IMG/VR virus record: IMGVR_UViG_3300016649_000355
Origin: a virus
Lineage: Duplodnaviria; Caudoviricetes
Reading direction: 5' to 3' (one strand)
DNA length: 64,000 nucleotides
The notes beneath the pieces are model-generated. The model made no database searches. It saw only the letters and a program-made list of their open reading frames with translations, and had not been told where the DNA came from. Every line of letters starts with the position of its first letter. Within the stretch, counting starts at the first letter, position 1. The position numbers were made by a program, and so were the translations under genes. Shown one piece after another: positions 1 through 64,000 of this stretch.

Positions 1-2
1 CG

Positions 3-1007
3 ACCGGAAGCACGGGACCAACCGGGGCAACAGGATTAACAGGTGCTACTGGACCAATAGCAGGATCAAACACTGAAATAATTTATAATAATGCTGGATC
101 TCCTGCAGGATCAGCAGCATTCACATTTAATAATACAACTAATACACTTTCTGCAACATTATTCACGGGCACTTTAACAACCGCTGCACAACCTAATATA
201 ACAAGTGTTGGTTCACTGACTAATTTAAATGTCACAGGAAATGCAGTCATTGGTGGAAATCTAACAGTCGACGGTAACCTTGTATATGTAAATGTCACGG
301 ATCTTTCTATAGAAGACCCCATCATACAATTGCAGACGGGACCCAATGCTGCCCCTCCAGTAAGCAACTCAGGCAAGGATGTAGGTACTGCACTAAATTA
401 TTACGATACACAAGCAAGAATAGCTTTCATGGGCTGGGATGTCAGTAATGCCGAATTCGGTATGGCATCACAAGCATCGATATCTTCAGAAGTAGTAACA
501 TTCACAACTTACGGCAATCTAAGGGTAGGTAATGTCACTGCAACTACATTTACCGGATCATTGACTGGTGCTGCAACAACAGCAGGTACAGTGACAACAA
601 ATGCACAGCCAAATATAACAAGTGTTGGAACATTAACAAGTCTTACTTCCAGCGGTAATATATCAGGCGCAAATGTCATAGTAACATCATACCACATAAG
701 ATCCGTGGCAACAGGCATTTCTGCTGCCGGAACTGTTCAGGGTAACGCTACTGCACTCACTAAAGAAATAAATGTCGTGTCTACAGTAGCGTCTGGTGCA
801 GGTGTTAAGTTGCCTACAGCAGTTGCTGGAATGATATTAACTATAACAAATACTAGTGCTAACTCATTATTAGTCTATCCTGATGCTAGCGGAATAATCA
901 ATTCATTGTCAGCTAATGCAGCATTTACACAGGCAGCTGGTGCTACATTACAATTTATAGCGCCAACTACTACTCAGTGGTACACAATAGGGGCAACTTA
1001 CTCATAA
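3..1007 (+). CDS. Tail fibre-like virion protein, 5'-truncated by window edge
   Basis: Frame is open from nt 3, upstream of the ORF-track start at 330. Collagen-like G-x-T repeats (TGSTGPTGATGLTGATGP), AQPNITSVG repeats, C-terminal domain paralogous to 4259..7084. Confidence 0.75.
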   Translation, partial: TGSTGPTGATGLTGATGPIAGSNTEIIYNNAGSPAGSAAFTFNNTTNTLSATLFTGTLTTAAQPNITSVGSLTNLNVTGNAVIGGNLTVDGNLVYVNVTDLSIEDPIIQLQTGPNAAPPVSNSGKDVGTALNYYDTQARIAFMGWDVSNAEFGMASQASISSEVVTFTTYGNLRVGNVTATTFTGSLTGAATTAGTVTTNAQPNITSVGTLTSLTSSGNISGANVIVTSYHIRSVATGISAAGTVQGNATALTKEINVVSTVASGAGVKLPTAVAGMILTITNTSANSLLVYPDASGIINSLSANAAFTQAAGATLQFIAPTTTQWYTIGATYS

Positions 1008-1016
1008 GGAAATAAC

Positions 1017-1637
1017 ATGATCACATTAGAATTATTACGGGAGATATGTCCAAAAACTAAAATCGACACACTTGATGACTATGTTGAGCCGTTGAATACC
1101 GTAGCAGAATACTACGAGATGTTTGTTAACCCTAGACGGGTAGCAGGTTTCCTCGCTCAGATCGCACATGAATCAGGTGGCTTTAATTTCGTAGCAGAAA
1201 ATTTAAATTATAGTGCTAAAGGTCTTATGACTGTATTCAAGAAATATTTCCCCACAGAAGAATTAGCTAATCAATATGCTAGAAAGCCTGAAAAGATCGC
1301 TAACCGTGTATATGCCAATAGAATGAAAAATGGTCCAGAATCGTCAGGTGATGGATATAAATTTAGGGGCCGTGGATTAATACAGCTTACAGGTCGTGAC
1401 AACTATACTAAATTCGCGGCTGCCCTCGACCTCGATATCGATAGTACAATCGCTTACCTAGAAACACCAAATGGTGCAGTCGCTAGCGCAGGTTGGTTCT
1501 GGGATAACAACAAACTTAATCAATACTGTGACAAAGATGATTTCGTTACATTGACGAAAAGGATTAATGGCGGAACGATCGGCTTAGCGGATCGCAAACA
1601 CCATTACGAGATAGCACTGAAAGCTTTGAACAAATAA
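1017..1637 (+). CDS. Glycoside hydrolase family 19 (chitinase-like) endolysin/lysin
   Basis: FLAQIAHESGG, ENLNYS, FRGRGLIQLTGRDNY, TKRINGGTIGLADR motifs. Confidence 0.92.
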   Translation: MITLELLREICPKTKIDTLDDYVEPLNTVAEYYEMFVNPRRVAGFLAQIAHESGGFNFVAENLNYSAKGLMTVFKKYFPTEELANQYARKPEKIANRVYANRMKNGPESSGDGYKFRGRGLIQLTGRDNYTKFAAALDLDIDSTIAYLETPNGAVASAGWFWDNNKLNQYCDKDDFVTLTKRINGGTIGLADRKHHYEIALKALNK

Positions 1638-1638
1638 T

Positions 1639-4236
1639 ATGACACAACCTGTATGGAATACCCCATCCGGATCTATAGGAACATACGCAAGTTTAGTTCC
1701 ACTGGAGTATACTTTTAGTGCTAGTCCAGTTTTACCAGCAGTTAGCATTACTTACATCTTACTAAGCGGTACCATACCCAATGGAGTGATTTTTTCAGAA
1801 GATGGAGTACTTTCTGGAATTCCTGAATTAGTTACCTCCGATACTGTTTATTCTTTTGCTGTCAGGGCAACTGATAATTTTAATAATATCAAAGACAGGA
1901 CCTTTTCAATCACGATTTCAGGTAGTGCAGTGCCATCTTTCACAACACCAGAAGGAAGTTTATTAAGTACACAGGATAGCGCATGGATACAGATTCCCAT
2001 CTCATACGATAATCCCGATGTCAATAATCCCATCACGATAAGCTTGAAAGAGGGGCTATTACCACCCGGTCTTGAGGTAAATCCTGCAGGAATAATAAGG
2101 GGCTACCCAGAACCTCCCATCGCTAGTATAACCCTACCAAGTATAACAACTGCTGCCACTGCCACATCAAGTGCTACAAATCAGATAACATGTCTTAGCA
2201 CAACAAATTTTTTGATAGGAAGGCCAATAGTGTTCACCGGTACTACGATAGGTGGAATCACAGCGGGAGTAACTTATTATGTCAGAAGCATAATTAATAG
2301 TACTACTTTTACAATATCATCCACGATTAACGGTACTGTAGCATTGCTCACCGATGATACCGGATTCATGGATGTTACTCTACCTTCTACATCTATAGGT
2401 CAACCTACTATACGCACATATAATTTTACTTTAAAATTAGAAAGTCTATTGGGAGGTGATACAGCAGCATATTCTATAACAGTGATAAATCAAAACACAC
2501 CCACTTCACAGGGAGGCCCAGGATTTCCTCCTAATACACGGAAACCGGTTATATTGAATACTCAGCCACTTTATTTTGATGTAAATAGAGATACTTTATA
2601 TAGTGGTTATTATATAGTTCCAAATCCATTATCCAATCAATTAACTATTCCCCCTGCTTCTCCTGCTGCGATAGGTACCTTTCAAAGCAATAATTACTTT
2701 GCCTTTAAAATCATAGGTAAAGATTTCGATAATAATAAATTAATTTATTTATATTCAGGTCTACCTTTAGGTCTTGTGGGAGATCCAGAAACAGGCTGGA
2801 TCACTGGAACTCCTGTTTTAGCAACAGAAGGTATCAACAGGTATCAATTCGAAGTATTAGTCTACAAAGAAATTAATTCCACAATCGTAAGTCAAAATTT
2901 TAATTTTAGTTTTATAGTATCCAATGATATTAATGGAACAGTGGTATGGATAACCCCCGATGATTTAGGCACTATATTTAACGGGACAGTAAGTACACTA
3001 AGTGTCGAAGCCGAAGCCGATGTATTATTGAATTATAGGCTATTATCAGGAACCTTACCGCCAAATCTTACCATCTTAGAAAATGGAGAAATAACAGGAT
3101 ATGTTGCGAATCAATGTACCGAAGAATTTTTAATTGCCGGCGATAGCACAGAATTTACTTTTAGTGTGCAAGCGTATAGTCCTCTATACCCTATTATTGA
3201 GTCAACAAAAACATTTACAGTCACAGTTTCACAAGAATTTAGTCAACCCACAGATGTATTATATATAAAGGCAACTCCTAGCATCGCAGATAGGGTATAC
3301 ATAGATTCATTATTAAATAATGATACTATTATTCCAACAAATTATCTTTATAGACCCAACGATCAATATTTCGGTAAAGCTAGTAATGTGATTTATGAAC
3401 ATGCTTACGGAATATATGCTAGCGATATCGCCGAATATCTAAGTGCTGTAACAAGAAATCATTACTGGAGAAATATAACACTAGGTGAATTAAAGACCGC
3501 AGTTGCTAAAAATGATGCCGGGGAAATCATATATGAAGTAGTGTATAGCGAGGTAATCGATAATCTTGTGAATCCTGAGGGTGTCAGCGTAAGTAGTTCA
3601 ATTTTTTGGCCTAGATTTATCGATCTTAATCAAGGGCCCTGGTATACTAGTATCACTGATATATATACAAGTTTTGTTTTCGCTTCCACTGACGGACAAG
3701 AACTAGAAGCTGAAAATACATTTTTATTGTTAACCGAAAACAACGAATATCTAGAGACAGAAGCGGGGCAACCTACATTTTATACTAGTTTAACCCCGGG
3801 ATATGCCAGGACATTGTATCCGAACAGCCTATATAACATGAGAAATCGTGTGGGAGAAGTGCTAGGTCAAGAATTTGACAGTAGGCTTTTACCATTGTGG
3901 ATGACATCACAGCAAGCCAATGGAAGCACATTGGGCTATACACAAGCGTGGGTGATATGTTACACGCTGCCGGGATTCGCGGAAACGATAAAAAATAATA
4001 TAAACTCACTATGGGTAGATGAATTAGGTAGACCCAAAAAATTGAATATGATCAATTTTAAAATCGATAGATTCTCAGTCAACAAAAGTATTACTTATAA
4101 CTATGATAACAATGTTTCTCCCCCTGCATGGACTGGATTGCCTAGTGCTACTCCTGTCCCCGATCCATTGGATAGCAAAGATTTTTATGTCTTATTTCCG
4201 CAAGAAACAATTTTGCCCAACGAGAGTCAATACTAA
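1639..4236 (+). CDS. Large virion structural protein with putative Ig-like repeats (baseplate/tail)
   Basis: Repeated GxLPxGL...GxLxGxP Ig-like units; T/S/P-rich; lies among fibre genes. Confidence 0.65.
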   Translation: MTQPVWNTPSGSIGTYASLVPLEYTFSASPVLPAVSITYILLSGTIPNGVIFSEDGVLSGIPELVTSDTVYSFAVRATDNFNNIKDRTFSITISGSAVPSFTTPEGSLLSTQDSAWIQIPISYDNPDVNNPITISLKEGLLPPGLEVNPAGIIRGYPEPPIASITLPSITTAATATSSATNQITCLSTTNFLIGRPIVFTGTTIGGITAGVTYYVRSIINSTTFTISSTINGTVALLTDDTGFMDVTLPSTSIGQPTIRTYNFTLKLESLLGGDTAAYSITVINQNTPTSQGGPGFPPNTRKPVILNTQPLYFDVNRDTLYSGYYIVPNPLSNQLTIPPASPAAIGTFQSNNYFAFKIIGKDFDNNKLIYLYSGLPLGLVGDPETGWITGTPVLATEGINRYQFEVLVYKEINSTIVSQNFNFSFIVSNDINGTVVWITPDDLGTIFNGTVSTLSVEAEADVLLNYRLLSGTLPPNLTILENGEITGYVANQCTEEFLIAGDSTEFTFSVQAYSPLYPIIESTKTFTVTVSQEFSQPTDVLYIKATPSIADRVYIDSLLNNDTIIPTNYLYRPNDQYFGKASNVIYEHAYGIYASDIAEYLSAVTRNHYWRNITLGELKTAVAKNDAGEIIYEVVYSEVIDNLVNPEGVSVSSSIFWPRFIDLNQGPWYTSITDIYTSFVFASTDGQELEAENTFLLLTENNEYLETEAGQPTFYTSLTPGYARTLYPNSLYNMRNRVGEVLGQEFDSRLLPLWMTSQQANGSTLGYTQAWVICYTLPGFAETIKNNINSLWVDELGRPKKLNMINFKIDRFSVNKSITYNYDNNVSPPAWTGLPSATPVPDPLDSKDFYVLFPQETILPNESQY

Positions 4237-4258
4237 ATACAGCATAGGATAATAAAAG

Positions 4259-7084
4259 ATGAGCACCATAAACACTAACGGTATTGATGTCAATTACCCT
4301 GTTCCGGGGGTGAATAATAACTCTCAGGGTTTTAGAGACAATTTTGCTGCGATCAAAACCAATTTAAATACTGCTGCAACTGAGATCACGGACCTGCAAA
4401 ACAAAGTAGTTGTAAAAACCGCTTTGGCTAACACTGTAGTCAACAATGACATGGCAAATACATTGATCAGTAATGCCAGCACAAGAAGCTTTAGAGCAAC
4501 TACATACAATCTAGGAAACAGTTTATCGGGTTCAGTAGTGGTTGATACATCGTTAGGTGATGTACAATACGGGACAGTATCAGGTAATGTAACTTTTCAG
4601 TTCGGTGGCTGGGCCCCAACTGGAACACAAAGTAATTTTCAATTACATCTAGCAGTGAGCAATGCCAACGCTGTTATAACATTTCCTAGCGAAGTTGTTT
4701 TTGCAAACAATAATTTTGGTATCACTACACTTGAAAATTATGCTAATGTTGCTAATTCACCAACTGTGACAATACCCTACGGAGTAACACAGCTAGATTA
4801 TAGATTGAGTTCATTGGATTGCGGAAATACAGTAATAATCGAGCCAATCAATAGACCAAGACAAAGCACACAATTGCAGGTTAGAAGCCCATTGCCAACT
4901 GGATATCAGGGCGATGTTGCAGGAGAATTCTGTGTAGATCCTGCTGTAGAACAATTAGTCATATCCAATGTTACTACATCTACAAATGTATTAACTACTA
5001 CTGGTAATACCTCACAATTATATACTGATAGACCAATTGTGTTTACCGGTGTTTCATTAGAAGCAAACATCGTGATAGGAACCACATATTATGTGAGAAA
5101 TGTCGTTTCTTCTAACACATTCACGGTATCTTCAACAATTGGTGGCGGTAATATAGCTGTTGCTGCTAACGCATCAGGCACAACAATGTTGGCTAATCCT
5201 GTATCTTACATGTATGTGTGTACAGATTCATATAATGCCAATGCGGTAGGTCCTAAATATACTGCAAATACTTTTGCATCAAACAATACTATCATTTTAA
5301 CCAATACAAGTGGTTTATCAAATAATTCACCTATCGTTTTTTCAGGTAATATAGGTGGCTTGATTGCTAATACAACCTACTACATTAAAAATGTTTCAAG
5401 TAACACCGAAATAACAGTAAGCCAATCTAGGACTAATGGTATAGCAGGAACGGTAGTGACATTGACCGATCAAACAGCTAATGTGGCATGTTTGAGTTAT
5501 AACGGTTTAGATATCTGGAAACAAATACCTTTGTTACCGGATATTGATATTACTAGTAACATAGGTGCAGCATATTTAAATGTAACTAACGATCTATATG
5601 TAGGTGGTAACACCCTAATTCAAGGTAATCTTATAGTCAATGGAAATTATACATATGAGAACATTTCATCATTATCCATCGAAGATCCTATAATAGGTTT
5701 GGGCCGCGGCGCAAATAATTCTTCTTTAATTTCAGATGATAATAAAGATAGAGGTACTCAATTATGGTATTACTCTGGTTCCGAAAAATCAGCTTTTATT
5801 GGTTGGGACGATTCCCAACAAAAATTGATAGCTGCAACCGATGTGTCAATTGCAAATGAAATTGTTACTATAAATTCATATGGTAATTTTTTAATAGGAG
5901 GATTAGAATCTAATACTATATTAAGTAATACTGTAGTTGTAACAGGCAACTCTAATATTGCTAACTTAAATGCAAATGGTGTAATTATCACAAATGGTAA
6001 TATAACTACTACTGCAAATATTATAGGAAATATTTTAGCAAATAATTTGGATATTGCGGGAGTTGCGACAGTAGCTACGGTCAATGATATTAAAATTGGT
6101 GGTGGCCTAAATGGTTATTATTTGGTGACTGACGGTACCGGAAACTTATCGTGGGTATCTGGAGGTGGATCTGGAAATGGGGTAGTCGGTGGTGCAAATA
6201 CGCAGGTTCAATTTAATGATGGCACCGGCAATTTTGCCGGTGCTGCAGGTTTTACATTTGATAGTAGTTCAAATGTACTATCGACCCCCGGAAATATTTC
6301 CTCTACTGGAAATATCACCGCTCCATACTTTATAGGTAATGGATCACAATTAACAGGATTGACTTTTTCTAATATTGCCAATGGCAATAGTAATGTAAGT
6401 ATACCTTCGTCGAATGGAAATGTCAATTTTTCAGCAGAGGGCAATTCAAACATTTTAGTGGTGACAGGTACCGGACTGGTGGTATCAGGCACCGTAAATA
6501 TAAGCGGGAATGCCAATATCGGTAACATAGGCACATCAGGATTAATACTCGCAACTGGTAATATCAGTGCTGGTAATTTAAATACCGTGGGTGCTTTAAA
6601 TGTTACCGGAAATGCAAATGCGGGAAATATAGGTGCGACTAGTGGAATATTTACAACCGTAACCGGTGCATTAACAACTGCGTCACAACCAAATATTACA
6701 AGTGTCGGAACACTAACTTCATTAAGTGTATCCGGAAACACTACATCTAATAATTTAATTTCTAATAATTATATTATAGTAAGTGCGGCAAACTCAATTA
6801 CTGCTTCAGGAACTGTTCAGGGAGATGCTACATTACTTTCAAGTAGTATAAATGTGGTTACTACAGTACCTGCAGGTTCTGGAGTAAAATTGCCTGTAGC
6901 GATTGCCGGTATGAGAATTATTGTTAGAAATAGTACATCCACTCCTCTAAATGTATATCCAAATACAGGAGCGGCAATTGAACCAGCATTGGCAAACGCC
7001 CCTTATACACTAAATGCAACTACTTCAATGGAATTTTTCTGTTCCACTGGAGGCGCTTCAGGTCAGTGGTATACACTATTTTAA
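4259..7084 (+). CDS. Tail fibre/virion structural protein
   Basis: N/G/T/S-rich beta repeats, two PIVF(T/S)G..YY(V/I) modules, C-terminal domain shared with 3..1007. Confidence 0.7.
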   Translation: MSTINTNGIDVNYPVPGVNNNSQGFRDNFAAIKTNLNTAATEITDLQNKVVVKTALANTVVNNDMANTLISNASTRSFRATTYNLGNSLSGSVVVDTSLGDVQYGTVSGNVTFQFGGWAPTGTQSNFQLHLAVSNANAVITFPSEVVFANNNFGITTLENYANVANSPTVTIPYGVTQLDYRLSSLDCGNTVIIEPINRPRQSTQLQVRSPLPTGYQGDVAGEFCVDPAVEQLVISNVTTSTNVLTTTGNTSQLYTDRPIVFTGVSLEANIVIGTTYYVRNVVSSNTFTVSSTIGGGNIAVAANASGTTMLANPVSYMYVCTDSYNANAVGPKYTANTFASNNTIILTNTSGLSNNSPIVFSGNIGGLIANTTYYIKNVSSNTEITVSQSRTNGIAGTVVTLTDQTANVACLSYNGLDIWKQIPLLPDIDITSNIGAAYLNVTNDLYVGGNTLIQGNLIVNGNYTYENISSLSIEDPIIGLGRGANNSSLISDDNKDRGTQLWYYSGSEKSAFIGWDDSQQKLIAATDVSIANEIVTINSYGNFLIGGLESNTILSNTVVVTGNSNIANLNANGVIITNGNITTTANIIGNILANNLDIAGVATVATVNDIKIGGGLNGYYLVTDGTGNLSWVSGGGSGNGVVGGANTQVQFNDGTGNFAGAAGFTFDSSSNVLSTPGNISSTGNITAPYFIGNGSQLTGLTFSNIANGNSNVSIPSSNGNVNFSAEGNSNILVVTGTGLVVSGTVNISGNANIGNIGTSGLILATGNISAGNLNTVGALNVTGNANAGNIGATSGIFTTVTGALTTASQPNITSVGTLTSLSVSGNTTSNNLISNNYIIVSAANSITASGTVQGDATLLSSSINVVTTVPAGSGVKLPVAIAGMRIIVRNSTSTPLNVYPNTGAAIEPALANAPYTLNATTSMEFFCSTGGASGQWYTLF

Positions 7085-7087
7085 ATT

Positions 7088-7327
7088 ATGGAACATCCAT
7101 TCATACAAGATATATCAGGTAAGAATTTAGAAGAATTGCAAAACACACTATCTGATTTAAATAGTAAGTTATCATTTGCATATAGGATGCAAAATCAACC
7201 TTTAGTACATCAATTACAAATGGTGATAGAGAGTTATAAAAATCAGTATAATAAAAAAATGGATGAATTGATAAAAAAACAGAATATTCAATCTGCGATC
7301 AATATCAAAAAAGATGGTGAAAAATGA
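7088..7327 (+). CDS. Hypothetical coiled-coil protein
   Basis: 79-aa ORF tiling the operon. Confidence 0.6.
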   Translation: MEHPFIQDISGKNLEELQNTLSDLNSKLSFAYRMQNQPLVHQLQMVIESYKNQYNKKMDELIKKQNIQSAINIKKDGEK

Positions 7328-7914
7328 GTACCCGTATAGAAAAACAATTTATGTTTCAAGCAGCGATATATTATGAAAATAAATTCATGATGAATATCTA
7401 TGATTTTTCTATATCTATGTTAGTACAAACCGATTCTATCCGCGAGCAAAACATAGCAATGGAAAGAATAAAGTATTTCATAAATGAATGTCTTGAAAAT
7501 TCAATCTTTATTAATCAAAATCAGTCTGAAATAATAGAAAAATATAAAAATTGCGGTCTAAAGATTGCGATACTTCCCGAAGATCCGTACGATCAGGTAG
7601 TAGGTTTACTATTGATGATAAAATTAAATGCTATCACAGAAGGCCGTTTAATGATAACCGATATTGTATTTGGTTCTAAACATGGGGACGAAGTTAGTTT
7701 TTGTTTAGTTTTAGAGCAGGCTGAAGCTGCTTTTCCTGAACCAGGATGGTGGACAGAAGCTCAAAATTGCGTAACCAAAAATATAAAAATCAATAAAAAT
7801 GAAAAGGTAGTCAAATTATTTGATCATCTGTCATGGGATTCCCTTGGTCTCACATGGAAAGAAAAAAAGAAAAAATCTTCTGAAAAAGTTTTAACTTTGG
7901 ATACCGAAAAGTAA
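7324..7914 (+). CDS. Hypothetical phage protein (possibly degenerate T-fold)
   Basis: ATGA overlap with upstream gene; 196 aa. Confidence 0.6.
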   Translation: MSTRIEKQFMFQAAIYYENKFMMNIYDFSISMLVQTDSIREQNIAMERIKYFINECLENSIFINQNQSEIIEKYKNCGLKIAILPEDPYDQVVGLLLMIKLNAITEGRLMITDIVFGSKHGDEVSFCLVLEQAEAAFPEPGWWTEAQNCVTKNIKINKNEKVVKLFDHLSWDSLGLTWKEKKKKSSEKVLTLDTEK

Positions 7915-7922
7915 ATTTTATC

Positions 7923-7950
7923 TTGACAAATAGTATAAGATATGTATACT
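7923..7950 (+). promoter_or_regulatory. Sigma70-like early promoter
   Basis: TTGACA-N16-TATACT; ATG at 7957 follows with no SD. Confidence 0.55.
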
Positions 7951-7956
7951 GTTATC

Positions 7957-8463
7957 ATGAAAAATGATATATATGGGCAACAAATTTATTCTGAGGACGA
8001 AATTGTTGAGATTTTTTTGTCAAAACTTGACCATAAGTCAAGATATATCTTAACCAAAGATGAAATTTTTTTTGATGATTTTTTAAATCTTCAAAACTTG
8101 CCGGTTATAAAAAAATATCAGGAACCGGCACTATCAAGGGATGACTTTGATAAAGAATGTCAAAAGAAATGGTTCATTCCCGATCATTATAAAAACTTTG
8201 ATATCGCAAAATTTATATTGGATCAATGTGAAAACGAGGCAGAACTACAAAGGGCAGGTCAAGAATTGATTTTATTCCAAGAAAAGGGCATGTTTGATCT
8301 ATTGATCTATTTGAAATATCTCATAGACACTTTTAGGCAAAACAAAATTGTGTGGGGGGTAGGTAGGGGTAGCAGCGTAGCAAGTTTTGTATTGTTTTTG
8401 ATAGGGGTTCACAGAATAAATAGTCTACATTATGATCTGGATGTTTCAGAATTTCTAAAATGA
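7957..8463 (+). CDS. DNA polymerase III alpha (DnaE)-like fragment
   Basis: WGVGRGSSVASFVLFLIGVHRINSLHYDLD resembles DnaE GRGS..GS....LGI..IDP..YDL; ends before the catalytic PDxD region. Confidence 0.7.
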   Translation: MKNDIYGQQIYSEDEIVEIFLSKLDHKSRYILTKDEIFFDDFLNLQNLPVIKKYQEPALSRDDFDKECQKKWFIPDHYKNFDIAKFILDQCENEAELQRAGQELILFQEKGMFDLLIYLKYLIDTFRQNKIVWGVGRGSSVASFVLFLIGVHRINSLHYDLDVSEFLK

Positions 8464-8472
8464 GGAAAAATT

Positions 8473-8814
8473 ATGGCAAAATATAGAACAGCAATGGGAA
8501 AAACAATTGATATGGCTGCGTTGCAGGCTAAGAATGAAAAAACCAGGGCGGTTGGCAACATGAAAGTAAACGCGAGGGGAGACACAATCGATAGTCAGGG
8601 GAGAGTTGTAAAGCCCGTGACTTCGAAAGCGACATCGCAATATTCAAATACAGTCGGCAATAAATCAAGTCATGTTACTAACAAGCAAGTAGCCAGATCA
8701 AAGCAGGTTCAACCTAAAAAAGAAGAACTCACAGAGATTGAGCAGGAATTAGAATCAAGTCTTGAAGAAGAATTAGAGATCGAAAAAATTAAAGCGCAGG
8801 AGATGAAAAAATAA
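8473..8814 (+). CDS. Hypothetical phage protein
   Basis: SD (GAGGA) and ATG; 113 aa. Confidence 0.65.
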   Translation: MAKYRTAMGKTIDMAALQAKNEKTRAVGNMKVNARGDTIDSQGRVVKPVTSKATSQYSNTVGNKSSHVTNKQVARSKQVQPKKEELTEIEQELESSLEEELEIEKIKAQEMKK

Positions 8815-9176
8815 TGGATAAGAAATTAGCGTTTCAGCCACATAAAATCAAACGATTGAAGCCATTGCGTGACAGCATCATCATCAGTGATATGCAATTT
8901 GATGAGAGATTGAGCAATGGTGGCATCGTATTATTGAATGATGACATGAAAAGTTCTGGTATCAGACCAAGATGGGGAAAAGTATATGCCGTAGGTCCTG
9001 AACAGAAAGAAATCAAAGTTGGACAATATATCTTGATCGATCACGGAAGATGGACCCGTGGAGTAAAAATTGATGATGGCGAAGGCGAGAAAACCATTCG
9101 CAAGGTAGATAACAATGATATCTTGCTTGTGAGTGATGAACCAGTCAATGATTACACTATGAGTGACAAAGTTTAA
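8814..9176 (+). CDS. groES: Co-chaperonin GroES (Cpn10)
   Basis: LKPLRDSIII...GGIVL...GKVYAVGP...IKVGQYIL...NDILLV. Confidence 0.85.
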   Translation: MDKKLAFQPHKIKRLKPLRDSIIISDMQFDERLSNGGIVLLNDDMKSSGIRPRWGKVYAVGPEQKEIKVGQYILIDHGRWTRGVKIDDGEGEKTIRKVDNNDILLVSDEPVNDYTMSDKV

Positions 9177-9190
9177 TAAAGGAGAAAACT

Positions 9191-9868
9191 ATGTTCGTAA
9201 CAGATGCATATAAAACAGCGAGTGAGATAAATGTCGCCATGGCAAGGGTATATCAGAACATGGCATTGGCTGTACTTAATAGCATGGTTGTTAGTTATCT
9301 GGTATCAGCAAGTCCGGGATTGATGGCATTTTTCTTTACCGGCATCATGAAGTGGATCGTCATATTTGCTCCATTGGCAGCTATCTTTGCAGTATCATTC
9401 ATGCTCAATGATAAGACGACAAAAGGGACAGCACTGGCCCTATTGCATGGATTCGCGGCATTGATGGGACTAAGTTTCGCAACTATTTTTGTAGCATTTC
9501 AAATGGGTAGCATCGTCAGTGCATTCATGGGAGCAGCCATTCTATTCGGCACTATGAGTTTTTATGGGTATTTCACAAAGAAAGACTTGACAAGCATGGG
9601 TCAATTCATGTTTGTGGGCTTGATCGCTATCATCATTGCTAGCATTGTCAATATCTTTGTGGGCAGTACCGTTTTTCAGATGGTAATCAGTGCATTGGCT
9701 ATCGTGATCTTTTTAGGATTAACTGCGTATGATACTCAGAAAATCCGTGAAATTGTCAGTTACGGGCAATCTAACCATGTGGAAGAGATCCGGGGAGCAT
9801 TGACATTATACCTAGATTTCATTAATATATTTCTATCTTTACTGCAACTCTTTGGCGATAGGAAATAA
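9191..9868 (+). CDS. yccA: Bax inhibitor-1/YccA family membrane protein
   Basis: About 7 TM segments; YDTQKI and ALTLYLDFINIFLSLLQL signature. Confidence 0.9.
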   Translation: MFVTDAYKTASEINVAMARVYQNMALAVLNSMVVSYLVSASPGLMAFFFTGIMKWIVIFAPLAAIFAVSFMLNDKTTKGTALALLHGFAALMGLSFATIFVAFQMGSIVSAFMGAAILFGTMSFYGYFTKKDLTSMGQFMFVGLIAIIIASIVNIFVGSTVFQMVISALAIVIFLGLTAYDTQKIREIVSYGQSNHVEEIRGALTLYLDFINIFLSLLQLFGDRK

Positions 9869-10791
9869 TGAAAAACAAACTCTGGGTAGAGGCATACAGA
9901 CCTAAATCTGTAAGTGAATATGTATTCGTAGATGAACGACAAAAGCAACAAGTAGAGCAATGGATCAAAGATGGATCTATCCCTCACTTGTTGCTGAGTG
10001 GTGATCCGGGCACAGGTAAGACAACACTGGCAAAAGTGTTAATCAATGAGTTGGGAATTGAAGAATACGATGTGTTAGAAATCAACGCTAGTCGTGAAAA
10101 TGGTATTGACAACTTGAGGGAAAAGATCAATGGGTTCGTACAAACGATGCCTTTTGGTAATTTCAAGATTGTGTTATTAGACGAGGCTGACTATCTTACA
10201 CAACCTGCACAGGCAGCATTGCGTAATGATATGGAAGCATATCATCAGACTGTAAGATACATATTAACATGTAATTATCAATATAAGATCATCCCAGCAT
10301 TGAAATCTAGGTGTCATGAATTTCATATCGCTAAAACTGATATGACAGAATTTACTGCTAGGGCCGCGACGGTTTTAGTTAGTGAAAATGTTGGGTTCGA
10401 CCTTGACACATTAGATGATTATATCCGTGCCACTTATCCTGATCTAAGAAAATGCCTCAATCAATTACAGGTAAATAGTAATAGTGGTAAATTACAGAAG
10501 GCACAAACCCAAGGTTCAGCCGAACATGAACTGTTATTGACTGCTACACAACTGTTCAAATCGGGTAAAATTATTGAGGGAAGACAGCAGTTGATGCAAT
10601 ATATCGCACTTTATCCTACTAGGGTAGAAGATACTTACAAATGGATGTATGATAACATTGATCTATGGGGCGAGTCACAAGAAAAGCGTGATGCAAGTAT
10701 CATAACTATCAGAAATGGTCTGGCAAATCTACCTTTAGTTGGTATACCCGAGATCAGTCTTGCGGCGACACTTGTGGAATTGACAACATGA
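9868..10791 (+). CDS. Clamp loader AAA+ subunit (RFC small/gp44-like)
   Basis: LWVEAYRP, GDPGTGKTT, EINASRENGID, LDEAD, CNY motifs. Confidence 0.92.
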   Translation: MKNKLWVEAYRPKSVSEYVFVDERQKQQVEQWIKDGSIPHLLLSGDPGTGKTTLAKVLINELGIEEYDVLEINASRENGIDNLREKINGFVQTMPFGNFKIVLLDEADYLTQPAQAALRNDMEAYHQTVRYILTCNYQYKIIPALKSRCHEFHIAKTDMTEFTARAATVLVSENVGFDLDTLDDYIRATYPDLRKCLNQLQVNSNSGKLQKAQTQGSAEHELLLTATQLFKSGKIIEGRQQLMQYIALYPTRVEDTYKWMYDNIDLWGESQEKRDASIITIRNGLANLPLVGIPEISLAATLVELTT

Positions 10792-11051
10792 GATATCTTT
10801 TGATAACTTTTTTTCGTAGACCCGGGGGTCAAATCGATGAACAAGTAACCGTGTCTAAAAAAATCAAGCCAAGTGATTTACAAACCTGTAATGTGATTTT
10901 AGACTATAGCAGTAAAAAGGTAGAAAAGTGTGTGATTGAGGGGAAGACAACAGACACCGACTGGGAAAAGATGAATGAATACTACAAGAAAATCTATCCA
11001 GTACTTATCGAACAACTAGAAAAAAATAATCAAGTAGCAAGCAAAAAATGA
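10788..11051 (+). CDS. Hypothetical protein
   Basis: ATGA overlap; 87 aa. Confidence 0.6.
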   Translation: MRYLLITFFRRPGGQIDEQVTVSKKIKPSDLQTCNVILDYSSKKVEKCVIEGKTTDTDWEKMNEYYKKIYPVLIEQLEKNNQVASKK

Positions 11052-11074
11052 TATAGGGGCAATGCCCCTATATC
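11050..11074. terminator. Bidirectional hairpin terminator between convergent genes
   Basis: GATATAGGGGC-AAT-GCCCCTATATC, perfect 11-bp stem. Confidence 0.7.
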
Positions 11075-11850
11075 TATGCGTAAAGTTTTAGTACATGTTC
11101 AATTATCTTATGTCGTTGAACATCCCTAACATCAAAATTACATAATCTAATGCCTTGTGTAGCATTTTTGATTAATCGATTTTGTAAATCCATTAATCCG
11201 TTTTGTGCAGTTTTACGATCTGTCTGCTCGATGTCACCAGTGATCACAATTTTGCTTCCTGAACCTATACGGGTCATGATCATTTTCAATTGGCTAGGTG
11301 TAGCGTTCTGTGCTTCGTCTAAAATTATCCAACTGTTTTTGAAATTTCTTCCCCTACAAAAAGCTAGTGGTGCGATCTCGATTACTTGTTCTGCTAGCAT
11401 GTATTCGATTTCTTTTACTGTATAGAATTCTTTGAGTACATCCAGCAAGGGCCTTGTCCATGGTTCCATTTTAGCATTCAAATCACCTGGCAAAAATCCA
11501 TGTTTTTCATCATCGACTCCGACCGCAGGTCTTGTCAATATGATTTTTTCACATTTATTTTCTCTCAATGCTTTGATTGCCGCAAGCATAGCCAGATAAG
11601 TTTTTCCAGTTCCAGCAGGCCCGTGAACTACCACTATATCCGTCTCGATATCAAATAATGCTAAGATATAGTTTTCTTGATTAATAGTTTTGGGAATTAA
11701 TTCGATCGGTTTTCTTTGTCTTGTTTTACCTTGAAAGAAATCGATTGTATTTGATTGTGCTGAATAGAAAGTATTTGAACTATTTAATTGAACTTGCTTG
11801 AAACGAACATCATCCTTATTACGCAATGCGCTAGTTTTTCTTTTGCTCAA
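11074..11850 (-). CDS. phoH: PhoH family ATPase
   Basis: HGPAGTGKTYLA, GFLPGDL, RGRNFKN, LDEAQN, TGDIEQTD motifs. Confidence 0.93.
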   Translation of the reverse strand: MSKRKTSALRNKDDVRFKQVQLNSSNTFYSAQSNTIDFFQGKTRQRKPIELIPKTINQENYILALFDIETDIVVVHGPAGTGKTYLAMLAAIKALRENKCEKIILTRPAVGVDDEKHGFLPGDLNAKMEPWTRPLLDVLKEFYTVKEIEYMLAEQVIEIAPLAFCRGRNFKNSWIILDEAQNATPSQLKMIMTRIGSGSKIVITGDIEQTDRKTAQNGLMDLQNRLIKNATQGIRLCNFDVRDVQRHKIIEHVLKLYA

Positions 11851-12013
11851 GTTTATCTCCTTTCAAGAGCTATACTTCTCAACTACATTTTTATTTAAGG
11901 TCGTATATACTAAACTTAAATGTATATGTTTTAGTTTTTACGGCAAGATAAATAAAAGGCTATAAGCACAAAACATTCAATTCTTAAATAAAAATTACAT
12001 AGATAAATACATC

Positions 12014-12586
12014 ATGAACCATAAATCCTCAGATAAATTTTTCAATGATGTAGATTTCGTAAGTATTGTAAGCACGGTCAAGGGCATATTTACCAGCGAC
12101 GGTGCTATGTCTTTATTATTAGACTTTGAGCGTGTTTTAGATGAAGCTGATATATATGCCTTTAAAAACTGGCAATTAGGTGAATTAGTTTCAGGTCCAA
12201 ATAATGGGCGCTATACAGTGAGTTGTATTTTTATGTGGCCTTATAAATTAATGCCAGATCCAGCTGGCATCAAACGCTTATTAGTAATAGGTTGTGATGT
12301 AGAAATGGACAAGGGTGAGATTGAAGTACCAGTAGAAGTACTAGATTATGAAGATTTTGTTCCAGGTACTAGATATCCTAAAATGCATGAGAGAAAAGTA
12401 TGGTTCGTTAAGATCACAGTCCCGAAAGACCTGATGAATGATTTGAAAGAGGGTTCAATTGACCTTGCTGATCAAACAATCGATCTACAGGAATTGGAAG
12501 AAGCTTATGAAGATGATCTTGATGCAGAGGGAATAACGCCTGAAGATGCTGCTTCTGATACTCAAGAATTGCCGGCAGGACAATAA
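12014..12586 (+). CDS. Hypothetical late protein
   Basis: TAAATA 4 nt upstream of ATG; acidic C-terminus. Confidence 0.65.
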   Translation: MNHKSSDKFFNDVDFVSIVSTVKGIFTSDGAMSLLLDFERVLDEADIYAFKNWQLGELVSGPNNGRYTVSCIFMWPYKLMPDPAGIKRLLVIGCDVEMDKGEIEVPVEVLDYEDFVPGTRYPKMHERKVWFVKITVPKDLMNDLKEGSIDLADQTIDLQELEEAYEDDLDAEGITPEDAASDTQELPAGQ

Positions 12587-12588
12587 AA

Positions 12589-13131
12589 ATGAAAATATTA
12601 TTTGAAGGTTTAGATTATCTTGACATGGTAAACCAAATTGAACCATTGTTATCTGTCGATGAATATGTTGCCAAAATGGGCAAAGATAGCGATATTGTTA
12701 CATTGGCATTTACTGTAAAATCGGAATTAGCAGGAAGAGATTTAGTAGACTGGTTTGAGAGGGGCTATGATTTCGTTTTAGATGCAAGCCTTAGTGATGG
12801 AGAAGTTAAACCGGGAAAATATTTAGTTTTTGTTGAAATGAATCGTAGATCATCGGTGCCTGAAAGAATAGAGGAATTACTTACTGATTTGAAAACTCTT
12901 ACTGATATAAAACCCACTGAGTGGACTATAAGAGTAGGTGATGAAGAATATGATTTAGATATAGAAGTTTTGAAAAAAGTTATCACAGTATCTCCACATG
13001 AGTATAGAATCGAAAAAGAAGGTCAAGAAGAATTAAATGAATATCGAGAAATTGCCGGACTTAAAACCAGTAATATATACCACAGCGATGATAAAGAAAT
13101 ACAAAATTTTAAAAACTTAGCGGGGTTATAA
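12589..13131 (+). CDS. Hypothetical late protein (possible head-associated)
   Basis: MKILFE leader; twice-repeated ..AGL C-terminal motif. Confidence 0.6.
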   Translation: MKILFEGLDYLDMVNQIEPLLSVDEYVAKMGKDSDIVTLAFTVKSELAGRDLVDWFERGYDFVLDASLSDGEVKPGKYLVFVEMNRRSSVPERIEELLTDLKTLTDIKPTEWTIRVGDEEYDLDIEVLKKVITVSPHEYRIEKEGQEELNEYREIAGLKTSNIYHSDDKEIQNFKNLAGL

Positions 13132-13643
13132 TGACAAAAACACTACTTCCAAAAAAATCATATTCTGAAAATCCCTTCGCAATCAATGATGATGCACATG
13201 ATCAACTAACCAATGATTCAAGCGTCCCACAATTTCCACAAGGTGGAGCGACATTCACTACTAGTGTTTCTGCACCCTCTGCTCCTGCTGGGGGTTACAG
13301 TCAACCAGCTCCCTCAGCACCTGCTCCAGTATTGACTCAGGCAGGTGAGAATGCTGCGCAGGATGCGGATGTATTAGTCAAGCATAATAAAGAAAGTGAA
13401 GACTGGATCAATAAGAAATGGCGTCCTGCAATGGGTTGGGTATACATGTTGACCTGCACAGCAGATTTTGTTTTATTTCCTGTATTATGGAGCATGTTAC
13501 AAGCATTGAGTTCGGGACAAGTAACTAGCCAATGGCAGCCATTGACATTGCAAGGAGCAGGATTGTATCACATCGCAATGGGTGCAGTTCTAGGTATAGC
13601 AGTATATGGCAGGACTAAGGAAAAACTAGAACAAAAGCAGTAA
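13131..13643 (+). CDS. Putative holin (3TM/GTA-type) with Pro/Ala-rich N-terminal extension
   Basis: WINKKWRPAMGW...W.PLTL...HIAMGAVLGIAVYGRTKEK. Confidence 0.65.
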   Translation: MTKTLLPKKSYSENPFAINDDAHDQLTNDSSVPQFPQGGATFTTSVSAPSAPAGGYSQPAPSAPAPVLTQAGENAAQDADVLVKHNKESEDWINKKWRPAMGWVYMLTCTADFVLFPVLWSMLQALSSGQVTSQWQPLTLQGAGLYHIAMGAVLGIAVYGRTKEKLEQKQ

Positions 13644-13679
13644 TAATTTGGCACATATCATTATGTGTTTAAATACTTC

Positions 13680-14459
13680 ATGGACTACTACAAAACATTG
13701 GGTGTTGAAAAGAACTCAACACCTGATGATATAAAGAAAGCGTATAGAAAATTAGCGAGTCAGCATCACCCTGATAAAGGAGGTGATACTATTCGTTTCC
13801 AAGAAATACAAGCAGCATATGAAACGCTTTCTGATCCAATAAAGAGGCAAGAATATGATAATCCTATGCCACAGGGAATGCCGGGGGGATTTCATTTTAA
13901 TGCTAATGGGTTCGATCTTAACGATATATTTGCCCAAGTATTCAATCAACATAGACAGCATTCAAATTTTAATAAACAAACTTATAGAACTAGAGTCAAT
14001 ATATCTTTAAAAGATGCTTATTTGGGTACGAAGTCCACATTAAAGCTACAGGGATTAGCCAATATGAAAATATGCACCATTGATGTTCCTAAAGGAATCA
14101 CTGACGGTTCGCAAATTAGATACGACAACATAATCGATAATGGAAGCCTGATAGTTGAATTTATTATAAATCCTGATCTTAAATTTGACAGAAAGGGAAA
14201 TGATCTGTATAGTAATGTGTCAATATCAGTTTTGGATCTAATAGTAGGAACGGAAATTGAATTTACTACATTGTCAGGAAAAAATCTATTAGTTAATATC
14301 AATTCAAAAACACAACCATATATGCAATTAAAAATACCGGGGGAGGGTATGCCTATATATGGAACAAAAATGTACGGCGACCAAATAATCTTGCTTAAAC
14401 CATTCATGCCTGATAAAATTGATCAAGCTATAACCGACAGTATTTTGCGTTCTAAGTAA
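13680..14459 (+). CDS. dnaJ: DnaJ/CbpA-like co-chaperone without zinc finger
   Basis: J domain (DYYKTLGV...HHPDKGG) plus DnaJ C-terminal domain (GEGMP). Confidence 0.9.
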   Translation: MDYYKTLGVEKNSTPDDIKKAYRKLASQHHPDKGGDTIRFQEIQAAYETLSDPIKRQEYDNPMPQGMPGGFHFNANGFDLNDIFAQVFNQHRQHSNFNKQTYRTRVNISLKDAYLGTKSTLKLQGLANMKICTIDVPKGITDGSQIRYDNIIDNGSLIVEFIINPDLKFDRKGNDLYSNVSISVLDLIVGTEIEFTTLSGKNLLVNINSKTQPYMQLKIPGEGMPIYGTKMYGDQIILLKPFMPDKIDQAITDSILRSK

Positions 14460-14484
14460 ATTTAAATATATAAAAAGGAAAAAT

Positions 14485-16752
14485 ATGACCAACTCACCCG
14501 AAATTGAAAGCATCATTGAACAGGCTATCATTTTTGCTAAAGATAAAAAACATGAATATTGCACAGTAGAGCATTTATTGCTAGCCCTGGTGAGCCATCC
14601 CCCATTCAAAAAATGCCTTGTGAGTTTTGGTGCTGATATCGAATTGATGATGCAAGATATTAATTCTTACCTTGATAGTCTGCATGCTATTGTGTCTAAC
14701 AAAGAAGAGGTTACTCCTAGAAAAACTAATTCTCTAGAGAGGGTAATGAACAGAACGGTTACTCAGGTATTATTTACCGGGCGTAGACAGGTCACTACAA
14801 TCGATCTCTATCTCAGTATTGCGGCTGAGGGTAACAGTCATGCACATTATTTCTTATTAAAATATGGAATCCACAAAGCAGAATTCTTGACTCATTGGCA
14901 GAAAACATATAAAGGTAGTGAATACACAAATCATCTCACGGAGACACAAGCAGATGAGATCCTTGACGAGAACACGATAAATCTTACAACACTTGCCAAA
15001 CAAGGTAAATTAGAACCGGTCATTGGTCGTTCTTCTGAACTGCAAGATATCGTTAATGTTCTGGCAAAAAGATTTAAATCAAATGTATTGATGGTGGGTG
15101 ATCCGGGGGTGGGTAAGACTGCCATCGTAGAGGGTTTGGCACAACAGATAGTAGAAGACAATGTTCCGGACTTTCTCAAAGATCATGAACTATACTCCCT
15201 AGAGATCGGCGGGTTGCTAGCTGGATCAAAATATCGAGGAGACTTCGAAGAAAAAGTTAAAAATGTAATCGATGCCTTGAACACAAAGAAAAAAGCCATT
15301 TTGTTTATTGATGAAGCTCACACAATGCAGGGAGCAGGCAGTGCTACGAATGGTGCTGTCGATTTTGCTAATATGATTAAACCTGCAATCACAAAGGGAA
15401 CATTAAAGGTTCTTGCAAGTACTACTTGGGAAGAATTTTATGAAAGTTTTGAAAAAGATCGTGCATTGATGCGAAGATTTTACAAGATTTCTATCGATGA
15501 ACCATCTAAAGATTCTACAATCAGAATCTTAAAGGGATTGAGTGTAAGATTGAGCGAGTTCCATGAAGTAGAAATTAATGAGGATGCAATTCTTACCGCT
15601 GTTGAAAAAGCAGACCGTTATATTCAAGATAGAAAGAATCCAGATAAATCTATCGACTTATTGGATGCAGCATGTGCTAAACAAAGGGCGGCTAATAATA
15701 AGGGAGCAGTGATAACAAAGCAGTTGATCAATGAGCAGGTTGAGAAATACACAGGTGTTCCTGCTGATAAATTGAATGGAGATAATCTTGACCGTATCCA
15801 TAATCTTGAAATAAATATCAAGGAAAAACTTTATGGCCAGGATGAAACTGTTGAACAGGTGCTTGAGAGGGTTTATGTGAGTTTTGCAGGTATCGGAACC
15901 GAAACGAAACCAATGTCAAGCTTTTTATTTTTAGGCCCAACAGGTACAGGTAAAACAGAACTTGCAAAGCTATTGAGCAAAAATCTTGACATGCCTTTAC
16001 TCAAATATGATATGAGTGAATATAGTGAAAAACATTCTGTGTCAAGCTTGATAGGTCCGCCCCCCGGTTATGTAGGTTTTAATGATAGTCAAGTTCAAGG
16101 TGGAAGATTGATCAGTGATTTGAGCAAAAGTCCACACTCAATCATGTTGTTTGATGAAGTTGAAAAGGCACATCCTGACATATTTAATATCTTTTTGCAG
16201 ATGTTAGATGAAGGGAGAGTAACTGGCAGTAATGGTAAAGAAGTAAGCTGTAAAAACACGATTATTATTTTGACTTCAAATCTAGGTAGCCAAGATAGCG
16301 AAAAATTAAATATCGGTTTTAGTGATCAGGAGAAAACAGGAGAAGATGATAAAGCATTAAAAGAATTTTTCAAACCTGAATTTCGCAACAGGCTTGATCT
16401 TGTGTGTAAGTTTAAGAAACTAGACATGCTAGCCATCAAAAAGATCGTAATCAAATTTACTGAGGAACTCAAAAAGAGTCTGCTTGAAAAACATAACATC
16501 ACTCTAAATTTAACTGAAAATGTGGTAGAATATCTAGCAGAAAAGGGATATGATAAAAAGATGGGTGCGAGACCACTCGCAAGAAAGATCGACGAATTAA
16601 TACGAGTGCCTTTGAGTAAAAAAATCTTATTTGAAAAAATTAAAAACGCCAATGTTACCGCAAACTTACTTGATGGGAAAATCGATTTTGGAATTCAAAC
16701 AAAATCCACAGGCAAGGTAGGAGAAGATGGAATCATTACAGTTGAAGGTTGA
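14485..16752 (+). CDS. clpA: ClpA-like Hsp100 AAA+ chaperone
   Basis: Clp N domain; two Walker A motifs (GDPGVGKT, GPTGTGKT); PPGYVG; KPEFRNRLD; MGARPL. Confidence 0.92.
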   Translation: MTNSPEIESIIEQAIIFAKDKKHEYCTVEHLLLALVSHPPFKKCLVSFGADIELMMQDINSYLDSLHAIVSNKEEVTPRKTNSLERVMNRTVTQVLFTGRRQVTTIDLYLSIAAEGNSHAHYFLLKYGIHKAEFLTHWQKTYKGSEYTNHLTETQADEILDENTINLTTLAKQGKLEPVIGRSSELQDIVNVLAKRFKSNVLMVGDPGVGKTAIVEGLAQQIVEDNVPDFLKDHELYSLEIGGLLAGSKYRGDFEEKVKNVIDALNTKKKAILFIDEAHTMQGAGSATNGAVDFANMIKPAITKGTLKVLASTTWEEFYESFEKDRALMRRFYKISIDEPSKDSTIRILKGLSVRLSEFHEVEINEDAILTAVEKADRYIQDRKNPDKSIDLLDAACAKQRAANNKGAVITKQLINEQVEKYTGVPADKLNGDNLDRIHNLEINIKEKLYGQDETVEQVLERVYVSFAGIGTETKPMSSFLFLGPTGTGKTELAKLLSKNLDMPLLKYDMSEYSEKHSVSSLIGPPPGYVGFNDSQVQGGRLISDLSKSPHSIMLFDEVEKAHPDIFNIFLQMLDEGRVTGSNGKEVSCKNTIIILTSNLGSQDSEKLNIGFSDQEKTGEDDKALKEFFKPEFRNRLDLVCKFKKLDMLAIKKIVIKFTEELKKSLLEKHNITLNLTENVVEYLAEKGYDKKMGARPLARKIDELIRVPLSKKILFEKIKNANVTANLLDGKIDFGIQTKSTGKVGEDGIITVEG

Positions 16753-17374
16753 CAACAGACCCAACCTATACTGGAATAAGTTCCAGTATAGGGCCCGTGT
16801 AAGAATCGATGGGTTGAGGATGACCTATGGGGCTAGATCGGTAGATGATGTTAGCAAAAATGTAGAATATGCCAAGACCTATGGGCGACGATTGCCCGTG
16901 ATCGATTACATATCGATAGGCAAATGGTTAGACTTCAAAATAGCAAATAAAGACAAAGTATTGATACGGATAGAGGGTGATACCGCGGGAGTTTTTTCTA
17001 ATGATCTAGCTTGTTTACAGAGCCTCGAATCGAAAGGTATCATTCCTTTGGACTATACCCAAGCATGCTCTATTGAACCTAACGGTATCATGTATTTTAA
17101 GAATGATCCTAAATATAAGTATCGCAGCTATATGAGGGCTAAAAGAATAGAAGATGGAACTAAACAAGATATCAGAGATTTCATAAAAAGATATGACCTC
17201 AAACCCTGCAAAGCATTAGATGAATGGTTAAGTGGCACGAAATACAAATTCGTTTCAAGTTATGTGCCAAATACTTATTTCATCGCCTACGACGATGATA
17301 AGATGCCCATGTTGATGTCTATAGTATTGCCTGGACTATTTAACAAACATTATAAAGTTGAAAAACGCCCATAA
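16727..17374 (+). CDS. Hypothetical phage protein
   Basis: SD (AGGAG) and ATG; 215 aa. Confidence 0.65.
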   Translation: MESLQLKVDNRPNLYWNKFQYRARVRIDGLRMTYGARSVDDVSKNVEYAKTYGRRLPVIDYISIGKWLDFKIANKDKVLIRIEGDTAGVFSNDLACLQSLESKGIIPLDYTQACSIEPNGIMYFKNDPKYKYRSYMRAKRIEDGTKQDIRDFIKRYDLKPCKALDEWLSGTKYKFVSSYVPNTYFIAYDDDKMPMLMSIVLPGLFNKHYKVEKRP

Positions 17375-17407
17375 GAATGATAAATACTCTATAAATGGAG
17401 TGTTTTC

Positions 17408-17572
17408 ATGGCAAAAATTGTTGAAGATGTAGTAGTAATAAAATTCAGTAAACTAGTCAAAGATGATCAGGATGTATCTAGTATTGTTACTACAGATACA
17501 CAGCAGGCCCTTGAGCAAGTAGCACAAGAGTTAGCAGGTGAGTCGGTGATCGTAGAGGTAGTCAAGGCATGA
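17408..17572 (+). CDS. Small hypothetical late protein (54 aa; absent from ORF track)
   Basis: TAAATA at 17381, SD GGAG, ATGA overlap with next gene; MAKIVEDVVVIKFSKLVKD... Confidence 0.7.
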   Translation: MAKIVEDVVVIKFSKLVKDDQDVSSIVTTDTQQALEQVAQELAGESVIVEVVKA

Positions 17573-17958
17573 GCCAGACTACTACACTAATTTTGTTATC
17601 AGAGACTAATTGGAATAGTAATATTGCCAACGGCAATTCATATACAGTAACCGGTAACAGTCAGCCTGCTGCTGCATATTATCTAGGCAATCAGGATCTA
17701 CAAACAGTGGCATTAAAAGTTACTAATTGTGTGGGCAACATCGTGATCGAAGCAAGTTTAGCAACAAGTCCCACTGAAACAGATTGGTTCGATGTTTATA
17801 AATTAGTTGCTAATGCAAATGCAACACCCAATACTGCCCCTCAAATTGCAAGTAATGCAAGTGTATATACAAACATAGAAGGTAATTTTGTTTACATGAG
17901 AGCCAAAGTAGAAGATTTTGCACAGGGTGGGGTGCAGTATATAAAATTGAGTTATTGA
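17569..17958 (+). CDS. Hypothetical, probable virion beta-sandwich protein
   Basis: Late operon; GNIVIEASLA...WFDV...GNFVYMRAKV pattern. Confidence 0.55.
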   Translation: MSQTTTLILLSETNWNSNIANGNSYTVTGNSQPAAAYYLGNQDLQTVALKVTNCVGNIVIEASLATSPTETDWFDVYKLVANANATPNTAPQIASNASVYTNIEGNFVYMRAKVEDFAQGGVQYIKLSY

Positions 17959-17959
17959 T

Positions 17960-18793
17960 ATGGAAACCATTGCAATATATCCGGGAAGATTTCATCCCTT
18001 CCATAAGGGCCATGCTGAAAGCTTTAAACAAATGGCACAAGAATTTGGGCCTAATAATACATATCTTGCGATAAGCGCAAAACAAGAACAGCCCAAAAGT
18101 CCTTTCAGTGCAGGTGATCGCGCAAAGATGGCAATGGCATTAGGTATACCAAAAGAAAATATCATCAGCGTCAACAACACATACGGCGGTGATGAGTATA
18201 TTCAAAGATTCAAAAAAGCAGGAATCGATCCTGATAACACTATATTAGTTTTAGGTGTTAGCAAGAAAGATATGGGATCCGATCCAAGATTTACCTTTGA
18301 ACCAAAGAAAGATGGATCGATGTCGTATCTACAACCCTATCGCAAAGGTCCGCAAGAACCCATGACCAAGCATGCCTACATAGTTTCTACTGATGTTGCT
18401 GAATTTCCAATCGCAGGCGAGGTCGTGCGCGATGCATCGAAGATACGGGATATGTATAAGCAGGGTGATGATCAACTTAAATCAAAAATATTGACAGATT
18501 TATATGGATCAAAAGCTGCCAAATTAATCAAACCAATTTTCGATCAAAATCTAACTGTCAATGAAGCGATCACTATTCCAAAATTAAATAAGATAGATTT
18601 ATACTATAAACCCATTGGCAGGGAAGAGATCAAAACAGTTTTCAAAAATTTGGATTACAATATGCTTGATAAAATGCTAAAAGCCATCAAGCAAAAACAC
18701 GGCATAGACGCATCAAAATTTTTCTGGGTACCTGCAGGACAGAAACCCACTACAACACTAGAAGAATCTATTGATTATCTAGAAGAAAAATAA
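17960..18793 (+). CDS. HxGH nucleotidyl/cytidylyltransferase-like protein
   Basis: IAIYPGRFHPFHKGH motif; C-terminal VNE/LEE linkers. Confidence 0.75.
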   Translation: METIAIYPGRFHPFHKGHAESFKQMAQEFGPNNTYLAISAKQEQPKSPFSAGDRAKMAMALGIPKENIISVNNTYGGDEYIQRFKKAGIDPDNTILVLGVSKKDMGSDPRFTFEPKKDGSMSYLQPYRKGPQEPMTKHAYIVSTDVAEFPIAGEVVRDASKIRDMYKQGDDQLKSKILTDLYGSKAAKLIKPIFDQNLTVNEAITIPKLNKIDLYYKPIGREEIKTVFKNLDYNMLDKMLKAIKQKHGIDASKFFWVPAGQKPTTTLEESIDYLEEK

Positions 18794-18844
18794 TTCGACA
18801 CACTCCTCATTCAGTAAATATATTTACATTTTAGTGAGGAACAC

Positions 18845-19768
18845 ATGCCGCGTAAACCAAAAGAAGACAAAAAAGTACCTGTAGAACAGGTAAAAGAAGT
18901 TTTACAAGAGATCAAAGAGACTCCTGCAACTAACAGCGAACAACAGGTTGTAGCTCAAACCCAAGAAAATCAACAACCACAGCAAGGACAGGTTCAGGTC
19001 AATGTAGACTTCTTGCGCACAACAAGAGTTCACATCGCTATGCCTTGTTATGGTGGAATGTTGACTGAATCAACTTTCATGAGTTTCATCAAGTGGGCAA
19101 ATACTGCCCGTCAATTAGGTATTGATTGGACATTGGAAACAATGGTTAACGAATCATTGATTAGCCGCGCAAGAAACACGCTAACTGCTAAATTCCTTGA
19201 TATGCCCGATGCTACACACTTGTTCTTTGTTGATGCTGATATTGGTTGGGAGCCATGGCACTTATTGGTTCTATTGAACCGCGACAAAGATGTTATCGCA
19301 GGTTTATATCCCATGAAGACCATGCCAATCAAGTGGGTTGTCAATGGTTTCGACGGTGCAGAAGAAGGTCCTGATGGCTTACAAGAGGTAAGCAAAGCAG
19401 GTACAGGTTTCTTATTGATGAAGAAACATGTGTTTGAAAAGATGAATAGTCACCCTGCTGTGAAGCAGTACAAGAACGATATCGGACTTGATCCTAAGTA
19501 TGATCAGTATCTAAAGACTTATTTTGATACAGCAGTCCGTCAAAATCGTTACTATAGTGAAGACTGGACATTTTGCGAGAACTGGCGTGATCTAGGTGGT
19601 CGTATCTGGGTCGATAAGCGTGTATTACTACGCCATAGTGGTAGCTATGTTTTCTGTATGGAAAATCAACAGCACTTAATGAACACGATCGGACCTATGT
19701 ACATCAATGAACAAAAGCAAAAAGGCTTTAAGTTAGTTGATCAAAATGGGAATGAAATAGCTGTTTAA
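18845..19768 (+). CDS. GT-A fold glycosyltransferase-like protein
   Basis: IAMPCYGG, ESLISRARN, LFFVDADIGW, GTGFLLM, SEDWTFC. Confidence 0.75.
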   Translation: MPRKPKEDKKVPVEQVKEVLQEIKETPATNSEQQVVAQTQENQQPQQGQVQVNVDFLRTTRVHIAMPCYGGMLTESTFMSFIKWANTARQLGIDWTLETMVNESLISRARNTLTAKFLDMPDATHLFFVDADIGWEPWHLLVLLNRDKDVIAGLYPMKTMPIKWVVNGFDGAEEGPDGLQEVSKAGTGFLLMKKHVFEKMNSHPAVKQYKNDIGLDPKYDQYLKTYFDTAVRQNRYYSEDWTFCENWRDLGGRIWVDKRVLLRHSGSYVFCMENQQHLMNTIGPMYINEQKQKGFKLVDQNGNEIAV

Positions 19769-19771
19769 AAC

Positions 19772-19795
19772 AAAGCCCCGAAAGGGGCTTTTTTG
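19772..19795 (+). terminator. Rho-independent terminator
   Basis: AAAGCCCC-GAAA-GGGGCTTT followed by a T run. Confidence 0.9.
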
Positions 19796-19823
19796 TTTAT
19801 GTAGTATTACAAATAAATACTAT

Positions 19824-21677
19824 ATGGACATAAAAGAATTAGAATCTTTCAAGCTTTCAGATGCGATAAAATTTCACGACCGTTTAAATCCTAGATTATG
19901 GCGTGGTAATAAACTACTGCCTGAAGTCAAAAAACAATTAGAGTTGATCGCTGACGATTTCATCACAGAATTAGGTATCTCAGGACTTAATGTAGAAGAC
20001 ATAACATTGTCCGGATCTAACGCAGCATATACCTATACACCAAATAGCGATCTCGATCTACACATACTTGTAGACATGAATAAATTGAAGAACGATGAAG
20101 TTTATCGTGAATTATTCCAAGCTAAGAAAACATTGTACAATGACTCACATGATATAAAGATTCATGGAGTTCCCGTAGAATTATATGTGCAGGATACTAA
20201 TGAACCTGTAAAAAGTTTAGGCGAGTATAGTTTATTGCGTGATGAGTGGATTAAGATTCCTAAAAAAAGAAAAGCAGAGTTCGATCAACAAGCCGCAAGA
20301 TTGAAATATGAGAAATTAGAATCATTGATACACAATACCATGAAATCTAAAAAGGCAGAAAAGATCGATGAATTATTAAAGACTATCAAACGATATAGAC
20401 AAGCAGGATTAGACAAGGCGGGTGAGTTCAGTCCAGAAAACTTAGCATACAAAGCGTTGAGGAACAAGGGTTATATACAAAAGTTATATGATCTAAGAAA
20501 TATATTACATACCAAAGAACTGAGTATAGAAAATATATATGTAAAAGAAGATTATCATCCTAATGCTAAACCACGCGGATCCGAGTATGAAAAAGATAAT
20601 GTTATAACAGAAGAGGCTTGGCTCGATCAACTTGTTAAAGATTTAAAAAATAAAGATAAAGATAAAACATATGAATTAACTGATGCTATCGAAGACTGGC
20701 ATACTATGAACGAAACTGTGAATAGCGTAGATGTCATACTAGCCAGTAATGAAGCAAAACCATTTAAAACACCTCCCAATAATATCAAAATACTTTATAG
20801 GGCAATCGTACCTAAAAACCGTGATATCAATTCAATCAAATCAAATGGAAAGATCGTTGCCTTCGCTACTGATATCAACGGCGCACATGAATTTATGCGA
20901 TCAATAGATGTTATGCAAAGATATGTGATCATCAAGAAAGAATTCAGAAGACAAGATTTTGTATTAGATTATACTAGTTTCTATGAAACATATGATACAG
21001 ATAGACCAGGATCACGATATATCAGCGAACATGAAGTGTGGATGAAGAATACTCCATATTATAGATCAGCCAAGAAAGATGAGATAGTCTATGACAGTGA
21101 TAAAGATGAGAATTTAAATGAAGTTTCAGGATCTTTACAGAATATAAATCAAGATAATGAGAATGGAAGTTTAGAAGGATATGTGGTAGATACTGATCAA
21201 CCGCAGTTATTTAATTACTTACAAAGTCAAGGTGCTGACCCTATAATAGCAAAAAAGATAGCAAAAAAGTTTAAAAGAATCGGTATCATTCGCAATATGT
21301 ATGTTGATGAAGAATTCAGAAATCAAGGCTTAGGGAGTGATTTAATTAGCGATGCGATCAATGATGCATTTCTTGAAGGTGCTCAGGCTATCTTATTAGT
21401 CAGTGATCAAGGTGAGAGTAACGAATTTGATTTGACTAAATGGTATCAAAATTTTGGTTTTAAGAAAATTGGTATGGCAGGCACTGATCCTGTGATGCTA
21501 ATGACTAAACAAATTAATGAAGTCTCGGGATATATTCCAAGCGAAAAACAAAAGAATGATCCACGATTCAGCAATGCCCTGACTATAGATGTCAAACCCA
21601 ACAGCATTAAAAAGAATGCTAAGGCATTTGGGTTCGACATCAGTAGAGCAGGTATACCACCATTATTGAGGAAATAA
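19824..21677 (+). CDS. Multidomain protein: Pol-beta-type nucleotidyltransferase + ART-like module + GNAT acetyltransferase
   Basis: LSGSNA...SDLDLH (NTase); ILYRA..AFAT..SEHEV (ART-like); MYVDEEFRNQGLG...WYQNFGF (GNAT). Confidence 0.7.
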   Translation: MDIKELESFKLSDAIKFHDRLNPRLWRGNKLLPEVKKQLELIADDFITELGISGLNVEDITLSGSNAAYTYTPNSDLDLHILVDMNKLKNDEVYRELFQAKKTLYNDSHDIKIHGVPVELYVQDTNEPVKSLGEYSLLRDEWIKIPKKRKAEFDQQAARLKYEKLESLIHNTMKSKKAEKIDELLKTIKRYRQAGLDKAGEFSPENLAYKALRNKGYIQKLYDLRNILHTKELSIENIYVKEDYHPNAKPRGSEYEKDNVITEEAWLDQLVKDLKNKDKDKTYELTDAIEDWHTMNETVNSVDVILASNEAKPFKTPPNNIKILYRAIVPKNRDINSIKSNGKIVAFATDINGAHEFMRSIDVMQRYVIIKKEFRRQDFVLDYTSFYETYDTDRPGSRYISEHEVWMKNTPYYRSAKKDEIVYDSDKDENLNEVSGSLQNINQDNENGSLEGYVVDTDQPQLFNYLQSQGADPIIAKKIAKKFKRIGIIRNMYVDEEFRNQGLGSDLISDAINDAFLEGAQAILLVSDQGESNEFDLTKWYQNFGFKKIGMAGTDPVMLMTKQINEVSGYIPSEKQKNDPRFSNALTIDVKPNSIKKNAKAFGFDISRAGIPPLLRK

Positions 21678-21678
21678 A

Positions 21679-22422
21679 ATGGAATTACGAGGAGTAAACA
21701 TAACCAATTTAAATATAGTAACCAGTCCCGGGGTAACACCTCCGCCCTCACCAGTGACCACTGGTTTAGTTTTATATTACGATCCAAGCAATAGTTCAAG
21801 TTATTCTGGTAGTGGCACAACAGTCAATAGTCTTGTAAGTCCTAATCTGACAGGTACTATGACTAATATAACTTATACCAGTCCTTACTTTAGTTATAAT
21901 GGTACAAGTTCTACAGTTTCAATAGCAGATAGTGCATCATTAGAACCAGGCTCAGGTGACTTTACTATTGAGGCATGGGTCTATTATACCACTATCACAG
22001 GTAGTAGTCGTGTGATCATGGGCAAAACTAACGGCGGTCTTGCAGCAGATTGGGGATATGGATTGAGAACAGGCAGCAACGGAGCAACTTTCTTTGAAGT
22101 AGGCAACGGAACAACATCAATTCCATCATCTAATTTCACTGCTAGTACTGGACAATGGTATCAGGTAGTGGGTGTATGGACTAATGTAGCATCAAACTCT
22201 ATTGCTCTATATCGGAATGGCACACTCATTGGCAGCAATAGTCATTCATTTGCCAGCGTGAAAGATACCACTAGTCCACTATATCTTGGATCATTCAATG
22301 GTGGTCAATTTTCACAATGGTTGAACGGTCGCACAGGCATCATAAGATACTATAATACTGCACTATCTGGCGCAGATGTATTGCAGAATTTCAACGCAAA
22401 TAAAGCATTATACGGTTTGTAA
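21679..22422 (+). CDS. LamG/concanavalin-A-like lectin domain protein
   Basis: DFTIEAWVY, WYQVVGVW, LYRNG, IRYYNTALS. Confidence 0.8.
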   Translation: MELRGVNITNLNIVTSPGVTPPPSPVTTGLVLYYDPSNSSSYSGSGTTVNSLVSPNLTGTMTNITYTSPYFSYNGTSSTVSIADSASLEPGSGDFTIEAWVYYTTITGSSRVIMGKTNGGLAADWGYGLRTGSNGATFFEVGNGTTSIPSSNFTASTGQWYQVVGVWTNVASNSIALYRNGTLIGSNSHSFASVKDTTSPLYLGSFNGGQFSQWLNGRTGIIRYYNTALSGADVLQNFNANKALYGL

Positions 22423-22460
22423 TAAATCTGATAAATAGTATATAACCACGGAATCGTATC

Positions 22461-23474
22461 ATGAAAATCAATCAAATCACTGAATCAACAACCGCAGGAT
22501 CTATAGCTACAGTTGAAGGGGGTCAGGGCCAAACTCAATATAGAAATCCTAGCATCTATGGATTAACATCCGGTGAGTCTATGCTTAAAGGCAAAAAGAC
22601 TAAAAAGAAATTCGCAAATAGCCTCAATGAGGGCAAAGTCAAAGAACTCATGATGGATTTAGCTAATCCCCCCCGTGGATTGAGTGATGAAGAATTCAAA
22701 AAAGTTTACAAGATGACAAAACAAGAAGCAAGACAACTGATGAAAGTTAACGAACAAGAAGTCAATGAAGCAGATTTGATATTAGTTCCTGGCCAGGGTC
22801 ATAGAATGAAGCCTGGCTTCATCGCTAGAGACATGGATAGAACTGATCGTGAGATAGAGATGGCAAGCGGTGATTTATATCAGGCGGCAAAAAATGCTAA
22901 AATGATCTATGACATGATCAAAGACATTCCCGAAGAGCGTGGATTAGAAGGATGGGTTCAGGAAAAGATCACTAAAGCAGCAGACTATCTAAACACTGTC
23001 CGTGAATACATAGAACAGAAAAGAATGGCAAATGAGAACGGCGGGGTCATCGCAGGATTTGGAATCGCAGAAACGGCTGAGAAAGTATTAAATGACGGCA
23101 TGAAGAATCTCAAGGCAATACACGCTGCAATTGAAAAGGGCGGTGATGCATTGTTTACATTTAATGGTAAATTCAAGGATGTACCTAGCGAGTATTTAAG
23201 GGCATTGCGCGGTACTTATACTGCATCATTGAAAAATGATAGACAACAAGATATGTTAAATATTCTAGGTGATGAAAACAAATTCAACAGATTAATGCAA
23301 CGATTAGACGATGAATTATTTGCTAAGTATCGTGATGTAAGCGAGAGAAAAAAGAATCTTTATCCGATAGGCATGGCACAGGCGATGAAGTCTACAGGTG
23401 ACAAGCCTCCCCTAGAGAAATCAACCATTGTTAAAGCACATGATATCGCTAGATCAATACAGCGCAAGGGTTAA
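22461..23474 (+). CDS. Mosaic putative internal head protein
   Basis: MKINQITE leader; several xNE linkers; GLEGWVQEKITKAADYL module. Confidence 0.6.
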   Translation: MKINQITESTTAGSIATVEGGQGQTQYRNPSIYGLTSGESMLKGKKTKKKFANSLNEGKVKELMMDLANPPRGLSDEEFKKVYKMTKQEARQLMKVNEQEVNEADLILVPGQGHRMKPGFIARDMDRTDREIEMASGDLYQAAKNAKMIYDMIKDIPEERGLEGWVQEKITKAADYLNTVREYIEQKRMANENGGVIAGFGIAETAEKVLNDGMKNLKAIHAAIEKGGDALFTFNGKFKDVPSEYLRALRGTYTASLKNDRQQDMLNILGDENKFNRLMQRLDDELFAKYRDVSERKKNLYPIGMAQAMKSTGDKPPLEKSTIVKAHDIARSIQRKG

Positions 23475-23476
23475 TC

Positions 23477-26254
23477 ATGAGCAAGATCATAGAAGGCATA
23501 CAGTTATCAGAGAAGAAAAAGAAGCCAAAGCCAACCAGCCCCGAAAAATGGTCTAGAGCTAAAGCAAAAGCCCGAAGCAAGTTCGATGTATATCCTTCAG
23601 CATATGCTAATGCTTATGCTGCTAAAGAATACAAAAAAATGGGCGGTGGCTGGAGAATGGGCGAAAGCACTGAAGAAGTTGATGAAAGTGCATTACAGGC
23701 ATATCTAGGTAATAAAAAATATGGTAAAGACGGCATGAATGCTCTGAGAAGGGCAGGCCGTGAAGGTGCTAGCAGAGAACAAATGGCAAAAATTCGGGAC
23801 AGATATAATAAGTTGGACGAGGAAATAATCACACAAAAAACGATACACGATTTAGCAGATAGCAGAGGAATCAAATGGGACAATGAACCCAGTTTTTTGA
23901 GATTGACCAAAAGGCTGACAGGCAAAGAACATCTAGATCAACTTAATCAAGAAGAGTTGATAAAAATCAAAAAATATCTTGAAAATCAAGGTGTGGCGGA
24001 AGGCTTAACGGAAGCTAGAGACAGTTTGTTTGCCTTTGTGAAGCGACATTTTCCAACTTGGCCTGACTATGTGTTGAAAGACTTCTTGTATTCACAAGCC
24101 AAGGGCATTCGTGATCAGGCAGAGTTAGATGATTTTCTTAAAAGAAACAAACAAGACTTTGGCGATTGTAAATGGACACTAACTAAATTGCCCATAACCT
24201 TTGATATCTTTACACCCAAGACTCAGCGTATGCTTGCCAGTAGAGAAGGCGGTAGTTCTAATCCTTTTCAAGTACCGCGTGATGCTGAAAGACACGCATT
24301 GCAATCACAAATGATACAGCAAAAGGGTGTGAGTGCAGAACCAATTATTGTTGCCAAATTGTCCAACGGCTATGATTTGATCGAAGGTTGGCATAGAACT
24401 ATTCAGCATTTGAAGGCATTCCCTCAAGGATACACTGGTCCTGCTTGGGTATGCACCGGAGCCACATACAAAAGTGAAAGTGTCAGGCAAGGTGTGGCGG
24501 AAGACTTGTTAGCAGAGATGGATAAAAGTGCTCCGCAACCTGGTCGTGATGGTCGAGTAAGTCACAGCACCTATGGATCCAGAGATAAAGGTGGTAGTAA
24601 AGGACCTGAAAAAGAAGCCAAACCAATCACAGCAAAAAAAGCTAAACAAGCCGCACTTGATATACTGAAGAAACAAGGTGTGGCGGAAGGCTCATTAGAT
24701 GAAATCAACCGTAGAGGATTCTTGAAAGGCTTAGGTGCGGCGGCTGTGGCAGGTGCGGCTGGTGGTGCTAAGGCTGATAGATTTTGGCAACAAGATGAAC
24801 TAACAAAACAATTTAAAGGCCAAATGACTTCTGAAACATTTAATGGAGCAGTTATACATTGGGATGAAGAACGAAAGATTGCTAGTCTAGCATTAACTCA
24901 ACCTACTAATTTTAGTATTAATAATGTTAAACAGAATAGATTATATTTTCCAAAGTTTACATCAACTAACTTTATTATAAAAATAGGCGAAAATTCTCCA
25001 TTAAATGGTACCGGAACTCCTTATCAATTTCCTTTAAGGCAGTTAGGTGATTATGAAGGTAACGGATTAATAATTTTACGCGGCAATCAATTTACTAAGG
25101 TTAGAGAAGATTTTATCAATGCAGATAAAGTTCTCATCAGAGTAGAGGTCGATGGCCTTCCAACTACAATGACATTTCATGACAATCTAGGATACATTCA
25201 GCAAAGACAGACACAACGAAAACAACCAATTTTAGATAAAATTTATCAAGAAGAAAAAAAAGGTAGCACTGTGTCTGGGTTTCATGGAATATATTCTGCT
25301 ATTCAATTAAGATCAATACTAGAACCCTTTAAAGATCAAATTCCTGGACAGTTTGAACTGTTGGATCAGGAAATTAATACTTTACTTTCTAACACACAAG
25401 GACACCAGATTGCTAAAGACATTGAAGAACAAATAAAAAAAGATAAATCTCTTAAAGACCTTATTAAAAGTGACGAAAAATATAAACATCTGTTAGTCAG
25501 CGATGCTGAGACTGCTAATCGTTGGCTCGCATCAGTTTACGGAAAGGTAATGATAAGATTAAAAGAATATAACACCATGCTGAGTCAGATTAAAGAAAGC
25601 GTTGAGCAAGGTGTCTCGGAAGGCTCATTAGATGAAAATTGGAAAAATAAACTAGCTGCTGGGGCATTATCCGCTGCAATGGGATTAGGCGCGATGGGAG
25701 CAGCCAATGCTCAGAATGTAAAACAAACTGATCTAGGAAATGACTTTGTATCTACCTCGATAGAAGTTGCCGGTCACAATTTAAATGCTGTATATGATGA
25801 TGTGACTAAAACATATTTCACGCTCAACAAGAATCCAAATACTGGTTATTCAATATACAAGACTCCGGCCCGTTATATAGCAATTAAAAATGGAAAAGTA
25901 GAACCAATGTCAAAACTTGGTCCAAAAACACTTGACGCAATGAGTAAAGCAGGATTAGAAAATGATGTAAAAGAAGATACCACCATGCGATTCGCAGCAG
26001 AAAAATTACCGGCACAAAATCCCTACGGTGGAGTAAAGGATAGACAATTTCGTGGCGCGATAGCAGAGACAGAAGCAGTGAATCGCAATGACGGTGATGG
26101 CTGGCGCTGGTATGAACCCCGCGAACAAGAACAATTAGATGAATTGAAATGCTGGCCCGGTTACACTAGGGTCAAGGGAGTGCCTGCAGGCGCAGTTGGT
26201 AGCTGCAAAAAGAAGACCAAAGAAAGCTCTATCATGAAGGGCTTGCAGAAATGA
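23477..26254 (+). CDS. Mosaic polyprotein (basic module, ParB-like module, Tat- and Sec-like signal-bearing modules)
   Basis: QGV(A/S)E linkers; PIIV...YDLIEGWHR (ParB-like); NRRGFLK (Tat motif). Confidence 0.65.
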   Translation: MSKIIEGIQLSEKKKKPKPTSPEKWSRAKAKARSKFDVYPSAYANAYAAKEYKKMGGGWRMGESTEEVDESALQAYLGNKKYGKDGMNALRRAGREGASREQMAKIRDRYNKLDEEIITQKTIHDLADSRGIKWDNEPSFLRLTKRLTGKEHLDQLNQEELIKIKKYLENQGVAEGLTEARDSLFAFVKRHFPTWPDYVLKDFLYSQAKGIRDQAELDDFLKRNKQDFGDCKWTLTKLPITFDIFTPKTQRMLASREGGSSNPFQVPRDAERHALQSQMIQQKGVSAEPIIVAKLSNGYDLIEGWHRTIQHLKAFPQGYTGPAWVCTGATYKSESVRQGVAEDLLAEMDKSAPQPGRDGRVSHSTYGSRDKGGSKGPEKEAKPITAKKAKQAALDILKKQGVAEGSLDEINRRGFLKGLGAAAVAGAAGGAKADRFWQQDELTKQFKGQMTSETFNGAVIHWDEERKIASLALTQPTNFSINNVKQNRLYFPKFTSTNFIIKIGENSPLNGTGTPYQFPLRQLGDYEGNGLIILRGNQFTKVREDFINADKVLIRVEVDGLPTTMTFHDNLGYIQQRQTQRKQPILDKIYQEEKKGSTVSGFHGIYSAIQLRSILEPFKDQIPGQFELLDQEINTLLSNTQGHQIAKDIEEQIKKDKSLKDLIKSDEKYKHLLVSDAETANRWLASVYGKVMIRLKEYNTMLSQIKESVEQGVSEGSLDENWKNKLAAGALSAAMGLGAMGAANAQNVKQTDLGNDFVSTSIEVAGHNLNAVYDDVTKTYFTLNKNPNTGYSIYKTPARYIAIKNGKVEPMSKLGPKTLDAMSKAGLENDVKEDTTMRFAAEKLPAQNPYGGVKDRQFRGAIAETEAVNRNDGDGWRWYEPREQEQLDELKCWPGYTRVKGVPAGAVGSCKKKTKESSIMKGLQK
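23987..24006 (+). repeat. Linker repeat copy 1 (QGVAEG)
   Basis: CAAGGTGTGGCGGAAGGCTT. Confidence 0.9.
24488..24505 (+). repeat. Linker repeat copy 2 (QGVAED)
   Basis: CAAGGTGTGGCGGAAGAC. Confidence 0.9.
24674..24704 (+). repeat. Linker repeat copy 3 (QGVAEGSLDE)
   Basis: CAAGGTGTGGCGGAAGGCTCATTAGATGAAA. Confidence 0.9.
25607..25637 (+). repeat. Linker repeat copy 4 (QGVSEGSLDE)
   Basis: CAAGGTGTCTCGGAAGGCTCATTAGATGAAA; 29/31 identical to copy 3. Confidence 0.9.
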
Positions 26255-26655
26255 GAGACTTGCTTGACATATTAGAAGCAGTTGAGAAAGGTTGCCCTCC
26301 CGCCACACAGAATATCGATCTCAACTTGCGCAATAGGCAAAAAGCCATCGATGAATATCATTATGGTCCACTAAATCCCAATGAACCCAACGATGAGTAT
26401 TGGCAAGAACTAGCAGATAAATGGAATACCGATGACATCGAAAGCGTGAAAAAGAATCGTTGCGGAAATTGTGCTGCATTTGACATAAGCGAGGATATGT
26501 TAGATTGTATAGCCAAAGGTATAGGCAGCGAGCCGGGAAGTGACCCACATGATACTATAGACGCCGGACATCTTGGATATTGTAAATTCTTGAAATTCAA
26601 ATGCGCAGCCAAAAGAACATGTGATGCCTGGGTAGAAGGTGGACCAATAACATGA
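26251..26655 (+). CDS. Cys-rich hypothetical protein, possible internal head protein
   Basis: MRDLLDILE leader; CGNC...C...C....TC pattern. Confidence 0.6.
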   Translation: MRDLLDILEAVEKGCPPATQNIDLNLRNRQKAIDEYHYGPLNPNEPNDEYWQELADKWNTDDIESVKKNRCGNCAAFDISEDMLDCIAKGIGSEPGSDPHDTIDAGHLGYCKFLKFKCAAKRTCDAWVEGGPIT

Positions 26656-27980
26656 GAGCAGATGAATTTATAAGTGAAGGCTCTTATCAAGGTGGGCTAC
26701 GCAAGTGGTTTAAAGAAAAGTGGGTAAATCTAGCTAAGAAGAAAAAGGGCGGTGGGTATGAACAATGTGGTTCTAGCGGTGACACCAAGGGATATGCGAA
26801 GTGTGTACCAGCAGCCAAAGCTGCAAGAATGTCAGACAAAGAAGAAAAGTCAGCTATCAATAGGAAGCGTTCAGCACAGCGCAAAGCAGGTAGACCCGGC
26901 AAACGATCCGGGGGTAAAGGCAAAACTCCAATCTTTGTCAAGACAAAGGTAAAAGAGGGCACCGATCAAGAGTTTTATACAGGTGGGGCATTAGGCTTGC
27001 CCTATCCTGGTACATATGAGCAAGAGAATGAACCGTTTAAAACTAAAGGTCAAAGAAGGATGGGTACATTGACCACAGAAGAAAGATATAAAGGCAATCT
27101 AGGATTAATGGAGTTGATAGCTTTCTTCAAGCAACATCCCGAACTATTGAAACAATTCAATGAGATTAAAAAAGAATATGGTGCTGAAAAATCATTGGAA
27201 TTCGCGTTACAACATATCAATAAAACATTAGAACCAGTATTGCAGGAAGGCATCAATGATCCATCAATTTTCAAGGTAGTGTTCGTTGTGGGAGGCCCGG
27301 GCAGCGGAAAAAGTTATGTATCTAGGCAGCTTGGATTAAATGCTATGGGATTAGTAACAATCAACAGCGACCATGCTTTTGAATATTTGATGCAAAAACA
27401 GGGCCTCGACTTGAAAATGCCACCAGAGGAAGAAATAGAACGAGACATAGTTCGAAATAGGGCGAAAGAAATAGTCAATAAAAAATCTGATTTAGCGATA
27501 GATGGAAGACTAGGATTACATATAGATGGTACTGGTTCTGATTTCACAAAGGTACAAAATCTAAAAAATAATTTTGACATGTTGGGCTACGATAGTTATC
27601 TGATTATTGTCAATACAAAGCTCGATGTGGCAAGATCGAGAAATCAATCAAGAAAAAGAAGTGTGCCAAATGATCTTTTGACTAAACGCTGGCGTGATGT
27701 GCAGAATAATATTGGTCGTTTCGCAGAGATATTTCCAAGATTCAGCATCATCGACAACAGTGGCGATATAAATAATACCGATTCACAGATCAACAAAGTA
27801 TATACAAGATTAGTTAAATTTTTAAACGAACCCCCCACAAAACCTATTGCTAGAAAATGGATAGAAGATCATAAATCTCAGGTGAACGAAAAGTGGTCAG
27901 AAAAATATAAGCGCAGCATAGATTGTAGTAATCCAAAAGGATTTAGCCAGAGGGCACATTGTCAAGGACGGAAAAAGTAA
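26652..27980 (+). CDS. Mosaic protein with P-loop kinase (zeta-toxin/AAA_33-like) module
   Basis: MRADEFISE leader; basic Cys module; VGGPGSGKS, IDGTG, ARSRNQSR. Confidence 0.7.
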   Translation: MRADEFISEGSYQGGLRKWFKEKWVNLAKKKKGGGYEQCGSSGDTKGYAKCVPAAKAARMSDKEEKSAINRKRSAQRKAGRPGKRSGGKGKTPIFVKTKVKEGTDQEFYTGGALGLPYPGTYEQENEPFKTKGQRRMGTLTTEERYKGNLGLMELIAFFKQHPELLKQFNEIKKEYGAEKSLEFALQHINKTLEPVLQEGINDPSIFKVVFVVGGPGSGKSYVSRQLGLNAMGLVTINSDHAFEYLMQKQGLDLKMPPEEEIERDIVRNRAKEIVNKKSDLAIDGRLGLHIDGTGSDFTKVQNLKNNFDMLGYDSYLIIVNTKLDVARSRNQSRKRSVPNDLLTKRWRDVQNNIGRFAEIFPRFSIIDNSGDINNTDSQINKVYTRLVKFLNEPPTKPIARKWIEDHKSQVNEKWSEKYKRSIDCSNPKGFSQRAHCQGRKK

Positions 27981-28423
27981 TGTTATCAGATACACTTAAA
28001 ACACTATTAGCAACAAGTTATGGATTTGCTATCAAGGCACAGAACTTTCACTGGAATGTTGAAGGTCCAGACTTTCCACAGTATCATGAATTCTTTGGAG
28101 AAATATATCAAGAAGTTTTCGATAATGCCATCGATCAAACTGCTGAGTATATAAGAACGCTTGGAAGCTATACTCCGGGTAGTTTCACGAGGTTGCACGA
28201 ATTATGCCAGATAGAAGATCAACTCAAGATTCCTAGGGCAGAACTGATGTTCGCTGAATTAGAGCAAGACAATCAAAAGTTATTAGACATGTTGAAGCAA
28301 GCCTTTCACATAGCTGAAGAAAGTGATGAGCAAGGCATAGCAAATTTCATCGCCGAGAGAATCGATGCGCATGCCAAACATGGCTGGATGTTGAGAGCAA
28401 CATTAAATAAAGCTAGGGCATAA
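27980..28423 (+). CDS. dps: Dps/ferritin-like protein
   Basis: NFHWNVEGPDFPQYHEFF, DQTAEYIRTLG, HAKHGWML. Confidence 0.9.
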   Translation: MLSDTLKTLLATSYGFAIKAQNFHWNVEGPDFPQYHEFFGEIYQEVFDNAIDQTAEYIRTLGSYTPGSFTRLHELCQIEDQLKIPRAELMFAELEQDNQKLLDMLKQAFHIAEESDEQGIANFIAERIDAHAKHGWMLRATLNKARA

Positions 28424-28437
28424 GATAAATATTCTCT

Positions 28438-29124
28438 ATGCGTATTATAGAGATATGTGAGTCTATAGAAGAGGCTGAGAAAGACACGGATGAGTCTAAC
28501 GAGATCGTAAAAGTTTTTAAACAAAACGGATACAATCAGGTAGGTTCAGGTGCTGACGCTACTGTATGGGCTAAAGATGCGGGCAGCGTGATAAAGATAT
28601 TGATGCCTGACAGCGAGGATATAACAAAAGCAGCATTTACTTTCAAGAAGTTCTATACATTTTGTAAGAACAATGAGAGTGTTGCCTGCTTGCCTAAATT
28701 TATTCCTATACAAGGAAAAGACTATCAATCTTTTCAGCTTGGTACTAAAAAGTATTTGCAAATATCAATGGAAGAGTTGAGACCTATTCCAACACTTTCG
28801 TTTGATGAAGGTATAGTGTGGTTTTTTAGTGATTTTGTGATACATGATACCCGTTGGGATGATGTCAATAAAAAATTATTGAATGCAAGGATCTGGGCAG
28901 ATCACAACTGGAAGCAATCTGAACAGTATGCTGAACAATGGAAAAATCTTACTATAGAAAAAAGAATGGAATATCGGATATTATACATGACTATGAATCT
29001 GTTATACAAGACAGGTAAGATCAATAAATTAGGTTGGGATCTGCATACTGAAAATGCCATGATGCGCGGTGATACAATCGTTATCACTGACCCATGGTTT
29101 GAAAGATATTCAGGATCATTATGA
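28438..29124 (+). CDS. Protein kinase-like fold protein
   Basis: VGSGADATVW, VIKIL, ISMEEL, WDLHTEN, ITDPW. Confidence 0.7.
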   Translation: MRIIEICESIEEAEKDTDESNEIVKVFKQNGYNQVGSGADATVWAKDAGSVIKILMPDSEDITKAAFTFKKFYTFCKNNESVACLPKFIPIQGKDYQSFQLGTKKYLQISMEELRPIPTLSFDEGIVWFFSDFVIHDTRWDDVNKKLLNARIWADHNWKQSEQYAEQWKNLTIEKRMEYRILYMTMNLLYKTGKINKLGWDLHTENAMMRGDTIVITDPWFERYSGSL

Positions 29125-29654
29125 GAGTCAACGAAGCTAGCCCCGATACATTTGAAGGTAGTTTGAGTGATGATCAATTGATCAGCCGTTTATGGATGGC
29201 TAAACGATTGAATGACACCGGCATTCCCGTGAAAAAATGTGTAGTTCTAGGAAGCTGGTACGGCCTAGTTCCCTATATATTAAGAAAGATCAATCGCATC
29301 CCAACAATAGTGGCTATTGATGGAAATCAAAAATATATAGATGCTAGCAAGAAACTCAATCCACACATCAAGCATTTATGTAAAGATGTGAACGACATGC
29401 ATTATCATGGTGCTGATTGTGTGGTAAACCCCAGCATCAATAATATAGCGGGCACTAAATGGTATGAGAACATACCTATGGGCAAGTTATGTTTATTTCA
29501 GACTGAAGACATAGAAGTAGAAAAAAACTGTCCTTCTAATTTAGAAGAATTAAAAACTAAGTTCCCATTAAGTAAATACTTGTATGAAGGAACATTGAGT
29601 TGCAAAGATAAGGATGGGCCTTATACAAGAAGTATGATCATAGGAATAAAATGA
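29121..29654 (+). CDS. Class I SAM methyltransferase-like protein
   Basis: VVLGSWYG, VAIDGN, CKDVN Rossmann pattern. Confidence 0.55.
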   Translation: MRVNEASPDTFEGSLSDDQLISRLWMAKRLNDTGIPVKKCVVLGSWYGLVPYILRKINRIPTIVAIDGNQKYIDASKKLNPHIKHLCKDVNDMHYHGADCVVNPSINNIAGTKWYENIPMGKLCLFQTEDIEVEKNCPSNLEELKTKFPLSKYLYEGTLSCKDKDGPYTRSMIIGIK

Positions 29655-30361
29655 AATTATTTACTAATGGATGTAGTTGGACTTACGGAGGAGGCCTTGA
29701 TTTGGATCAGCCTTACCAAGAGGCTGAAAGATTAAAGGTTGTGTGGCCTCACCATTTGGGAAAGTTATTAAATACTGATCAGGTAGTAAATCTAGCAATG
29801 GGGTGCGGAAGTAATCAAAGAATGATAAGAACGACATTTGATTGGTTACTTACTCAAACAAAACAAGAACTCGCAGATACAATAGCAGTGATTCAATTTA
29901 CAGAACCTAGTAGATTTGAAATAAATTACGAAAATGACTGGTATAATTGCAAGATAGGATGTGTTACATTTGGAGACAATCGTGTAGCTAATACACATGA
30001 AGAAAATTTTAAAGTTCAGGAAATGTATAGTCTAGTAGAATCTAGATTTGTAACATACTCGGATGTAGAAGGTGACTACTCATTATTGTCTTCAGCTACA
30101 TCTATAGATAACTTATTTAAACAATTTCATTTAAAAGATTGGTATTTTTGGTCTTTTAGTAATGATTTCATGCGCAGTAAATATAAAGAGTATTATTGCA
30201 ATAATTTTAAAATAGTTGATAAACAATATATGACAGATTTATGGAAGTATTCAAGGGTAGGAATAAAATTTTTTAATCAAGAATTTGATCCACATCCTAG
30301 TATCGAGGGACATCGGCAAGTTGCAAACGCATTATTTCATGAAATGGGAACATACAAATGA
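29651..30361 (+). CDS. SGNH hydrolase-like protein (paralog family)
   Basis: TNGCSWTYG, NLAMGCGSN, HPSIEGH. Confidence 0.6.
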   Translation: MKLFTNGCSWTYGGGLDLDQPYQEAERLKVVWPHHLGKLLNTDQVVNLAMGCGSNQRMIRTTFDWLLTQTKQELADTIAVIQFTEPSRFEINYENDWYNCKIGCVTFGDNRVANTHEENFKVQEMYSLVESRFVTYSDVEGDYSLLSSATSIDNLFKQFHLKDWYFWSFSNDFMRSKYKEYYCNNFKIVDKQYMTDLWKYSRVGIKFFNQEFDPHPSIEGHRQVANALFHEMGTYK

Positions 30362-30789
30362 AAAAAATATTAGCAATAGTTTTACTATCACTAACCAGTA
30401 TCGCACACGCACAGAAACAGGGGGTAACATATGATGCACAAATTCTTAGGGTTAACGATGGAGATACGGTCGTTATTTCTGCTCCATTTTTACCTGCTCC
30501 GCTAAAACCAGAACTTGCCGTGAGAATATATGGGGTAGACACACCTGAAAAGGGTTTCCGCGCACAGTGTCCCCAAGAAGATGCTAGGGGAAAGGCTGCT
30601 AGTGAATTCACTAAGAAAGCGGTAGCCGGGGCGCAGAAAAGACAAGTTGTTTTAATGGACTGGGATAAGTTCGGCGGTCGCGTGTTAGGCGACATTATCT
30701 TAGATGGTGTGAGCCTTAGAGAAATGCTAATCAAAAATAACATGGCCCGAGCATACTTCGGCGAAGCGAAACAAAGCTGGTGCAATTGA
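30358..30789 (+). CDS. Secreted thermonuclease (SNase family)
   Basis: Signal peptide; RVNDGDT, RIYGVDTPE, DKFGGRVLG. Confidence 0.9.
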   Translation: MKKILAIVLLSLTSIAHAQKQGVTYDAQILRVNDGDTVVISAPFLPAPLKPELAVRIYGVDTPEKGFRAQCPQEDARGKAASEFTKKAVAGAQKRQVVLMDWDKFGGRVLGDIILDGVSLREMLIKNNMARAYFGEAKQSWCN

Positions 30790-30802
30790 TAAATATTTAA
30801 TC

Positions 30803-31498
30803 ATGCGAGCCACTGAGTTTTTAATAGAAAAAAATAGAAAAAGAAAGCGCACAAAATTGCGCAAATACTTTTTTCCTGGTTTTGCCTATTACGGAGGTTA
30901 CGGTGGTGAAGATTCAGGTGGTGATGGCGGAGGCGGAGAAAGCATGTATGAAAGTGCTGTCGATGAGCTAAAGCAGCAGCTACCATCACTTAAAAAACAT
31001 GACTATGATACAATCGATAGACTCATGAGAGGTATAGCGAAAAAACACAAGATCACAGGAAAAGCACTACATGATCTATTTGTTAACAAATATAAAAAGA
31101 CCCCGGATGACTGGATAAAAAATAAATTAGACGAACAGCTAGACCTTGATATGGTCGGGGAAGTGGAGAAATTCAGCGACTGGGCCTGTAAAAAATTGAA
31201 TGTACAGAACCAACCCAGGATCAATTTAAGTTACGATACAGAAGAGGCGCAGACAAATCATCACACCGGGGGGCATGTAATGGGTGACGATGAGATTTGG
31301 GTATACGCTAAAAATCGCAATTTAGTCGATATATTGAGGACTGTGTTCCATGAATTGGTTCATGTGAGGCAGGAAGAATTGAACATGATCAAGCATGGTT
31401 CAAGTTATCCCGGAAGCCCCATCGAAGCGATGGCAGACATGCTTGCGGGCAAATACATCAAGATTTACGGCAAAGATAATCCAAAAATATTCCAATAA
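30803..31498 (+). CDS. Mosaic protein with HExxH metallopeptidase-like module
   Basis: MRATEFLIE leader; Gly-rich linker; VFHELVHVRQ...EAMA. Confidence 0.6.
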   Translation: MRATEFLIEKNRKRKRTKLRKYFFPGFAYYGGYGGEDSGGDGGGGESMYESAVDELKQQLPSLKKHDYDTIDRLMRGIAKKHKITGKALHDLFVNKYKKTPDDWIKNKLDEQLDLDMVGEVEKFSDWACKKLNVQNQPRINLSYDTEEAQTNHHTGGHVMGDDEIWVYAKNRNLVDILRTVFHELVHVRQEELNMIKHGSSYPGSPIEAMADMLAGKYIKIYGKDNPKIFQ

Positions 31499-31552
31499 TA
31501 TCTTGCGCCTTTAAAATATTTGTTATATACTATATACTTTCTAGGAGCAATT

Positions 31553-31813
31553 ATGTCTGAACGAACCTTTTCTGCCGAAGGCAAACTTAAACTTACCCAA
31601 TTAGTCAACGAAGGCATGTCAGTCATGCATGAGATCGAAACATTGCAGGGTGGATTGAATGATACGATCAAGGCAGTAGCAGAAGAAATGGAAATCAAAC
31701 CGAGTATTTTAAAGAAAGCCATCAAAATCGCATACAAATCTGGTCTAGGTCAGACCAACAAAGAACACGAAGAACTAAACACGATTCTGGAGACTGTTGG
31801 TAAGACCCTATGA
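31553..31813 (+). CDS. Small dsDNA-binding protein (T4 DsbA/GapR-like)
   Basis: SD GGAG; helical IKAVAEEMEIKPSILKKAIKIAY pattern; sigma70-like promoter at about 31503-31531. Confidence 0.5.
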   Translation: MSERTFSAEGKLKLTQLVNEGMSVMHEIETLQGGLNDTIKAVAEEMEIKPSILKKAIKIAYKSGLGQTNKEHEELNTILETVGKTL

Positions 31814-34521
31814 GTTATGTAGACGCTATTCACGACCGTGATAGTGACAGGATCTTTGTAGTTGAAAGAACTACAGAAGGCAAACGAACATATAAAGAAT
31901 ATCCTGCAAACTATGTCTTCTATTACAGCGATCCTAAAGGTAAATTTCGCAGTATCTATGGCGATAATGTTAGTCGTTTTTCAACAAGGAAGCGCGCCGA
32001 ATTTGAGAAAGAGCGGCGGATACACTCCGGTAAGAAGTTATACGAGAGCGACATCAATGTTGTCTTCCGTTGCCTCAGCGAAAATTATCTAAATATCGAT
32101 CCTCCCCAATTACATACTTGCTTCTTTGACATTGAGGTAGATTTTGACCCCGAGAAAGGTTTCAGCCCAACAAATGATCCTTTCAATCCAGTCACTGCTA
32201 TTTCACTATATCTTGACTGGCAAGATCAACTGATCACATTGTGTTTGAAGCCAAAACACATGAGTGTTGAGACTGGTCGTGAAATTGCAGAAGAATTTGA
32301 GAACTGCATACTATGTGATGATGAAGAATCAATGTTCAAGATATTCTTCCAACTCATCGAAGATAGTGATGTATTGACTGGCTGGAACTCAGAGGGGTAC
32401 GACATACCCTACATGGTCAATCGTGTGACACGGGTATTGAGCAAGGATGATACACGCAAGTTCTGTCTACTCGGTCAATTGCCCAGAGCCCGTGAATACG
32501 AAAGATTTGGTAAAACTGAGACAACATATGACTTAGTTGGTCGCATTCACATGGACTATCTACAGTTGTACAAGAAGTATAACTATGAGAGTCGCCACAG
32601 TTATAAGCTAGACTTCATCGGTGAGATGGAAGTAGGTGAGAACAAAACGCAATATGAAGGCACATTGGATCAATTGTATAACAAGGACTTCAAAAAGTTC
32701 TTAGAATATAATCGACAGGATACGATGTTGCTTGTCAAGATACACAACAAACTCAAATTCCTCGATCTTGCTAACGCACTGGCACATGAAAATACTGTAT
32801 TGCTTCCAACAGTCATGGGTTCTGTAGCAATGATCGAAATGGCGATCATGAATGAAGCGCATGAGCGCGGTATGGTGGTTCCCGATAAAAAACGAAAGGA
32901 AGCAAACGGTGATGAACAACAAGCGGCAGGTGCCTATGTTGCTACGCCCAAAAGGGGCATACATGAGTGGGTCGGAGCAGTGGATATCAACTCGCTCTAT
33001 CCCTCGACTATTAGAGCCCTCAACATGGCTCCCGAGACAATCGTTGGACAAGTCAGACAAACACTCACCGAACAGTACATGCACGACAAAGGGAGACGGC
33101 TGGCTAGCGAAAAAAAGCGGAGCAAAGACGGGGACGAAGAAGTAACTGGATCAATATTATGGGAAGGATTGTTTGGTAGCTTAGAATACACTGCCATCAT
33201 GAATCAAGAGCGCGGGACTACATTGATCCTAGACTACGAGGATGGACGCAGTGTTGAGATGAGTGCTGCCGAACTATGGAAATTGATCTTTGATAGTCAC
33301 AAGCCCTATATGTTGTCAGCGAACGGGACGATATTCACTTACGAGACTGAGGGCGTGATTCCTGGATTGTTGTCTAAGTGGTATAGTGATCGTAAAGTCA
33401 TGCAACAAAAATTAAAAGAATCAACAACGCCGGAAGATAGGGAATACTGGGATAAGCGTCAGTTGGTTCGTAAGATTTTGCTCAACTCAGCATATGGTGC
33501 GTTGTTGAATGAGCATTGTCGTTTCTATGACAAACGGATCGGCCAAAGCGTTACATTGACTGGCAGGCAGATCGTGAAACACATGATGAGTACTATCAAT
33601 GAAACTGTAGCGGGTGTCTATACGCATGACGGTGATGCCATCGTCTACGGTGATACTGATAGTTGTTATTTCAGCGCGTATCCGATATTGAAGTCTCAGA
33701 TAAACAATGGCGAATTAGAATGGAATAAAGAAGTCTGTATCGGATTGTATGACAGTATCGCTGAACAGGCTAATCAAAGTTTCCCAGCTTTCCTCGAAAA
33801 AGCCTTTCATGCTCCTAGAAAGAATGGGGAGATCATCAAAGCAGGTCGTGAATTGATCGGTGATAGAAGTTTGTTCATCACGAAAAAACGATATGCGATC
33901 AATATCTTTGACAAAGAAGGCAAACGAAAAGACACGAAGGGCAAGATGGGAGATATCAAGGCAATGGGCCTCGATCTCAAGAGGGCGGATACTCCCAAAT
34001 ATGTTCAAGAATTCTTGATGTCTGTATTAGAAATGGTTCTGTCTGGTAAAGGCCGTGACGATGTGATTGAAAAGATCAAGGACTTCAAGATCGAATTGGG
34101 CAAACAAGATAGCTGGACTAAAGGTAGTCCTAAATCTGTCAATAAGTTGACATACTATGGTGATCTAGAAGCCGGTAGCAAGACGGGTAGAGCAAACATG
34201 CCGGGTCATGTGAGGGCAGCATTGAACTATAATTATCTGCGCCGTGTGAATAGCGACAACTATTCTATGAAAATTGTTGACGGCATGAAGGTCATCGTAT
34301 GTAAATTGAAACAAAATCCATTAGGATTTACTAGTGTTGCTTATCCAACAGACGAACTTAGATTGCCCCAATGGTTCTGTGATCTGCCATTCGATGATCA
34401 AGAAATGGAAAGAACATTGGTTGACGAGAAGATCGAAAACTTATTGGGTGTGCTTGGTTGGGACCTGCGCAGTAATACCGATACCAATTCAACATTTGAT
34501 GATCTGTTTAGTTTCGGTTAA
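31810..34521 (+). CDS. gp43: Family B DNA polymerase (gp43-like)
   Basis: FDIEVD exonuclease motif, DINSLYPS, KILLNSAYG, YGDTDS, KKRYA. Confidence 0.96.
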   Translation: MSYVDAIHDRDSDRIFVVERTTEGKRTYKEYPANYVFYYSDPKGKFRSIYGDNVSRFSTRKRAEFEKERRIHSGKKLYESDINVVFRCLSENYLNIDPPQLHTCFFDIEVDFDPEKGFSPTNDPFNPVTAISLYLDWQDQLITLCLKPKHMSVETGREIAEEFENCILCDDEESMFKIFFQLIEDSDVLTGWNSEGYDIPYMVNRVTRVLSKDDTRKFCLLGQLPRAREYERFGKTETTYDLVGRIHMDYLQLYKKYNYESRHSYKLDFIGEMEVGENKTQYEGTLDQLYNKDFKKFLEYNRQDTMLLVKIHNKLKFLDLANALAHENTVLLPTVMGSVAMIEMAIMNEAHERGMVVPDKKRKEANGDEQQAAGAYVATPKRGIHEWVGAVDINSLYPSTIRALNMAPETIVGQVRQTLTEQYMHDKGRRLASEKKRSKDGDEEVTGSILWEGLFGSLEYTAIMNQERGTTLILDYEDGRSVEMSAAELWKLIFDSHKPYMLSANGTIFTYETEGVIPGLLSKWYSDRKVMQQKLKESTTPEDREYWDKRQLVRKILLNSAYGALLNEHCRFYDKRIGQSVTLTGRQIVKHMMSTINETVAGVYTHDGDAIVYGDTDSCYFSAYPILKSQINNGELEWNKEVCIGLYDSIAEQANQSFPAFLEKAFHAPRKNGEIIKAGRELIGDRSLFITKKRYAINIFDKEGKRKDTKGKMGDIKAMGLDLKRADTPKYVQEFLMSVLEMVLSGKGRDDVIEKIKDFKIELGKQDSWTKGSPKSVNKLTYYGDLEAGSKTGRANMPGHVRAALNYNYLRRVNSDNYSMKIVDGMKVIVCKLKQNPLGFTSVAYPTDELRLPQWFCDLPFDDQEMERTLVDEKIENLLGVLGWDLRSNTDTNSTFDDLFSFG

Positions 34522-34528
34522 ATCAGTG

Positions 34529-34557
34529 TTGACACACACAAAAAAATCCACTATATT
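34529..34557 (+). promoter_or_regulatory. Sigma70-like promoter (late TAAATA also at 34574)
   Basis: TTGACA-N17-TATATT. Confidence 0.65.
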
Positions 34558-34598
34558 ACATCATAATAGTGCCTAAATATCTTAACACAAAGGAAAAT

Positions 34599-35330
34599 AT
34601 GAAAGATAATCTACAAGACTTAATCCAACACACACATGGTCTAGGTGTCATCGATCTCATCAAGGTCGTTGGAACTGATACTGAGACACAGATCGCGGCA
34701 ATCGCAGAAGATAAATCAGTGATCGTGAACGGAAAGTTCATCAATCCCGTCGCAGACTTCATCGGCACTTTTGGTATGCCTAATCTTGGTAAGCTAAAAA
34801 CTATTTTAAGCTTTGATGATTACGACAACAACGCTACTATCAAAGTCACGAAACAAAACAAAGATGGCGTAGAGATTCCCGCTACTATTCACTTTTCTAC
34901 TAAGACAAATGATTTCGTCAATGACTATCGATTGATGAGCAAGGTCATCATCGAAGAGAAAGTAAAGAATGTTACATTCAAGGGTGCTACATGGAATGTA
35001 GAATTCGAACCAACAGTGGCAGGAATTCTCAGGCTCAAGAAGCAGGCGCAGGCAAATAACGAAGAGCCAAACTTCACTACTAAAACAGACAACAATGATC
35101 TAAAAATTTATTTTGGTGATCCTTCAACTCACAGTGGCAACTTTGTATTTCAGCCCGGTGTCAATGGCACATTAAGCCGGCCGTGGATGTGGCCAGTCAA
35201 AGTGTTCATGAGCATCATGGATTTACCCGGAGACAAGATCGTTAAGATCAGCGATCAGGGTGCTTGCGAGATCACAGTCAATAGTGGGCTTGCTGTCTAT
35301 CAATATCTATTACCCGCACAAGCAAAATAA
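34599..35330 (+). CDS. Putative sliding clamp
   Basis: About 243 aa with a two-domain beta/alpha pattern; directly after PolB; clamp loader in window. Confidence 0.5.
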   Translation: MKDNLQDLIQHTHGLGVIDLIKVVGTDTETQIAAIAEDKSVIVNGKFINPVADFIGTFGMPNLGKLKTILSFDDYDNNATIKVTKQNKDGVEIPATIHFSTKTNDFVNDYRLMSKVIIEEKVKNVTFKGATWNVEFEPTVAGILRLKKQAQANNEEPNFTTKTDNNDLKIYFGDPSTHSGNFVFQPGVNGTLSRPWMWPVKVFMSIMDLPGDKIVKISDQGACEITVNSGLAVYQYLLPAQAK

Positions 35331-35337
35331 CAATTAT

Positions 35338-36891
35338 ATGTCAAGTGAGCAGATAAATCTAACACAACAACATAACAAAGACTGGGCATTGTTTCTCCCC
35401 GCAGTGTCTAGCTTTTTTATCACAGGATTAGGCAAGCAAAGAGAGGGACAGCAATATTTCGACGCCGCTAGAATTCCCCAGGGGTTCAACGGTGATGTTG
35501 AGTGCTTGAATTTTCTCAATAGCAAGCAAGGCTTATATACTTATAAATGGGGTTTGTATAGTGCTGGTCATGCCAATCTTGATACCATAGTAGATGATCC
35601 CGCTGAGAGCATTATTCGCAAGCGTGAACAAGGTACATTCATGCTAGGTGATAGTGGTGGATTTCAGATCATGAAGGGTCAATGGCCCGCAGACTGGAAA
35701 GATATGAACTGTCCCAAAGCAATAGCACAGCGACAAAAAGTATTGAAGTGGATGGATACATACATGGACTATGGTATGTGTCTAGATGTTCCTTCGCAAA
35801 CCGTTAGGAATCAACATCTATTAGACAAGCATGGTATCACAAGCATACAAGACGCGATCACTGCCACACATATCAATAACGAATACTTCATCAAACACAG
35901 GAACGGCAATTGCAAGTTCTTGAATGTATTACAGGGTCTCAATCATACGCAGAGTGATGCTTGGTATCAAGAGATGAAGAAATATTGTGATCCAAAAGTC
36001 TATCCAGACAATCATTTCAATGGTTGGGCTTTCGGGGGTCAGACAAAGATCGACATCCATTTGACACTAAAACGGATCGTGCATATCATCCACGATGGAT
36101 TATTAGAACCGGGTAAACACGATCTAATTCACTGTCTAGGTACAAGTATCTTAGAGTATGCTGTGTTGTTCAGTGATATACAGAGGGCTGTTAGGAAGTA
36201 TCACAACCCAAATCTACAGATCACTTTCGATTGTGCTAGCCCATTCTTCAGCGCGGCAAAAGGTCTTGCATATTTCAATACTAGTATTGAGCATGACAAA
36301 AAATGGGCATACTCAATGGAAAAAACTGCCGAGAAAAAGAGTTATGCCAATGATAAAAGGAAATTTAGTGACGCGGTATTGCAGGACAAAGTCCATAAAC
36401 TCTTTACTGACAGTCCTGTAACTGATAGAATGTTGATCAGTGACTTATGTTACAGGGGTCAAGGTTTCATTAATCAGCAAGGCAAAGAAACAAAAACAAG
36501 TTGGGACACATTGAGTTATACATTATTACAGGCACACAATGTTTATCAGCATATTCATGCAGTACAAGAAGCAAATAGAAAATATGATCAAGGTATCATC
36601 CCTAAAATGGTAATGAATGAGACCTTTGAACGGATCAGATTCAGCGAGATCGTTGATGAAATTTTTTCGTTAAAAGATCGGCAAAAAAGTTTAGATTTGA
36701 TTGATAAGTACGATAGATTCTGGATGCAGATGAAGTCGGGTAGTCAAGGTTTCAGTGGTAAAAAAGCAGTAAATGCATTAACAATGTTTGACCAATTATT
36801 TGAAGTAACGGATAATGATCCTGAAGTAGAGGATCCGATTATAGACAGCGATGACGCCATACTAGAGGTAATTGACGATGATAAATCGTAG
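35338..36891 (+). CDS. dpdA: TGT-fold 7-deazaguanine transglycosylase-like protein (DpdA, probably DpdA3-type)
   Basis: LGDSGGFQ, CLDVP, NVLQG, GWAFGG, HCLGT, TFDCASP TGT motifs; folE/queD/queE nearby. Confidence 0.8.
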   Translation: MSSEQINLTQQHNKDWALFLPAVSSFFITGLGKQREGQQYFDAARIPQGFNGDVECLNFLNSKQGLYTYKWGLYSAGHANLDTIVDDPAESIIRKREQGTFMLGDSGGFQIMKGQWPADWKDMNCPKAIAQRQKVLKWMDTYMDYGMCLDVPSQTVRNQHLLDKHGITSIQDAITATHINNEYFIKHRNGNCKFLNVLQGLNHTQSDAWYQEMKKYCDPKVYPDNHFNGWAFGGQTKIDIHLTLKRIVHIIHDGLLEPGKHDLIHCLGTSILEYAVLFSDIQRAVRKYHNPNLQITFDCASPFFSAAKGLAYFNTSIEHDKKWAYSMEKTAEKKSYANDKRKFSDAVLQDKVHKLFTDSPVTDRMLISDLCYRGQGFINQQGKETKTSWDTLSYTLLQAHNVYQHIHAVQEANRKYDQGIIPKMVMNETFERIRFSEIVDEIFSLKDRQKSLDLIDKYDRFWMQMKSGSQGFSGKKAVNALTMFDQLFEVTDNDPEVEDPIIDSDDAILEVIDDDKS

Positions 36892-37426
36892 TAAACCAAA
36901 TATCAATTGGGATTTTGATAAAAAAATAATTACAAAATTAAATGTCATAGACCCAAAATTATGTGATGAAATCATCGAATATGGAAATGATAATGTAAAT
37001 CCGGGAATCGATAAATACCCGGAAATATTTAGAACAAGTTTTCATTCATGCTTATTACCTTTGAATCACCCTATACATGAAATTTTAACAAATGTTTGGA
37101 AAGAAATTATTCTTCATTTTCAATTTGATATAGATTTTGTCGAACCATATGAATTAAAAAGATATACTAATGAAGATTTTTTCGGATCACATATTGACAA
37201 TTATTATTCTTTAACTGATAATTTAGATAGAAAAATCACCATGGTATTACAGTTATCTGATCAGTCATTATATAAAGGGGGCGATCTTAAAATACTCAAT
37301 AAGTTTGCTTCTAGAGAAAAGGGTAGTATAACAGCATTCCCTAGCTTTTTCCCTCATGAAGTTGAAAAAACGGAAGGATGCCGTTGGTCTTTAATTGGTT
37401 GGGCATGGGGCCCTTACTGGAAATAG
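36878..37426 (+). CDS. 2OG-Fe(II) oxygenase
   Basis: HID...RKIT..LS...Y.GGDL...FPS..PHEV...G.RWSL. Confidence 0.88.
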   Translation: MINRSKPNINWDFDKKIITKLNVIDPKLCDEIIEYGNDNVNPGIDKYPEIFRTSFHSCLLPLNHPIHEILTNVWKEIILHFQFDIDFVEPYELKRYTNEDFFGSHIDNYYSLTDNLDRKITMVLQLSDQSLYKGGDLKILNKFASREKGSITAFPSFFPHEVEKTEGCRWSLIGWAWGPYWK

Positions 37427-37435
37427 GAGATTAAA

Positions 37436-37645
37436 ATGTCATATCATAGAAAAATTGAATCATTAACCGAAACTCACCGTTTACTTGACAAGCAGATTGC
37501 AGACCTTGAAAAAGTACACGGAGACGCCCAAAAGATTAGCGAACTCAAGAAACAAAAGCTACAATACAAAGACGAGATCACTAGACTCACTAAACTACAG
37601 TGGGAAGAAGATCATGAGCGTGTATATTTTGAGGATGATCGATAA
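37436..37645 (+). CDS. YdcH/DUF465-like coiled-coil protein
   Basis: HRLLDKQI...LKKQKLQYKDEI. Confidence 0.7.
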   Translation: MSYHRKIESLTETHRLLDKQIADLEKVHGDAQKISELKKQKLQYKDEITRLTKLQWEEDHERVYFEDDR

Positions 37646-38103
37646 TGGATCAAGTAGAAGTTTCTAGGACAGAAAAAAGACAAAGGATCAAAACAGCAGC
37701 GAAACGGATGATTTATGTAACTTTTCAGAAAGAAGGTATTCATAGATATCCCGCTGCCGAGACTGATCCTAAATTAAAAACAGGTGATGAATATGATGTA
37801 TCGTTCCTTGCTTATGCCCATAGGCATATTTTTCATTTTAATGTTGCTATCGAGGTATTCCACAATGACCGAGATGTGGAATTCATCCAATTTAAAAGAT
37901 GGCTTGAAAGATTGTATAGTAGCGACCAAAGTGTATTGTCGCTCGACTTCAAAAGCTGCGAAATGATCAGCGATGATCTTTACGATCAAATCGCTAGTCG
38001 TTATCCAGACCGTGACATCCATATAACTGTCAGTGAAGACAACGAAAATGGGGCCACAATTTTTTATAACCGTAATCAACCTTACCAACAACTAGTAATC
38101 TAA
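37645..38103 (+). CDS. dpdL: QueD-paralog T-fold protein (DpdL-like candidate CDG decarboxylase)
   Basis: LAYAHRHIF fits LxxxHRHxF (motif recalled for DpdL, not verified by search); HNDRDVEFIQFKRWL; SCEM; EDNENG. Confidence 0.65.
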   Translation: MDQVEVSRTEKRQRIKTAAKRMIYVTFQKEGIHRYPAAETDPKLKTGDEYDVSFLAYAHRHIFHFNVAIEVFHNDRDVEFIQFKRWLERLYSSDQSVLSLDFKSCEMISDDLYDQIASRYPDRDIHITVSEDNENGATIFYNRNQPYQQLVI

Positions 38104-38114
38104 GGAGAGTAGTA

Positions 38115-38324
38115 ATGGCAAAAGTAGCAATCAAATCAAATCCCCGTGTCCATCAAATTTTTGATGATCTTGAAAGTTTCCTTAACTTTTGTAAAAACTT
38201 CGGGTATCGCTACAATCCCGAGGATTTGTACAGCAATAAAAGTCATGTCTATCGCCAATATACAAAATATTTGACAGGAAAGCCGGTCAAAAATATGTGG
38301 GATCTTGATGGTAAAAATTCATAA
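38115..38324 (+). CDS. Hypothetical protein
   Basis: SD AAGGAG; 69 aa. Confidence 0.65.
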   Translation: MAKVAIKSNPRVHQIFDDLESFLNFCKNFGYRYNPEDLYSNKSHVYRQYTKYLTGKPVKNMWDLDGKNS

Positions 38325-39063
38325 AATCGTCTTAGTGACCGGGGGGTTTGATCCCATACATAGCGGTCACATACAATATATAAAAGAAGCCAAAACGCTA
38401 GGACAGATTTTAATCGTAGGTCTTAATAGTGATGAATGGTTGACTCGCAAAAAAGGTCAACCTTTCATGTGTTTTGATGAAAGAAAATCTATTCTAGAAG
38501 AATTCGCAAGTGTGGATGAGGTCATTGGTTATGATGACAGTGACAATAGTAGTAAGAATGCTATCATTAAAGTCAGGCAAAAATATCCTGATGCTACTAT
38601 CATCTTTGCTAATGGTGGAGATCGCACAAAAGAAAATATTCCAGAAATGGATATCAATGATTCTAACATAAAATTTGCATTCGGCATAGGTGGAGACTAC
38701 AAGAAAAACTCTAGTAGTTGGATACTCCGTGAATGGAAGGAACCCAAGACAATAAGATCATGGGGACATTATAGAGTATTATACGACATCAACGGATGTA
38801 AAGTTAAAGAATTAGTAGTTGACCCTGATAAATCACTAAGCATGCAAAAACATAATGAAAGATCAGAGTTATGGTTTGTAAGCGAAGGAAAATGCAAGGT
38901 GGATTTTGATACAGGAATTCCCATGTATCTTACCGAGCATACCGACACTAAAATTTTCAGAACTCAATGGCATAGACTATATAATCCATATGACAAACCT
39001 TGCAAGATAGTTGAAATACAATATGGAACAAATTGCAGTGAAACAGATATTGAGAGGAAATAA
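38308..39063 (+). CDS. Cytidylyltransferase + mannose-6-phosphate isomerase-type cupin fusion
   Basis: TGGFDPIHSGH; FANGGDR; RSWGHYRVL...LSMQKHNERSELW. Confidence 0.85.
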   Translation: MVKIHKIVLVTGGFDPIHSGHIQYIKEAKTLGQILIVGLNSDEWLTRKKGQPFMCFDERKSILEEFASVDEVIGYDDSDNSSKNAIIKVRQKYPDATIIFANGGDRTKENIPEMDINDSNIKFAFGIGGDYKKNSSSWILREWKEPKTIRSWGHYRVLYDINGCKVKELVVDPDKSLSMQKHNERSELWFVSEGKCKVDFDTGIPMYLTEHTDTKIFRTQWHRLYNPYDKPCKIVEIQYGTNCSETDIERK

Positions 39064-40238
39064 TGCGTAAATTATATTATATGGGTCTTGAACCATATAA
39101 AAGTAGATATACACTACAGTTACAAAATTGGAATATTGAAAAATTCATCAATAGGAAAGTAAATTTTTCTATAGTTCCCGGAGATACATTATCAAGCGAT
39201 GAATCTATCGTGGTAGGACAAGTATTAGATGCGCATGGCCGCAGCTATTTTTCCATGAGCCAGATGATGAATTTAATAAAAATGATGAAACAGGGAGAAA
39301 TTAATAATGAAGATGTGATTTATTTTGAAGATATGTTTCAACCTGGTATCGAGTCATTACCTTATATTCTCGATCAAATCGATCCTAGTTATCGTCCTCG
39401 CATTTTTGTCCGTTGTCTTGCTCAATCCATTGATCCTGATGATTTCGTACATGTATGGGGTATGGAAAAATGGATGGGTTACTATGAAAAGATGGTTAAT
39501 GAATTTGTAGATGGTATATTGGCTACTAATGAGGAAATGGTAGCACATATGAAGATTGCAGGTTGGACTGCTCCCATCTATAATATTAGTGGGCTTGCGT
39601 TCGGTAAAAATGAAGTGAGGTCCAGGGTAGACTTCAAGATAAAAGAATTCAATGAACGATGCATGCGAATAGCATATGCTGCCAGATGGGATCAAGAAAA
39701 ACAACCTGATTTCTTCATGGATTTAGTTGAAGAATGGCATAAACGATTTGGTGATAATGTAGAGTTCGCTGTTTTTTCGGGCGGCGAATTAAGATCAAAC
39801 AATACTAGCTACATGGAAAGAACTTTGGATCTGGTAGAAAAGGGACAACTAAAAATATATGAAAACTTAGATAAGACTATTTACTATACTATGCTCAATG
39901 ATAGCAGGGTTCTTTTCAATTGTGCATTACAAGATTGGGTATCAAATACGGTTAGCGAAGCAGATGCCTTAGGATGTAATGTATTATATCCAGCTTATCG
40001 CAGTTTTCCAGAAACATTCGCAAATGATCATACAAGAATGTATGTGCCATGGAGTTTAGAAGATGCTATAGGAAAGATGCATGAACTATTGATCAAGCCT
40101 CATTATAATATGGGAAAAATCAGCGATTATAATGATAAAACTATCGATAGAATCATAGACATCATCGAAGGCAAGGGCATACAATATTTGAGAAATTCAG
40201 TGGATTACAGAAAACATGCAAGACAATCAAAATATTAA
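39063..40238 (+). CDS. GT-B glycosyltransferase
   Basis: ARWDQEKQP, QDWVSNTVSEADALGC..LYP GT4-like C-terminal motifs. Confidence 0.7.
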   Translation: MRKLYYMGLEPYKSRYTLQLQNWNIEKFINRKVNFSIVPGDTLSSDESIVVGQVLDAHGRSYFSMSQMMNLIKMMKQGEINNEDVIYFEDMFQPGIESLPYILDQIDPSYRPRIFVRCLAQSIDPDDFVHVWGMEKWMGYYEKMVNEFVDGILATNEEMVAHMKIAGWTAPIYNISGLAFGKNEVRSRVDFKIKEFNERCMRIAYAARWDQEKQPDFFMDLVEEWHKRFGDNVEFAVFSGGELRSNNTSYMERTLDLVEKGQLKIYENLDKTIYYTMLNDSRVLFNCALQDWVSNTVSEADALGCNVLYPAYRSFPETFANDHTRMYVPWSLEDAIGKMHELLIKPHYNMGKISDYNDKTIDRIIDIIEGKGIQYLRNSVDYRKHARQSKY

Positions 40239-41052
40239 AATTGTATTGACGGGTGGATGTAGTTTTAGTCAGGTTCCAAACAAAGATGTAACATGGCCCG
40301 TACATTTATGCGAAGCTCTAGGATTAAAAGGAATATATGGCGGGAGGGGCGCGGCTGGTAACGGGATCATAAGTAGAATGGCTACTTATAACTTAGTAGA
40401 ATTATTAAAGACATATAAACCAGAAGAAATATTAGTTGGAATAATGTGGTCAAGTGCGGATCGCTTTGACATGTACAATGATGATGAAAATTTCCCACAT
40501 ACGCCAATCTTTTATGGTGATGATCACGAAGTTTATAGAAATCCCATCAAAATAGCAGGAAAACATAAACATTATATTTTTAACCATCATTGGAATGATG
40601 AATCATCATTAATACTTTATAAAAAGTTATATGATCCATGGCATGGATATATCATAGCTATGGAACATATTTTAAGAATGCAATACATGCTTAAAAGTAT
40701 GGGTATAAAATATTTTTTTTGTTTTTATGACAAAGATGCTTTTCCATCTGAGGAAAACTTAGAAAATCCTGATTTAAAATACATTTATGATCTTATAGAT
40801 TTTAACAATTTTCTTAGGATTGAATCATGTTTTATGTTCGCAAAAGATATTTCAAAATATGATTTTGCAAGATTAAAAGATTTCAATGATAAGCATCCTA
40901 GTTCAGAACAACATAGAGACTTTACTAACCAATTTATTTTACCCTATCTAGTTGAAAAAGAGTACATAAAATCTTATACTCCATTAGAGATCGATAAATA
41001 TTCTATGTCACGCAACGGTGGCAAAATCTTATTAAAAACTGTATCCGTGTAA
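40216..41052 (+). CDS. SGNH hydrolase-like protein (paralog family)
   Basis: TGGCSFS, GAAGNGII, HPSSEQH; 3' end runs over a late promoter. Confidence 0.55.
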   Translation: MQDNQNIKIVLTGGCSFSQVPNKDVTWPVHLCEALGLKGIYGGRGAAGNGIISRMATYNLVELLKTYKPEEILVGIMWSSADRFDMYNDDENFPHTPIFYGDDHEVYRNPIKIAGKHKHYIFNHHWNDESSLILYKKLYDPWHGYIIAMEHILRMQYMLKSMGIKYFFCFYDKDAFPSEENLENPDLKYIYDLIDFNNFLRIESCFMFAKDISKYDFARLKDFNDKHPSSEQHRDFTNQFILPYLVEKEYIKSYTPLEIDKYSMSRNGGKILLKTVSV

Positions 41053-41139
41053 GGAAGGACTAAATACTATTGCTATACAAAGATAGCAAAATTACCGAAA
41101 GGTCGTTGAGCATTTACGATAGATGCTTTGGAGCGAGAT

Positions 41140-41811
41140 ATGTATAAATTATATAAAATAACCAATACAGTAAACGGAAAACTGTATATCGGTATTACAA
41201 AATTACCCATACAACAGCGGTGGGCTAAACATCTAAAAGATTCACTTTTTCCCAAATATCCACTACATCATGCGATAAACAAATACGGGAAAGAAAACTT
41301 CATTGTAGAATTGTTAGAAGAATCAATCGACCGAGCATATATAAGCAATCTAGAAGAACCGTCAATACTAAAATATAATAGTAGAAATAACGGATATAAT
41401 GTTGCTAAGGGCGGATATGGCGGTGATTTAGGTACTGAAGCAAGAGCAAAAAGTTTAGAAACAATAAAAAATTGGTCCGATGAGAAGAAAGCGGAACATA
41501 AGCAAAAACTACATGAAAGAAATTTAGGCAAAACAAAGTACAACGATTTAGGCAGATTGCATCAGTCAGAAAAAATAAAAGGTAATACTTTTAGAAAAGG
41601 AATACCGCATGATACTGAGGTTAAACAAAAGATATCGTCAAAAAATAAAGGAAAAATTCGTTCCGAACAATCTAGACTAAAGTATAGAAATAGTGCTAAA
41701 CTAAGAGGAACAGGCCCGCAGTTACAAGGTAAAAAAGTTGGTTGTATCTGCTGCCAAAAAGAATGGGATTTAGGTAATTTTTCACAACATATAAAAAGGA
41801 AGTCATTATGA
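41140..41811 (+). mobile_element. Free-standing GIY-YIG homing endonuclease (seg-like)
   Basis: LYKITNTVNGKLYIGIT, NGYN, NUMOD3-like HxxExKQKIS. Confidence 0.88.
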
Positions 41812-42485
41812 GTTTCAACAAAACTAAGGCAGACCCTGAATTAGGTAAAAAAGTTCACGAATATTTAGTAAAAGTCGGTGTCGAAACTCCCACTATCTTT
41901 AACGGTTTGAGTCGCACCGATAAAATTGAGATTATTGAAAAAAAGTTCATAGATATTATGAACACGCTAGGACTTGATTTATCAGACGATAGTTTAGCAG
42001 AAACACCTAAGCGTGTAGCAAAAATGTATGTTGGAGAAATTTTTTGGGGCCTTGACTATGAAGCATTTCCAAAATGCACAACAGTCGATAACAAAATGAA
42101 GTATAACGAAATGGTGGTAGAGAGAAATGTATCTGTACAAAGTAATTGTGAGCATCACTTTGTTGTTATTGACGGTCTGGCAACTGTGGCATATGTACCA
42201 AAAAACAAAGTGCTTGGACTGTCTAAAATCAACCGCATCGTTGAGTATTTCAGCAAAAGACCACAAATCCAAGAACGGTTGACTGAACAGATTTTTCACA
42301 CATTGCAATACATCCTGGAGACTGAAGATGTTGCAGTCATGATTGACGCACAACATTACTGTGTAAAATCTAGGGGAGTAGAAGATACGGGTAGTTCTAC
42401 CGTGACTGTTAGATTAGGCGGTGGATTCAAGAGCGACCCAGCAGCTAGGAATGAATTCTTGAGCATTGCGAGGATGAAAAAATGA
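41808..42485 (+). CDS. folE: GTP cyclohydrolase I
   Basis: ETPKRVAKMY, SNCEHH, GLSKINRIV, QIQERLT, HYCVKSRG. Confidence 0.96.
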   Translation: MSFNKTKADPELGKKVHEYLVKVGVETPTIFNGLSRTDKIEIIEKKFIDIMNTLGLDLSDDSLAETPKRVAKMYVGEIFWGLDYEAFPKCTTVDNKMKYNEMVVERNVSVQSNCEHHFVVIDGLATVAYVPKNKVLGLSKINRIVEYFSKRPQIQERLTEQIFHTLQYILETEDVAVMIDAQHYCVKSRGVEDTGSSTVTVRLGGGFKSDPAARNEFLSIARMKK

Positions 42486-42616
42486 TCACTAGTATACTTG
42501 CGTTGTTCGTGATGCTAGCCATGGTTGTATATTTGTTAATTCCTGAAAACAAAAATTGCAATCAGGACTGCAATCAAGGACGAGATTGTGATTGTGGAGA
42601 CAAGAATGGGATTTAG
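42482..42616 (+). CDS. Small membrane protein with Cys motif (44 aa; absent from ORF track)
   Basis: Hydrophobic N-terminus, then CNQDCNQGRDCDC; ATGA overlap. Confidence 0.55.
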   Translation: MITSILALFVMLAMVVYLLIPENKNCNQDCNQGRDCDCGDKNGI

Positions 42617-42842
42617 AAAACCTTTAGATCGTGACTCAATATACCATCAGATTCATATGGCGGGTGTTGAAATAAATAGTCCATATAATGATGGATATAC
42701 TGCATTCGAAGTCAAAAAAGATTTATACAAGATCAAATGGCTCATTGAAGAAATCTTGAATGATAGCGCATATCTCAGCGGAGAAGATGAGTGGGTCGAA
42801 GAACAATCAAAACAACAAATGTGGAGAAAACTTAAAAAATGA
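42606..42842 (+). CDS. Hypothetical protein
   Basis: Tiles operon. Confidence 0.6.
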   Translation: MGFRKPLDRDSIYHQIHMAGVEINSPYNDGYTAFEVKKDLYKIKWLIEEILNDSAYLSGEDEWVEEQSKQQMWRKLKK

Positions 42843-43312
42843 TTTTTAATTATGTGAAAGAAATTAAGCGGCAGGGATTAAAGATTGGCATTACATTCAG
42901 CACATTTGATCTATTACATGCTGGGCATATCGCTATGTTAAGTGAAGCAAAAAATCACTGCGATTATCTTATTGCCGGATTACAAACTGACCCCACAATT
43001 GATCGTCCGGATACTAAAAATCCCCCGGTTCAATCAATCGTCGAGAGACAAATTCAATTGGCAGCTACTAGATATGTAGATGAGATCGTAGTTTATGAGA
43101 CTGAAAAGGATCTACTTGATCTACTATTGATCTTGCCCGTCGATGTTAGAATCCTGGGAGTAGAATACTATGATAAACCCTTTACCGGGAGAGATGAGTG
43201 TATTCAGCGTGGCATTGAGTTGGTGTTCAACGGGCGCGATCATAGTTTTAGCTCAAGCAGTCTGAGGAAAAGAGTGGCTGAAGCGGAAAATAATAAAAAC
43301 AGTTGTTGTTAA
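42839..43312 (+). CDS. Glycerol-3-phosphate cytidylyltransferase-like protein
   Basis: STFDLLHAGH, GLQTDP, YVDEI, RDHSFSSSSLR. Confidence 0.88.
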   Translation: MIFNYVKEIKRQGLKIGITFSTFDLLHAGHIAMLSEAKNHCDYLIAGLQTDPTIDRPDTKNPPVQSIVERQIQLAATRYVDEIVVYETEKDLLDLLLILPVDVRILGVEYYDKPFTGRDECIQRGIELVFNGRDHSFSSSSLRKRVAEAENNKNSCC

Positions 43313-43316
43313 AAAT

Positions 43317-43361
43317 AGCGGTCTTGGCATTCATCCCGCTTTATAAATTCTGCATACCATC
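43317..43361 (+). ncRNA. Candidate H-type pseudoknot leader (preQ1-I-like architecture) upstream of queD
   Basis: P1 AGCGG/CCGCT, 14-nt loop, A-rich tail, possible loop-tail pairing TGGCAT/ATACCA (5 of 6 pairs). Confidence 0.35.
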
Positions 43362-43393
43362 AAACTTGCTCATTTTTTTACAGGAGACTAGAG

Positions 43394-43873
43394 ATGGCAA
43401 AATATATTTCAACTAAAACATATAATCAGATTGGACCGGTCGCATACCGTCAATGGCGTGCGGATAGTCATTGTAATCTTATTCATGGTTACGCATTGAG
43501 TTTTCATTTTGAATTTGAATGTGATGACCTTGATGCCCGTAACTGGTGCATGGATTTCGGTGGCTTGCGTCCACTCAAAGATAAATTGGAAGATTGGTTC
43601 GATCATACTTTATTAGTTGCACAAGATGACCCACATCATGACATATTACTCAATCTAGGTAAACTAGGTATCGCAAAGATTACTGAAGTGGAAAAGACTG
43701 GATGCGAGGGCATCGCAGACTTTTTGTATGAATATATCAATACAATCTTTTTACCTGAATATGGTCGAGTAGAAGCGGATAGAATTTGGTGTTGTAAGGT
43801 AGAAGTACGGGAAACAGATAGTAACATGGCAATGAGAATCGGACATAGAGAGGATAACGAATATAATGATTGA
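43394..43873 (+). CDS. queD: 6-carboxytetrahydropterin synthase
   Basis: HCNLIHGY, WCMDFGG, FDHT, VEVRET. Confidence 0.92.
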   Translation: MAKYISTKTYNQIGPVAYRQWRADSHCNLIHGYALSFHFEFECDDLDARNWCMDFGGLRPLKDKLEDWFDHTLLVAQDDPHHDILLNLGKLGIAKITEVEKTGCEGIADFLYEYINTIFLPEYGRVEADRIWCCKVEVRETDSNMAMRIGHREDNEYND

Positions 43874-44471
43874 AACAATTTGTGAAATTTTTAAAGAAGG
43901 ATATAAAAGGGGTTGGATAACCGCCCGTGATGGTAACGCATCAGTTAGATATAAAGAACAAAATTATTTCTTTGTGACTCCTTCTGGGGTGAGGAAACAA
44001 TTTTTGCAGCCCGAGATGTTTCTAAAAGTTTCAGTCGATGATAGAAATAATCATCAAAGCCTAAGCCAACTGGGAGAAAGTTTAAAGCCTTCAGGTGAAT
44101 TGCCATTGCATCATGGATTGCAGAAACAAATCGATACCGATATTAGGGTAGTATTACACATGCATCCCACATATACAGTATCAGCACTATATAAAGGAAT
44201 AAATCTACAGCAACTATTAGAAGATTTTCCTGAATTAAGTAGGTATACAAGTGTTGCCCCTTCTATCCCACTCATTCCTCCTGTATCCGAAGAACTTGCT
44301 AAAGCCTGCATAGAAAATCTACAAGTAGAGAATGGTAAGATCAAATACAACATCATTGGTATGGACAGACACGGCGTAGTGGCTGTGGATACTAGCCCCT
44401 GGCGTGCTTTCGAGCATATCGAAAGGTTAGAGCATATATCCAAGATCGTTTTAGAATCAGGTAGGATATGA
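43866..44471 (+). CDS. Class II aldolase/adducin family protein
   Basis: DGNAS, VTPSG, PSGELPLH, LHMHPTY, HGVVAV. Confidence 0.85.
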   Translation: MIETICEIFKEGYKRGWITARDGNASVRYKEQNYFFVTPSGVRKQFLQPEMFLKVSVDDRNNHQSLSQLGESLKPSGELPLHHGLQKQIDTDIRVVLHMHPTYTVSALYKGINLQQLLEDFPELSRYTSVAPSIPLIPPVSEELAKACIENLQVENGKIKYNIIGMDRHGVVAVDTSPWRAFEHIERLEHISKIVLESGRI

Positions 44472-44953
44472 AAAAAAGATATGTAAGTTGGGAACAGCAT
44501 ACTAAACTTGTCAACGAGATTTTGCGGCAGATGGCAAAAGATCGTTGGACACCTGATATTGTCGTGGGTATCTCAAGGGGAGGATTATTGCCTGCAAAGA
44601 TGATCAGCCAATATCTTGAAAAGCCATTAGAGATTGTAAAGATTTCATTACGCAATGAGGGAATATGCGAGTCCAATCTTGCTTTGGTAGAAGATGCCTT
44701 GAAGATGAAGCGCATATTGATTGTAGACGATATAAATGACACCGGTGCTACACTGAACTGGTTAAAGGATGATTGGGAAAATCCAAAAAGTTCTAAATGG
44801 TTAAGCATGTGGGGATTCTCAGTAAGGGTAGCAGTGGTATTTGATAATCTAGCAAGCGATTCACAATTGCGTGTCAGCTATCATGGCGAAGAGATCAATA
44901 AACTTGACAATCCAGAATGGATCGTGTTTCCCTGGGAAGACTGGTGGCGATGA
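44468..44953 (+). CDS. Type I phosphoribosyltransferase (purine PRT-like)
   Basis: GISRGGLLPA, ILIVDDINDTGAT, WIVFPWE. Confidence 0.9.
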   Translation: MKKRYVSWEQHTKLVNEILRQMAKDRWTPDIVVGISRGGLLPAKMISQYLEKPLEIVKISLRNEGICESNLALVEDALKMKRILIVDDINDTGATLNWLKDDWENPKSSKWLSMWGFSVRVAVVFDNLASDSQLRVSYHGEEINKLDNPEWIVFPWEDWWR

Positions 44954-45141
44954 ATAGTATAGAAAAAATATGGGCTAGAGCAACGGGACATCTAATGGGT
45001 CAAACTGATGAGGACAGACCCGATGTGCCTATACTCACAGTCAAAGAAGCAAGATTCGCGTTGTTCCTAAAAACTTTCTGGGTATTGATACATGTTATAA
45101 CATGTTTCTTTATCATTGCAAATGTTATAAGGCATTGGTAA
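44950..45141 (+). CDS. Small membrane protein
   Basis: ATGA overlap; C-terminal TM segment. Confidence 0.6.
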   Translation: MNSIEKIWARATGHLMGQTDEDRPDVPILTVKEARFALFLKTFWVLIHVITCFFIIANVIRHW

Positions 45142-45278
45142 TGCGTAAAAATTTATATCTATTTCTATTTTTTTTACTTTTTTTGCTTTTATATTTCACA
45201 GGCGAATATCTCGGATGTGTCAAAATGATCGCAATTAAAAATACACTTTGTGGCCCGGGGAGTTTAAATCTATTATGA
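45141..45278 (+). CDS. Small hydrophobic hypothetical protein
   Basis: Fills the gap; TAATG junction; TM-like N-terminus. Confidence 0.35.
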   Translation: MRKNLYLFLFFLLFLLLYFTGEYLGCVKMIAIKNTLCGPGSLNLL

Positions 45279-45667
45279 TGCGCGATGACTTAATGGTTCA
45301 AGAGCAAATTAATAATGAATGGGAACACATGGTGGGAGTTATCATGTTGAACCAGACACACAGGAAACAAGTAAAAGCAGTATTGCCAGAATTCTTAAAA
45401 AGATTTCCCCATCCAGAATCTGTTGTTAGAAGCAGGATAATTGATATCGAAGAGATCATTAAACCTTTGGGCATGTATAAAGTGAGGGCAAAAAGAATCT
45501 ATCGTATGACTATAGATTACTTGACTTGGGATAAACAAAATGCTAAGATGTTGTATGGAATTGGTAAATACGGTAGTGACAGCTATGAGATATTTTTCAA
45601 GAACAATTATAATGTAGAACCAACTGACAAAGAATTAAAAAGGTATTTAAATGAACATCAAAGTTAG
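45275..45667 (+). CDS. HhH-GPD DNA glycosylase (MBD4/EndoIII-like)
   Basis: IMLNQT, IKPLGMYKVRAKRI, LYGIGKYGSDSYEIF. Confidence 0.82.
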   Translation: MMRDDLMVQEQINNEWEHMVGVIMLNQTHRKQVKAVLPEFLKRFPHPESVVRSRIIDIEEIIKPLGMYKVRAKRIYRMTIDYLTWDKQNAKMLYGIGKYGSDSYEIFFKNNYNVEPTDKELKRYLNEHQS

Positions 45668-46499
45668 TGAATTGTTTTACAGCATTCAGGGAGAAGGAAG
45701 GTACATGGGAGTACCTTCCGTGTTCTTGAGGACATTTGGTTGCAACTTTACATGTGATGGGTTTGGTATGGCTAAAGGCATGAAATCAAATGAGAGAGAT
45801 TTCTTTGCAGCCAATATCATGCGTTATCAAAGCTACAAGAACCTTCCACTAGCTGGTACAGGCTGTGATAGTTATGCTAGCTGGGATCCAAGATTCAAGG
45901 ATCTAAGTCCCATGGTAGAGATCGATGGATTGGTAAATAATATCATGGATATGTTGCCTTATAACGAATGGCGTGATGAACATCTTGTGATCACGGGAGG
46001 TGAACCTTTATTAGGTTGGCAACGAGCATATCCTGAACTACTGGGACATGAAAAGATGCGATCATTGAAACATCTTACATTTGAGACAAATGGGACACAG
46101 ATGTTGACTACTGAGTTCGCAACTTGGCTTCACCGTGAATTCCATCATGATCGTGGAATATATAGCGTGACATTCAGCATCAGTCCTAAATTAAGTGTGA
46201 GCGGTGAGAAGCGTGAAGATGCTATCAAGCCCGAAGTAGTGGCACAACTTGATGAGTATGGATATGCGTATCTTAAATTTGTTGTTGCTAGCGAAGAAGA
46301 TGTAACCGAAGCATTAGAGATGACAGAGCTTTATCGTGATGCAGGGTTCGGTGGTCCAGTATATTTGATGCCTCTGGGAGGCATCGAATCAACATATCAT
46401 ATGAACAAGACACAAGTAGCAAATTTAGCATTGAAGCATGGATTGAGGTACAGCGATAGACTGCATGTGCCATTATTTAAAAACGCCTGGGGAACATAA
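45651..46499 (+). CDS. queE: 7-carboxy-7-deazaguanine synthase (radical SAM)
   Basis: ELFYSIQGEG, RTFGCNFTC...CDS, ITGGEP, ETNGT, SPKL, RLH. Confidence 0.92.
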   Translation: MNIKVSELFYSIQGEGRYMGVPSVFLRTFGCNFTCDGFGMAKGMKSNERDFFAANIMRYQSYKNLPLAGTGCDSYASWDPRFKDLSPMVEIDGLVNNIMDMLPYNEWRDEHLVITGGEPLLGWQRAYPELLGHEKMRSLKHLTFETNGTQMLTTEFATWLHREFHHDRGIYSVTFSISPKLSVSGEKREDAIKPEVVAQLDEYGYAYLKFVVASEEDVTEALEMTELYRDAGFGGPVYLMPLGGIESTYHMNKTQVANLALKHGLRYSDRLHVPLFKNAWGT

Positions 46500-46687
46500 T
46501 GAAAAAGGTTACGATTACTAAAATGCAGTATGAAAAGATCAAAGAAGTATTTGAGATGTATGACACATTAGAGTATATTTCAGTAATAGAGACAAATGAG
46601 AGTGGCATTGGTCCAACGACAAAAATTGAATTTATTCCGCCATCAAACAATGTGGTGGTTGATATCACGGATCTGAGTAGTTGGTAA
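46499..46687 (+). CDS. Hypothetical protein
   Basis: TAATG junction. Confidence 0.55.
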   Translation: MKKVTITKMQYEKIKEVFEMYDTLEYISVIETNESGIGPTTKIEFIPPSNNVVVDITDLSSW

Positions 46688-46908
46688 TGTTTTATAAGGA
46701 TCCTGATATTTTTTGGTATCGTGCAACATGGCGAAGGAAACTTTCTATATTCCCGAGGCGTTGCGCTACATCAAAAGAATTGTTATGGTTCAAGAAAGCA
46801 TATCTAGGACAGACAACATATTTCGGGCCCGGTGATCCTGTAGTAGAAGAACGATGGCTATCAGATAAAGAATATATTTTCAAGAAATTAAAGGGTGAGA
46901 TACTTTGA
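46687..46908 (+). CDS. Hypothetical protein
   Basis: TAATG junction. Confidence 0.55.
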   Translation: MFYKDPDIFWYRATWRRKLSIFPRRCATSKELLWFKKAYLGQTTYFGPGDPVVEERWLSDKEYIFKKLKGEIL

Positions 46909-48257
46909 AAACATATGACAAGCGTATAGCGTTCATGATAAGCGATCAGCATTTTATCCCGCACGGTGGGATAGGGAGTTTCTGCAAAGGATTCATTGAG
47001 ATGTGCGGTAGACTAAACTGGAAAGTAGACATACTACTAGACAAGTCTCCGCGCAATAAAACATTCTGCGAACTCATAGAATCATTGGGTGCCAATGTAT
47101 TATGGCCATTAGAACCATTAAGTTATACAGACCATACTGCCACATTTGCATTTAGCGATACTATCAACTTTGAAAAGATCATCAACTTCCGTAAAGTCAT
47201 ATTGGAAGCATTTGAAGAAAATATCTACGATATGATCGTATGTAACACACAGGAAGCGATGACTGCGGCATATGCTATGACAGTCAACAAGTATATTCCT
47301 GTGGTGTTCTATACACACTTGCATAGCATGATCTTCCGTGACAGCCAAGGTAGTGATGTATTCTTAGACAGTTACCATAACTTCTATAACAAGCATATGG
47401 AGCTTACTGATATCATCATCGGTACACAGAGTCAAAAGAATATTGACGAACTCACAAAGTATGGCGCTACTAACTGTAGACTATTGCGCATGCCTATGAG
47501 TGAGCGTGGATTGCTTGAAAGATATAAAGGTAAGCGTGAGGGTGTACTATTCATCGGTCGCTGGGAAGAAGGCAAGAATCCAGAAGCATATATCCGTGTT
47601 ATGAAAGAATGCAAACTTCCCTGTCGTGTGATGACTAACGAGAGCGGTAGAAAGAAGTTTGAGAAAGCATTTGATCAAGCGGGCATTATCGATTATACTA
47701 TCAAAGCAGGTATTACTGGTCAAGAGAAAGTAAATTTCATCAGGCAGTCAGATACATTCTTCATGCCAAGTCTGCGTGAGAACTATCCATTTGCATTTTT
47801 AGAATGTTTAGGTCATATGCCATGTGTTGTGCTTGACACGCAGGACTGGAGTGACAATTTTAATGGGCAGTACTTCCACAAGGTAAATATCAAAGATGCA
47901 AGTAATCTTATCAAGACTATCTATGGCGGTAATCAATTAGCGACCGCATTAGATTATGTCAAGAAATTAGATGATGAAGTGGCTGAGGGTTGGATCAGAT
48001 TTGTAGACGATTTTGTTGCCAAGCGTAGCAACACAAACAGCGCCAAGATCAATAGTTATGATACTGTAAAGTATAGTGACTACATCAAGGATTTGGACAG
48101 GAAACATCTAGCCCGAGAAGATTTTGAAAGTGTGTTGTCAAACAAGAAAAAATTTATTAAAATTGTCTACACGGACAATGACACATACCTATCCAAGGAC
48201 CCGTCTTTCATGCCCAAAGAAGAACAATCAGGATTAAATTTATTTGAAGGAATATAA
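46905..48257 (+). CDS. GT4-like glycosyltransferase
   Basis: PHGGIG, FIGRWEEGKNP, PSLRENYPFAFLE. Confidence 0.82.
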   Translation: MKTYDKRIAFMISDQHFIPHGGIGSFCKGFIEMCGRLNWKVDILLDKSPRNKTFCELIESLGANVLWPLEPLSYTDHTATFAFSDTINFEKIINFRKVILEAFEENIYDMIVCNTQEAMTAAYAMTVNKYIPVVFYTHLHSMIFRDSQGSDVFLDSYHNFYNKHMELTDIIIGTQSQKNIDELTKYGATNCRLLRMPMSERGLLERYKGKREGVLFIGRWEEGKNPEAYIRVMKECKLPCRVMTNESGRKKFEKAFDQAGIIDYTIKAGITGQEKVNFIRQSDTFFMPSLRENYPFAFLECLGHMPCVVLDTQDWSDNFNGQYFHKVNIKDASNLIKTIYGGNQLATALDYVKKLDDEVAEGWIRFVDDFVAKRSNTNSAKINSYDTVKYSDYIKDLDRKHLAREDFESVLSNKKKFIKIVYTDNDTYLSKDPSFMPKEEQSGLNLFEGI

Positions 48258-49090
48258 TGAAAAAAGTATTGATCACAGGTAGTTCAGGTTACATCGGTTC
48301 ACATCTTTGTGAATTATTGAAAAAAGATTATGAAGTGCATGGATTAGATATCAGACCTCCGCAGGTTGAAGTATCTAAATTTTATCAAGTAGACATAAAT
48401 CGACTGTTCACTATCCCCGATCAACTAGAACCATATGATGCGGTGATACATCTTGCGGCACTAGTCAATGTAGGTGAGAGCGAAAAGATGCCCATCATGT
48501 ATTATGTCACAAATCTAAATGGCACTATGAATGTTTTAAATAAGATTCCAACTAGAAATTTTATTTTTGCTAGCACCGGTGCGGCGCAAGATTGTGAGAG
48601 TGCATATGGTGTGAGCAAAAGGGCTGCCGAAGATGTTGTCCGTGAATACTGCAATAGGCATAGTCCAAAAGACTTTACAATTTTTAGATTTTACAATGTG
48701 ATCGGTAGCTCAGTGGTAAAACCAACTAATCCAGATGGATTGTTCTACAAATTGATAGAAGCTAAGACCACTGGTGAATTTACTATCTATGGAACTGATT
48801 ATCCTAACACCAGTGATGGCACATGTGTCCGTGATTATGTTCATGTTGATGAGATATGTCATGCATTGCGTGATGCTATTGAAAAATCTGCTAATAAAAC
48901 AGAATGTCTAGGACACGGGGTAGGTTATACTGTAAAAGAAATGGCTGAAATATTTCAAAAAGTAAATGACTGTGATTTTGAAATCAAAAAAGGACCCAGG
49001 CGCAAAGGTGATATAGAGTACTATGTGTTAGAAGATGTGTCTAGTTTTATGAAGAATCTGTATGCTATTGAGGATCTTTTAAAGATTTGA
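48257..49090 (+). CDS. galE: NAD-dependent epimerase (UDP-glucose 4-epimerase-like)
   Basis: TGSSGYIGSH, HLAAL..VGES, YGVSK, RFYNV, DGTCVRDYVHV. Confidence 0.9.
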   Translation: MKKVLITGSSGYIGSHLCELLKKDYEVHGLDIRPPQVEVSKFYQVDINRLFTIPDQLEPYDAVIHLAALVNVGESEKMPIMYYVTNLNGTMNVLNKIPTRNFIFASTGAAQDCESAYGVSKRAAEDVVREYCNRHSPKDFTIFRFYNVIGSSVVKPTNPDGLFYKLIEAKTTGEFTIYGTDYPNTSDGTCVRDYVHVDEICHALRDAIEKSANKTECLGHGVGYTVKEMAEIFQKVNDCDFEIKKGPRRKGDIEYYVLEDVSSFMKNLYAIEDLLKI

Positions 49091-49754
49091 TTTCACTATA
49101 GATCAGTTCTGCAATCTGTTGATGCCCTAGTATACTAGGGTGTAGATCGTGCGGACCAACTCTATCATACAACCACCGAGTGTCATAATCCATGAATTTA
49201 AAAGTTTTAAGAATGTAATCATCGATTGGATTAGGTTTATCAGTAATCCTGAATGGAGTCCAATAATAAAATTCAATATTGTGTTTATTAAAAATATGAG
49301 CCAAGGCTGAACAGTCTCTAGCCATTGAATACAATCCTTCAATAGCAGTGTAAAAATAGAATCTACTTTCTAGCCATTGAATGATATGATCAGATTCATC
49401 ATGTAAACCCAAAAAGCACCCTTCTTTTATTTTTGCCCAATTTTCTTGTAGATTAGATAAATCCTTGTCCGGATGTTTTGTGTTATAAATTTCATATCTG
49501 CTAGTTTGTGACCATTGAATTACAGCAACAATTTTGTCGGCATCGTGATTTTTAGATACCCAATCAAAAGTAGTACGAAAAATTCTTTGATTGCTTCCGC
49601 AACCTGCCGATAAATTTACTGTCTGTTCAGCATTCATTAATCTACCTAGATGTTCTGGCCAACATAATTTCAATCGTTCTTCATCCTGATCAGCACGATC
49701 TAAGTTTAATCCACCTCCTGCAGTCCAGCTACATCCATTGGTAAGTAAAATCAT
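49065..49754 (-). CDS. SGNH hydrolase-like protein (paralog family)
   Basis: TNGCSWTAG, NLSAGCGSN, HPSILGH. Confidence 0.6.
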   Translation of the reverse strand: MILLTNGCSWTAGGGLNLDRADQDEERLKLCWPEHLGRLMNAEQTVNLSAGCGSNQRIFRTTFDWVSKNHDADKIVAVIQWSQTSRYEIYNTKHPDKDLSNLQENWAKIKEGCFLGLHDESDHIIQWLESRFYFYTAIEGLYSMARDCSALAHIFNKHNIEFYYWTPFRITDKPNPIDDYILKTFKFMDYDTRWLYDRVGPHDLHPSILGHQQIAELIYSEIKSLKDPQ

Positions 49755-49755
49755 A

Positions 49756-50067
49756 CTACTTATATACCTTTGATGAATTATAGTTAGGTTGTGTATCTAC
49801 AAATTCTGATCCTCCACCTGCACCAATAATACAGGCATAGTCATTGTCATACTCTACCATAGACCAAGTGTTTTTGTTTTGATTGACAAATAAAATAAAC
49901 TTACTACGGCTACTAACTCCCAACCAACTGGGAACTTCTTTATATTTTTGATTTGTCAGTAATGAAAAAACTCTTTCAGCTTTATCGCACACTACTTCTT
50001 TGTTCTCGATAGTAGGTTGTGCTAATGCGATGCCAGGAAATAATAGTATTAAGAGTTTTTTCATCAA
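49756..50067 (-). CDS. Secreted hypothetical protein
   Basis: Signal peptide MKKLLILLFPGIALA. Confidence 0.6.
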   Translation of the reverse strand: MMKKLLILLFPGIALAQPTIENKEVVCDKAERVFSLLTNQKYKEVPSWLGVSSRSKFILFVNQNKNTWSMVEYDNDYACIIGAGGGSEFVDTQPNYNSSKVYK

Positions 50068-51215
50068 TGTATCAACAATAGGCTGCTTAATACATCATTG
50101 CGGTTAGCAGCATCATCACCGTCACCTGGCTTCACGATAACATTCCACTTGCCTTTTGCTTCTGGATCTTTATCGACGGGTTTACGCATCATCTCATCAT
50201 AAGTGATCACTGATTCAGGGTTCAAACTATACTTGATAGCGATACGATCTTTAACAGCCTGTTGCGCTTGACTATTCTTGTATTGCCACTTACCACTCTC
50301 ATCTTTCTCTAATGCATCACTGAATAATTCTTTAGGAACTACACGACTGTTCTTAGTTTTGACGAAATCGATTTTCTTTTCTTGGCTAGTATGTGCGCCC
50401 TGGCTGAAGTTCATCTTGAAGTTATCTGGGCGCTCTGCTTGCGCTACTGAAGCCATTTTAGTGTAAGCATAAAAATCAACTTCAGGATGCTTTCTAGCGA
50501 CATCATAAGCCATGTCTAGGTATTGTGGGCTAAAGAAGTCACCTGCATCATGCCAGCGCACGACTACCTTAGTTCCCTTCTTCCCATATTTCTTTTCTGC
50601 TTGACCAATCTCTTCACTTAGTTTAGACATGAAGCCTTCTGGGTCATTGTATAAGAAGTTTAATAATTTAGTAGAACTCAATGAGCTTGCCTTCCACTGA
50701 ACATATCCACCTTTCATGGCGTAGCAGAATGTTTTGCATGCGCCAGCACCCGGGCAAGTATCGATAACAATGAATTCTCCAGTATCTTCATCCACTGCTA
50801 GACCTTTCAATGCGGGTAGACCCACATTGAAGAATATGCTGCTTGTGCCATCGCTGTGTTGCATCTTTTCGTTTTGCTTGAGTATCTTTACAGGACGCTC
50901 AGTAAAAGTCTGGCGTAACTTATCTAAGTCATACTTTTTACCTTCGTCATTGACGATTGGAATATTACCACCATGGATATATGGTCTTTGGAATTTGTCC
51001 TGTTTCTCTTTACTTTTACCCACAATTCTGTCAAGATAGCTTGTTAATTCATCTTGATCGAACTTACGGCTTGTGACACCACCCAATTTTGCTTCATCTA
51101 CTTCTTCGCCCTTGTTTTCGCTATCCACGAATTGATCAAGGGTCATCACTTTGAAATTCTTGCTAAATGGGCTAACACCTTCGGTTACTAATTTTATGAG
51201 TTTTCTGATGTCCAT
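50064..51215 (-). CDS. Phage Gp88-like Fe-S protein with internal-protein-like leader
   Basis: TCPGAGACKTFCYA, VRWHDAGDF, FYAYTK; leader MDIRKLIKLVTE. Confidence 0.7.
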   Translation of the reverse strand: MDIRKLIKLVTEGVSPFSKNFKVMTLDQFVDSENKGEEVDEAKLGGVTSRKFDQDELTSYLDRIVGKSKEKQDKFQRPYIHGGNIPIVNDEGKKYDLDKLRQTFTERPVKILKQNEKMQHSDGTSSIFFNVGLPALKGLAVDEDTGEFIVIDTCPGAGACKTFCYAMKGGYVQWKASSLSSTKLLNFLYNDPEGFMSKLSEEIGQAEKKYGKKGTKVVVRWHDAGDFFSPQYLDMAYDVARKHPEVDFYAYTKMASVAQAERPDNFKMNFSQGAHTSQEKKIDFVKTKNSRVVPKELFSDALEKDESGKWQYKNSQAQQAVKDRIAIKYSLNPESVITYDEMMRKPVDKDPEAKGKWNVIVKPGDGDDAANRNDVLSSLLLIH

Positions 51216-51240
51216 GATAGGTTCTCTGTTTATATACTAT

Positions 51241-51957
51241 TTATTGTAAATGTTGTTTTATCAGTTCCACAATTTCTAATTGCTGTTTTATGGTAGTATG
51301 ATAACTTCCTGCATTAGGTTCAACTATGTAGGTATGAATTGAATATTTTTTACCAGTTATACAATCAAAAAACGGGATGTCCGGGGATTCTAAAAGGTCG
51401 ATAACTTTAAGTGCTTTGATGCCGCTCAGTAATAATTTATGTTGCACAGCGTACATACAATATTCATCAATTTGCCGTTTCCATCGGGGGATATATAAAT
51501 GTTTTAACCATGCTTCTAGTGCGCTGTGTTTGATTTCATAGTTTGGTATAAGTCTATCTCTCCAGTGCTTTTTGTCAGGAATCAATGACATTAAGTTGTC
51601 TGATAAAAGTATAGCGTTTTGTTTTTCTCCGATTTTAGGTCTATAAATATCATACAACTCTTCAATTTTTATTTTTTCTGTTACATTCCTCTCCCCTATT
51701 TCTAAAACTTCAGGAGAAACAGAAATTTCAACACGATCAAACACAGTGGTGCCGAATAATATAATATCAGGTTTGATCTTGATAGCTTCTTCTATCTGTA
51801 TGCATATACCACCGTTACTAGATCCCGGTCTAGCAAGTTGTATCAGTTCATATCCCGTTTCTTTTGCAAACACTTCACTGAAATGCGTTCCCTGAAATTC
51901 AGGATTATACATGTCCGGACTCATAAAACTGCATCCGCATGTCACTAATTTTTTCAT
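51241..51957 (-). CDS. SGNH hydrolase-like protein (paralog family)
   Basis: TCGCSFM, LARPGSSN, SYHT. Confidence 0.5.
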   Translation of the reverse strand: MKKLVTCGCSFMSPDMYNPEFQGTHFSEVFAKETGYELIQLARPGSSNGGICIQIEEAIKIKPDIILFGTTVFDRVEISVSPEVLEIGERNVTEKIKIEELYDIYRPKIGEKQNAILLSDNLMSLIPDKKHWRDRLIPNYEIKHSALEAWLKHLYIPRWKRQIDEYCMYAVQHKLLLSGIKALKVIDLLESPDIPFFDCITGKKYSIHTYIVEPNAGSYHTTIKQQLEIVELIKQHLQ

Positions 51958-52030
51958 TATGGTTACCTATTGATTGACTTTTAATTAAAATTTATGTAAT
52001 ATATGCTCATATTTATCTGGAGACAACCAT

Positions 52031-53068
52031 ATGTCTAGTAATATTAAACGCATTGGCTTTGCATGCAAATGGGCAGAGATCAACAAAAAAGGTGAGATAG
52101 CCAGTGCCGAGGGTTTGAATACCGGCGGCACCACACTTGCATGGGCTAGGCGTAACCCTAGACATAAAGTGGAAGAAAAGATCATTGATGTTGCTAGACA
52201 GAATATCGCAAATACACATAATCTAGTCAAAAAAGTTTCAACATTGCGCCCGGAACTAAGAATGGTACGGTTAACCAGCGACATGTTTAGTTTCTATACA
52301 CATGAAGACTATCGTGAATTTTGGAAGAGCCGTGAAGTCCAAGATCAGCTTGAGCAATGGATGAAACCTATCGGTGAGACCGCGAGAAAAAATGATGTGA
52401 GGCTTAGTTTTCATCCCGATCAATTCGTAGTTCTTGCGAGTGATCGTCCTGAGGTAGTAAATAAGAGTATCGAGGAGTTTGAATACCATGTGGATATGGC
52501 CCGCTGGATGGGATACGGCAAACAATTTCAGGACATCAAGATCAATGTACACATCTCAGGTCGCCAAGGTCCGTCCGGTATCAAAAATGTCCTTGGGCGT
52601 CTCTCACCGGAAGCAAGAAACAGTATTACTATCGAAAACGATGAAATGTCCTGGGGAATCGACGCTAGCCTCGAACTGGCAAACGATCTCGCTCTGGTGC
52701 TAGACATACATCACCATTGGGTAAAAACTGGAGAATACATTGAAGCAAATGATGACCGTATTAAAAAAATTATTGATAGCTGGCGCGGTAGCCGTCGTCC
52801 TGTTATACATTATTCCGTTTCACGGGAAGACTATCTTGTTAGCCATTCCCGACACGAACGCCCCGATCTTTGGTCGTTATTAGAGACTGGACACAAGAAA
52901 CAACACTTGAGGGCGCATAGTGACTATTTCTGGAATCATGCAGTCAATGAATGGGCCTTGACACATTATGAATGGGCAGATATCATGTGCGAGAGCAAGG
53001 CTAAAAATCTCGCAAGTTTTACATTAATGGAGAATGTTGATGCTAGACAAACTAAAGAACTTATTTAA
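52031..53068 (+). CDS. uvsE: UV damage endonuclease
   Basis: RIGFAC, RLSFHP, HISG, IENDE, DIHHH, HYS, HSDY, CESKAK. Confidence 0.92.
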   Translation: MSSNIKRIGFACKWAEINKKGEIASAEGLNTGGTTLAWARRNPRHKVEEKIIDVARQNIANTHNLVKKVSTLRPELRMVRLTSDMFSFYTHEDYREFWKSREVQDQLEQWMKPIGETARKNDVRLSFHPDQFVVLASDRPEVVNKSIEEFEYHVDMARWMGYGKQFQDIKINVHISGRQGPSGIKNVLGRLSPEARNSITIENDEMSWGIDASLELANDLALVLDIHHHWVKTGEYIEANDDRIKKIIDSWRGSRRPVIHYSVSREDYLVSHSRHERPDLWSLLETGHKKQHLRAHSDYFWNHAVNEWALTHYEWADIMCESKAKNLASFTLMENVDARQTKELI

Positions 53069-53462
53069 GAAACCTGAACCAATAAAGCCAGAACCCAAGA
53101 TTGAAAAACCAAAGGTTGAGAAAACTAAGGAACCACCTAAACTCACGCCCAAAGAAGAAGCGACTAAAAATGGGGAACCCTATATCAATATACTCAAGGT
53201 TGAGTTAGATCCAAATAATATCAATAACGGTGCCTTTGAACTAGACTGGAATGATAAATTTATATTGAATTTAATTCGTGCTGGGTATAAACTTAAAGAA
53301 GATGATAAAGATAGCGACATCGTTGATCGTTGGTTTCAGACGGTGTGCAGGAATATCGCTTTAGAAATCTATGAGCAAGAACAAGCAGATCCTACGAAAC
53401 GGGATGATGTTAGGGTGATAAGAACTAGAGATTTGGGAAACGGCAGAACAGAGGTATTTTAA
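53034..53462 (+). CDS. Hypothetical phage protein
   Basis: FELDWN.KFI..L..AGY...D..IVD.WF pattern. Confidence 0.6.
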   Translation: MLMLDKLKNLFKKPEPIKPEPKIEKPKVEKTKEPPKLTPKEEATKNGEPYINILKVELDPNNINNGAFELDWNDKFILNLIRAGYKLKEDDKDSDIVDRWFQTVCRNIALEIYEQEQADPTKRDDVRVIRTRDLGNGRTEVF

Positions 53463-54056
53463 ATGGCCAAATATCTAGAACACTCGTCTTTGCAAGATTT
53501 GCAGGAAGTTCAAAAAACAATATTTGGTTATAGAAATCAAGTTTATGAAAAGTATCAGATCGATATACTGGACACTGACGCATTAAGTTCACTGTCCATA
53601 TATCACATAGTTAATCAATACGATCCTGACTACAATATCAACTTTGCTAGGAACGGAGAAGACGGTAAATCGAAAGATGTGCTTATTGAAACCAAAGCAA
53701 GCAGGGTAGCCGACCCCTATACCAAGAGGGGAAAATTAAGAAAGGCTGCGGGAACTGATGCAGTGTTTCAATTTCATGCCATGGGAGATTTAGAGCATCC
53801 CAGATATCTTTTTGTAGCAAGGAATAAAAATTCCCTAAAACTCATGCGCATCTATGATATCGCAAAAAAAGAAAATACCAGTAAGATCCTAAATTTTCTT
53901 TTAGGTGAGAGAGGAGCATGGCTTGCCCGATCGCAAGGAAACGAAAAATTAATGAAACGAGATGTTATCTCATTACCCGAAAAGTTTTTAATTGAAAATA
54001 TCAAGTTTAATTCACCATTATCAATCGAAGATTGCGTAGTTCACAAAGATTGGTAA
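53463..54056 (+). CDS. Hypothetical protein, possible PD-(D/E)xK nuclease
   Basis: ED-G-K...IETKAS. Confidence 0.4.
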   Translation: MAKYLEHSSLQDLQEVQKTIFGYRNQVYEKYQIDILDTDALSSLSIYHIVNQYDPDYNINFARNGEDGKSKDVLIETKASRVADPYTKRGKLRKAAGTDAVFQFHAMGDLEHPRYLFVARNKNSLKLMRIYDIAKKENTSKILNFLLGERGAWLARSQGNEKLMKRDVISLPEKFLIENIKFNSPLSIEDCVVHKDW

Positions 54057-54068
54057 TATCCAAAAAGT

Positions 54069-54097
54069 TTGACTTCAATGCAAAAAAGTCGTATACT
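54069..54097 (+). promoter_or_regulatory. Sigma70-like early promoter
   Basis: TTGACT-N17-TATACT. Confidence 0.7.
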
Positions 54098-54132
54098 TAG
54101 CGAAACTTGTCTAACTATATACTATCCCACAC

Positions 54133-55134
54133 ATGAAATACGCACTCATCGACACAGCAAACACATTCTTCAGGGCGAGGCACATCGCAAGTCGAAATAC
54201 TGATACTTGGGAAAAGGTGGGAATGGCATTGCATCTTACACTCTCATCAGTCAATCAAGTAGTTCGAAAATTTGGTATCGACCATGTTGTATTCTGTCTT
54301 GAGGGCAGATCATGGCGTAAGGAATTCTACAAGCCATACAAAGCCCATCGCAAACTAGATGAGTCTGTGATGACCGAGGCCGAGATCGAAGAGAACAAGA
54401 TGTTCTGGGAGACATATGAGGTCTTCACTACATATCTCCGTGAAAAGACTAATTGCAGTGTGTTGCGGCATGAGAATGCCGAAGCAGATGATTTGATCGC
54501 TAGATTCGTTCATCTGCATCCCGATGACAATCATTACATCATTAGTTCTGACACTGACTATATTCAATTGATCAATAAGAATGTGTGCCAGTATAACGGT
54601 ATCTCAAATGAACTGATCACATTAGAAGGATATTTCAAGGATAACGGCAAGCCCGTCATCGACAAAAAAACAAAAACAAACAAACTTCTTGAAGATCCGC
54701 AATATGTTTTATTCAAAAAATGCATGCGGGGTGACGCTACCGACAATGTGTTCAGCGCATATCCCGGTGTCAGGGAAAAAGGTAGCAAGAACAAAGTTGG
54801 ACTGATCGAGGCTTACAATGATAGATTCAATCAGGGATTCGATTGGAATAATCTCATGCTACAACGCTGGATAGATCATGATGGTGTAGAACAACGGGTC
54901 CGTGACTGCTATCAACGCAATAAGACATTGATCGACTTGACTGCACAGCCCGATGACATCAAAGAAAAGGTTGATCAACGAATCCGTGACGAGGTCCGTA
55001 TCACGGTGACTCCCCAGGTTGGTGTACATTTCATGCGACTATGCGGCAAGTATGAGCTTACGCGCATCAGTGAGCAAGCCGATTCATATGCTAAATGGTT
55101 GAACAATCCATACACGGGAGTTCTTAATGATTGA
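54133..55134 (+). CDS. rnh: 5'-3' exonuclease/T4 RNase H-like
   Basis: LIDTAN, WRKEFY..YKAHR, EADD, SSDTDYIQL, GDATDNV. Confidence 0.9.
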   Translation: MKYALIDTANTFFRARHIASRNTDTWEKVGMALHLTLSSVNQVVRKFGIDHVVFCLEGRSWRKEFYKPYKAHRKLDESVMTEAEIEENKMFWETYEVFTTYLREKTNCSVLRHENAEADDLIARFVHLHPDDNHYIISSDTDYIQLINKNVCQYNGISNELITLEGYFKDNGKPVIDKKTKTNKLLEDPQYVLFKKCMRGDATDNVFSAYPGVREKGSKNKVGLIEAYNDRFNQGFDWNNLMLQRWIDHDGVEQRVRDCYQRNKTLIDLTAQPDDIKEKVDQRIRDEVRITVTPQVGVHFMRLCGKYELTRISEQADSYAKWLNNPYTGVLND

Positions 55135-55351
55135 GATACATGGTATCACAAAAAAAGAAATTGAAATGCTTGATACTATATGGGCATTTCAGACAGAAGA
55201 AGAATTCTTAGAATGGCATGACAGTTTAAGTTATCAAGATAAACTATTGGTATCCAAATTACTTGAAACATTGCGCATTGAAATGATAGATTCAGAAACC
55301 AATGAAAATTTTAACGAGGCAAATGAAGTTTTGTCCAGATATAAAAAATGA
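55127..55351 (+). CDS. Hypothetical protein
   Basis: Tiles operon. Confidence 0.6.
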   Translation: MIEIHGITKKEIEMLDTIWAFQTEEEFLEWHDSLSYQDKLLVSKLLETLRIEMIDSETNENFNEANEVLSRYKK

Positions 55352-55809
55352 AACAGACATTTTACAAAAAAGTAGGGCACAGATATGTTCCCGTATCAGA
55401 ATATGATAATGCATTAATGGATGCATTACCCAAAGGCGCACATTTATTCATCGTCGATCCCGGCGGTAAAAGCGTTCGGTATAACATAGATCCTGCACTT
55501 GCCCCCATGATCGCGGCAGGTCGTTATGCTGAGGACAAGATGCTGGATGCTATGCACAAGATCAGTGAGGCTCGTCCTAGCGTAACACATTTGACTGAAA
55601 AACAACGAGAAGCCTGGGGAGCTATGCAAAAGGCTTTAGGTGAAGATAAATTTTATTTGACATATCCTAGTCATTTTGAAATAGTACAAGAAGGTATCAA
55701 AGCAATGCAGAATGAAGCAGAAAAAATGTTAACTAATCCTTCAGTAAAAAAAGCCTACGAACATTTCTTGTTAGTAGCAGAATTAACAAAAGAGGAACAT
55801 AATGACTAA
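55348..55809 (+). CDS. Hypothetical protein
   Basis: ATGA overlap. Confidence 0.65.
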   Translation: MKQTFYKKVGHRYVPVSEYDNALMDALPKGAHLFIVDPGGKSVRYNIDPALAPMIAAGRYAEDKMLDAMHKISEARPSVTHLTEKQREAWGAMQKALGEDKFYLTYPSHFEIVQEGIKAMQNEAEKMLTNPSVKKAYEHFLLVAELTKEEHND

Positions 55810-56260
55810 TTTGATCGCAAAGCCCATCATTAAAAATCAATATTGGGTAATTACAGATGGTGAAAAAAAGGTGGGTAATGTGATAGCGAATGGATCAGGG
55901 TTTGATTTGATCATCCAAGGCAAAAATACTCACTTCAAAACGACCAATGAGATAAAGAAAAAGGTCAAGATTGAATTTCAAACATTAAAAACAAATAAGA
56001 CGAAAGTTCAATTACCTTTCGCAACTTATCCCACACCAGATAAAATTTACAATAGTTTTTTTGATGTTAAAAGAAAACTACATGTATTTACAAAATCACT
56101 TAAAAGTAAATGTTATTACACGGCAGGTTATTTTATCATCAATCATACCGGTGAAGATGAAGTTATTTTTTGTCCGAAATATATTTTTATACAAAGATAT
56201 AAATATCAAGGTCCTTTCAAGACAAAAGAAGAAGCTATTGAACGCATAAATAAAACATGA
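55802..56260 (+). CDS. Hypothetical protein
   Basis: SD GAGGA; conserved-looking Y.GPFKT C-terminus. Confidence 0.65.
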   Translation: MTNLIAKPIIKNQYWVITDGEKKVGNVIANGSGFDLIIQGKNTHFKTTNEIKKKVKIEFQTLKTNKTKVQLPFATYPTPDKIYNSFFDVKRKLHVFTKSLKSKCYYTAGYFIINHTGEDEVIFCPKYIFIQRYKYQGPFKTKEEAIERINKT

Positions 56261-56454
56261 TACATATAAAGAGATTCATAGATAAGGTCTCTGTGCTAGA
56301 AAGCAGGCAAAACAAAGACCTTATATTATCCAATAGCGATGCTAGGGCATTAAGAGATGAGATAGCAAAATTATTAGCAGACAAATTGTTTGATGAAAAA
56401 AGTAAACCAACAGACGAAATAATTAAAGTAGAAATTAATGGTGGCAGATGGTAG
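56257..56454 (+). CDS. Hypothetical protein
   Basis: ATGA overlap. Confidence 0.6.
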   Translation: MIHIKRFIDKVSVLESRQNKDLILSNSDARALRDEIAKLLADKLFDEKSKPTDEIIKVEINGGRW

Positions 56455-56754
56455 ATGAGTAGAACACAACCCAAAGTACTTTTAGAATTAGTTGATAAAA
56501 AAACTTATAAGTGTGACCAGATCGTAGAAGCATCGGGAATCTGGGCAGTGTTCTATGACGGACAACCTATCAATCTCAAGAGCCAGCATTATCTCGACAA
56601 CGAAGCGACCCCCAAATATAAAAAAACAAGTTTTAGCAATCCGGGTCATGCGAGAAATCTATGCCGCAAGTTGAATACACAATTCAAAACAGATAAGTTC
56701 ACAGTGGTATTCATGAACGCTGGAAGGTGTGTTTATCCCGATGACTCAATTTAA
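56455..56754 (+). CDS. Hypothetical phage protein
   Basis: GIWAVFYDGQPINLK...FSNPGHA. Confidence 0.65.
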   Translation: MSRTQPKVLLELVDKKTYKCDQIVEASGIWAVFYDGQPINLKSQHYLDNEATPKYKKTSFSNPGHARNLCRKLNTQFKTDKFTVVFMNAGRCVYPDDSI

Positions 56755-57157
56755 GAATAAAAAACAGCAAATAACAGAAATAATTTTGAAAAATCTGCCC
56801 CTTGATCATGCTTGTAAAAAGTTCACAGTTGATGAGGTAATCTTTAAATGGTGGATGACAGGCAGATCAGAAAAAAGTCTTAGATTGACTGATGACGGTG
56901 ATCAAGCATTCAGGGACGCTGATTTCGCATTCTACGACTTTCCATTCAAAATTAAAGAAATACAAGTTTTAACTCCCCATGCATTTATATTAGAGCTTAA
57001 TAAAAAATTAAGTTGTCCCTATTTCATGGGAGTAAATATGGTTGAAAAGAAAACTAGACAACCATTGATCAGAATTTATGACAGTAAAATCGCAGTTTTG
57101 ATTTCATTATATGGTAATATAATTGAATACTTAGAAAGCGTGAGGATAAGAAAATGA
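56741..57157 (+). CDS. Hypothetical protein
   Basis: Tiles operon. Confidence 0.6.
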   Translation: MTQFKNKKQQITEIILKNLPLDHACKKFTVDEVIFKWWMTGRSEKSLRLTDDGDQAFRDADFAFYDFPFKIKEIQVLTPHAFILELNKKLSCPYFMGVNMVEKKTRQPLIRIYDSKIAVLISLYGNIIEYLESVRIRK

Positions 57158-57309
57158 ATGACAATCCTAAGAATAAAACACTCAAACAAGCATTAGAATT
57201 GAAAAAGAATAAAGCATTACATAACGGATTCGCTAATCAAAAAGCCCCAAAACCGAACAAGGGGTTCGGTGGTGCAACGGTTATGCGTAGAAGCGGGAGA
57301 GGAAGATGA
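57154..57309 (+). CDS. Small basic protein (51 aa; absent from ORF track)
   Basis: ATGA overlaps at both ends. Confidence 0.6.
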   Translation: MNDNPKNKTLKQALELKKNKALHNGFANQKAPKPNKGFGGATVMRRSGRGR

Positions 57310-57536
57310 AAACAGTAGCAATTTTAGCATCAGCATTATTTGCAGTAGCAGCAGTAGCAGCAGAACCAGCAAAAAAAGAAGCAGCAAAGCCAGTAGAAAA
57401 AGACGGCATGCTTTTACCTGCTAAGAAAGAGGACAAAGCACCTGCTAAGAAGGAAGAAGTAAAGAAGGAAGAAAAGAAAGAAGCTAAGAAGGAAGAGAAA
57501 AAGGCTGAAGCCCCAAAAGCTGACGCAAAGAAGTAA
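57306..57536 (+). CDS. Secreted Lys/Glu/Ala-rich low-complexity protein
   Basis: Signal peptide followed by KKEE repeats. Confidence 0.65.
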   Translation: MKTVAILASALFAVAAVAAEPAKKEAAKPVEKDGMLLPAKKEDKAPAKKEEVKKEEKKEAKKEEKKAEAPKADAKK

Positions 57537-57559
57537 TATATATTCTTCTTTTTCAGGCA

Positions 57560-57596
57560 TAAATACAGTTTGTAGAGTCTGTACAAAACTCTACAA
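57560..57596 (+). promoter_or_regulatory. Late promoter with 5' hairpin
   Basis: TAAATA, then 9-bp perfect stem TTGTAGAGT/ACTCTACAA. Confidence 0.6.
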
Positions 57597-57620
57597 CACA
57601 CACTTACACAGGAGAAAAAA

Positions 57621-57872
57621 ATGTACACACCAAAACAAACTATCAATACGGCTATCGACGCCATTCAAAACGCAAAGAAGTCAACAGTAAATTTCTTTGT
57701 TCCGCATGAAGGTTTAAAAGAGATATTAAACAGTCATGTAGACATGCAAGCAAAATACACTAAAGAATTCGCTGAACACTTTATCGATACATCAACTGCG
57801 GTTATGTTCAAGTTGATGGACAAAGAAGTTCATCAAGCCTTCTACAATAAATTCACATCAACAACAAAATGA
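57621..57872 (+). CDS. Phasin-like small helical protein
   Basis: Amphipathic helices; SD AGGAG. Confidence 0.4.
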   Translation: MYTPKQTINTAIDAIQNAKKSTVNFFVPHEGLKEILNSHVDMQAKYTKEFAEHFIDTSTAVMFKLMDKEVHQAFYNKFTSTTK

Positions 57873-58039
57873 TTGCCGATTTATTGATGAAGCAACTAAA
57901 GGATAGGTTTGGACTGGAGAATCAGTATCAGTCCAATCTTGATTCTTTCATAACATCTAAGTACCCAAAAAATCTCGGAGACATAGAACGCCTGATCAGG
58001 GAATATGAAAGAAAAATCGCAAAAGGATTTATACTATGA
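57869..58039 (+). CDS. Small hypothetical protein (56 aa)
   Basis: ATGA overlaps; DIERLIREYER. Confidence 0.6.
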   Translation: MIADLLMKQLKDRFGLENQYQSNLDSFITSKYPKNLGDIERLIREYERKIAKGFIL

Positions 58040-58194
58040 AACAATTTGGAAAATTAATATTTAATTTTTTCAAGCCTGTATTAGACGCCATAGATATGTA
58101 TGGCAGAGCTAAAGCAGCATCAGAACTTGCGAGGTTAGGAAAATATGATGAGGCATTGAGACTAATGGAGAAAGATACGGAAGTACATCCTTGA
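58036..58194 (+). CDS. Small hypothetical protein (52 aa)
   Basis: ATGA overlap. Confidence 0.55.
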   Translation: MKQFGKLIFNFFKPVLDAIDMYGRAKAASELARLGKYDEALRLMEKDTEVHP

Positions 58195-58204
58195 GGAAAA
58201 TAAA

Positions 58205-58282
58205 ATGATACAGATCACACAATGGTGGCCGGTAACGGACGAAGAATGGGAACAATTAAATTACCCAAAAAAATTTTGCTGA
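58205..58282 (+). CDS. Micro-peptide (25 aa)
   Basis: SD GAGGA; MIQITQWWPVTDEEWEQLNYPKKFC. Confidence 0.5.
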   Translation: MIQITQWWPVTDEEWEQLNYPKKFC

Positions 58283-58324
58283 TTGTAACAATACAGTAAT
58301 ATATACACACATAGGAGACACATC

Positions 58325-58597
58325 ATGGAAAACAAACTACCAGCAGTACCTGAAGTAAAATTCAACAAGAACGGTTATGAGATCAGAACCGAAGTTTTGC
58401 AAATGGCTAAAGAATTAGTAGGTCAGGAATTTCAATACAAATACATGGGCTGGGAAGCCAGTGTACAAAAAGATAAAGATGGAAATCTTGTTACCAAAGT
58501 AGGTATGCCCGAATTTCCTGGATTGGACAAAGTCCTTGAAACTGCACAAAAGATGTATGATTTTGTAAATCAAGCAAATCCAAACCATAAAAAATAA
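58325..58597 (+). CDS. Hypothetical protein
   Basis: SD AGGAG; 90 aa. Confidence 0.65.
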   Translation: MENKLPAVPEVKFNKNGYEIRTEVLQMAKELVGQEFQYKYMGWEASVQKDKDGNLVTKVGMPEFPGLDKVLETAQKMYDFVNQANPNHKK

Positions 58598-58598
58598 C

Positions 58599-58628
58599 TT
58601 GACATAAATTCCCTGCATATGTTATAGT
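58599..58628 (+). promoter_or_regulatory. Sigma70-like early promoter
   Basis: TTGACA-N18-TATAGT. Confidence 0.6.
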
Positions 58629-58658
58629 GTAATTATCTATAACTTTGCAGGGAATACC

Positions 58659-60170
58659 ATGCGCAAAAAATTACTTGCAGTATCAATCAGTTTTATTCTA
58701 GCCGGTTGCGGTGGAGGGAGTTCAGATTCTCCCAATATATCAATATCACAGGCTTTTATTCCCTTACCCGTAACTGCACAAAATCAACCAGAAGTTGATT
58801 TGTTTTCAAATGGGGTAACTAAATTTCCTGATTTAAAACCATATATGGCTTCGATGTGTGGAACTCAAACAAACATACAAAGCTTTTTCTTGGCTGATGT
58901 TAATAAAGATGGCAGAAAAGATGTTGTCATGAGTTTCTGGTGCCGGAGTGAAACTGGAGTCTTAACTTATGGACCCACTAAAAATAAAGTTCTAATATTT
59001 ACACAACAAACTGACGGCACATTTGTCGAAAGCACTAAAGCAATTTTAGGAAGAGATGCAGTGGATCTAAATGGGGTAGGACATAACCATGTTGTATATG
59101 ATTTTAATAAAGATGGTTATGATGATTTTGTCTTTGTAGTAAGTAGGGAAGATGCAAGACTGCCCAGTCCTGACGGAGCCACAAATCATCATGCCTATAA
59201 CATGTTTTTTACTAGCAAAGGTGACGGGACATACGACATCTCTCCGATGGGAATATATGCATGGAATTATGGGATTAAACTGATCGATAATTCTAGTGGG
59301 GGGAAAGATATTATCACAATGCCTATTGGTTATACTAAGTTAGTAGAACACTTTTCTTTTGTAAATGGCAAGTGGGTTATTAGCGACCAATATAGCTGGA
59401 TTAATGGAACAGATCCCATTGTTTTTTCAGGCAAAGAAGCAAAACATGCCGTAACCTCGATGGCGTATCCTGATCTAGGTGTATCTTTATACAATAAGAC
59501 TTCTAGTGGTTCTTGGGTTCTAGCCAGTAGCGAAAAATTTGGGGAATATAAAATGGTTCCTTTCGTTACATGGCAACTTATGCAAAAGCTCACACAGTTG
59601 TACACCATCGACGGAAAACAATATATTAACATGGCGACTGCGAACATATGCGAATTGAAATCGCCTACACAATCTAGCGCCATAGTAGCAGTTAGCGGTA
59701 ATGAATTCACAAAGCCCTATGTTGAGGGAACGACTGTAGAAGAAGGTGCATCTTATCTTAAAACTGTTTCAAAGTTATTGTCCTATAAAAATAGCGGAAA
59801 ATTAGAAAAAAGTAACAATTTTTATATTAAAGGCGAAAATATTGATGCAAGTATTCACAAAATGAATTGTATCGATGTCAATAATGACGGATATGATGAT
59901 GTTACTGTACATGACTGGCGCGCCAAAACTGAACCCATTATTTATGTAAACAACAAAAATGGCACTATGTCTAGAGTAGACCCTTCAAAAATTCCAGGAA
60001 AAAACTTGTTTGCTTCAAGTCAGACTTACATCTATGAGGATGTAAATAATGATGGCATACGGGATCTGATTTATTGGCCCATTGCAGGATTTGGAAGTCA
60101 AGACAATCTTGCATTGAAAGTTTATTATGGCAATAGACAAATTAAAGATTCGGATTTAATTCAAAATTGA
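58659..60170 (+). CDS. Lipoprotein with FG-GAP/VCBS-like repeats
   Basis: Lipobox LAG-C; DVNKDGRKD, DFNKDGYDD, DVNNDGYDD, DVNNDGIRD repeats. Confidence 0.8.
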   Translation: MRKKLLAVSISFILAGCGGGSSDSPNISISQAFIPLPVTAQNQPEVDLFSNGVTKFPDLKPYMASMCGTQTNIQSFFLADVNKDGRKDVVMSFWCRSETGVLTYGPTKNKVLIFTQQTDGTFVESTKAILGRDAVDLNGVGHNHVVYDFNKDGYDDFVFVVSREDARLPSPDGATNHHAYNMFFTSKGDGTYDISPMGIYAWNYGIKLIDNSSGGKDIITMPIGYTKLVEHFSFVNGKWVISDQYSWINGTDPIVFSGKEAKHAVTSMAYPDLGVSLYNKTSSGSWVLASSEKFGEYKMVPFVTWQLMQKLTQLYTIDGKQYINMATANICELKSPTQSSAIVAVSGNEFTKPYVEGTTVEEGASYLKTVSKLLSYKNSGKLEKSNNFYIKGENIDASIHKMNCIDVNNDGYDDVTVHDWRAKTEPIIYVNNKNGTMSRVDPSKIPGKNLFASSQTYIYEDVNNDGIRDLIYWPIAGFGSQDNLALKVYYGNRQIKDSDLIQN

Positions 60171-60195
60171 CAAAAAATACAAATTATGCTAAGAT
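60167..60195 (+). promoter_or_regulatory. Sigma70-like early promoter overlapping upstream stop codon
   Basis: TTGACA-N17-TAAGAT. Confidence 0.6.
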
Positions 60196-60220
60196 ATAAA
60201 AAATATTGAAAGGATCAATT

Positions 60221-60454
60221 ATGAACAATAAAACTAGGGAAGAATCCAATCTGCAATTCTTGAGAGAATCGATTGCTAATGCTCCTTTAAGTGAGTTCAA
60301 AAAATGGTTCTCAGAGCAGGAAGATTATGTCAAGGAAGATGTAGTCTCACTAATCGATATCCATATTATGGAACTTCAGGATCTGAAACAAGACCTGTCA
60401 GGCGATGTTGCAACCGCACAAAATTTATTAAAAAAGATCGCATCCAAAATTTGA
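60221..60454 (+). CDS. Hypothetical protein
   Basis: SD AAGGA. Confidence 0.6.
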   Translation: MNNKTREESNLQFLRESIANAPLSEFKKWFSEQEDYVKEDVVSLIDIHIMELQDLKQDLSGDVATAQNLLKKIASKI

Positions 60455-60479
60455 CAATAAATGGATTTGGGTATATAAT
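60451..60479 (+). promoter_or_regulatory. Consensus sigma70 early promoter
   Basis: TTGACA-N17-TATAAT. Confidence 0.85.
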
Positions 60480-60511
60480 AGTCTTCATACAGTCAAACAA
60501 CGGAGATAGAG

Positions 60512-60796
60512 ATGAACACAGCCCAAACGATTCTTTCGCAAATCAAAGCCCTCGACCCCATGGCATTGTTTGCTTGGGGTGCTAAGGATCTCATGAATAT
60601 GGGCAACGGTCTCAAGTTCAAGACTTCAGGCATGACTCCCTGGAAGGGCTATGTGTACATCAAGTACAACGAGGGAAGGGACCTCTATGAAATCGACTTT
60701 TTCCGCTTTCGCAAGATGGAAGCGATATATGACAAAAAGGTCGAGGATGTCTATGCCGAGGACCTCGTTCGAATCATCGACGGTTTTGTAGGTTAA
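60512..60796 (+). CDS. Hypothetical early protein
   Basis: SD GGAG. Confidence 0.7.
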   Translation: MNTAQTILSQIKALDPMALFAWGAKDLMNMGNGLKFKTSGMTPWKGYVYIKYNEGRDLYEIDFFRFRKMEAIYDKKVEDVYAEDLVRIIDGFVG

Positions 60797-60798
60797 TT

Positions 60799-61593
60799 AT
60801 GGTAATGCCAATTTACTTTGATGAGTTTAAAACCTTTTGTGAAGATCAGGGATATAAACCGGTTGATCAGCGTTTAGACAAAAAACCAGCAAATATATTT
60901 TCTACCCATACTCGTAATAGTGTTAAGGTAGAAATTAAAGTCACGCATAAAACTCCCATCTATGTAGCAGGGCATGGATTAAACAATTACAAGTTAGCAT
61001 TCTTGCAAAAGGAACTTGAGCAAAAGGGTATGATAATTATTGATAGGATGGCAAAGTTCCTCAAGATTAAAATAGCAGAGGATGCGCTGGATGGATTTCA
61101 AACATTAATATCATTGATTGAAAATATTGATGAATTAATCGAGCGCCAACGAGCCAACAGGTTCTATCAGGCTGAGTACAATGACAATGTATTCATGTAT
61201 GTCGCAAATGATATTGCTAATATGCTAAAGTATCATCCTCCGGGTAGTCCTTGGTCACGCGGTAAGGTATTTGACGATATTGATAACATCGTTACGATTG
61301 GTTACAGTAAAGAAGGCAGAAAGCAATTGCTGGGAGGCAAGAACGCATACCGAGAACACATTGTTCCCATTGATTGGTGTATTAATAAATCCTTCGAAAT
61401 GCTTAAGAATAACGCCAGTGTCGAAGATGTAGCACAGATGTTCAAGCGTAACATCAAGGTCCTGTTGATTTCAGATTACGAACAGGACTTACTTGACAAT
61501 AAATTGGGACTAAAAACTACCATGCCCGAAGGGTTCAAAGACGGTGATGATCCACTAGCCCGCATTAAATTTGCAGGAATTGAACTAGAATAA
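60799..61593 (+). CDS. Hypothetical protein with C-terminal His-Me-finger-like motif
   Basis: YREHIVP motif. Confidence 0.5.
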   Translation: MVMPIYFDEFKTFCEDQGYKPVDQRLDKKPANIFSTHTRNSVKVEIKVTHKTPIYVAGHGLNNYKLAFLQKELEQKGMIIIDRMAKFLKIKIAEDALDGFQTLISLIENIDELIERQRANRFYQAEYNDNVFMYVANDIANMLKYHPPGSPWSRGKVFDDIDNIVTIGYSKEGRKQLLGGKNAYREHIVPIDWCINKSFEMLKNNASVEDVAQMFKRNIKVLLISDYEQDLLDNKLGLKTTMPEGFKDGDDPLARIKFAGIELE

Positions 61594-61596
61594 GGC

Positions 61597-61625
61597 TTGA
61601 CAATAAATGGCTTTATGTCTATAAT
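61597..61625 (+). promoter_or_regulatory. Consensus sigma70 early promoter
   Basis: TTGACA-N17-TATAAT; shares TTGACAATAAATGG with the 60451 promoter. Confidence 0.85.
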
Positions 61626-61654
61626 AGATTTTATTGAATAACTCAGGAGCAATC

Positions 61655-62302
61655 ATGGTTCGCAAAACTAAACCCCAGATCAATGTCGATGCCGATATCG
61701 TGTGGGCGGCGGCATGCAAGGCAAATGAGATCAATAATGGCTATATCAAGTATGTAACGCCCGAAGAGATCAAAGAGGGCAAGTCATCTAACCGCATGAT
61801 AGTAGATAGATTAATTCAGGAGCCAAATCAAATTGAAGAAAGATTTTACGAAGATGCTGGCAAAGTCCGGAACTATTACAAAGCATTTACCTTCAAAATC
61901 CTACAAGGGATCAAACTCAATGATTTTAACAATAACGCTATGGTTATTGCTAACCGTGATACTATCGATAGCACCTTTGATATTGCAGTGATCACTGCAT
62001 TGCCCCTATCCTATCAGAATCAAAAGGTGCGTGACGATGCAGACAACCGTGTTAGATTCGCAACAGGCGGGTATGTAGCATCAGTGGGCAACAAAGTCTC
62101 AATCGATATCGAGGTGTTGAAGTCGGTGTACAGTCATAATTATGGCGTGTATTTCGTTACCGGTGTCACGGAAAACGATCAACCCGTATTTTTTAGTTAC
62201 AAGTCGGGCATCAATACAGGTAAAAAGATCAAGGTGTCTGGTACTGTAAAGGCTCATCGTGACAATAGCACCCAACTCAATCGTGTAAAGGTATTATCAT
62301 GA
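61655..62302 (+). CDS. Hypothetical protein with C-terminal OB-fold-like domain
   Basis: VGNKV.IDIEVLK...KVSGTVKAH...TQLNRVK. Confidence 0.6.
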   Translation: MVRKTKPQINVDADIVWAAACKANEINNGYIKYVTPEEIKEGKSSNRMIVDRLIQEPNQIEERFYEDAGKVRNYYKAFTFKILQGIKLNDFNNNAMVIANRDTIDSTFDIAVITALPLSYQNQKVRDDADNRVRFATGGYVASVGNKVSIDIEVLKSVYSHNYGVYFVTGVTENDQPVFFSYKSGINTGKKIKVSGTVKAHRDNSTQLNRVKVLS

Positions 62303-62505
62303 CTATCATTTGCTCATGCGGACATGAGGTCGATGACATGAACCATACATACAGTATCTTTATCAAGTCCACTGATAGGTGCGGGGACAAAGCATTGGCA
62401 TACATCACGGTATGCGGGCCCTGCGAAGATCAATACAGGCAGCGTGGTAACATATTTGACAATGAACAAGATGGATTTGAGTGGCTTAGAAAGGAACAGT
62501 GGTGA
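62299..62505 (+). CDS. Small Zn-finger-like protein
   Basis: CSCGH...CGPC. Confidence 0.55.
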   Translation: MTIICSCGHEVDDMNHTYSIFIKSTDRCGDKALAYITVCGPCEDQYRQRGNIFDNEQDGFEWLRKEQW

Positions 62506-62639
62506 TTAAATTTATCGCAGGATTTTTGTGTGGGGTTGTTGTCGCAACTATTGGCTTTAGCGGTGTCGCTAAACTATTAGACAACGGTGTCAATAAGGTC
62601 AAAGATACAGTACAGGAGCAAGTAAAAGATGGGTCTTGA
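62502..62639 (+). CDS. Small membrane protein (45 aa)
   Basis: GTGA overlap; TM N-terminus. Confidence 0.55.
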   Translation: MIKFIAGFLCGVVVATIGFSGVAKLLDNGVNKVKDTVQEQVKDGS

Positions 62640-63021
62640 TCAATACGCATACATTGCCGCAAAAGCAGGAGATGATTATACAAATCATCAGGAGATCAGT
62701 TATTGGCGTAAGCATCCAAATCTTCAAGGTTGGATGGAAAATCTTTGGATAGAAAAGAATCGCCCAGGTGCATATGGTACAGGACAAGACAATGAGTTTG
62801 TGGTAGACTTCAATGGAGTAGAAGTAGAATTGACATGGGAAGATGTTGATCGGCTTGAGAAAGATATCAAAGCAGGTGTAGTAAGTGAACTAAACACCAC
62901 CGGATTCTTTTTCGGCGATCCCAGCGATGAATATTATCGTGATCATGACCTAGAATTCTGTGTCAATGCTAAGGCAGAATTATTCTTGGGTCGTAAAGTA
63001 TTTTACAATTCAAGTTGGTAA
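62629..63021 (+). CDS. Hypothetical phage protein
   Basis: MGLDQYAY...YWRKHPNLQGWM...GFFFG. Confidence 0.7.
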   Translation: MGLDQYAYIAAKAGDDYTNHQEISYWRKHPNLQGWMENLWIEKNRPGAYGTGQDNEFVVDFNGVEVELTWEDVDRLEKDIKAGVVSELNTTGFFFGDPSDEYYRDHDLEFCVNAKAELFLGRKVFYNSSW

Positions 63022-63031
63022 GGAGCTATAT

Positions 63032-63382
63032 ATGTCAGGCTATAACACAATCTTGTTTATCCGTAAACTAGAAGAGCGTGTAGACAAACTAGGGTTTCGT
63101 CTAGCACATAGCAAGTATGGATACGATAAACAGTTTGGTGATACCGTGGCATTGATTCCCAAGGATGACTGCCTTCCGATCTATAGCCGTGACGCAGAAT
63201 TGTTTGTCGGTACATTGGAACATCTTGAGCAATGGCTCAACGGTTGGGAGAAAATGCAACAATACCATCGCATGTTAATGGGCAACAAGTTTGAAAGCAA
63301 GATAGAGAGATTAGAGCAGGATTACAGGAACGAAGTGTTAGTCAAGCTACTGTGTAAATCAGAAAAAGAGGGATCAAAGTGA
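63032..63382 (+). CDS. Hypothetical protein
   Basis: SD AAGGAG precedes ATG at 63032. Confidence 0.65.
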   Translation: MSGYNTILFIRKLEERVDKLGFRLAHSKYGYDKQFGDTVALIPKDDCLPIYSRDAELFVGTLEHLEQWLNGWEKMQQYHRMLMGNKFESKIERLEQDYRNEVLVKLLCKSEKEGSK

Positions 63383-63999
63383 GTGCAAGTTGGATTCATA
63401 AATTAAACGAGAGTGATGGCCGCCTACACAAGGAAGATGTACTCAAACAGGCATATGAGATGGCTATCCTGGGCAACATTAGTGGCCAAAGATTCCTCAC
63501 ATTAGTCAATCTAGCATATAATCCATATGCTAACTTCCATCTGCGTCAAGTGCCCACGATTGACGAGGCATCAGGTCGTGAGAACCCTTGGATGGATTTT
63601 GAGAAACTATTGTTCCGTCTCATGAATCGTGAAGTCACAGGTAACAAAGCCCGTGATGAAGTCGATGCAATGAGCCAGCGTTTCGATAGCGATGAATGGA
63701 ATAACTTTTGTCGCAATGTCATTCGCAAGGACTTGCGTTGCGGTATCAGTGATAAGACATTCAATAAGGTCGTGAAGAAATCACAATACGAGATTCCTAT
63801 CTTTGGTTGTCAGTTGGCTACTAATAGCGAAGGTCGCCCTGAGATGAAAGGCATCAAGCGCCTCGAACCTAAACTAGATGGTGTTCGTGTGTTGATGCGT
63901 GTATCAACGAATGATTTCGGTGAGTGCATCACTACATGTTATAGCCGCAATGGTAAAATCTTTGAGAACTTTAGTCTCATCGAACAACAGGTTCAGGAT
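63379..63999 (+). CDS. lig: ATP-dependent DNA ligase (gp30-like), 3'-truncated; absent from ORF track
   Basis: GTGA overlap; KDLRCGIS, CQLA, EPKLDGVR (KxDG), SRNGK. Confidence 0.9.
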   Translation, partial: MSASWIHKLNESDGRLHKEDVLKQAYEMAILGNISGQRFLTLVNLAYNPYANFHLRQVPTIDEASGRENPWMDFEKLLFRLMNREVTGNKARDEVDAMSQRFDSDEWNNFCRNVIRKDLRCGISDKTFNKVVKKSQYEIPIFGCQLATNSEGRPEMKGIKRLEPKLDGVRVLMRVSTNDFGECITTCYSRNGKIFENFSLIEQQVQD

Positions 64000-64000
64000 A

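Follow-up and report, generated by a model that had tools for sequence, protein, structure and literature searches.

A phage gene block with T4-like N-terminal leaders and recurrent hydrophobic-x-Glu junctions probably encodes capsid cargo

In phage T4, internal proteins, namely IPI, IPII and IPIII, as well as Alt carry a short propeptide running to L/I-x-Glu, and diverse, quickly exchanged cargo stands behind this conserved tag. According to the T4 record, ipII and ipIII begin with MKTYQEFIAE followed by A. The prohead protease gp21 removes this capsid-targeting sequence, cleaving behind L/I-x-E, and for packaging the N-terminal 10 residues of IPIII suffice (PMC9026906). A related theme is provided by the polyvalent proteins that phages and conjugative elements encode (Iyer, Burroughs, Anand, de Souza and Aravind 2017), which join 2–15 unrelated effector domains and for which delivery with the DNA and proteolytic domain release were both predicted, the latter through autoprocessing by a built-in metallopeptidase (PMC5512222). 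That paper does not describe a targeting leader at the N-terminus or standard hydrophobic-x-Glu junctions. Head proteins of phiKZ, 201phi2-1 and SPN3US are processed by a gp21-related protease, which makes multiple cuts after Glu at a three-residue motif, and such phages inject a large protein mass.

Here, we analyzed a stretch of 64,000 nt of viral DNA (IMG/VR record IMGVR_UViG_3300016649_000355), designated the window, from an uncultured giant phage. The window carries genes for a family B DNA polymerase, a clamp loader and a GroES-like protein, which, together with an S77 prohead protease in relatives, indicate kinship with T4. By DNA polymerase (47% identity) and synteny, the nearest cultured relative is the Agrobacterium phage Atu_ph07. 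The leader-bearing genes of one block, together with those at 12589 and 51215 (minus strand), probably encode capsid cargo in a variant of the T4 internal-protein/polyvalent-protein theme. The features concerned are the following (a slash marks the position behind the Glu).

12589..13131, plus strand: 180-residue protein, leader MKILFE then G; PHROG 13138, virion structural protein
17408..17569, plus strand: 53-residue ORF with MAKIVE start, behind an ATAAATA box; gene call on independent assemblies
19813..19819, plus strand: ATAAATA box, 4 nt 5' of the ATG of the 617-residue gene
12003, 17380, 22431, 28425, 30789 and, on the minus strand, 51244: other start-proximal ATAAATA boxes
19824..21677, plus strand: 617-residue polyprotein, leader MDIKE/LE
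21679..22422, plus strand: LamG/concanavalin-like protein, no leader (Pfam Laminin_G_3, E 5.5e-23)
22461..23474, plus strand: 337-residue protein, leader MKINQITE then S
23477..26254, plus strand: 925-residue polyprotein, leader MSKIIE then G
23987..24003, plus strand: QGVAEG copy 1, then LTE/A, directly before the ParB/Srx module
24488..24503, plus strand: QGVAED, copy 2
24674..24703, plus strand: third copy, a QGVAEG-SLDE double junction immediately preceding the Tat-type signal
25607..25636, plus strand: fourth copy, a QGVSEG-SLDE double junction immediately preceding the Sec-type signal
26251..26655, plus strand: 134-residue Cys-rich protein, leader MRDLLDILE then A
26652..27980, plus strand: 442-residue protein, leader MRADEFISE then G
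27959..28423, plus strand: Dps/ferritin-like protein, no leader (Pfam Ferritin, E 6.8e-21)
28438..29124, plus strand: 228-residue protein kinase, T7 gp0.7-like, leader MRIIEICE then S
29121..29654, plus strand: 177-residue protein, leader MRVNE then A
29651..30789, plus strand: DUF6071 protein and staphylococcal-type nuclease with its own signal peptide (Pfam), no leaders
30803..31498, plus strand: 231-residue protein, leader MRATEFLIE
50064..51215, minus strand: 383-residue protein, leader MDIRKLIKLVTE then G

All ten leaders named in the first-pass annotation are present at their starts, and the internal LNE, VNE, VDE, LDE, VKE and LQE sites were confirmed as well. Leaders in the block comprise 5–9 residues and end in hydrophobic-x-Glu. 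A T4-type propeptide (about 7–20 residues, ending in L/I-x-Glu) can be recognized in eight block genes and the two outside genes, with Val at P3 in MRVNE and some junctions. Scoring a leader wherever hydrophobic-x-E ends within the 12 N-terminal residues, we counted 8 of 12 genes in the block (19824–31498, limits set post hoc) and 13 of 67 in the remainder of the window (Fisher p = 0.0019). This short motif has an internal background of 18%, which the rate outside the block equals. With a stricter motif, in which Gly, Ala or Ser follows the Glu, the ratio was 6/12 to 3/67 (p = 2e-4; background 3.5%); among the three outside hits are 12589, which has a virion homologue in Atu_ph07, and 51215, which has the same upstream box. 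The four block genes lacking a leader encode the LamG, Dps-like and DUF6071 proteins and the signal-peptide nuclease, and the genes from 17408 to 19768 show no clear leader except for the 53-residue ORF. A cargo block of about 14 kb had initially been proposed; about 9.3 kb of it lie in leader-bearing genes, so the extent was overshot. The underlying T4-type interpretation of leaders and cut sites is backed by comparative evidence and by the published proteomics of a relative.

Compared with T4, MRADEFISE and MRATEFLIE share the core EF-[IL]-x-E with MKTYQEFIAE, while the remaining six block leaders resemble it only in the amphipathic pattern and the final hydrophobic-x-E; leaders of the window are also one residue shorter and more varied. 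The candidate cargo includes an ART-like enzyme, as does that of T4 with Alt. However, T4 packs small single proteins, whereas the window encodes mostly enzymes and long polyproteins (up to 925 residues) with numerous internal sites, one junction that is fixed at the DNA level (QGVAEG), and modules with Tat or Sec signals. Like polyvalent proteins, the 617-, 925- and 442-residue proteins each join unrelated modules, and the typical domain set recurs with ParB/Srx, GNAT, kinases and zincin, to which ART and methyltransferase can be added as leads only. Unlike there, the peptidase has a gene of its own here, and the match of the 228-residue kinase to the Pfam model Kinase-PolyVal stays below threshold (E 0.054; 13.9 bits, cut-off 27). 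The phiKZ-like phages belong to another lineage, recognize S/A/G-x-Glu and carry cargo including the virion RNA polymerase rather than shuffled enzyme cassettes. Membership in a phiKZ-type inner body was rejected, as P3 is hydrophobic here and DNA polymerase and synteny point to Atu_ph07 and Rak2-like T4 relatives.

The 617-residue protein (PHROG 36119) is composed of a Pol-beta-type nucleotidyltransferase (Pfam NTP_transf_2, E 6.5e-4), an ART-like module (about residues 255–430), a GNAT domain (Pfam, E 3.7e-9) and a short C-terminal module, with junctions LNE/V at residue 433 and INE/V at residue 566. At least six modules make up the 925-residue protein, including a PSAYAN module, which is small and basic, ParB/Srx (recognized by a fold match and an invariant EGWHR), the modules with Tat-type and Sec-type signals and a CWPGY module. 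In the 442-residue protein a DUF5872-like basic module is followed by the LQE/G linker, a kinase of the P-loop type (Zeta/AAA_33) and, at the C-terminus, a Cys motif (Pfam). The 228-residue kinase matches PHROG 15752 (E 5.9e-9). The 231-residue protein consists of its leader, a basic Gly-rich stretch, an MYE/S site and two modules, one helical and the other zincin-like with an HExxH motif. H136, E137 and H140 of the latter do not vary among 19 homologues, and its fold weakly resembles Wss1, selecase and IrrE. Of the activities initially assigned, nucleotidyltransferase, GNAT, two kinases, ParB/Srx and the zincin-like peptidase hold, while two are leads: ART, suggested by ART-fold matches, and a class I SAM methyltransferase, the probable identity of the 177-residue protein according to the name of its top Atlas cluster (score 0.98).

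In every homologue family checked, hydrophobic-x-Glu precedes the module, as a leader if the module comes first and as a linker if it is fused. The kinase module of the 442-residue protein stands behind LQE/G here, forms its own gene with MIPFILKE/G in HTVC008M and follows VTE/G in Atu_ph07 gp53. Likewise, the ParB/Srx module, located behind LTE/A in the window, carries the leader MRAHEFIVE in one relative (L133), and the 228-residue kinase, which has a leader here, is fused behind VDE, LNE, LDE and LNE in four homologues. The site is retained in all relatives read of the 134-, 177-, 337- and 231-residue families with one exception, a homologue of the 231-residue protein (L181) that is fused behind VKE and has no leader. 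Homologues begin with MRDIINLLE, MRNFINLLE, MLRRLINIME and MRKFMTIVE (134 residues; L102 has this module in a fusion, behind ...AVAE), MRLYDLNE, MRVYDLYE and MKSRDLKE (177 residues), MRFKQIIE, MRFNQIVE, MKIDQIINE and MKIKTLLE (337 residues), or MRYTEFIIE, MRANEFLLE and MRAELLYE, among others (231 residues; in L077 and L109 its halves flank other modules). Relatives of the 617-residue protein read MNIKELN or MNLKELN, so that only IKE or LKE is conserved; one of them (L015) lacks the ART and GNAT modules, and in another (L141) GNAT ends in LNE and is followed by a fused kinase. P0005 has the Tat-signal module as a gene by itself, and x-L-x-E always precedes the fused copies of this module.

Indirect evidence for a virion location comes from Atu_ph07, whose virion set was taken from published mass spectrometry (PMC6102473, Table S5) and mapped onto the genome. 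Leader proteins are virion components of this phage: 20 of 114 virion proteins have M[RK] leaders, compared with 13 of 716 other ORFs (p = 1.5e-10), although a single family with about 11 paralogues inflates this enrichment. The virion proteins gp43, gp561 and gp672 begin with MRLIDLLE, comparable to the leader of the 134-residue protein, and gp487 with MRYIELCE, comparable to that of the 228-residue kinase. The block corresponds in position to the virion gene cluster CDS 284–329; gp305 and gp306 are homologous to the proteins at 12589 and 12014, and gp305 (MKIVE then G; predicted 27.33 kDa) was found in virion gel band 12. Attai et al. (2018) list gp53–gp65 as hypothetical structural proteins and mention neither leader nor processing (PMC6102473). 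Like the window genes, these virion-detected proteins have leaders, of the MRWxQLxE type, and one is fused to the homologue of the window kinase. This protein, gp53 (87 kDa), peaks in the 18–24 kDa gel band, and cutting at three junctions would yield fragments of 27, 23, 14 and 22 kDa. The ART-like domain of these Atu_ph07 proteins has no sequence similarity to the 617-residue protein. Head-core proteins of related giant phages also bear the leader signature: in L197 the protease begins with MRGLIQE and the acidic core protein with MNKYEQLIE, and the scaffold reads ...GIINE. An S77 prohead protease was not found within the 64-kb window. Atu_ph07 and HTVC008M encode one, as do two of five linker-bearing giant contigs; the other three gave no S77 match.

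A T4-like tag on about ten enzyme and polyprotein genes makes packing into the capsid, cutting and delivery to the next host probable. According to this model, the leader genes would be made late, and the leader (M, often R or K, and 3–8 residues up to hydrophobic-x-Glu) would bind the precursor to the prohead core as in T4. A T4-type S77 protease would then remove the leader and cut the internal junctions (QGVAE/G, SLDE/, LQE/G, LNE/V and others), leaving in the head free nucleotidyltransferase, ART-like, GNAT, two kinases and methyltransferase-like protein as well as ParB/Srx, zincin-like peptidase and small basic proteins. The freed modules would exit alongside the DNA, to act at an early stage in the next host, where host takeover or anti-defence may be their role. 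Targeting, cleavage, injection and a host-directed function are thus predicted for the window phage, and if this holds true, packaged cargo could be read from sequence alone.

The internal Tat and Sec signals and the junction fixed at the DNA level leave room for rival explanations. Cutting might take place in the cytoplasm of the producing cell, by the phage's own zincin-like enzyme or another phage protease, with modules acting late in the same infection, some after Tat/Sec export, and the leader representing merely the first cut site. Complete Tat and Sec signals directly behind junctions, intact within a 925-residue protein, would suit storage in a capsid less well than export by the producing cell; elsewhere, the Tat module occurs as an ordinary exported protein. 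Furthermore, a secreted nuclease without leader lies in the block, which ends with the zincin-like HExxH protein, part of the same polyprotein in relatives, and peptidase autoprocessing was suggested for polyvalent proteins by Iyer et al. (PMC5512222). However, the Atu_ph07 virion contains the leader proteins of that phage, head-core proteins bear the same signature, the site fits the specificity of S77 proteases, which are known to act within proheads, and a first cut 5–9 residues from the N-terminus would be pointless without a targeting role. We therefore consider cytoplasmic cutting unlikely, albeit the strongest of the alternatives.

Junctions, and perhaps leaders, could also be mainly recombination joints for in-frame module swaps between co-infecting phages, the products remaining intact multidomain enzymes without proteolysis. 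The window (3 copies), L003 (3 copies) and L015 share an identical 17-mer coding for QGVAEG, which occurs in at least 120 IMG/VR loci, in frame throughout. In loci retrieved by protein similarity, GVAE tetrapeptides are encoded by GGT GTG GCG GAA in 8 of 8 cases, although GTG accounts for 21% of Val codons and GCG for 9% of Ala codons. A protease site leaves part of this conservation, fixed at silent sites, unexplained, and in the relatives compared gain, loss and reordering of modules fall exactly at junctions. By contrast, leaders and most other junctions (LQE, LNE, VKE, VTE) vary in codons and sequence while keeping hydrophobic-x-Glu; the codons of MRADEFISE and MRATEFLIE differ, indicating conservation at the protein level. 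The internal Tat signal is intact in five different fusions, which makes sense only if it becomes N-terminal, and gp53 of Atu_ph07 migrates at a quarter of its predicted size. Recombination in place of proteolysis is thus still less probable, but the two roles are mutually compatible. Finally, Glu- and Ile/Leu-rich N-termini in an AT-rich genome could produce leaders by chance, as the loose motif occurs in 18–20% of N-termini and internal windows. The block reaches 67% with the loose motif and 50% with the strict one against a background of 3.5%, the site is retained in all homologues read but one, and it is tied to virion presence in Atu_ph07 and to the QGVAE junction in IMG/VR, where 63 of 83 QGVAE-bearing ORFs have a leader compared with 218 of 720 (120 loci, p = 1e-15). 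Chance is accordingly very improbable.

Upstream sequences bear on timing of the putative cargo genes. For the strict T4 late box TATAAATA no enrichment was seen, but the shorter ATAAATA box is enriched: 7 of 21 copies lie within 35 nt upstream of a start on the same strand, and six of these seven genes have a leader, at box-to-start distances of 4–30 nt. This placement favours the cargo interpretation, while the lack of enrichment of TATAAATA and the four boxes that end only 4–7 nt before the ATG count against it. The box lies 30 nt upstream of 22461 and 29 nt upstream of 51215 (minus strand), and the 30 nt preceding these two genes are nearly identical.

The first-pass annotation had claimed ten leaders, short N-termini ending in hydrophobic-x-Glu, and all ten were found at the starts given. 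The internal tripeptides it had proposed as linkers between modules were likewise present in the sequence. The motif-enrichment check that it suggested was carried out within the window, and leaders proved to be commoner in the block genes than in the remaining genes. Starts matching M-x(1-9)-hydrophobic-x-Glu were detected in 8 of the 12 genes at 19824-30803 versus 13 of the 67 genes outside (p = 0.0019), the outside rate corresponding to the 18% background of internal windows. With a stricter motif, which demands a small residue after the Glu, the counts were 6/12 in the block and 3/67 outside (p = 2e-4). The full 14 kb had been regarded as cargo, but four block genes have no leader and the putative cargo therefore amounts to the ~9.3 kb of leader genes.

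In T4, gp21 cleaves after L/I-x-Glu, and residues 1-10 of IPIII are sufficient for loading (PMC9026906). According to the T4 record, ipII and ipIII both start with MKTYQEFIAE followed by A, and the N-terminus of ipI reads MKTFKEF and runs on to ITE, again followed by A. Exchange of the Glu for Asp prevents processing in T4 but leaves targeting intact. The EF-[IL]-x-E core of the ipII/ipIII start is shared by the leaders MRADEFISE and MRATEFLIE of the window. These two leaders differ in their codons, and their likeness therefore appears to be selected at the protein level. Whereas capsid targeting in T4 serves three small internal proteins, it would here serve ~9 kb of enzyme genes, if this reading is true.

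The strongest result at the level of sequence is that leader and linker are the same putative cleavage site. In the 442-residue protein of the window, the kinase module is located behind LQE and then G; in gp53 of Atu_ph07, the nearest cultured relative, it is located behind VTE and then G, and as a stand-alone gene of the T4-like pelagiphage HTVC008M it starts with MIPFILKE and then G. Similarly, the ParB/Srx module follows QGVAEG-LTE and then A in the window and the leader MRAHEFIVE in a relative (L133), and the 228-residue kinase, which has the leader MRIIEICE in the window, resides behind VDE, LNE, LDE and LNE in four relatives. Among the relatives read, which reach down to 30-55% identity, the families of the 134-, 177-, 337- and 231-residue proteins retain a leader ending in hydrophobic-x-Glu with a single exception. 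Fusion behind ...AVAE was seen instead in one member of the 134-residue family, and a homologue of the 231-residue protein (L181) is fused behind VKE. The cytidylyltransferase-like gene at 17960-18793 has no leader in the window; its homologue in the locus L003 (8933-10696) starts with MSLKQYIIE, and two QGVAEG junctions link it to another module and to the ParB/Srx module. In five fusions the small basic PSAYAN module comes after LSE, LTE or LDE with a run of Lys residues, and in small phages it stands alone and carries no leader. As the site is found at the beginning of a module regardless of where the module is placed, it matches the expectation for a processing site.

A basic module of ~50 residues (...DVYPSAYANAYAAKEYKKMGG...) at 23500-23665 shows 91-96% identity across many otherwise unrelated viral contigs (loci L004-L031) and occurs in small phages as a stand-alone protein of 49-67 residues; a role as DNA-binding internal protein is conceivable. 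The 231-residue protein (30803-31498) consists of a helical SAVDEL half and an HExxH half. In relatives (L077, L109, L014, L083, L155) the two halves lie within one ORF up to 1.9 kb apart, with inserted modules such as ParB/Srx between them, an arrangement that resembles polyprotein bookends.

The QGVAEG junction, located within 23987-25636, is encoded by one 17-mer, which is present in three copies in the window, in three copies in L003 and also in L015. In IMG/VR the 17-mer was found at no fewer than 120 loci, i.e. at least L076-L195, and among the matches listed it lies in frame within a long ORF every time, with unrelated flanks. Also among the matches listed, 63 of 83 ORFs with a QGVAE junction start with a hydrophobic-x-Glu leader versus 218 of 720 other ORFs of the same loci (p = 1e-15), MRATEFIIE-, MRAQEFITE- or MRFNEITE-type leaders being frequent among the former. 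Judged by this co-occurrence, leader and junction are one system. The junction employs the minority codons GTG and GCG with almost no exceptions, and 8/8 GVAE tetrapeptides in loci fetched by protein similarity use GGT GTG GCG GAA. A protease site alone leaves the GTG/GCG bias unexplained, and a second role as recombination joint is therefore indicated; the codon usage points to conservation of QGVAEG at the DNA level and to an in-frame cassette joint. No phage paper was retrieved when the literature was searched for QGVAEG or its coding sequence.

ESI-MS/MS of purified Atu_ph07 particles has detected 140 proteins (Attai et al., PMC6102473), of which 114 were assigned to ORFs via mass and order, the gp numbering being checked against the record. 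Leaders of the type M[RK]-x(1-7)-hydrophobic-x-Glu are carried by 20 of these 114 virion proteins versus 13 of 716 other Atu_ph07 ORFs (p = 1.5e-10, or p = 1.3e-7 with alternative starts allowed in the background), eleven of the 20 belonging to one ART-like paralogue family (MRWxQLxE), so that the count is not fully independent. Among the remaining virion leaders, MRLIDLLE (found in three proteins) and MRYIELCE closely resemble MRDLLDILE and MRIIEICE of the window. The protein with the kinase homologue, gp53, is predicted at 87 kDa but peaks in a gel band typical of 18-24 kDa proteins; cutting at its three junctions would yield fragments of 27, 23, 14 and 22 kDa. A homologue of the window protein at 12589, gp305, starts with MKIVE and then G, is predicted at 27 kDa and was detected in band 12. 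Eleven tandem paralogues, gp53-gp63 (Atu_ph07 39484-50592; L002, L035), have MRWxQLxE-type leaders and share an R/S/E-like pattern (YRGM, SFICTT, EVW). All of them are in the published virion proteome, the authors of which make no comment on the gp53-gp63 leader (Attai et al., PMC6102473).

The DNA polymerase of the window phage (31810-34521) shares 47-49% identity with its counterparts in Sinorhizobium phage Phosso and Agrobacterium phage Atu_ph07 and 42-44% with those in Rak2-like giant phages. Colinearity, with the order inverted, exists between the window and Atu_ph07 214-242 kb, the common genes being the clamp loader, GroES-like, DnaJ, ClpB and a small polymerase-adjacent gene. This stretch is one of three virion-gene clusters of Atu_ph07 (CDS 284-329), and its virion proteins gp305, gp306, gp290 and gp285 have homologues in the window. 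The GroES-like, DnaJ and ClpB chaperones are phage-encoded immediately upstream of the block (8814-9176 and 13665-16752) and occupy the same syntenic place in Atu_ph07. The block was found sequence-identical on several independent metagenome assemblies with gene calls unchanged, and extension past the window start on overlapping sequence revealed only fibre-like genes. Neither megablast of the block, run against 50,697 phage records, nor tblastn with the 925-residue protein returned a match.

A gene for Peptidase_S77, the gp21-type prohead protease, is present in both Atu_ph07 and HTVC008M. The domain was also matched in 2/5 giant IMG/VR contigs carrying the junction, and five smaller IMG/VR contigs gave no match. 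One of the two matched contigs, L197, has the tag in three proteins: MRGLIQE opens the protease and MNKYEQLIE the acidic core protein, and GIINE occupies residues 12-16 of the scaffold. The Atu_ph07 protease starts with MSTKLTE, and the adjoining head proteins contain ALLE followed by G and IINE followed by S. Since head-core proteins of both phages bear such tags, the cargo leaders look like head-core tags.

The enzyme names proposed earlier held for most modules, but ART and methyltransferase remain leads only.

Module identities
Cytidylyltransferase-like (17960): supported
GNAT: supported
Zeta/AAA_33 kinase: supported
T7 gp0.7-like kinase: supported
ParB/Srx: supported; pLDDT 76, top 50 PDB matches all ParB or sulfiredoxin, EGWHR invariant
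Zincin-like peptidase: supported; pLDDT 85, Wss1, selecase and IrrE matches at weak E, HExxH invariant
ART-like module: lead only; ART folds at TM 0.4-0.53, low-confidence Atlas model, R, S/T, ExE-like pattern
Methyltransferase: lead only

BLASTP of the 617-residue protein against an ART-like paralogue of Atu_ph07 gave nothing significant, and searching the Atu_ph07 and HTVC008M genomes with this protein gave no match; the ART call is therefore based solely on the Atlas fold leads. Pfam at E ≤5 returned no usable match for the 134-, 177- and 337-residue proteins and the ParB and ART modules. In the 925-residue protein (23477-26254, + strand), a Tat-type signal (24701-24780) and a Sec-type signal (25637-25712) each directly follow an SLDE junction. 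In P0005 the Tat-signal module is an ordinary stand-alone Tat-signal protein; across five different fusions the module keeps the full signal and has x-L-x-E before it every time.

We consider it probable that the leader-bearing proteins of the window phage are capsid cargo. A single short leader would bring a whole polyprotein into the prohead, and the standard junctions would be cut by the head protease. QGVAEG, fixed in DNA, would permit in-frame module exchange between phages. In the window phage, maturation cleavage would expose the Tat and Sec signal peptides, and some injected modules might be re-exported to the periplasm of the new host. That all of this, including the QGVAEG DNA joint and the Tat/Sec unmasking, forms a cargo-loading grammar of hundreds of uncultured aquatic T4-related phages is put forward as a tentative possibility. 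Alternatively, cleavage of the polyprotein could take place within the producing cell, with the zincin-like protein as a possible protease, and the modules could be exported there; the intact Tat and Sec signals of the 925-residue protein fit this model, which we rate as rather improbable. That the junctions are purely recombination joints is less plausible still, given that conservation as DNA is lacking for most junctions and for every leader. To an origin of the leaders by chance we give practically no credence.

If the leader and junction rules of the capsid-cargo reading are true, the proteins that uncultured T4-related phages package and inject could be read from sequence. These are the first phage proteins that the host cell encounters, they likely include anti-defence and takeover enzymes, and to our knowledge they are almost unknown beyond T4, P1, N4 and phiKZ. 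The T4 principle of capsid targeting would then scale up to the enzyme set of a giant phage, and natural leaders and cut sites could be used for packing foreign proteins into phage heads.

Concerning expression timing, the T4 late box TATAAATA was rejected as an enriched late box of the window, with 4 occurrences versus 8.5 expected. ATAAATA boxes were found upstream of 12014, 17408, 19824, 22461, 28438, 30803 and 51215 (minus strand), their starts lying 11-30 nt from the ATG; 7 of 21 boxes thus fall in positions that make up ~2% of the sequence. Six of the seven genes preceded by a box begin with a leader, and the remaining leader genes are located downstream in the same operons. At 12003, 19813, 28425 and 30789 only 4-7 nt separate the box end from the ATG and a Shine-Dalgarno sequence is absent, a layout suggestive of leaderless late mRNAs. 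Replication genes are preceded by Sigma-70-like promoters instead. HTVC008M is not among the phages treated in a pelagiphage transcriptome paper (PMC12753301). Near-identity was observed between the upstream 30 nt of 22461 and those of 51215 (minus strand). The latter gene region, 49065-51957 (minus strand), is a second small cluster of the same make-up as the block end, comprising a leader protein of 383 residues, a small signal-peptide protein, a DUF6071 paralogue of 29651-30361 and an SGNH-like protein.

Follow-up and report, generated by a model that had tools for sequence, protein, structure and literature searches.

A short in-frame linker conserved at the DNA level bounds exchanged modules in a candidate cargo polyprotein gene of a giant T4-related phage

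In the window analysed here (the whole stretch of 64,000 nt), a single open reading frame, P0001 (925 aa; 23477–26254; + strand, as are all features given below), was found to contain a short DNA word repeated in frame, which raises the question of what such a word does inside a gene and why it is kept at the level of DNA. A sequence-only reading of the window had described four copies of CAAGGTGT(GG/CT)CGGAAG with spacings of 501, 186 and 933 nt, each a multiple of 3. The copies (at 23987, 24488, 24674 and 25607, all in frame in P0001) and their spacings were confirmed, as were the identity of three copies over 16 nt and the match of copies 3 and 4 at 29 of 31 nt. The copies at 23987, 24488 and 24674 all read CAAGGTGTGGCGGAAG, and the fourth (25607) reads CAAGGTGTCTCGGAAG. 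The encoded linker peptides are, in order, QGVAE-G (copy 1, 23987–24002), QGVAE-D (copy 2, 24488–24503), QGVAE-G (copy 3) and QGVSE-G (copy 4), and GVSE is among the natural linker variants found in relatives. Copies 3 and 4 continue into an extension with a second L-x-E site (QGVAE/GSLDE, 24674–24704, by motif match, and QGVSE/GSLDE, 25607–25637; the slash marks the putative cut), and GSL(D/N/E)E was found to recur downstream of the linker in many loci. The degenerate word CAAGGTGTSBCGGAAG matched the window exactly four times, always on the + strand, against a chance expectation of 0.01 (100 dinucleotide shuffles, none of which reached four). A chance repeat was ruled out by these shuffles together with the in-frame occurrence of the word in related contigs.

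A search of related genomes for the exact 16-mer, which had been proposed as a check, showed it to be present in over 120 phage contigs of IMG/VR, often in 2–4 copies per locus. About 170 of the 175 matches were in frame, inside ORFs of 100–1570 aa. The flanks of the 16-mer fell into 216 distinct contexts, with the information content at background within ~20 nt, and the linker was confined to 1–3 loci per genome of 260–525 kb. A set of 150 loci comprised 410 modules, which fell into 182 families, 143 of these being singletons. Chimeras of metagenome assembly at the repeat were rejected, as 16–18 nt is shorter than the k-mers of assemblers and identical architectures were found in independent samples (P0024–P0031; L213 and L214).

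No match to P0001 was found among 50,697 isolated phage records by megablast and by tblastn with P0001, and the DNA polymerase was the sole link of the window to giant phages of the T4 superfamily (42–49% amino acid identity to Phosso, Atu_ph07 and 121Q-like phages). P0001 starts 3 nt past the stop of the preceding ORF and lies in a predicted cargo locus (22461–31498), a block of ORFs with CTS-like, i.e., T4 capsid-targeting-like, leaders (MKINQITE, MRDLLDILE, MRADEFISE, MRIIEICE, MRATEFLIE). This locus was syntenic with variable regions upstream of the DNA polymerase in relatives. A large AAA+ protease-like gene (14485–16752) was also syntenic with these loci in relatives, and homing-endonuclease-like genes were common in these genomes; in L154 and L156 they adjoin the capsid gene, and in the window one lies at 41140–41811.

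P0001 is a string of small unrelated proteins in one gene of a giant T4-related phage. It contains at least five modules that are unrelated to one another, and most of them matched no Pfam family; no peptidase domain was found in P0001 with Pfam and PHROGs. The N-terminal basic end module (residues 10–67; 23504–23677) showed 91% protein identity to residues 20–77 of a syntenic 372-aa ORF in the related locus L133, and 91–96% amino acid but just 78–85% nucleotide identity to many viral contigs. Cassette 2 (residues 176–337; 24003–24487), delimited by DNA homology that is bounded by linkers, is predicted to have a ParB/sulfiredoxin-like fold: the structural model (pLDDT 88.9) gave ParB/Srx as the top Foldseek hits (best E 3.9e-3). 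A search of its profile against PDB sequences gave noise only, and Pfam gave no match for cassette 2 and seven stand-alone homologues. Members of this family were found at any position within proteins of 154–1852 aa and also as a stand-alone gene. Cassette 3 (24504–24673), known from the ORF translation, is a short Lys-rich module of ~57 aa; a related family was found in six loci, with four neighbour families on its left and four on its right. Cassette 4 (24690–25606) opens with a twin-arginine signal-like start (24701–24763; Pfam TAT_signal, 25.1 bits with a cut-off of 22.7 when the cassette was scanned alone), the rest of it belonging to no known family, and DNA matches of this region to L078 and L104 span the linker and the signal. 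Cassette 5 and the C-terminal end module (25623–26254) showed DNA and protein matches to L048 and L133. This part includes a Gly/Ala-rich hydrophobic segment in cassette 5 that resembles a signal peptide in translation (25640–25711), a sub-module shared with L048 at the DNA level (25971–26055) and the end motif CWPGY...SCKKK (26093–26224), and residues 873–916 of P0001 showed 73% identity to residues 89–136 of the L133 ORF. Hydrophobic starts like that of cassette 5 were found in modules of L018 and L116; signal-like starts were present in 3 of 235 modules. Chains homologous to P0001 carry GNAT, dCMP deaminase, GH19+LysM, SLT, ParB, Polbeta NTase, Amidoligase (Amidoligase_2) and ART-PolyVal domains, and in one of them (L002) the last module has an HExxH motif.

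The repeat had been claimed to be conserved at synonymous sites, including the codons GTG GCG in AT-rich DNA (32–43% GC in the window), and this was borne out. GVAE peptides in 121 related ORFs were encoded by GGT GTG GCG GAA in 211 of 250 cases, compared to 0.45% predicted from background codon use (GGT.445, GTG.177, GCG.071, GAA.80); GTG and GCG are rare in these genes (18 and 7% of background use). Exact copies made up 90 of the 129 found outside ascertainment and 12 of the 17 in an independent sample obtained via protein homology, in which the remaining five were each one change off. The variants were single steps towards common codons, not alternative rare codons, and variation was greatest not at the wobble sites but at nt 1, where changes are non-synonymous (Q to E/K). 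For the N-terminal end module of P0001, used as a control peptide, the same codon was kept at only 41% of conserved residues. Thus, conservation of the linker extends to its DNA and is not limited to the peptide, across over 100 phage contigs with core genes of only 64–78% identity.

Modules bounded by the repeat had also been proposed to be swapped between strains, and comparison of the loci agreed with this. Cassette 2 showed 97.3% DNA identity to L121, 89% to L016 and 88% to L002, and the homology ended at the linkers, with copy 1 as the left edge for L121 and L002 and copy 2 as the right edge for L121, L002 and L016; the modules adjoining cassette 2 were different in each of these three loci, the core genes of which are 64–78% identical. 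High-identity HSPs ended within 5 nt of a linker in 36% of cases, compared to 1.3% at random. Of 107 locus pairs, 26 had modules that were at least 10 points more similar than the genes beside them, and one pair showed the opposite. Indels and replacements between loci were bounded by the linker; in the syntenic locus L133, the two P0001-type end modules lie just 11 residues apart. Module order was not invariant among relatives, as modules had different neighbours and 138 of 144 informative junctions were breakpoints. The linker is thereby shown to be the module boundary and the site at which DNA homology between phages starts and stops, and modules are therefore gained, lost and replaced at the linker. 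Breakpoint frequency did not differ between exact and mutated linkers (47% against 50% exact), so a promotion of exchange by exactness is not evident from the data.

At its N-terminus, P0001 carries the leader MSKIIEGIQLSE (23477–23512), which by its sequence pattern is T4 capsid-targeting-like and ends in L-x-E. The CTS of T4 has 10 residues, and gp21 cleaves after L/I-X-E (PMC9026906). Judged from its residues, the P0001 leader conforms to the T4 internal-protein pattern of ~10 residues with a hydrophobic-x-Glu end. CTS-like leaders were found in 59% of motif-bearing ORFs compared to 18% of others (OR 6.6, p 1e-14). Stand-alone homologues of cassette 2 begin with leaders such as MRATEFIVE, MRAQEFITE and MRISEILNE, and in stand-alone module genes the leader ends exactly at the cassette start. 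A gp21-type prohead protease was absent from the 64-kb window in a tblastn search. Peptidase_S77 was found above the cut-off in three of five related records, and in these three it adjoins a gp23 capsid gene and a gp22-like scaffold rich in L/V/M-x-E. In natural variants of the linker, the Glu is retained and P3 stays hydrophobic (V/I/M). The earlier suggestion that QGVAE is a candidate protease site is supported: V-A-E fits the T4-type hydrophobic-x-Glu rule and relatives carry Peptidase_S77, from which we infer cleavage at the site. V-A-E and the nearby L-D-E fit the prohead-protease rule (PMC9026906) and are putative cut sites.

On comparative grounds, we consider it moderately probable that P0001 encodes a capsid-cargo polyprotein of the "polyvalent protein" kind, in which the linker serves as a protease site and also as a place for crossovers by short homology. 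Unrelated small modules would be fused in frame by a standard joint, (K/E)-Q-G-V-A-E/G, encoded by ~18 fixed nt (CAA GGT GTG GCG GAA GGC). The N-terminal leader would direct the chain to the prohead core, and a T4-type prohead protease (Peptidase_S77) would cut after the Glu of V-A-E and at nearby L-x-E sites, so that the modules would be freed as separate small proteins and injected with the DNA. Besides, the fixed DNA word may act as a short-homology patch for general recombination by a UvsX/RecA-like enzyme, with crossovers that keep the frame, either between phages infecting the same cell or from one copy to another; RecA/UvsX was present in four of five related records. Each crossover would regenerate the word, which is proposed to be the reason for its uniformity, and a new cassette could do without its own promoter, ribosome-binding site and start codon. 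Several points speak against the capsid-cargo explanation. A hydrophobic-x-Glu suffices for the protease, and the strict Q-G-V-A-E-G therefore exceeds what cleavage alone requires. The gene of the prohead protease was absent from the window and present in just three of five related records, and exact linkers were breakpoints no more often than mutated ones. At 16–18 nt, the word is short for homologous recombination to be efficient (T4 is reported to use homology patches under 50 bp; PMC2839356), and the Tat- and Sec-like starts of cassettes 4 and 5 are odd inside a capsid, cytoplasmic release fitting them better.

The linker could instead be a dual-coded site, at once a protein cut site and the DNA target of a dedicated phage nuclease or recombinase that recognizes the 16–18-nt word, with excision of cassettes as circles and their insertion or homing. 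The element is discrete and sharp-edged (~18 nt with background on either side), its conservation is stricter than cleavage or microhomology seems to need, and both its restriction to a few loci per genome and the frequency of homing-endonuclease-like genes would suit such a system. However, no Phage_integrase was found in five related records, two of which are at least 99% complete (14 of 14 controls positive), and no Resolvase in the same five; the linker showed no dyad symmetry or hairpin (no self-complementary word of at least 4 nt; fold −2.2 kcal/mol), and a PHROGs search of the ten ORFs around the locus found no recombinase and no enzyme gene consistently beside it. A dedicated site-specific system is thus considered unlikely. 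From the "integron-like array" of the sequence-only reading, the exchange of in-frame modules at the repeat stands; the likeness does not extend to a tyrosine or serine recombinase (five records) or to a dyad, and the array lies inside an ORF, not behind an attI/Pc. If the dual-coded site were real, it would amount to a "protein-level integron", with cassettes moved between genomes, possibly as circles or by homing, and giant phages could take up anti-defence cargo for injection and express it with no need of promoters, ribosome-binding sites and start codons.

That the linker stays uncut, with QGVAEG as a flexible spacer of an intact multidomain polyvalent protein and the DNA uniformity arising from recombination, is rather improbable. 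Some polyvalent proteins are transferred full-length (PMC5512222), and P0001 lacks a peptidase domain, both of which speak for this reading; but the known substrate rule is matched by the invariant Glu and hydrophobic P3 residue, by a second L-x-E site that is frequent 4–5 residues downstream, by the CTS-like leaders and by the T4-type protease of relatives, and the leader of stand-alone module genes stops exactly where the cassette starts. Cutting of the linker in the cytoplasm by another protease of host or phage, by which many small genes would be expressed from one start codon, is very improbable. The Tat-type and Sec-like segments that open cassettes 4 and 5 after the putative cut become N-terminal only after cleavage, and cytoplasmic cutting would therefore let such signals work; the syntenic AAA+ protease-like gene might supply an enzyme. 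Yet signal-like starts are as rare as stated above, capsid targeting is what the leaders and the stand-alone homologues suggest, and AAA+ proteases are not known to be sequence-specific endopeptidases. Cutting after Glu is, moreover, a hallmark of the prohead protease family (PMC9026906). A function of the silent sites in RNA or translation (a pause at rare GTG GCG, a Shine-Dalgarno-like AGGUG with an internal start, or RNA processing) is hardly credible: GTG and GCG are indeed rare and AAGGUG could, by sequence reasoning, pair with the 16S 3′ end, but start codons are lacking at any usable spacing (the GTG in frame sits 1 nt away from AAGG and is missing from copy 4, and the ATG that follows copies 3 and 4 lies in another frame and opens ORFs of 7–8 codons), for which reason an internal start and a Shine-Dalgarno function were rejected, there are no conserved flanks or structure, an Rfam scan of 22000–28000 (E up to 0.1) gave no match, variants step singly towards common codons, and the breaks in homology between phages at the word would be left unexplained.

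The capsid-cargo polyprotein was compared with known systems. The leaders found here (MRATEFLIE and MRADEFISE; MKTYQFITE in L104) resemble the T4 leader, as in the T-even internal proteins IPI, IPII, IPIII and Alt. For the T-even internal-protein loci, Repoila et al. reportedly proposed in 1994 a shuffling mediated by conserved flanking sequences. T-even internal proteins are small, diverse and non-essential cargo with a ~10-residue leader that gp21 removes by a cut behind hydrophobic-x-Glu; injection takes them along with the phage DNA, and their genes lie in hypervariable loci (PMC9026906; PMC3012670; PMC12373910). Unlike these, the units found here are fused in frame in chains of up to 1570 aa, and the repeated element is an internal linker, not an N-terminal leader or an intergenic repeat, that is fixed at silent sites across genomes with ~70% identical core genes; cleavage and packaging are what we infer in the present case. 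In polyvalent proteins, a single polypeptide combines many small unrelated domains for enzymatic activity or binding, and its injection together with the DNA is predicted (Iyer et al., 2017; PMC5512222). The chains homologous to P0001 are similar in carrying the disparate domains named above, which are typical of this class; P0001 differs in lacking an embedded processing peptidase (zincin-like MPTase or assemblin-like), which is common but not obligatory in the class. In that study, processing is ascribed mainly to embedded zincin-like peptidases, recombinational variability is raised only as a possibility and a linker is never mentioned (PMC5512222).

At the DNA level, similarity was seen to PeSLs (promoter-early stem-loops) of T4-type phages, short conserved motifs found on either side of variable genes in hyperplastic regions, the copies of which recombine, so that modules are deleted, inserted or replaced and mini-circles are formed, with general short-homology recombination being suspected (PMC2839356, PMC4122927). 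What the two share is their mode of action alone, in that copies on either side of a variable module recombine. PeSLs are intergenic and regulatory, with a sigma-70-like early promoter and a terminator hairpin that make each cassette an independent transcription unit, whereas the joint found here is coding, in frame, of 16–18 nt and without a hairpin, and the cassette is therefore expressed within a shared polypeptide. Glycine-rich motifs in the T-even adhesin gp38 are also in frame, separate hypervariable segments and permit swapping between phages (PMC3157838). Conserved in-frame motifs between variable segments of one ORF are thus found in both, but the gp38 motifs form the core of one folded domain in a fixed order, and the joints of P0001 and its relatives separate autonomous modules that are free in number and order. 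With integrons, the analogy is one of function alone, in that cassettes lacking promoters join an array that is expressed and have a recurrent site at their edges, while no IntI-type recombinase (five related records) and no attC-like folded site were found here and the cassettes are joined as protein inside one ORF.

No published description of such a linker was found in the literature on polyvalent proteins, jumbo phages and cleavage motifs, and among the matches listed for QGVAE were papers on alpha-synuclein and none on phages. A standard joint fixed at the DNA level thus appears to be undescribed. The finding would reveal the way in which giant phages assemble large repertoires of injected proteins, probably factors for anti-defence and host takeover, and quickly reshuffle them. 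If the capsid-cargo explanation is true, expression, loading into the capsid, release and recombination would all be taken care of by a single standard joint. The old idea that conserved "linker" sequences drive modular phage evolution also becomes directly testable. In addition, one 16-mer provides a sequence handle for harvesting hundreds of cargo modules from metagenomes, and a natural polyprotein format that is resolved by a protease and ready for recombination could serve the loading of proteins into phage capsids.

A search of 185,579 prokaryote genomes with the 18-mer gave no pointer to a host and 56 hits, mostly single and in high-GC actinomycetes (Nonomuraea, Micromonospora), which are probably unrelated to the phage linker. 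A few short contigs from lake MAGs that contain the 18-mer resemble mis-binned phage, such as L202, in which three copies were found.

The degenerate 16-mer CAAGGTGTSBCGGAAG was found four times in the window (32–43% GC), always on the + strand, compared to 0.01 matches predicted from dinucleotide shuffles. Copies 1–3 start at 23987, 24488 and 24674 (+; CAAGGTGTGGCGGAAG) and copy 4 at 25607 (+; CAAGGTGTCTCGGAAG), which puts successive copies 501, 186 and 933 nt apart; between copies 3 and 4, 29 of 31 nt were identical. All four copies lie in frame in P0001, a 925-aa ORF (23477–26254), where they encode QGVAE-G, QGVAE-D, QGVAE-G and QGVSE-G. Since counts, spacings and shared frame were all reproduced, the in-frame repeat described in the sequence-only reading is real; the copies are called linkers here, and the modules between them cassettes.

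The exact 16-mer was present in >120 IMG/VR contigs among the matches listed, often with 2–4 copies per locus, and about 170 of 175 occurrences among these matches were read in the frame CAA GGT GTG GCG GAA G within ORFs of 100–1570 aa. The few remaining occurrences, from GC-rich contigs, seem to be chance matches. The flanks were unrelated (216 distinct contexts among the matches listed), and information content reached background by about 20 nt, leaving the core (A)AG CAA GGT GTG GCG GAA GGC. Within the linker, the least constant position was nt 1, which is non-synonymous (Q to E or K), and the wobble positions were steadier. In 121 linker-bearing ORFs, 211 of 250 GVAE peptides were encoded by GGT GTG GCG GAA (90 of 129 without one ascertaining copy per ORF), compared to 0.45% expected from background codon use (GGT.445, GTG.177, GCG.071, GAA.80). 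Protein homology to cassette 2 (24003–24487) led to six further loci, which were thus not selected by the DNA word; here the exact 12-mer was found in 12 of 17 GVAE linkers, the other five being one base off. As a codon control, P0001 residues 13–62 showed 96–98% protein identity to relatives, but just 41% of the conserved degenerate residues retained their codon. The codon counts, the independent sample and the control peptide thus bear out the proposed conservation of synonymous sites and show that, in related loci, it is clearly not confined to the amino acid level.

The 18-mer CAAGGTGTGGCGGAAGGC gave mostly single matches in prokaryote genomes, from high-GC actinomycetes, including a single copy per genome in about 14 genomes of Nonomuraea and several of Micromonospora (loci L157–L201). 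This suggests a conserved high-GC actinomycete gene containing the word by coincidence, and these matches probably have no connection with the phage linker. A handful of short MAG contigs from lakes that also carry the 18-mer look like mis-binned phage.

Cassette 2 showed DNA homology to the related loci L121 (97.3%; window 23981–24504), L016 (89%; 24000–24507) and L002 (88%; 23988–24503), in each case with both edges at linkers, whereas the core genes of these relatives were just 64–78% identical, and the modules flanking cassette 2 differed from locus to locus. At 70–95% protein identity, cassette 2 was found in well over 100 proteins of 154–1852 aa, at any position in the chain and also as a stand-alone gene. 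Over all loci, 36% of high-identity HSP ends were located within 5 nt of a linker compared to 1.3% of random positions, and in 26 of 107 locus pairs the similarity of shared modules exceeded that of the genes around them by at least 10 points, with the reverse in one pair. Besides a linker-bounded cassette indel (L013 versus L052), linker-bounded replacements were found in the pairs L005/L107, L026/L116 and L039/L048, and 138 of the 144 junctions having an informative homologue elsewhere were breakpoints. Module order is thus far from invariant, and the notion of swappable in-frame cassettes is well founded. A census of 150 loci gave 410 modules, which fall into 182 families, 143 being singletons. 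A syntenic 372-aa ORF in L133 retained the end modules of P0001 (residues 10–67 and 873–916; 91% and 73% conserved) separated by only 11 residues, so that the approximately 800 residues holding the four linkers would represent an insertion relative to L133 or a deletion in L133.

In phage T4, gp21 cleaves after the Glu of L/I-X-E and removes a 10-residue N-terminal capsid-targeting sequence from internal proteins (PMC9026906; PMC3012670; PMC12373910). The linker variants (GVAE, GMAE, GIAE, GVTE, GVSE) had the Glu and a hydrophobic P3 in nearly all cases, and a second L-(D/N/E)-E site was frequent 4–5 residues past the linker. P0001 starts with MSKIIEGIQLSE (from 23477, +) and belongs to a block of consecutive ORFs (22461–31498), preceded by one starting MKINQITE and followed by others starting MRDLLDILE, MRADEFISE, MRIIEICE and MRATEFLIE. 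This block of capsid-targeting-like leaders adjoins the DNA polymerase gene on the upstream side and is probably a cargo (internal-protein) locus. Among linker-bearing ORFs whose start was complete, 59% had a hydrophobic-x-Glu motif at residues 7–12, compared to 18% among the remaining ORFs (odds ratio 6.6, p 1e-14). Stand-alone homologues of cassette 2 carried the leaders MRATEFIVE, MRAQEFITE and MRISEILNE, whose end (L-T/N-E) coincides exactly with the start of cassette 2 in P0001. Peptidase_S77 was detected in three of five related long records, adjoining a gp22-like scaffold, which in relatives is rich in L/V/M-x-E sites, and a gp23 capsid protein; no prohead protease gene was present in the 64-kb window. 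Between the window and its relatives, the sequence-level requirements of the T4 system are all present. The suggestion that the linker is a candidate protease site thus holds up; the cutter would probably be the prohead protease, and the chain would probably be capsid cargo.

The upstream ORF (22461–23474) has F-G-I-A-E-T (23061–23072) compared to E-G-V-A-E-G in its L133 homologue (6364–7146), which looks like a decayed or never-standardised linker copy within another putative cargo gene. A 755-aa protein with two AAA+ domains (14485–16752; phrog_4871 'ATP-dependent protease', E 3e-233) is encoded by a gene syntenic with the cargo loci in L047, L057, L075, L095, L108 and L121.

Q-G-V-A-E-G and its codons exceed what the protease rule specifies, so something acts on nucleotides. 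We favour short-homology crossovers inside the word, each of which would regenerate the word together with its frame and cut site, so that repeated recombination would keep linkers uniform. This explanation is preferred because integron-type support was not found, a RecA/UvsX-type recombinase was present in four of five related records, and precedents exist. T4-type phages offer the closest one, the PeSL system, in which short conserved motifs flank variable genes, recombine, form mini-circles and shuffle modules, probably via general recombination needing <50 bp homology (PMC2839356); the glycine-rich motifs of the gp38 adhesin are likewise conserved, in frame and located between swappable segments (PMC3157838). 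A comparison of linkers, made to test the crossover explanation, gave no signal for it: exact linkers were not breakpoints more often than mutated ones (47% versus 50% exact). No tyrosine or serine recombinase was detected in the five related records, of which two are ≥99% complete, with positive controls, and neither dyad symmetry nor a hairpin was found in the word. The sequence-only reading, which made one element both recombination joint and cleavage site of an integron-like array, was thus partly supported, the integron likeness standing as a functional analogy and not as a literal mechanism. That a dedicated enzyme acts on the word is rather improbable. An RNA- or translation-level function is unlikely because no usable start codon, conserved structure or Rfam match was found and linker variants drift toward common codons. 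Assembly chimeras at the repeat are an unlikely artefact, as assembler k-mers are longer than the repeat and architectures recurred identically in independent samples (proteins P0024–P0031; loci L213, L214).

Cassette 2 yielded a confident model (pLDDT 88.9), whose top structural hits were nearly all ParB/sulfiredoxin-fold proteins, with weak E-values (best 3.9e-3); an E-G-W-H-R-T motif in cassette 2 was invariant. Chains sharing cassette 2 contained GNAT, dCMP deaminase, glycoside hydrolase 19 with LysM, SLT, Polbeta nucleotidyltransferase, Amidoligase_2, sigma-70 region 4 and ART-PolyVal domains, the same repertoire as polyvalent proteins (Iyer et al., 2017; PMC5512222). That study names no linker at all and treats recombinational variability as a mere possibility; nor is one named in a subsequent jumbo-phage survey from that group, and no published description of the system was found in the literature searched. 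The linker system combines T4 internal-protein loci, polyvalent proteins and PeSL-type shuffling, and is distinguished by one dual-purpose joint within an ORF.

Straight after linker 3, cassette 4 starts with a Tat-like segment (24701–24763; NRRGFLKG and an Ala/Gly-rich stretch; Pfam TAT_signal, 25.1 bits, cut-off 22.7), and straight after linker 4, cassette 5 starts with a Sec-like segment (25640–25711) ending A-N-A|Q. Signal-like starts were rare (3 of 235 modules); similar ones were found in modules of L018 and L116, and the Tat segment also in L078 and L104. If the linker were cut, these segments would become N-terminal export signals. Cargo matured in the capsid would not be expected to carry such signals, which hint that part of the injected modules may reach the periplasm or that cutting may be cytoplasmic. 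Three basic motif units, at 23504–23677 (...PSAYANAYAAKEYKKMGGGW), 26093–26224 (...CWPGYTRVKGVPAG..SCKKK) and 26652–26960 (...KWFKEKWVN...YAKCVPAAKA...), may be DNA-binding internal proteins. They are small, very basic and highly conserved, free-standing or fused in many viral contigs (>90% protein but only about 80% DNA identity), and a related unit in L002 matched DUF6321.

Searches of 50,697 isolated phage records at DNA and protein level gave no relative of P0001. The family-B DNA polymerase of the window (31810–34521) was 42–49% identical to those of giant T4-superfamily phages (350–490 kb), including Sinorhizobium phage Phosso, Agrobacterium phage Atu_ph07 and the 121Q group, and many IMG/VR contigs were syntenic (core genes 64–78% DNA identity; records up to 260–525 kb). 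In G001, the 524-kb record of L071, whose ORF lies near the contig end, linker copies were located at both extreme ends (524058–524453 and 11486), which would fit an assembly that is circularly permuted or terminally redundant. Putative homing endonucleases were recognised by N-terminal motif alone, GIY-YIG at window 41140–41811 and L154:2669–3646 and HNH at L156:2633–3376, the ORFs in L154 and L156 adjoining the major capsid gene.

Follow-up and report, generated by a model that had tools for sequence, protein, structure and literature searches.

A conserved RNA pseudoknot in the leader of phage queD genes is a riboswitch candidate

Introduction

What does an uncultured phage keep in the 81-nt gap that precedes its queD-like gene, and could this be an RNA that senses a small molecule? 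The question arose from a sequence-only reading of a stretch of 64,000 nucleotides of phage DNA, referred to here as the window. In that reading, a pseudoknot resembling the class I preQ1 riboswitches (preQ1-I) was drawn in the gap, and a hairpin preceding a late promoter was offered as the alternative. Modification of DNA with 7-deazaguanines protects phage genomes from restriction, and the element is located where the 7-deazaguanine DNA-modification pathway starts. No report of a riboswitch for phage queD or for 7-deazaguanine was found in the literature.

The window appears to be a large phage genome fragment with nearly all genes on the + strand and a G+C content of about 0.37. Its genes include a family B DNA polymerase and members of many phage families, and the stretch is present in freshwater metagenome runs, two of which could be its origin.

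Results

The comparative evidence described below places an H-type pseudoknot at 43317-43359 (+), in the leader of queD. The parts of the element and the signals that surround it are the following:

43310-43312, + strand: stop codon (TAA) of the upstream ORF
43317-43321, + strand: 5' strand of P1, AGCGG, partner 43336-43340
43322-43324, + strand: L1, UCU (TCT in the DNA); consensus N-C-U, followed by 0-6 variable nt in relatives
43325-43330, + strand: 5' strand of P2, UGGCAU (TGGCAT), partner 43354-43359
43331-43335, + strand: L2, UCAUC (TCATC); C43335 is unpaired and adjoins the 3' strand of P1 on its 5' side
43336-43340, + strand: 3' strand of P1, CCGCU (CCGCT), partner 43317-43321
43341-43353, + strand: L3, 13 nt, with an A-rich first half and then the conserved UUCUGC
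43354-43359, + strand: 3' strand of P2, AUACCA (ATACCA); A43356 faces C43328 as a mismatch
43358-43396, + strand: predicted sequestering hairpin (minimum free energy (MFE) of the tail, -3.3 kcal/mol)
43382-43386, + strand: Shine-Dalgarno sequence (SD), AGGAG
43394, + strand: queD start codon, ATG

The letters are found where the sequence-only reading had quoted them, and the structure that it drew, with a 5-bp P1 and a P2 formed between loop and tail, is the one confirmed by covariation. Two of its details had to be corrected. The gap was described as the only sizeable one in the operon, but intergenic gaps of 75 nt (41053-41127) and 102 nt (42486-42587) are also present; and the tail ends 34 nt, not 33 nt, before the queD start codon. 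The 5' strand of P1 starts 4 nt after the stop codon of the upstream ORF, and the best sigma-70-like sequence upstream of the element in the window had only 6 of 12 consensus letters, which is no promoter. The element of the window is operon-internal, within a polycistronic message, a position that suits translational control.

P2 of the window copy contains one C.A mismatch (C43328 opposite A43356). At 43356, contigs of related strains from two other freshwater runs, of two other studies, have a G instead, so that a C-G pair is regained; one contig, from a second study, retains the A. The window copy thus represents a minority allele with a weakened P2, or the two bases possibly form a protonated A.C wobble.

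Folding of a single sequence is uninformative for a pseudoknot. The leader by itself folded no better than shuffled sequences (z = +1.0), so that a single sequence proves nothing and the comparative evidence is decisive. Relatives were collected in two ways. First, IMG/VR was searched with the QueD protein, which yielded 80 loci with 82-90% identity. The regions upstream of these genes contained the same leader with obvious compensating changes. A covariance model was built from 25 of the loci, with P1 as the only base pairs encoded; it gave a single match within the 64-kb window (68.6 bits, E 7e-21) and, in 65 of the 80 loci, one match per locus, each of them on the coding strand. Second, and independent of the protein, sequence collections were scanned with a pattern of loop letters. 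The viral contigs gave at least 120 matches, and all 79 loci listed were also matched by the model (30-69 bits). The 596 Gb of prokaryote genome contigs gave 16 matches, approximately the number expected by chance, and four of these were confirmed by the model. The four reside on contigs of metagenome-assembled genomes (three of 4-8 kb and one of 22 kb), each with a QueD-like ORF 3' of the element. In total, the element was found in the window and in 148 other sequences, in all cases on the coding strand ahead of a gene of the QueD/PTPS family. The 149 instances were parsed by fixed anchors and represent 113 distinct aptamers.

Cultured phages were searched at seven queD loci (ACP17, Xanthomonas X1 and BUDD, Dinoroseobacter R26L, Achromobacter ART, Sinorhizobium Phosso and Pseudanabaena Pan1). 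With the filters off, the covariance search reported nothing above 6 bits in these loci, in most of which queD directly abuts the preceding gene; the closest cultured relatives of the protein, from Acidovorax phage ACP17 and two Xanthomonas phages, are thus not preceded by the element as defined by the model. The operon gave no match to GenBank phages by megablast, two leader types gave only chance matches to GenBank phages by blastn, and the exact 24-nt stem-loop of the window was absent from the viral contigs. The motif appears to be confined to uncultured aquatic phages.

Covariation among phage queD leaders had been proposed as a check on the drawn structure, and both helices were found to covary. 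In MAFFT and model-fitted alignments (A1-A3) the variants with a 4-bp P2 are one column out of register, and P2 was therefore counted on an anchor-based alignment and on an ungapped MAFFT alignment of 36 sequences (A4). In A4, 92.5% of the cells were paired versus 72.0% in shuffles (0/500), the covariation score was 0.551 versus 0.194 in shuffles (0/500), and 7 of the 10 pairs changed on both sides; when the partner strand was slid, the paired cells amounted to 39-54%. Among the 113 distinct aptamers, the four inner pairs of P2 were canonical in 89% of the cells, against 22-45% when the 3' strand was slid by 1-3 nt and 51±3% (maximum 61%) when strands were exchanged among sequences. Pair 2 of P1 occurs as G-C, C-G or U-A and pair 3 as C-G, A-U or U-A in the same set. 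All five P2 pairs vary on both sides across the relatives, with about 50 distinct strand combinations and all six standard pair types represented at the innermost pair. G.U pairs are frequent, which is compatible with RNA of the + strand only.

These data bear on the proposal that the locus is a signal at the level of DNA, either a hairpin with a T4-type late promoter (TATAAAT) or a transcription terminator. A TATAAAT is present at 43342-43348 and a run of seven T is found at 43373-43379. A promoter or terminator would leave the covariation of the loop-to-tail helix P2 unexplained, as well as the G.U pairs, which are sensible only in + strand RNA. The T run is not conserved and has no G+C-rich stem before it, and a terminator scan lists nothing there. 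TATAAAT occurs in the window at chance frequency (30 found versus 30.9 expected), and most relatives have other letters in its place; for a T4-type late promoter, TATAAATA would be expected to be conserved at a fixed position ahead of the gene and enriched between genes. Moreover, the alternative offered by the sequence-only reading conflicts with the presence of a promoter 5' of P1 in 21 of 113 relatives (see below). The late-promoter alternative is rejected, and a signal of this type is extremely improbable.

The loops behave differently from the helices. The C and U of L1 are retained in 109 of 110 aptamers and are invariant in alignment A1, which is unbiased. L2 has the consensus U-C-A-N-C, in which the U, C, A and final C are invariant or nearly so. 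The final C, equivalent to C43335, is invariant (110/110, and also in the unbiased alignment A1), and the base before it is U in 79, C in 20 and A in 11 cases. L3 is 13 nt long in 110 of the 113 aptamers and has the consensus N-W-A-N-A-N-A-Y-U-C-Y-G-C, with the A at positions 3, 5 and 7 and the UC.G near the end being invariant; L3 positions 4 and 6 co-vary with pair 3 of P1 (MI of 0.83 and 0.66, respectively). In the QueD-homology set, which is unbiased for loop letters, the pairwise identity was 81% for the loops, 47% for the P2 strands and 55% for the third codon positions of queD. The helices thus drift at an approximately neutral rate while remaining paired, whereas the loops are under selection. 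Overall, the comparison of sequences indicates that the pseudoknot is real and strongly conserved.

The first ORF downstream of the element is QueD-like in 135 of the 149 instances; the remaining cases are contig ends, mis-called starts, or a single inserted ORF (small ORFs, a cupin or a methyltransferase) followed by queD. In one locus (L175), a different and longer gene of the PTPS family takes the place of queD. Wherever the case can be resolved, the first or second downstream gene belongs to the QueD/PTPS family; it is often followed by queE, the common downstream neighbour in related loci. The genes flanking the motif are otherwise shuffled among the phages, with FolE, nucleotidyltransferase, DpdL-like, GalE-like or PRTase genes as upstream neighbours in relatives, and only queD stays attached. 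In 21 of the 113 leaders, a sigma-70 promoter that agrees with the consensus at 10 or more of 12 letters ends 5-14 nt before P1; 8 of these promoters are perfect. The stem is therefore transcribed, and in these phages the element forms the very 5' end of the mRNA.

The genes of the window that are relevant to the pathway are listed below:

37645-38103, + strand: DpdL-like QueD paralog with the motif LAYAHRHIF, which fits the LxxxHRHxF signature
41808-42485, + strand: FolE (GTP cyclohydrolase I), upstream of the element (NCBIfam FolE, 325 bits)
42839-43312, + strand: nucleotidyltransferase-like gene (Pfam CTP_transf_like; NCBIfam rfaE domain II-like)
43394-43873, + strand: QueD-like gene of the PTPS family, 159 aa (Pfam PTPS, E 1e-14)
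43866-44471: gene of the class II aldolase/decarboxylase family
44468-44953: phosphoribosyltransferase
45248-45667: HhH-GPD protein
45651-46499, + strand: QueE-like gene (radical SAM), further downstream in the row (PHROG 2076, E 2e-53)

The queD product has the motif CNLIHGY where CxxxHGH is expected and scores 34 bits with the NCBIfam QueD model, which is under the cut-off. It is 71% identical to the QueD-like protein of Acidovorax phage ACP17, and no match to QueD was found among the PDB sequences. The paralog has homologs in Cellulophaga and Acidovorax phages, and LxxxHRHxF is the signature of DpdL, a proposed decarboxylase of 7-carboxy-7-deazaguanine (CDG) (PMC10516641). A 543-aa candidate DpdA gave no Pfam match, and tblastn returned only 'hypothetical' homologs from jumbo phages. 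QueC (PF06508) is missing from ACP17 and from three related contigs, of which one is 100% complete according to CheckV, and the portions of the window that were examined showed none. From the absence of QueC it follows that the phages probably make CDG or 7-deazaguanine and not preQ0 or preQ1, which makes a classical preQ1 feedback loop less likely. The candidate ligands that remain are a base of the pathway, a pterin intermediate or a purine of the host.

The region between P2 and queD was analysed for a possible expression platform. In the window, a hairpin is predicted in which CAUC (43358-61) pairs with GAUG (43393-96), which contains the start codon, CU (43365-66) with AG (43390-91), G43368 with C43388, and CUC (43369-71) with GAG (43384-86), the latter being part of the SD. 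C43358 and A43359 are common to this hairpin and P2. The SD is paired in the MFE structure of the tail in 101 of 111 leaders. The sequence of the hairpin differs by lineage, and its 5' arm always starts either within the 3' strand of P2 or where that strand ends. The designs (CCUAUG/CAUAGG, CCUUAUU/AAUAAGG, CACUCC/GGAGU, UGUCUUC/GGAGACA and, for leaders of the window type, an imperfect CAUC...GAUG hairpin) are unrelated, and all overlap P2. When the P2 strands were blocked in partition function calculations, the mean accessibility of the SD increased from 0.33 to 0.49; it rose by more than 0.1 in 67 leaders and fell by more than 0.1 in 14. For the window the accessibility of the SD went from 0.37 to 0.76, and that of the AUG dropped from 0.12 to 0.01. 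The gain is thus modest on average and absent or reversed in some leaders, which counts against an ON switch. Overall, the modelled platform is predicted to switch translation ON. We hold this direction with moderate confidence only, because the stability of the sequestering hairpins is low (-2 to -8 kcal/mol) and the overlap with P2 in leaders of the window type is only 1-2 nt.

In principle, competition between a pseudoknot and a hairpin needs no ligand. The element could be a structured operator that binds a phage or host protein, or a constitutive or temperature-sensitive pseudoknot that tunes the translation of queD in a polycistronic mRNA; the location in the window, 4 nt after a stop codon, is one at which elements that couple or uncouple translation are found. 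We consider an operator of this kind unlikely. Twenty-odd unpaired nucleotides are near-invariant across lineages in which P2 and the synonymous sites are randomised, as is typically seen for a compact ligand pocket; the layout follows that of a known ligand-binding fold, including the specificity C; and no gene for an RNA-binding protein travels with the motif, only queD.

Discussion

On the sequence evidence presented here, the pseudoknot is a good riboswitch candidate with ON as its predicted direction. We consider it fairly probable that 43317-43359 (+) is the aptamer of a cis-acting riboswitch in the queD(-queE) leader, in which a ligand frees the ribosome-binding site and turns translation ON. 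By analogy with preQ1-I, the loops and the helix junction would make up the pocket of a ligand that is small and planar and has a guanine-like edge; this edge would be read by C43335, the candidate specificity base, in the same way as by the equivalent C in preQ1-I. In the model, the 3' strand of P2 would share its final 1-4 nt with the beginning of the hairpin that pairs with the SD or the start codon; since these nucleotides are common to both, the pseudoknot and the hairpin would be mutually exclusive. Binding of the ligand would stabilize the pseudoknot, free the ribosome-binding site and allow translation of queD. For a biosynthetic gene, ON control is unusual, and one can only speculate why a phage would want it. 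The mismatch in P2 of the window copy, the lack of an Rfam match and the unremarkable fold of the single leader also count against the model.

As to the nature of the ligand, our rough odds, drawn from context only, give about an even chance to a base of the 7-deazaguanine family (preQ1, preQ0, CDG or 7-deazaguanine); a pterin intermediate (dihydroneopterin triphosphate or CPH4) is a minor candidate, guanine or another purine a somewhat weaker one, and that there is no small-molecule ligand is rated the same as the purines. More specifically, the element could represent a new class and not a subtype of preQ1-I, that is, a phage pseudoknot that senses an intermediate or product of the pathway to which the known preQ1 switches do not respond, such as CDG, 7-deazaguanine or a pterin (dihydroneopterin triphosphate, CPH4), and turns ON translation of the committed enzyme of DNA hypermodification. 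We put this forward tentatively, as a possibility that falls short of even. If true, a virus would for the first time be known to control the synthesis of a modified DNA base by a riboswitch.

The motif is widespread, with more than 140 instances retrieved, and it is absent from Rfam. If a ligand is bound, these phages would meter a DNA-hypermodification pathway with RNA, and one of the smallest known aptamers would gain a relative that acts as an ON switch, helpful in structural comparisons and usable as a compact genetic tool. The element could also show which deazapurine or pterin accumulates in infected cells.

Among known systems, the T4 gene 32 mRNA begins with a phage-encoded H-type pseudoknot through which translation of the downstream gene is controlled. 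It is an operator for the gp32 protein, without conserved loops resembling a ligand pocket and without a link to a base-modification gene. Phage-borne riboswitches are rare, an example being the glutamine riboswitch of the OM43 phage Melnitz (PMC9004378), likewise an RNA with which a phage would sense a metabolite and regulate genes of its own. The other known phage riboswitches are copies of known bacterial classes, whereas the element described here is without a catalogued bacterial counterpart. The preQ1-II (RF01054) and preQ1-III (RF02680) riboswitches are also pseudoknotted leaders of queuosine-related genes, some with a hairpin in the 3' tail that holds the SD, but they have other folds and a larger size. 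Both are OFF switches in bacteria (PMC11625349).

The closest parallel is preQ1-I (RF00522; B. subtilis queC, T. tengcongensis, E. coli type III), likewise a small H-type pseudoknot in the leader of queuosine-pathway genes, and the element might be a divergent true member that binds host-made preQ1 or preQ0 and turns queD down once the base is abundant (OFF). The sequence-only reading had likened the element to class I while noting that the core sequence deviates; of this, the parallel in layout and the location of queD in a 7-deazaguanine cluster stand. P1 is 5 bp in both, and that of the element often has the same letters (AGAGG/CCUCU) as P1 of the B. subtilis preQ1-I aptamer (sequence string from PMC10639078). 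An unpaired C that pairs with the ligand adjoins the 3' strand of P1 in preQ1-I, preceded by U in type I and by A in types II and III (PMC11625349); the element shares the invariant C, and the base before it is U, C or A. The start of L3 is A-rich as in preQ1-I (PMC11625349), with three invariant A in the first 7 nt of the element. P2 is formed between the P1 loop and the 3' tail in both, and that of the element (4-6 bp) is longer than in the solved preQ1-I structures (PMC11625349). The P1 letters, the invariant C, the A-rich start of L3 and the queD context are thus common to both.

The match to Rfam models, proposed as a check, was not obtained. With Rfam 15, RF00522, RF01054 and RF02680 had no match at E<=10 on positions 43305-43400 of the window (96 nt), and RF00522 had none at E<=10 on positions 42800-43900, on positions 260-350 of locus L006, or at the motif in three whole related contigs; its gathering threshold is 39 bits, and a control search exceeded the cut-off in 1 of 14 control genomes. 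Searches with all of Rfam at E<=10 on the 1.1-kb and 96-nt pieces gave only unrelated families at chance level, as did the whole window at the gathering score, where RF01054 and RF02680 were also absent. Membership of preQ1-I, or homology to a validated aptamer, is therefore not established by these models. Taken with the features below and the absence of QueC from three related contigs and ACP17 (none having been seen in the parts of the window examined), this makes a divergent preQ1-I member quite unlikely.

The differences from preQ1-I concern the loops, the platform and the distribution. L3 of the element has 13 nt and an additional invariant UUCUGC, whereas that of preQ1-I is short, lies in the minor groove of P1 and is without UUCUGC, and the L1 of N-C-U plus a variable insert is unlike that of preQ1-I. 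PreQ1-I obtains an OFF switch by hiding the SD within P2 or by means of a terminator; in the element the SD lies outside P2, 22-27 nt 3' of it, a terminator is absent, and the geometry of the platform favours ON, the predicted direction. Finally, unlike preQ1-I, the element is found almost only in uncultured phages with a QueC-less pathway.

Variation of the motif

Position 43356 of the window, which faces C43328 in helix P2 of the pseudoknot in the queD leader (43317-43359, plus strand), was found to be polymorphic (A/G) among close strains from other freshwater metagenomes. The A of the window breaks this pair of P2 and a G restores it as C-G. Two loci (L086:2016-2071 and L093:4925-4980), whose contigs were assigned by binning to a Rickettsiales MAG, carry marine copies of the motif. 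In both copies the first pair of helix P1 is gone, a new variant (GACUU/AAGUC) forms P2, and only 4-5 nt separate P2 from the Shine-Dalgarno sequence; the platform (the stretch from P2 to the start codon) may be wired differently at these loci. At a further locus (L175:2656-3650) the motif lies ahead of a 306-aa PTPS-family protein, not the 159-aa QueD type, and this is the sole such case.

Transcription signals elsewhere in the window

Directly after ORF 18845-19768 there is a G+C-rich hairpin with a run of T behind it (19769-19823), which looks like an intrinsic terminator. Pairs of TTGACA and TATAAT elements close to consensus are present in three short gaps (58598-58658, 60455-60511 and 61594-61633); these are probably early promoters for host sigma-70.

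The QueD-like protein and the surrounding genes

The QueD-like protein (43394-43873) has CNLIHGY in place of the canonical QueD motif CxxxHGH, and thus the second histidine, which is described as taking part in zinc ion coordination (PMC10516641), is replaced by tyrosine. Against the NCBIfam QueD model the protein scored 34 bits, under the cut-off of 89 bits. It may catalyse a reaction different from CPH4 synthesis.

Two genes, one of the class II aldolase/decarboxylase family and one for an XPRT-like phosphoribosyltransferase, overlap the end of queD and occupy 43866-44953. The aldolase-like gene is found beside queD in just two further loci, and the position of the phosphoribosyltransferase gene shifts among relatives; the presence of the latter hints at a possible conversion of a deazapurine base to a nucleotide. 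Probably a mobile insertion within the modification cluster is:

41128-41811, GIY-YIG homing-endonuclease-like ORF, flanked by a DUF6071 gene and folE

Sugar-related genes (38305-39063, 42839-43312 and 46905-49090) are intermixed with the deazaguanine genes: two heptose-1-phosphate adenylyltransferase-like genes (one with a fused cupin/mannose-6-P isomerase domain), a group 1 glycosyltransferase and a GalE-like epimerase. This interleaving suggests a sugar-nucleotide branch in the cluster, perhaps for glycosylation of the modified base or another target.

DpdL-like and candidate DpdA genes

Two further genes were noted:

37645-38103, QueD paralog with the motif LAYAHRHIF
35260-36891, 543-aa protein, candidate DpdA-type transglycosylase

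A Pfam search with the 543-aa protein gave no match. LAYAHRHIF is the signature proposed for DpdL, the decarboxylase of CDG (7-carboxy-7-deazaguanine) (PMC10516641). Homologs of the DpdL-like protein were found in Cellulophaga, Acidovorax and PA5oct-like jumbo phages, and PA5oct-like phages also carry homologs of the 543-aa protein, labelled 'hypothetical', about 2.7 kb from their DpdL-like gene.
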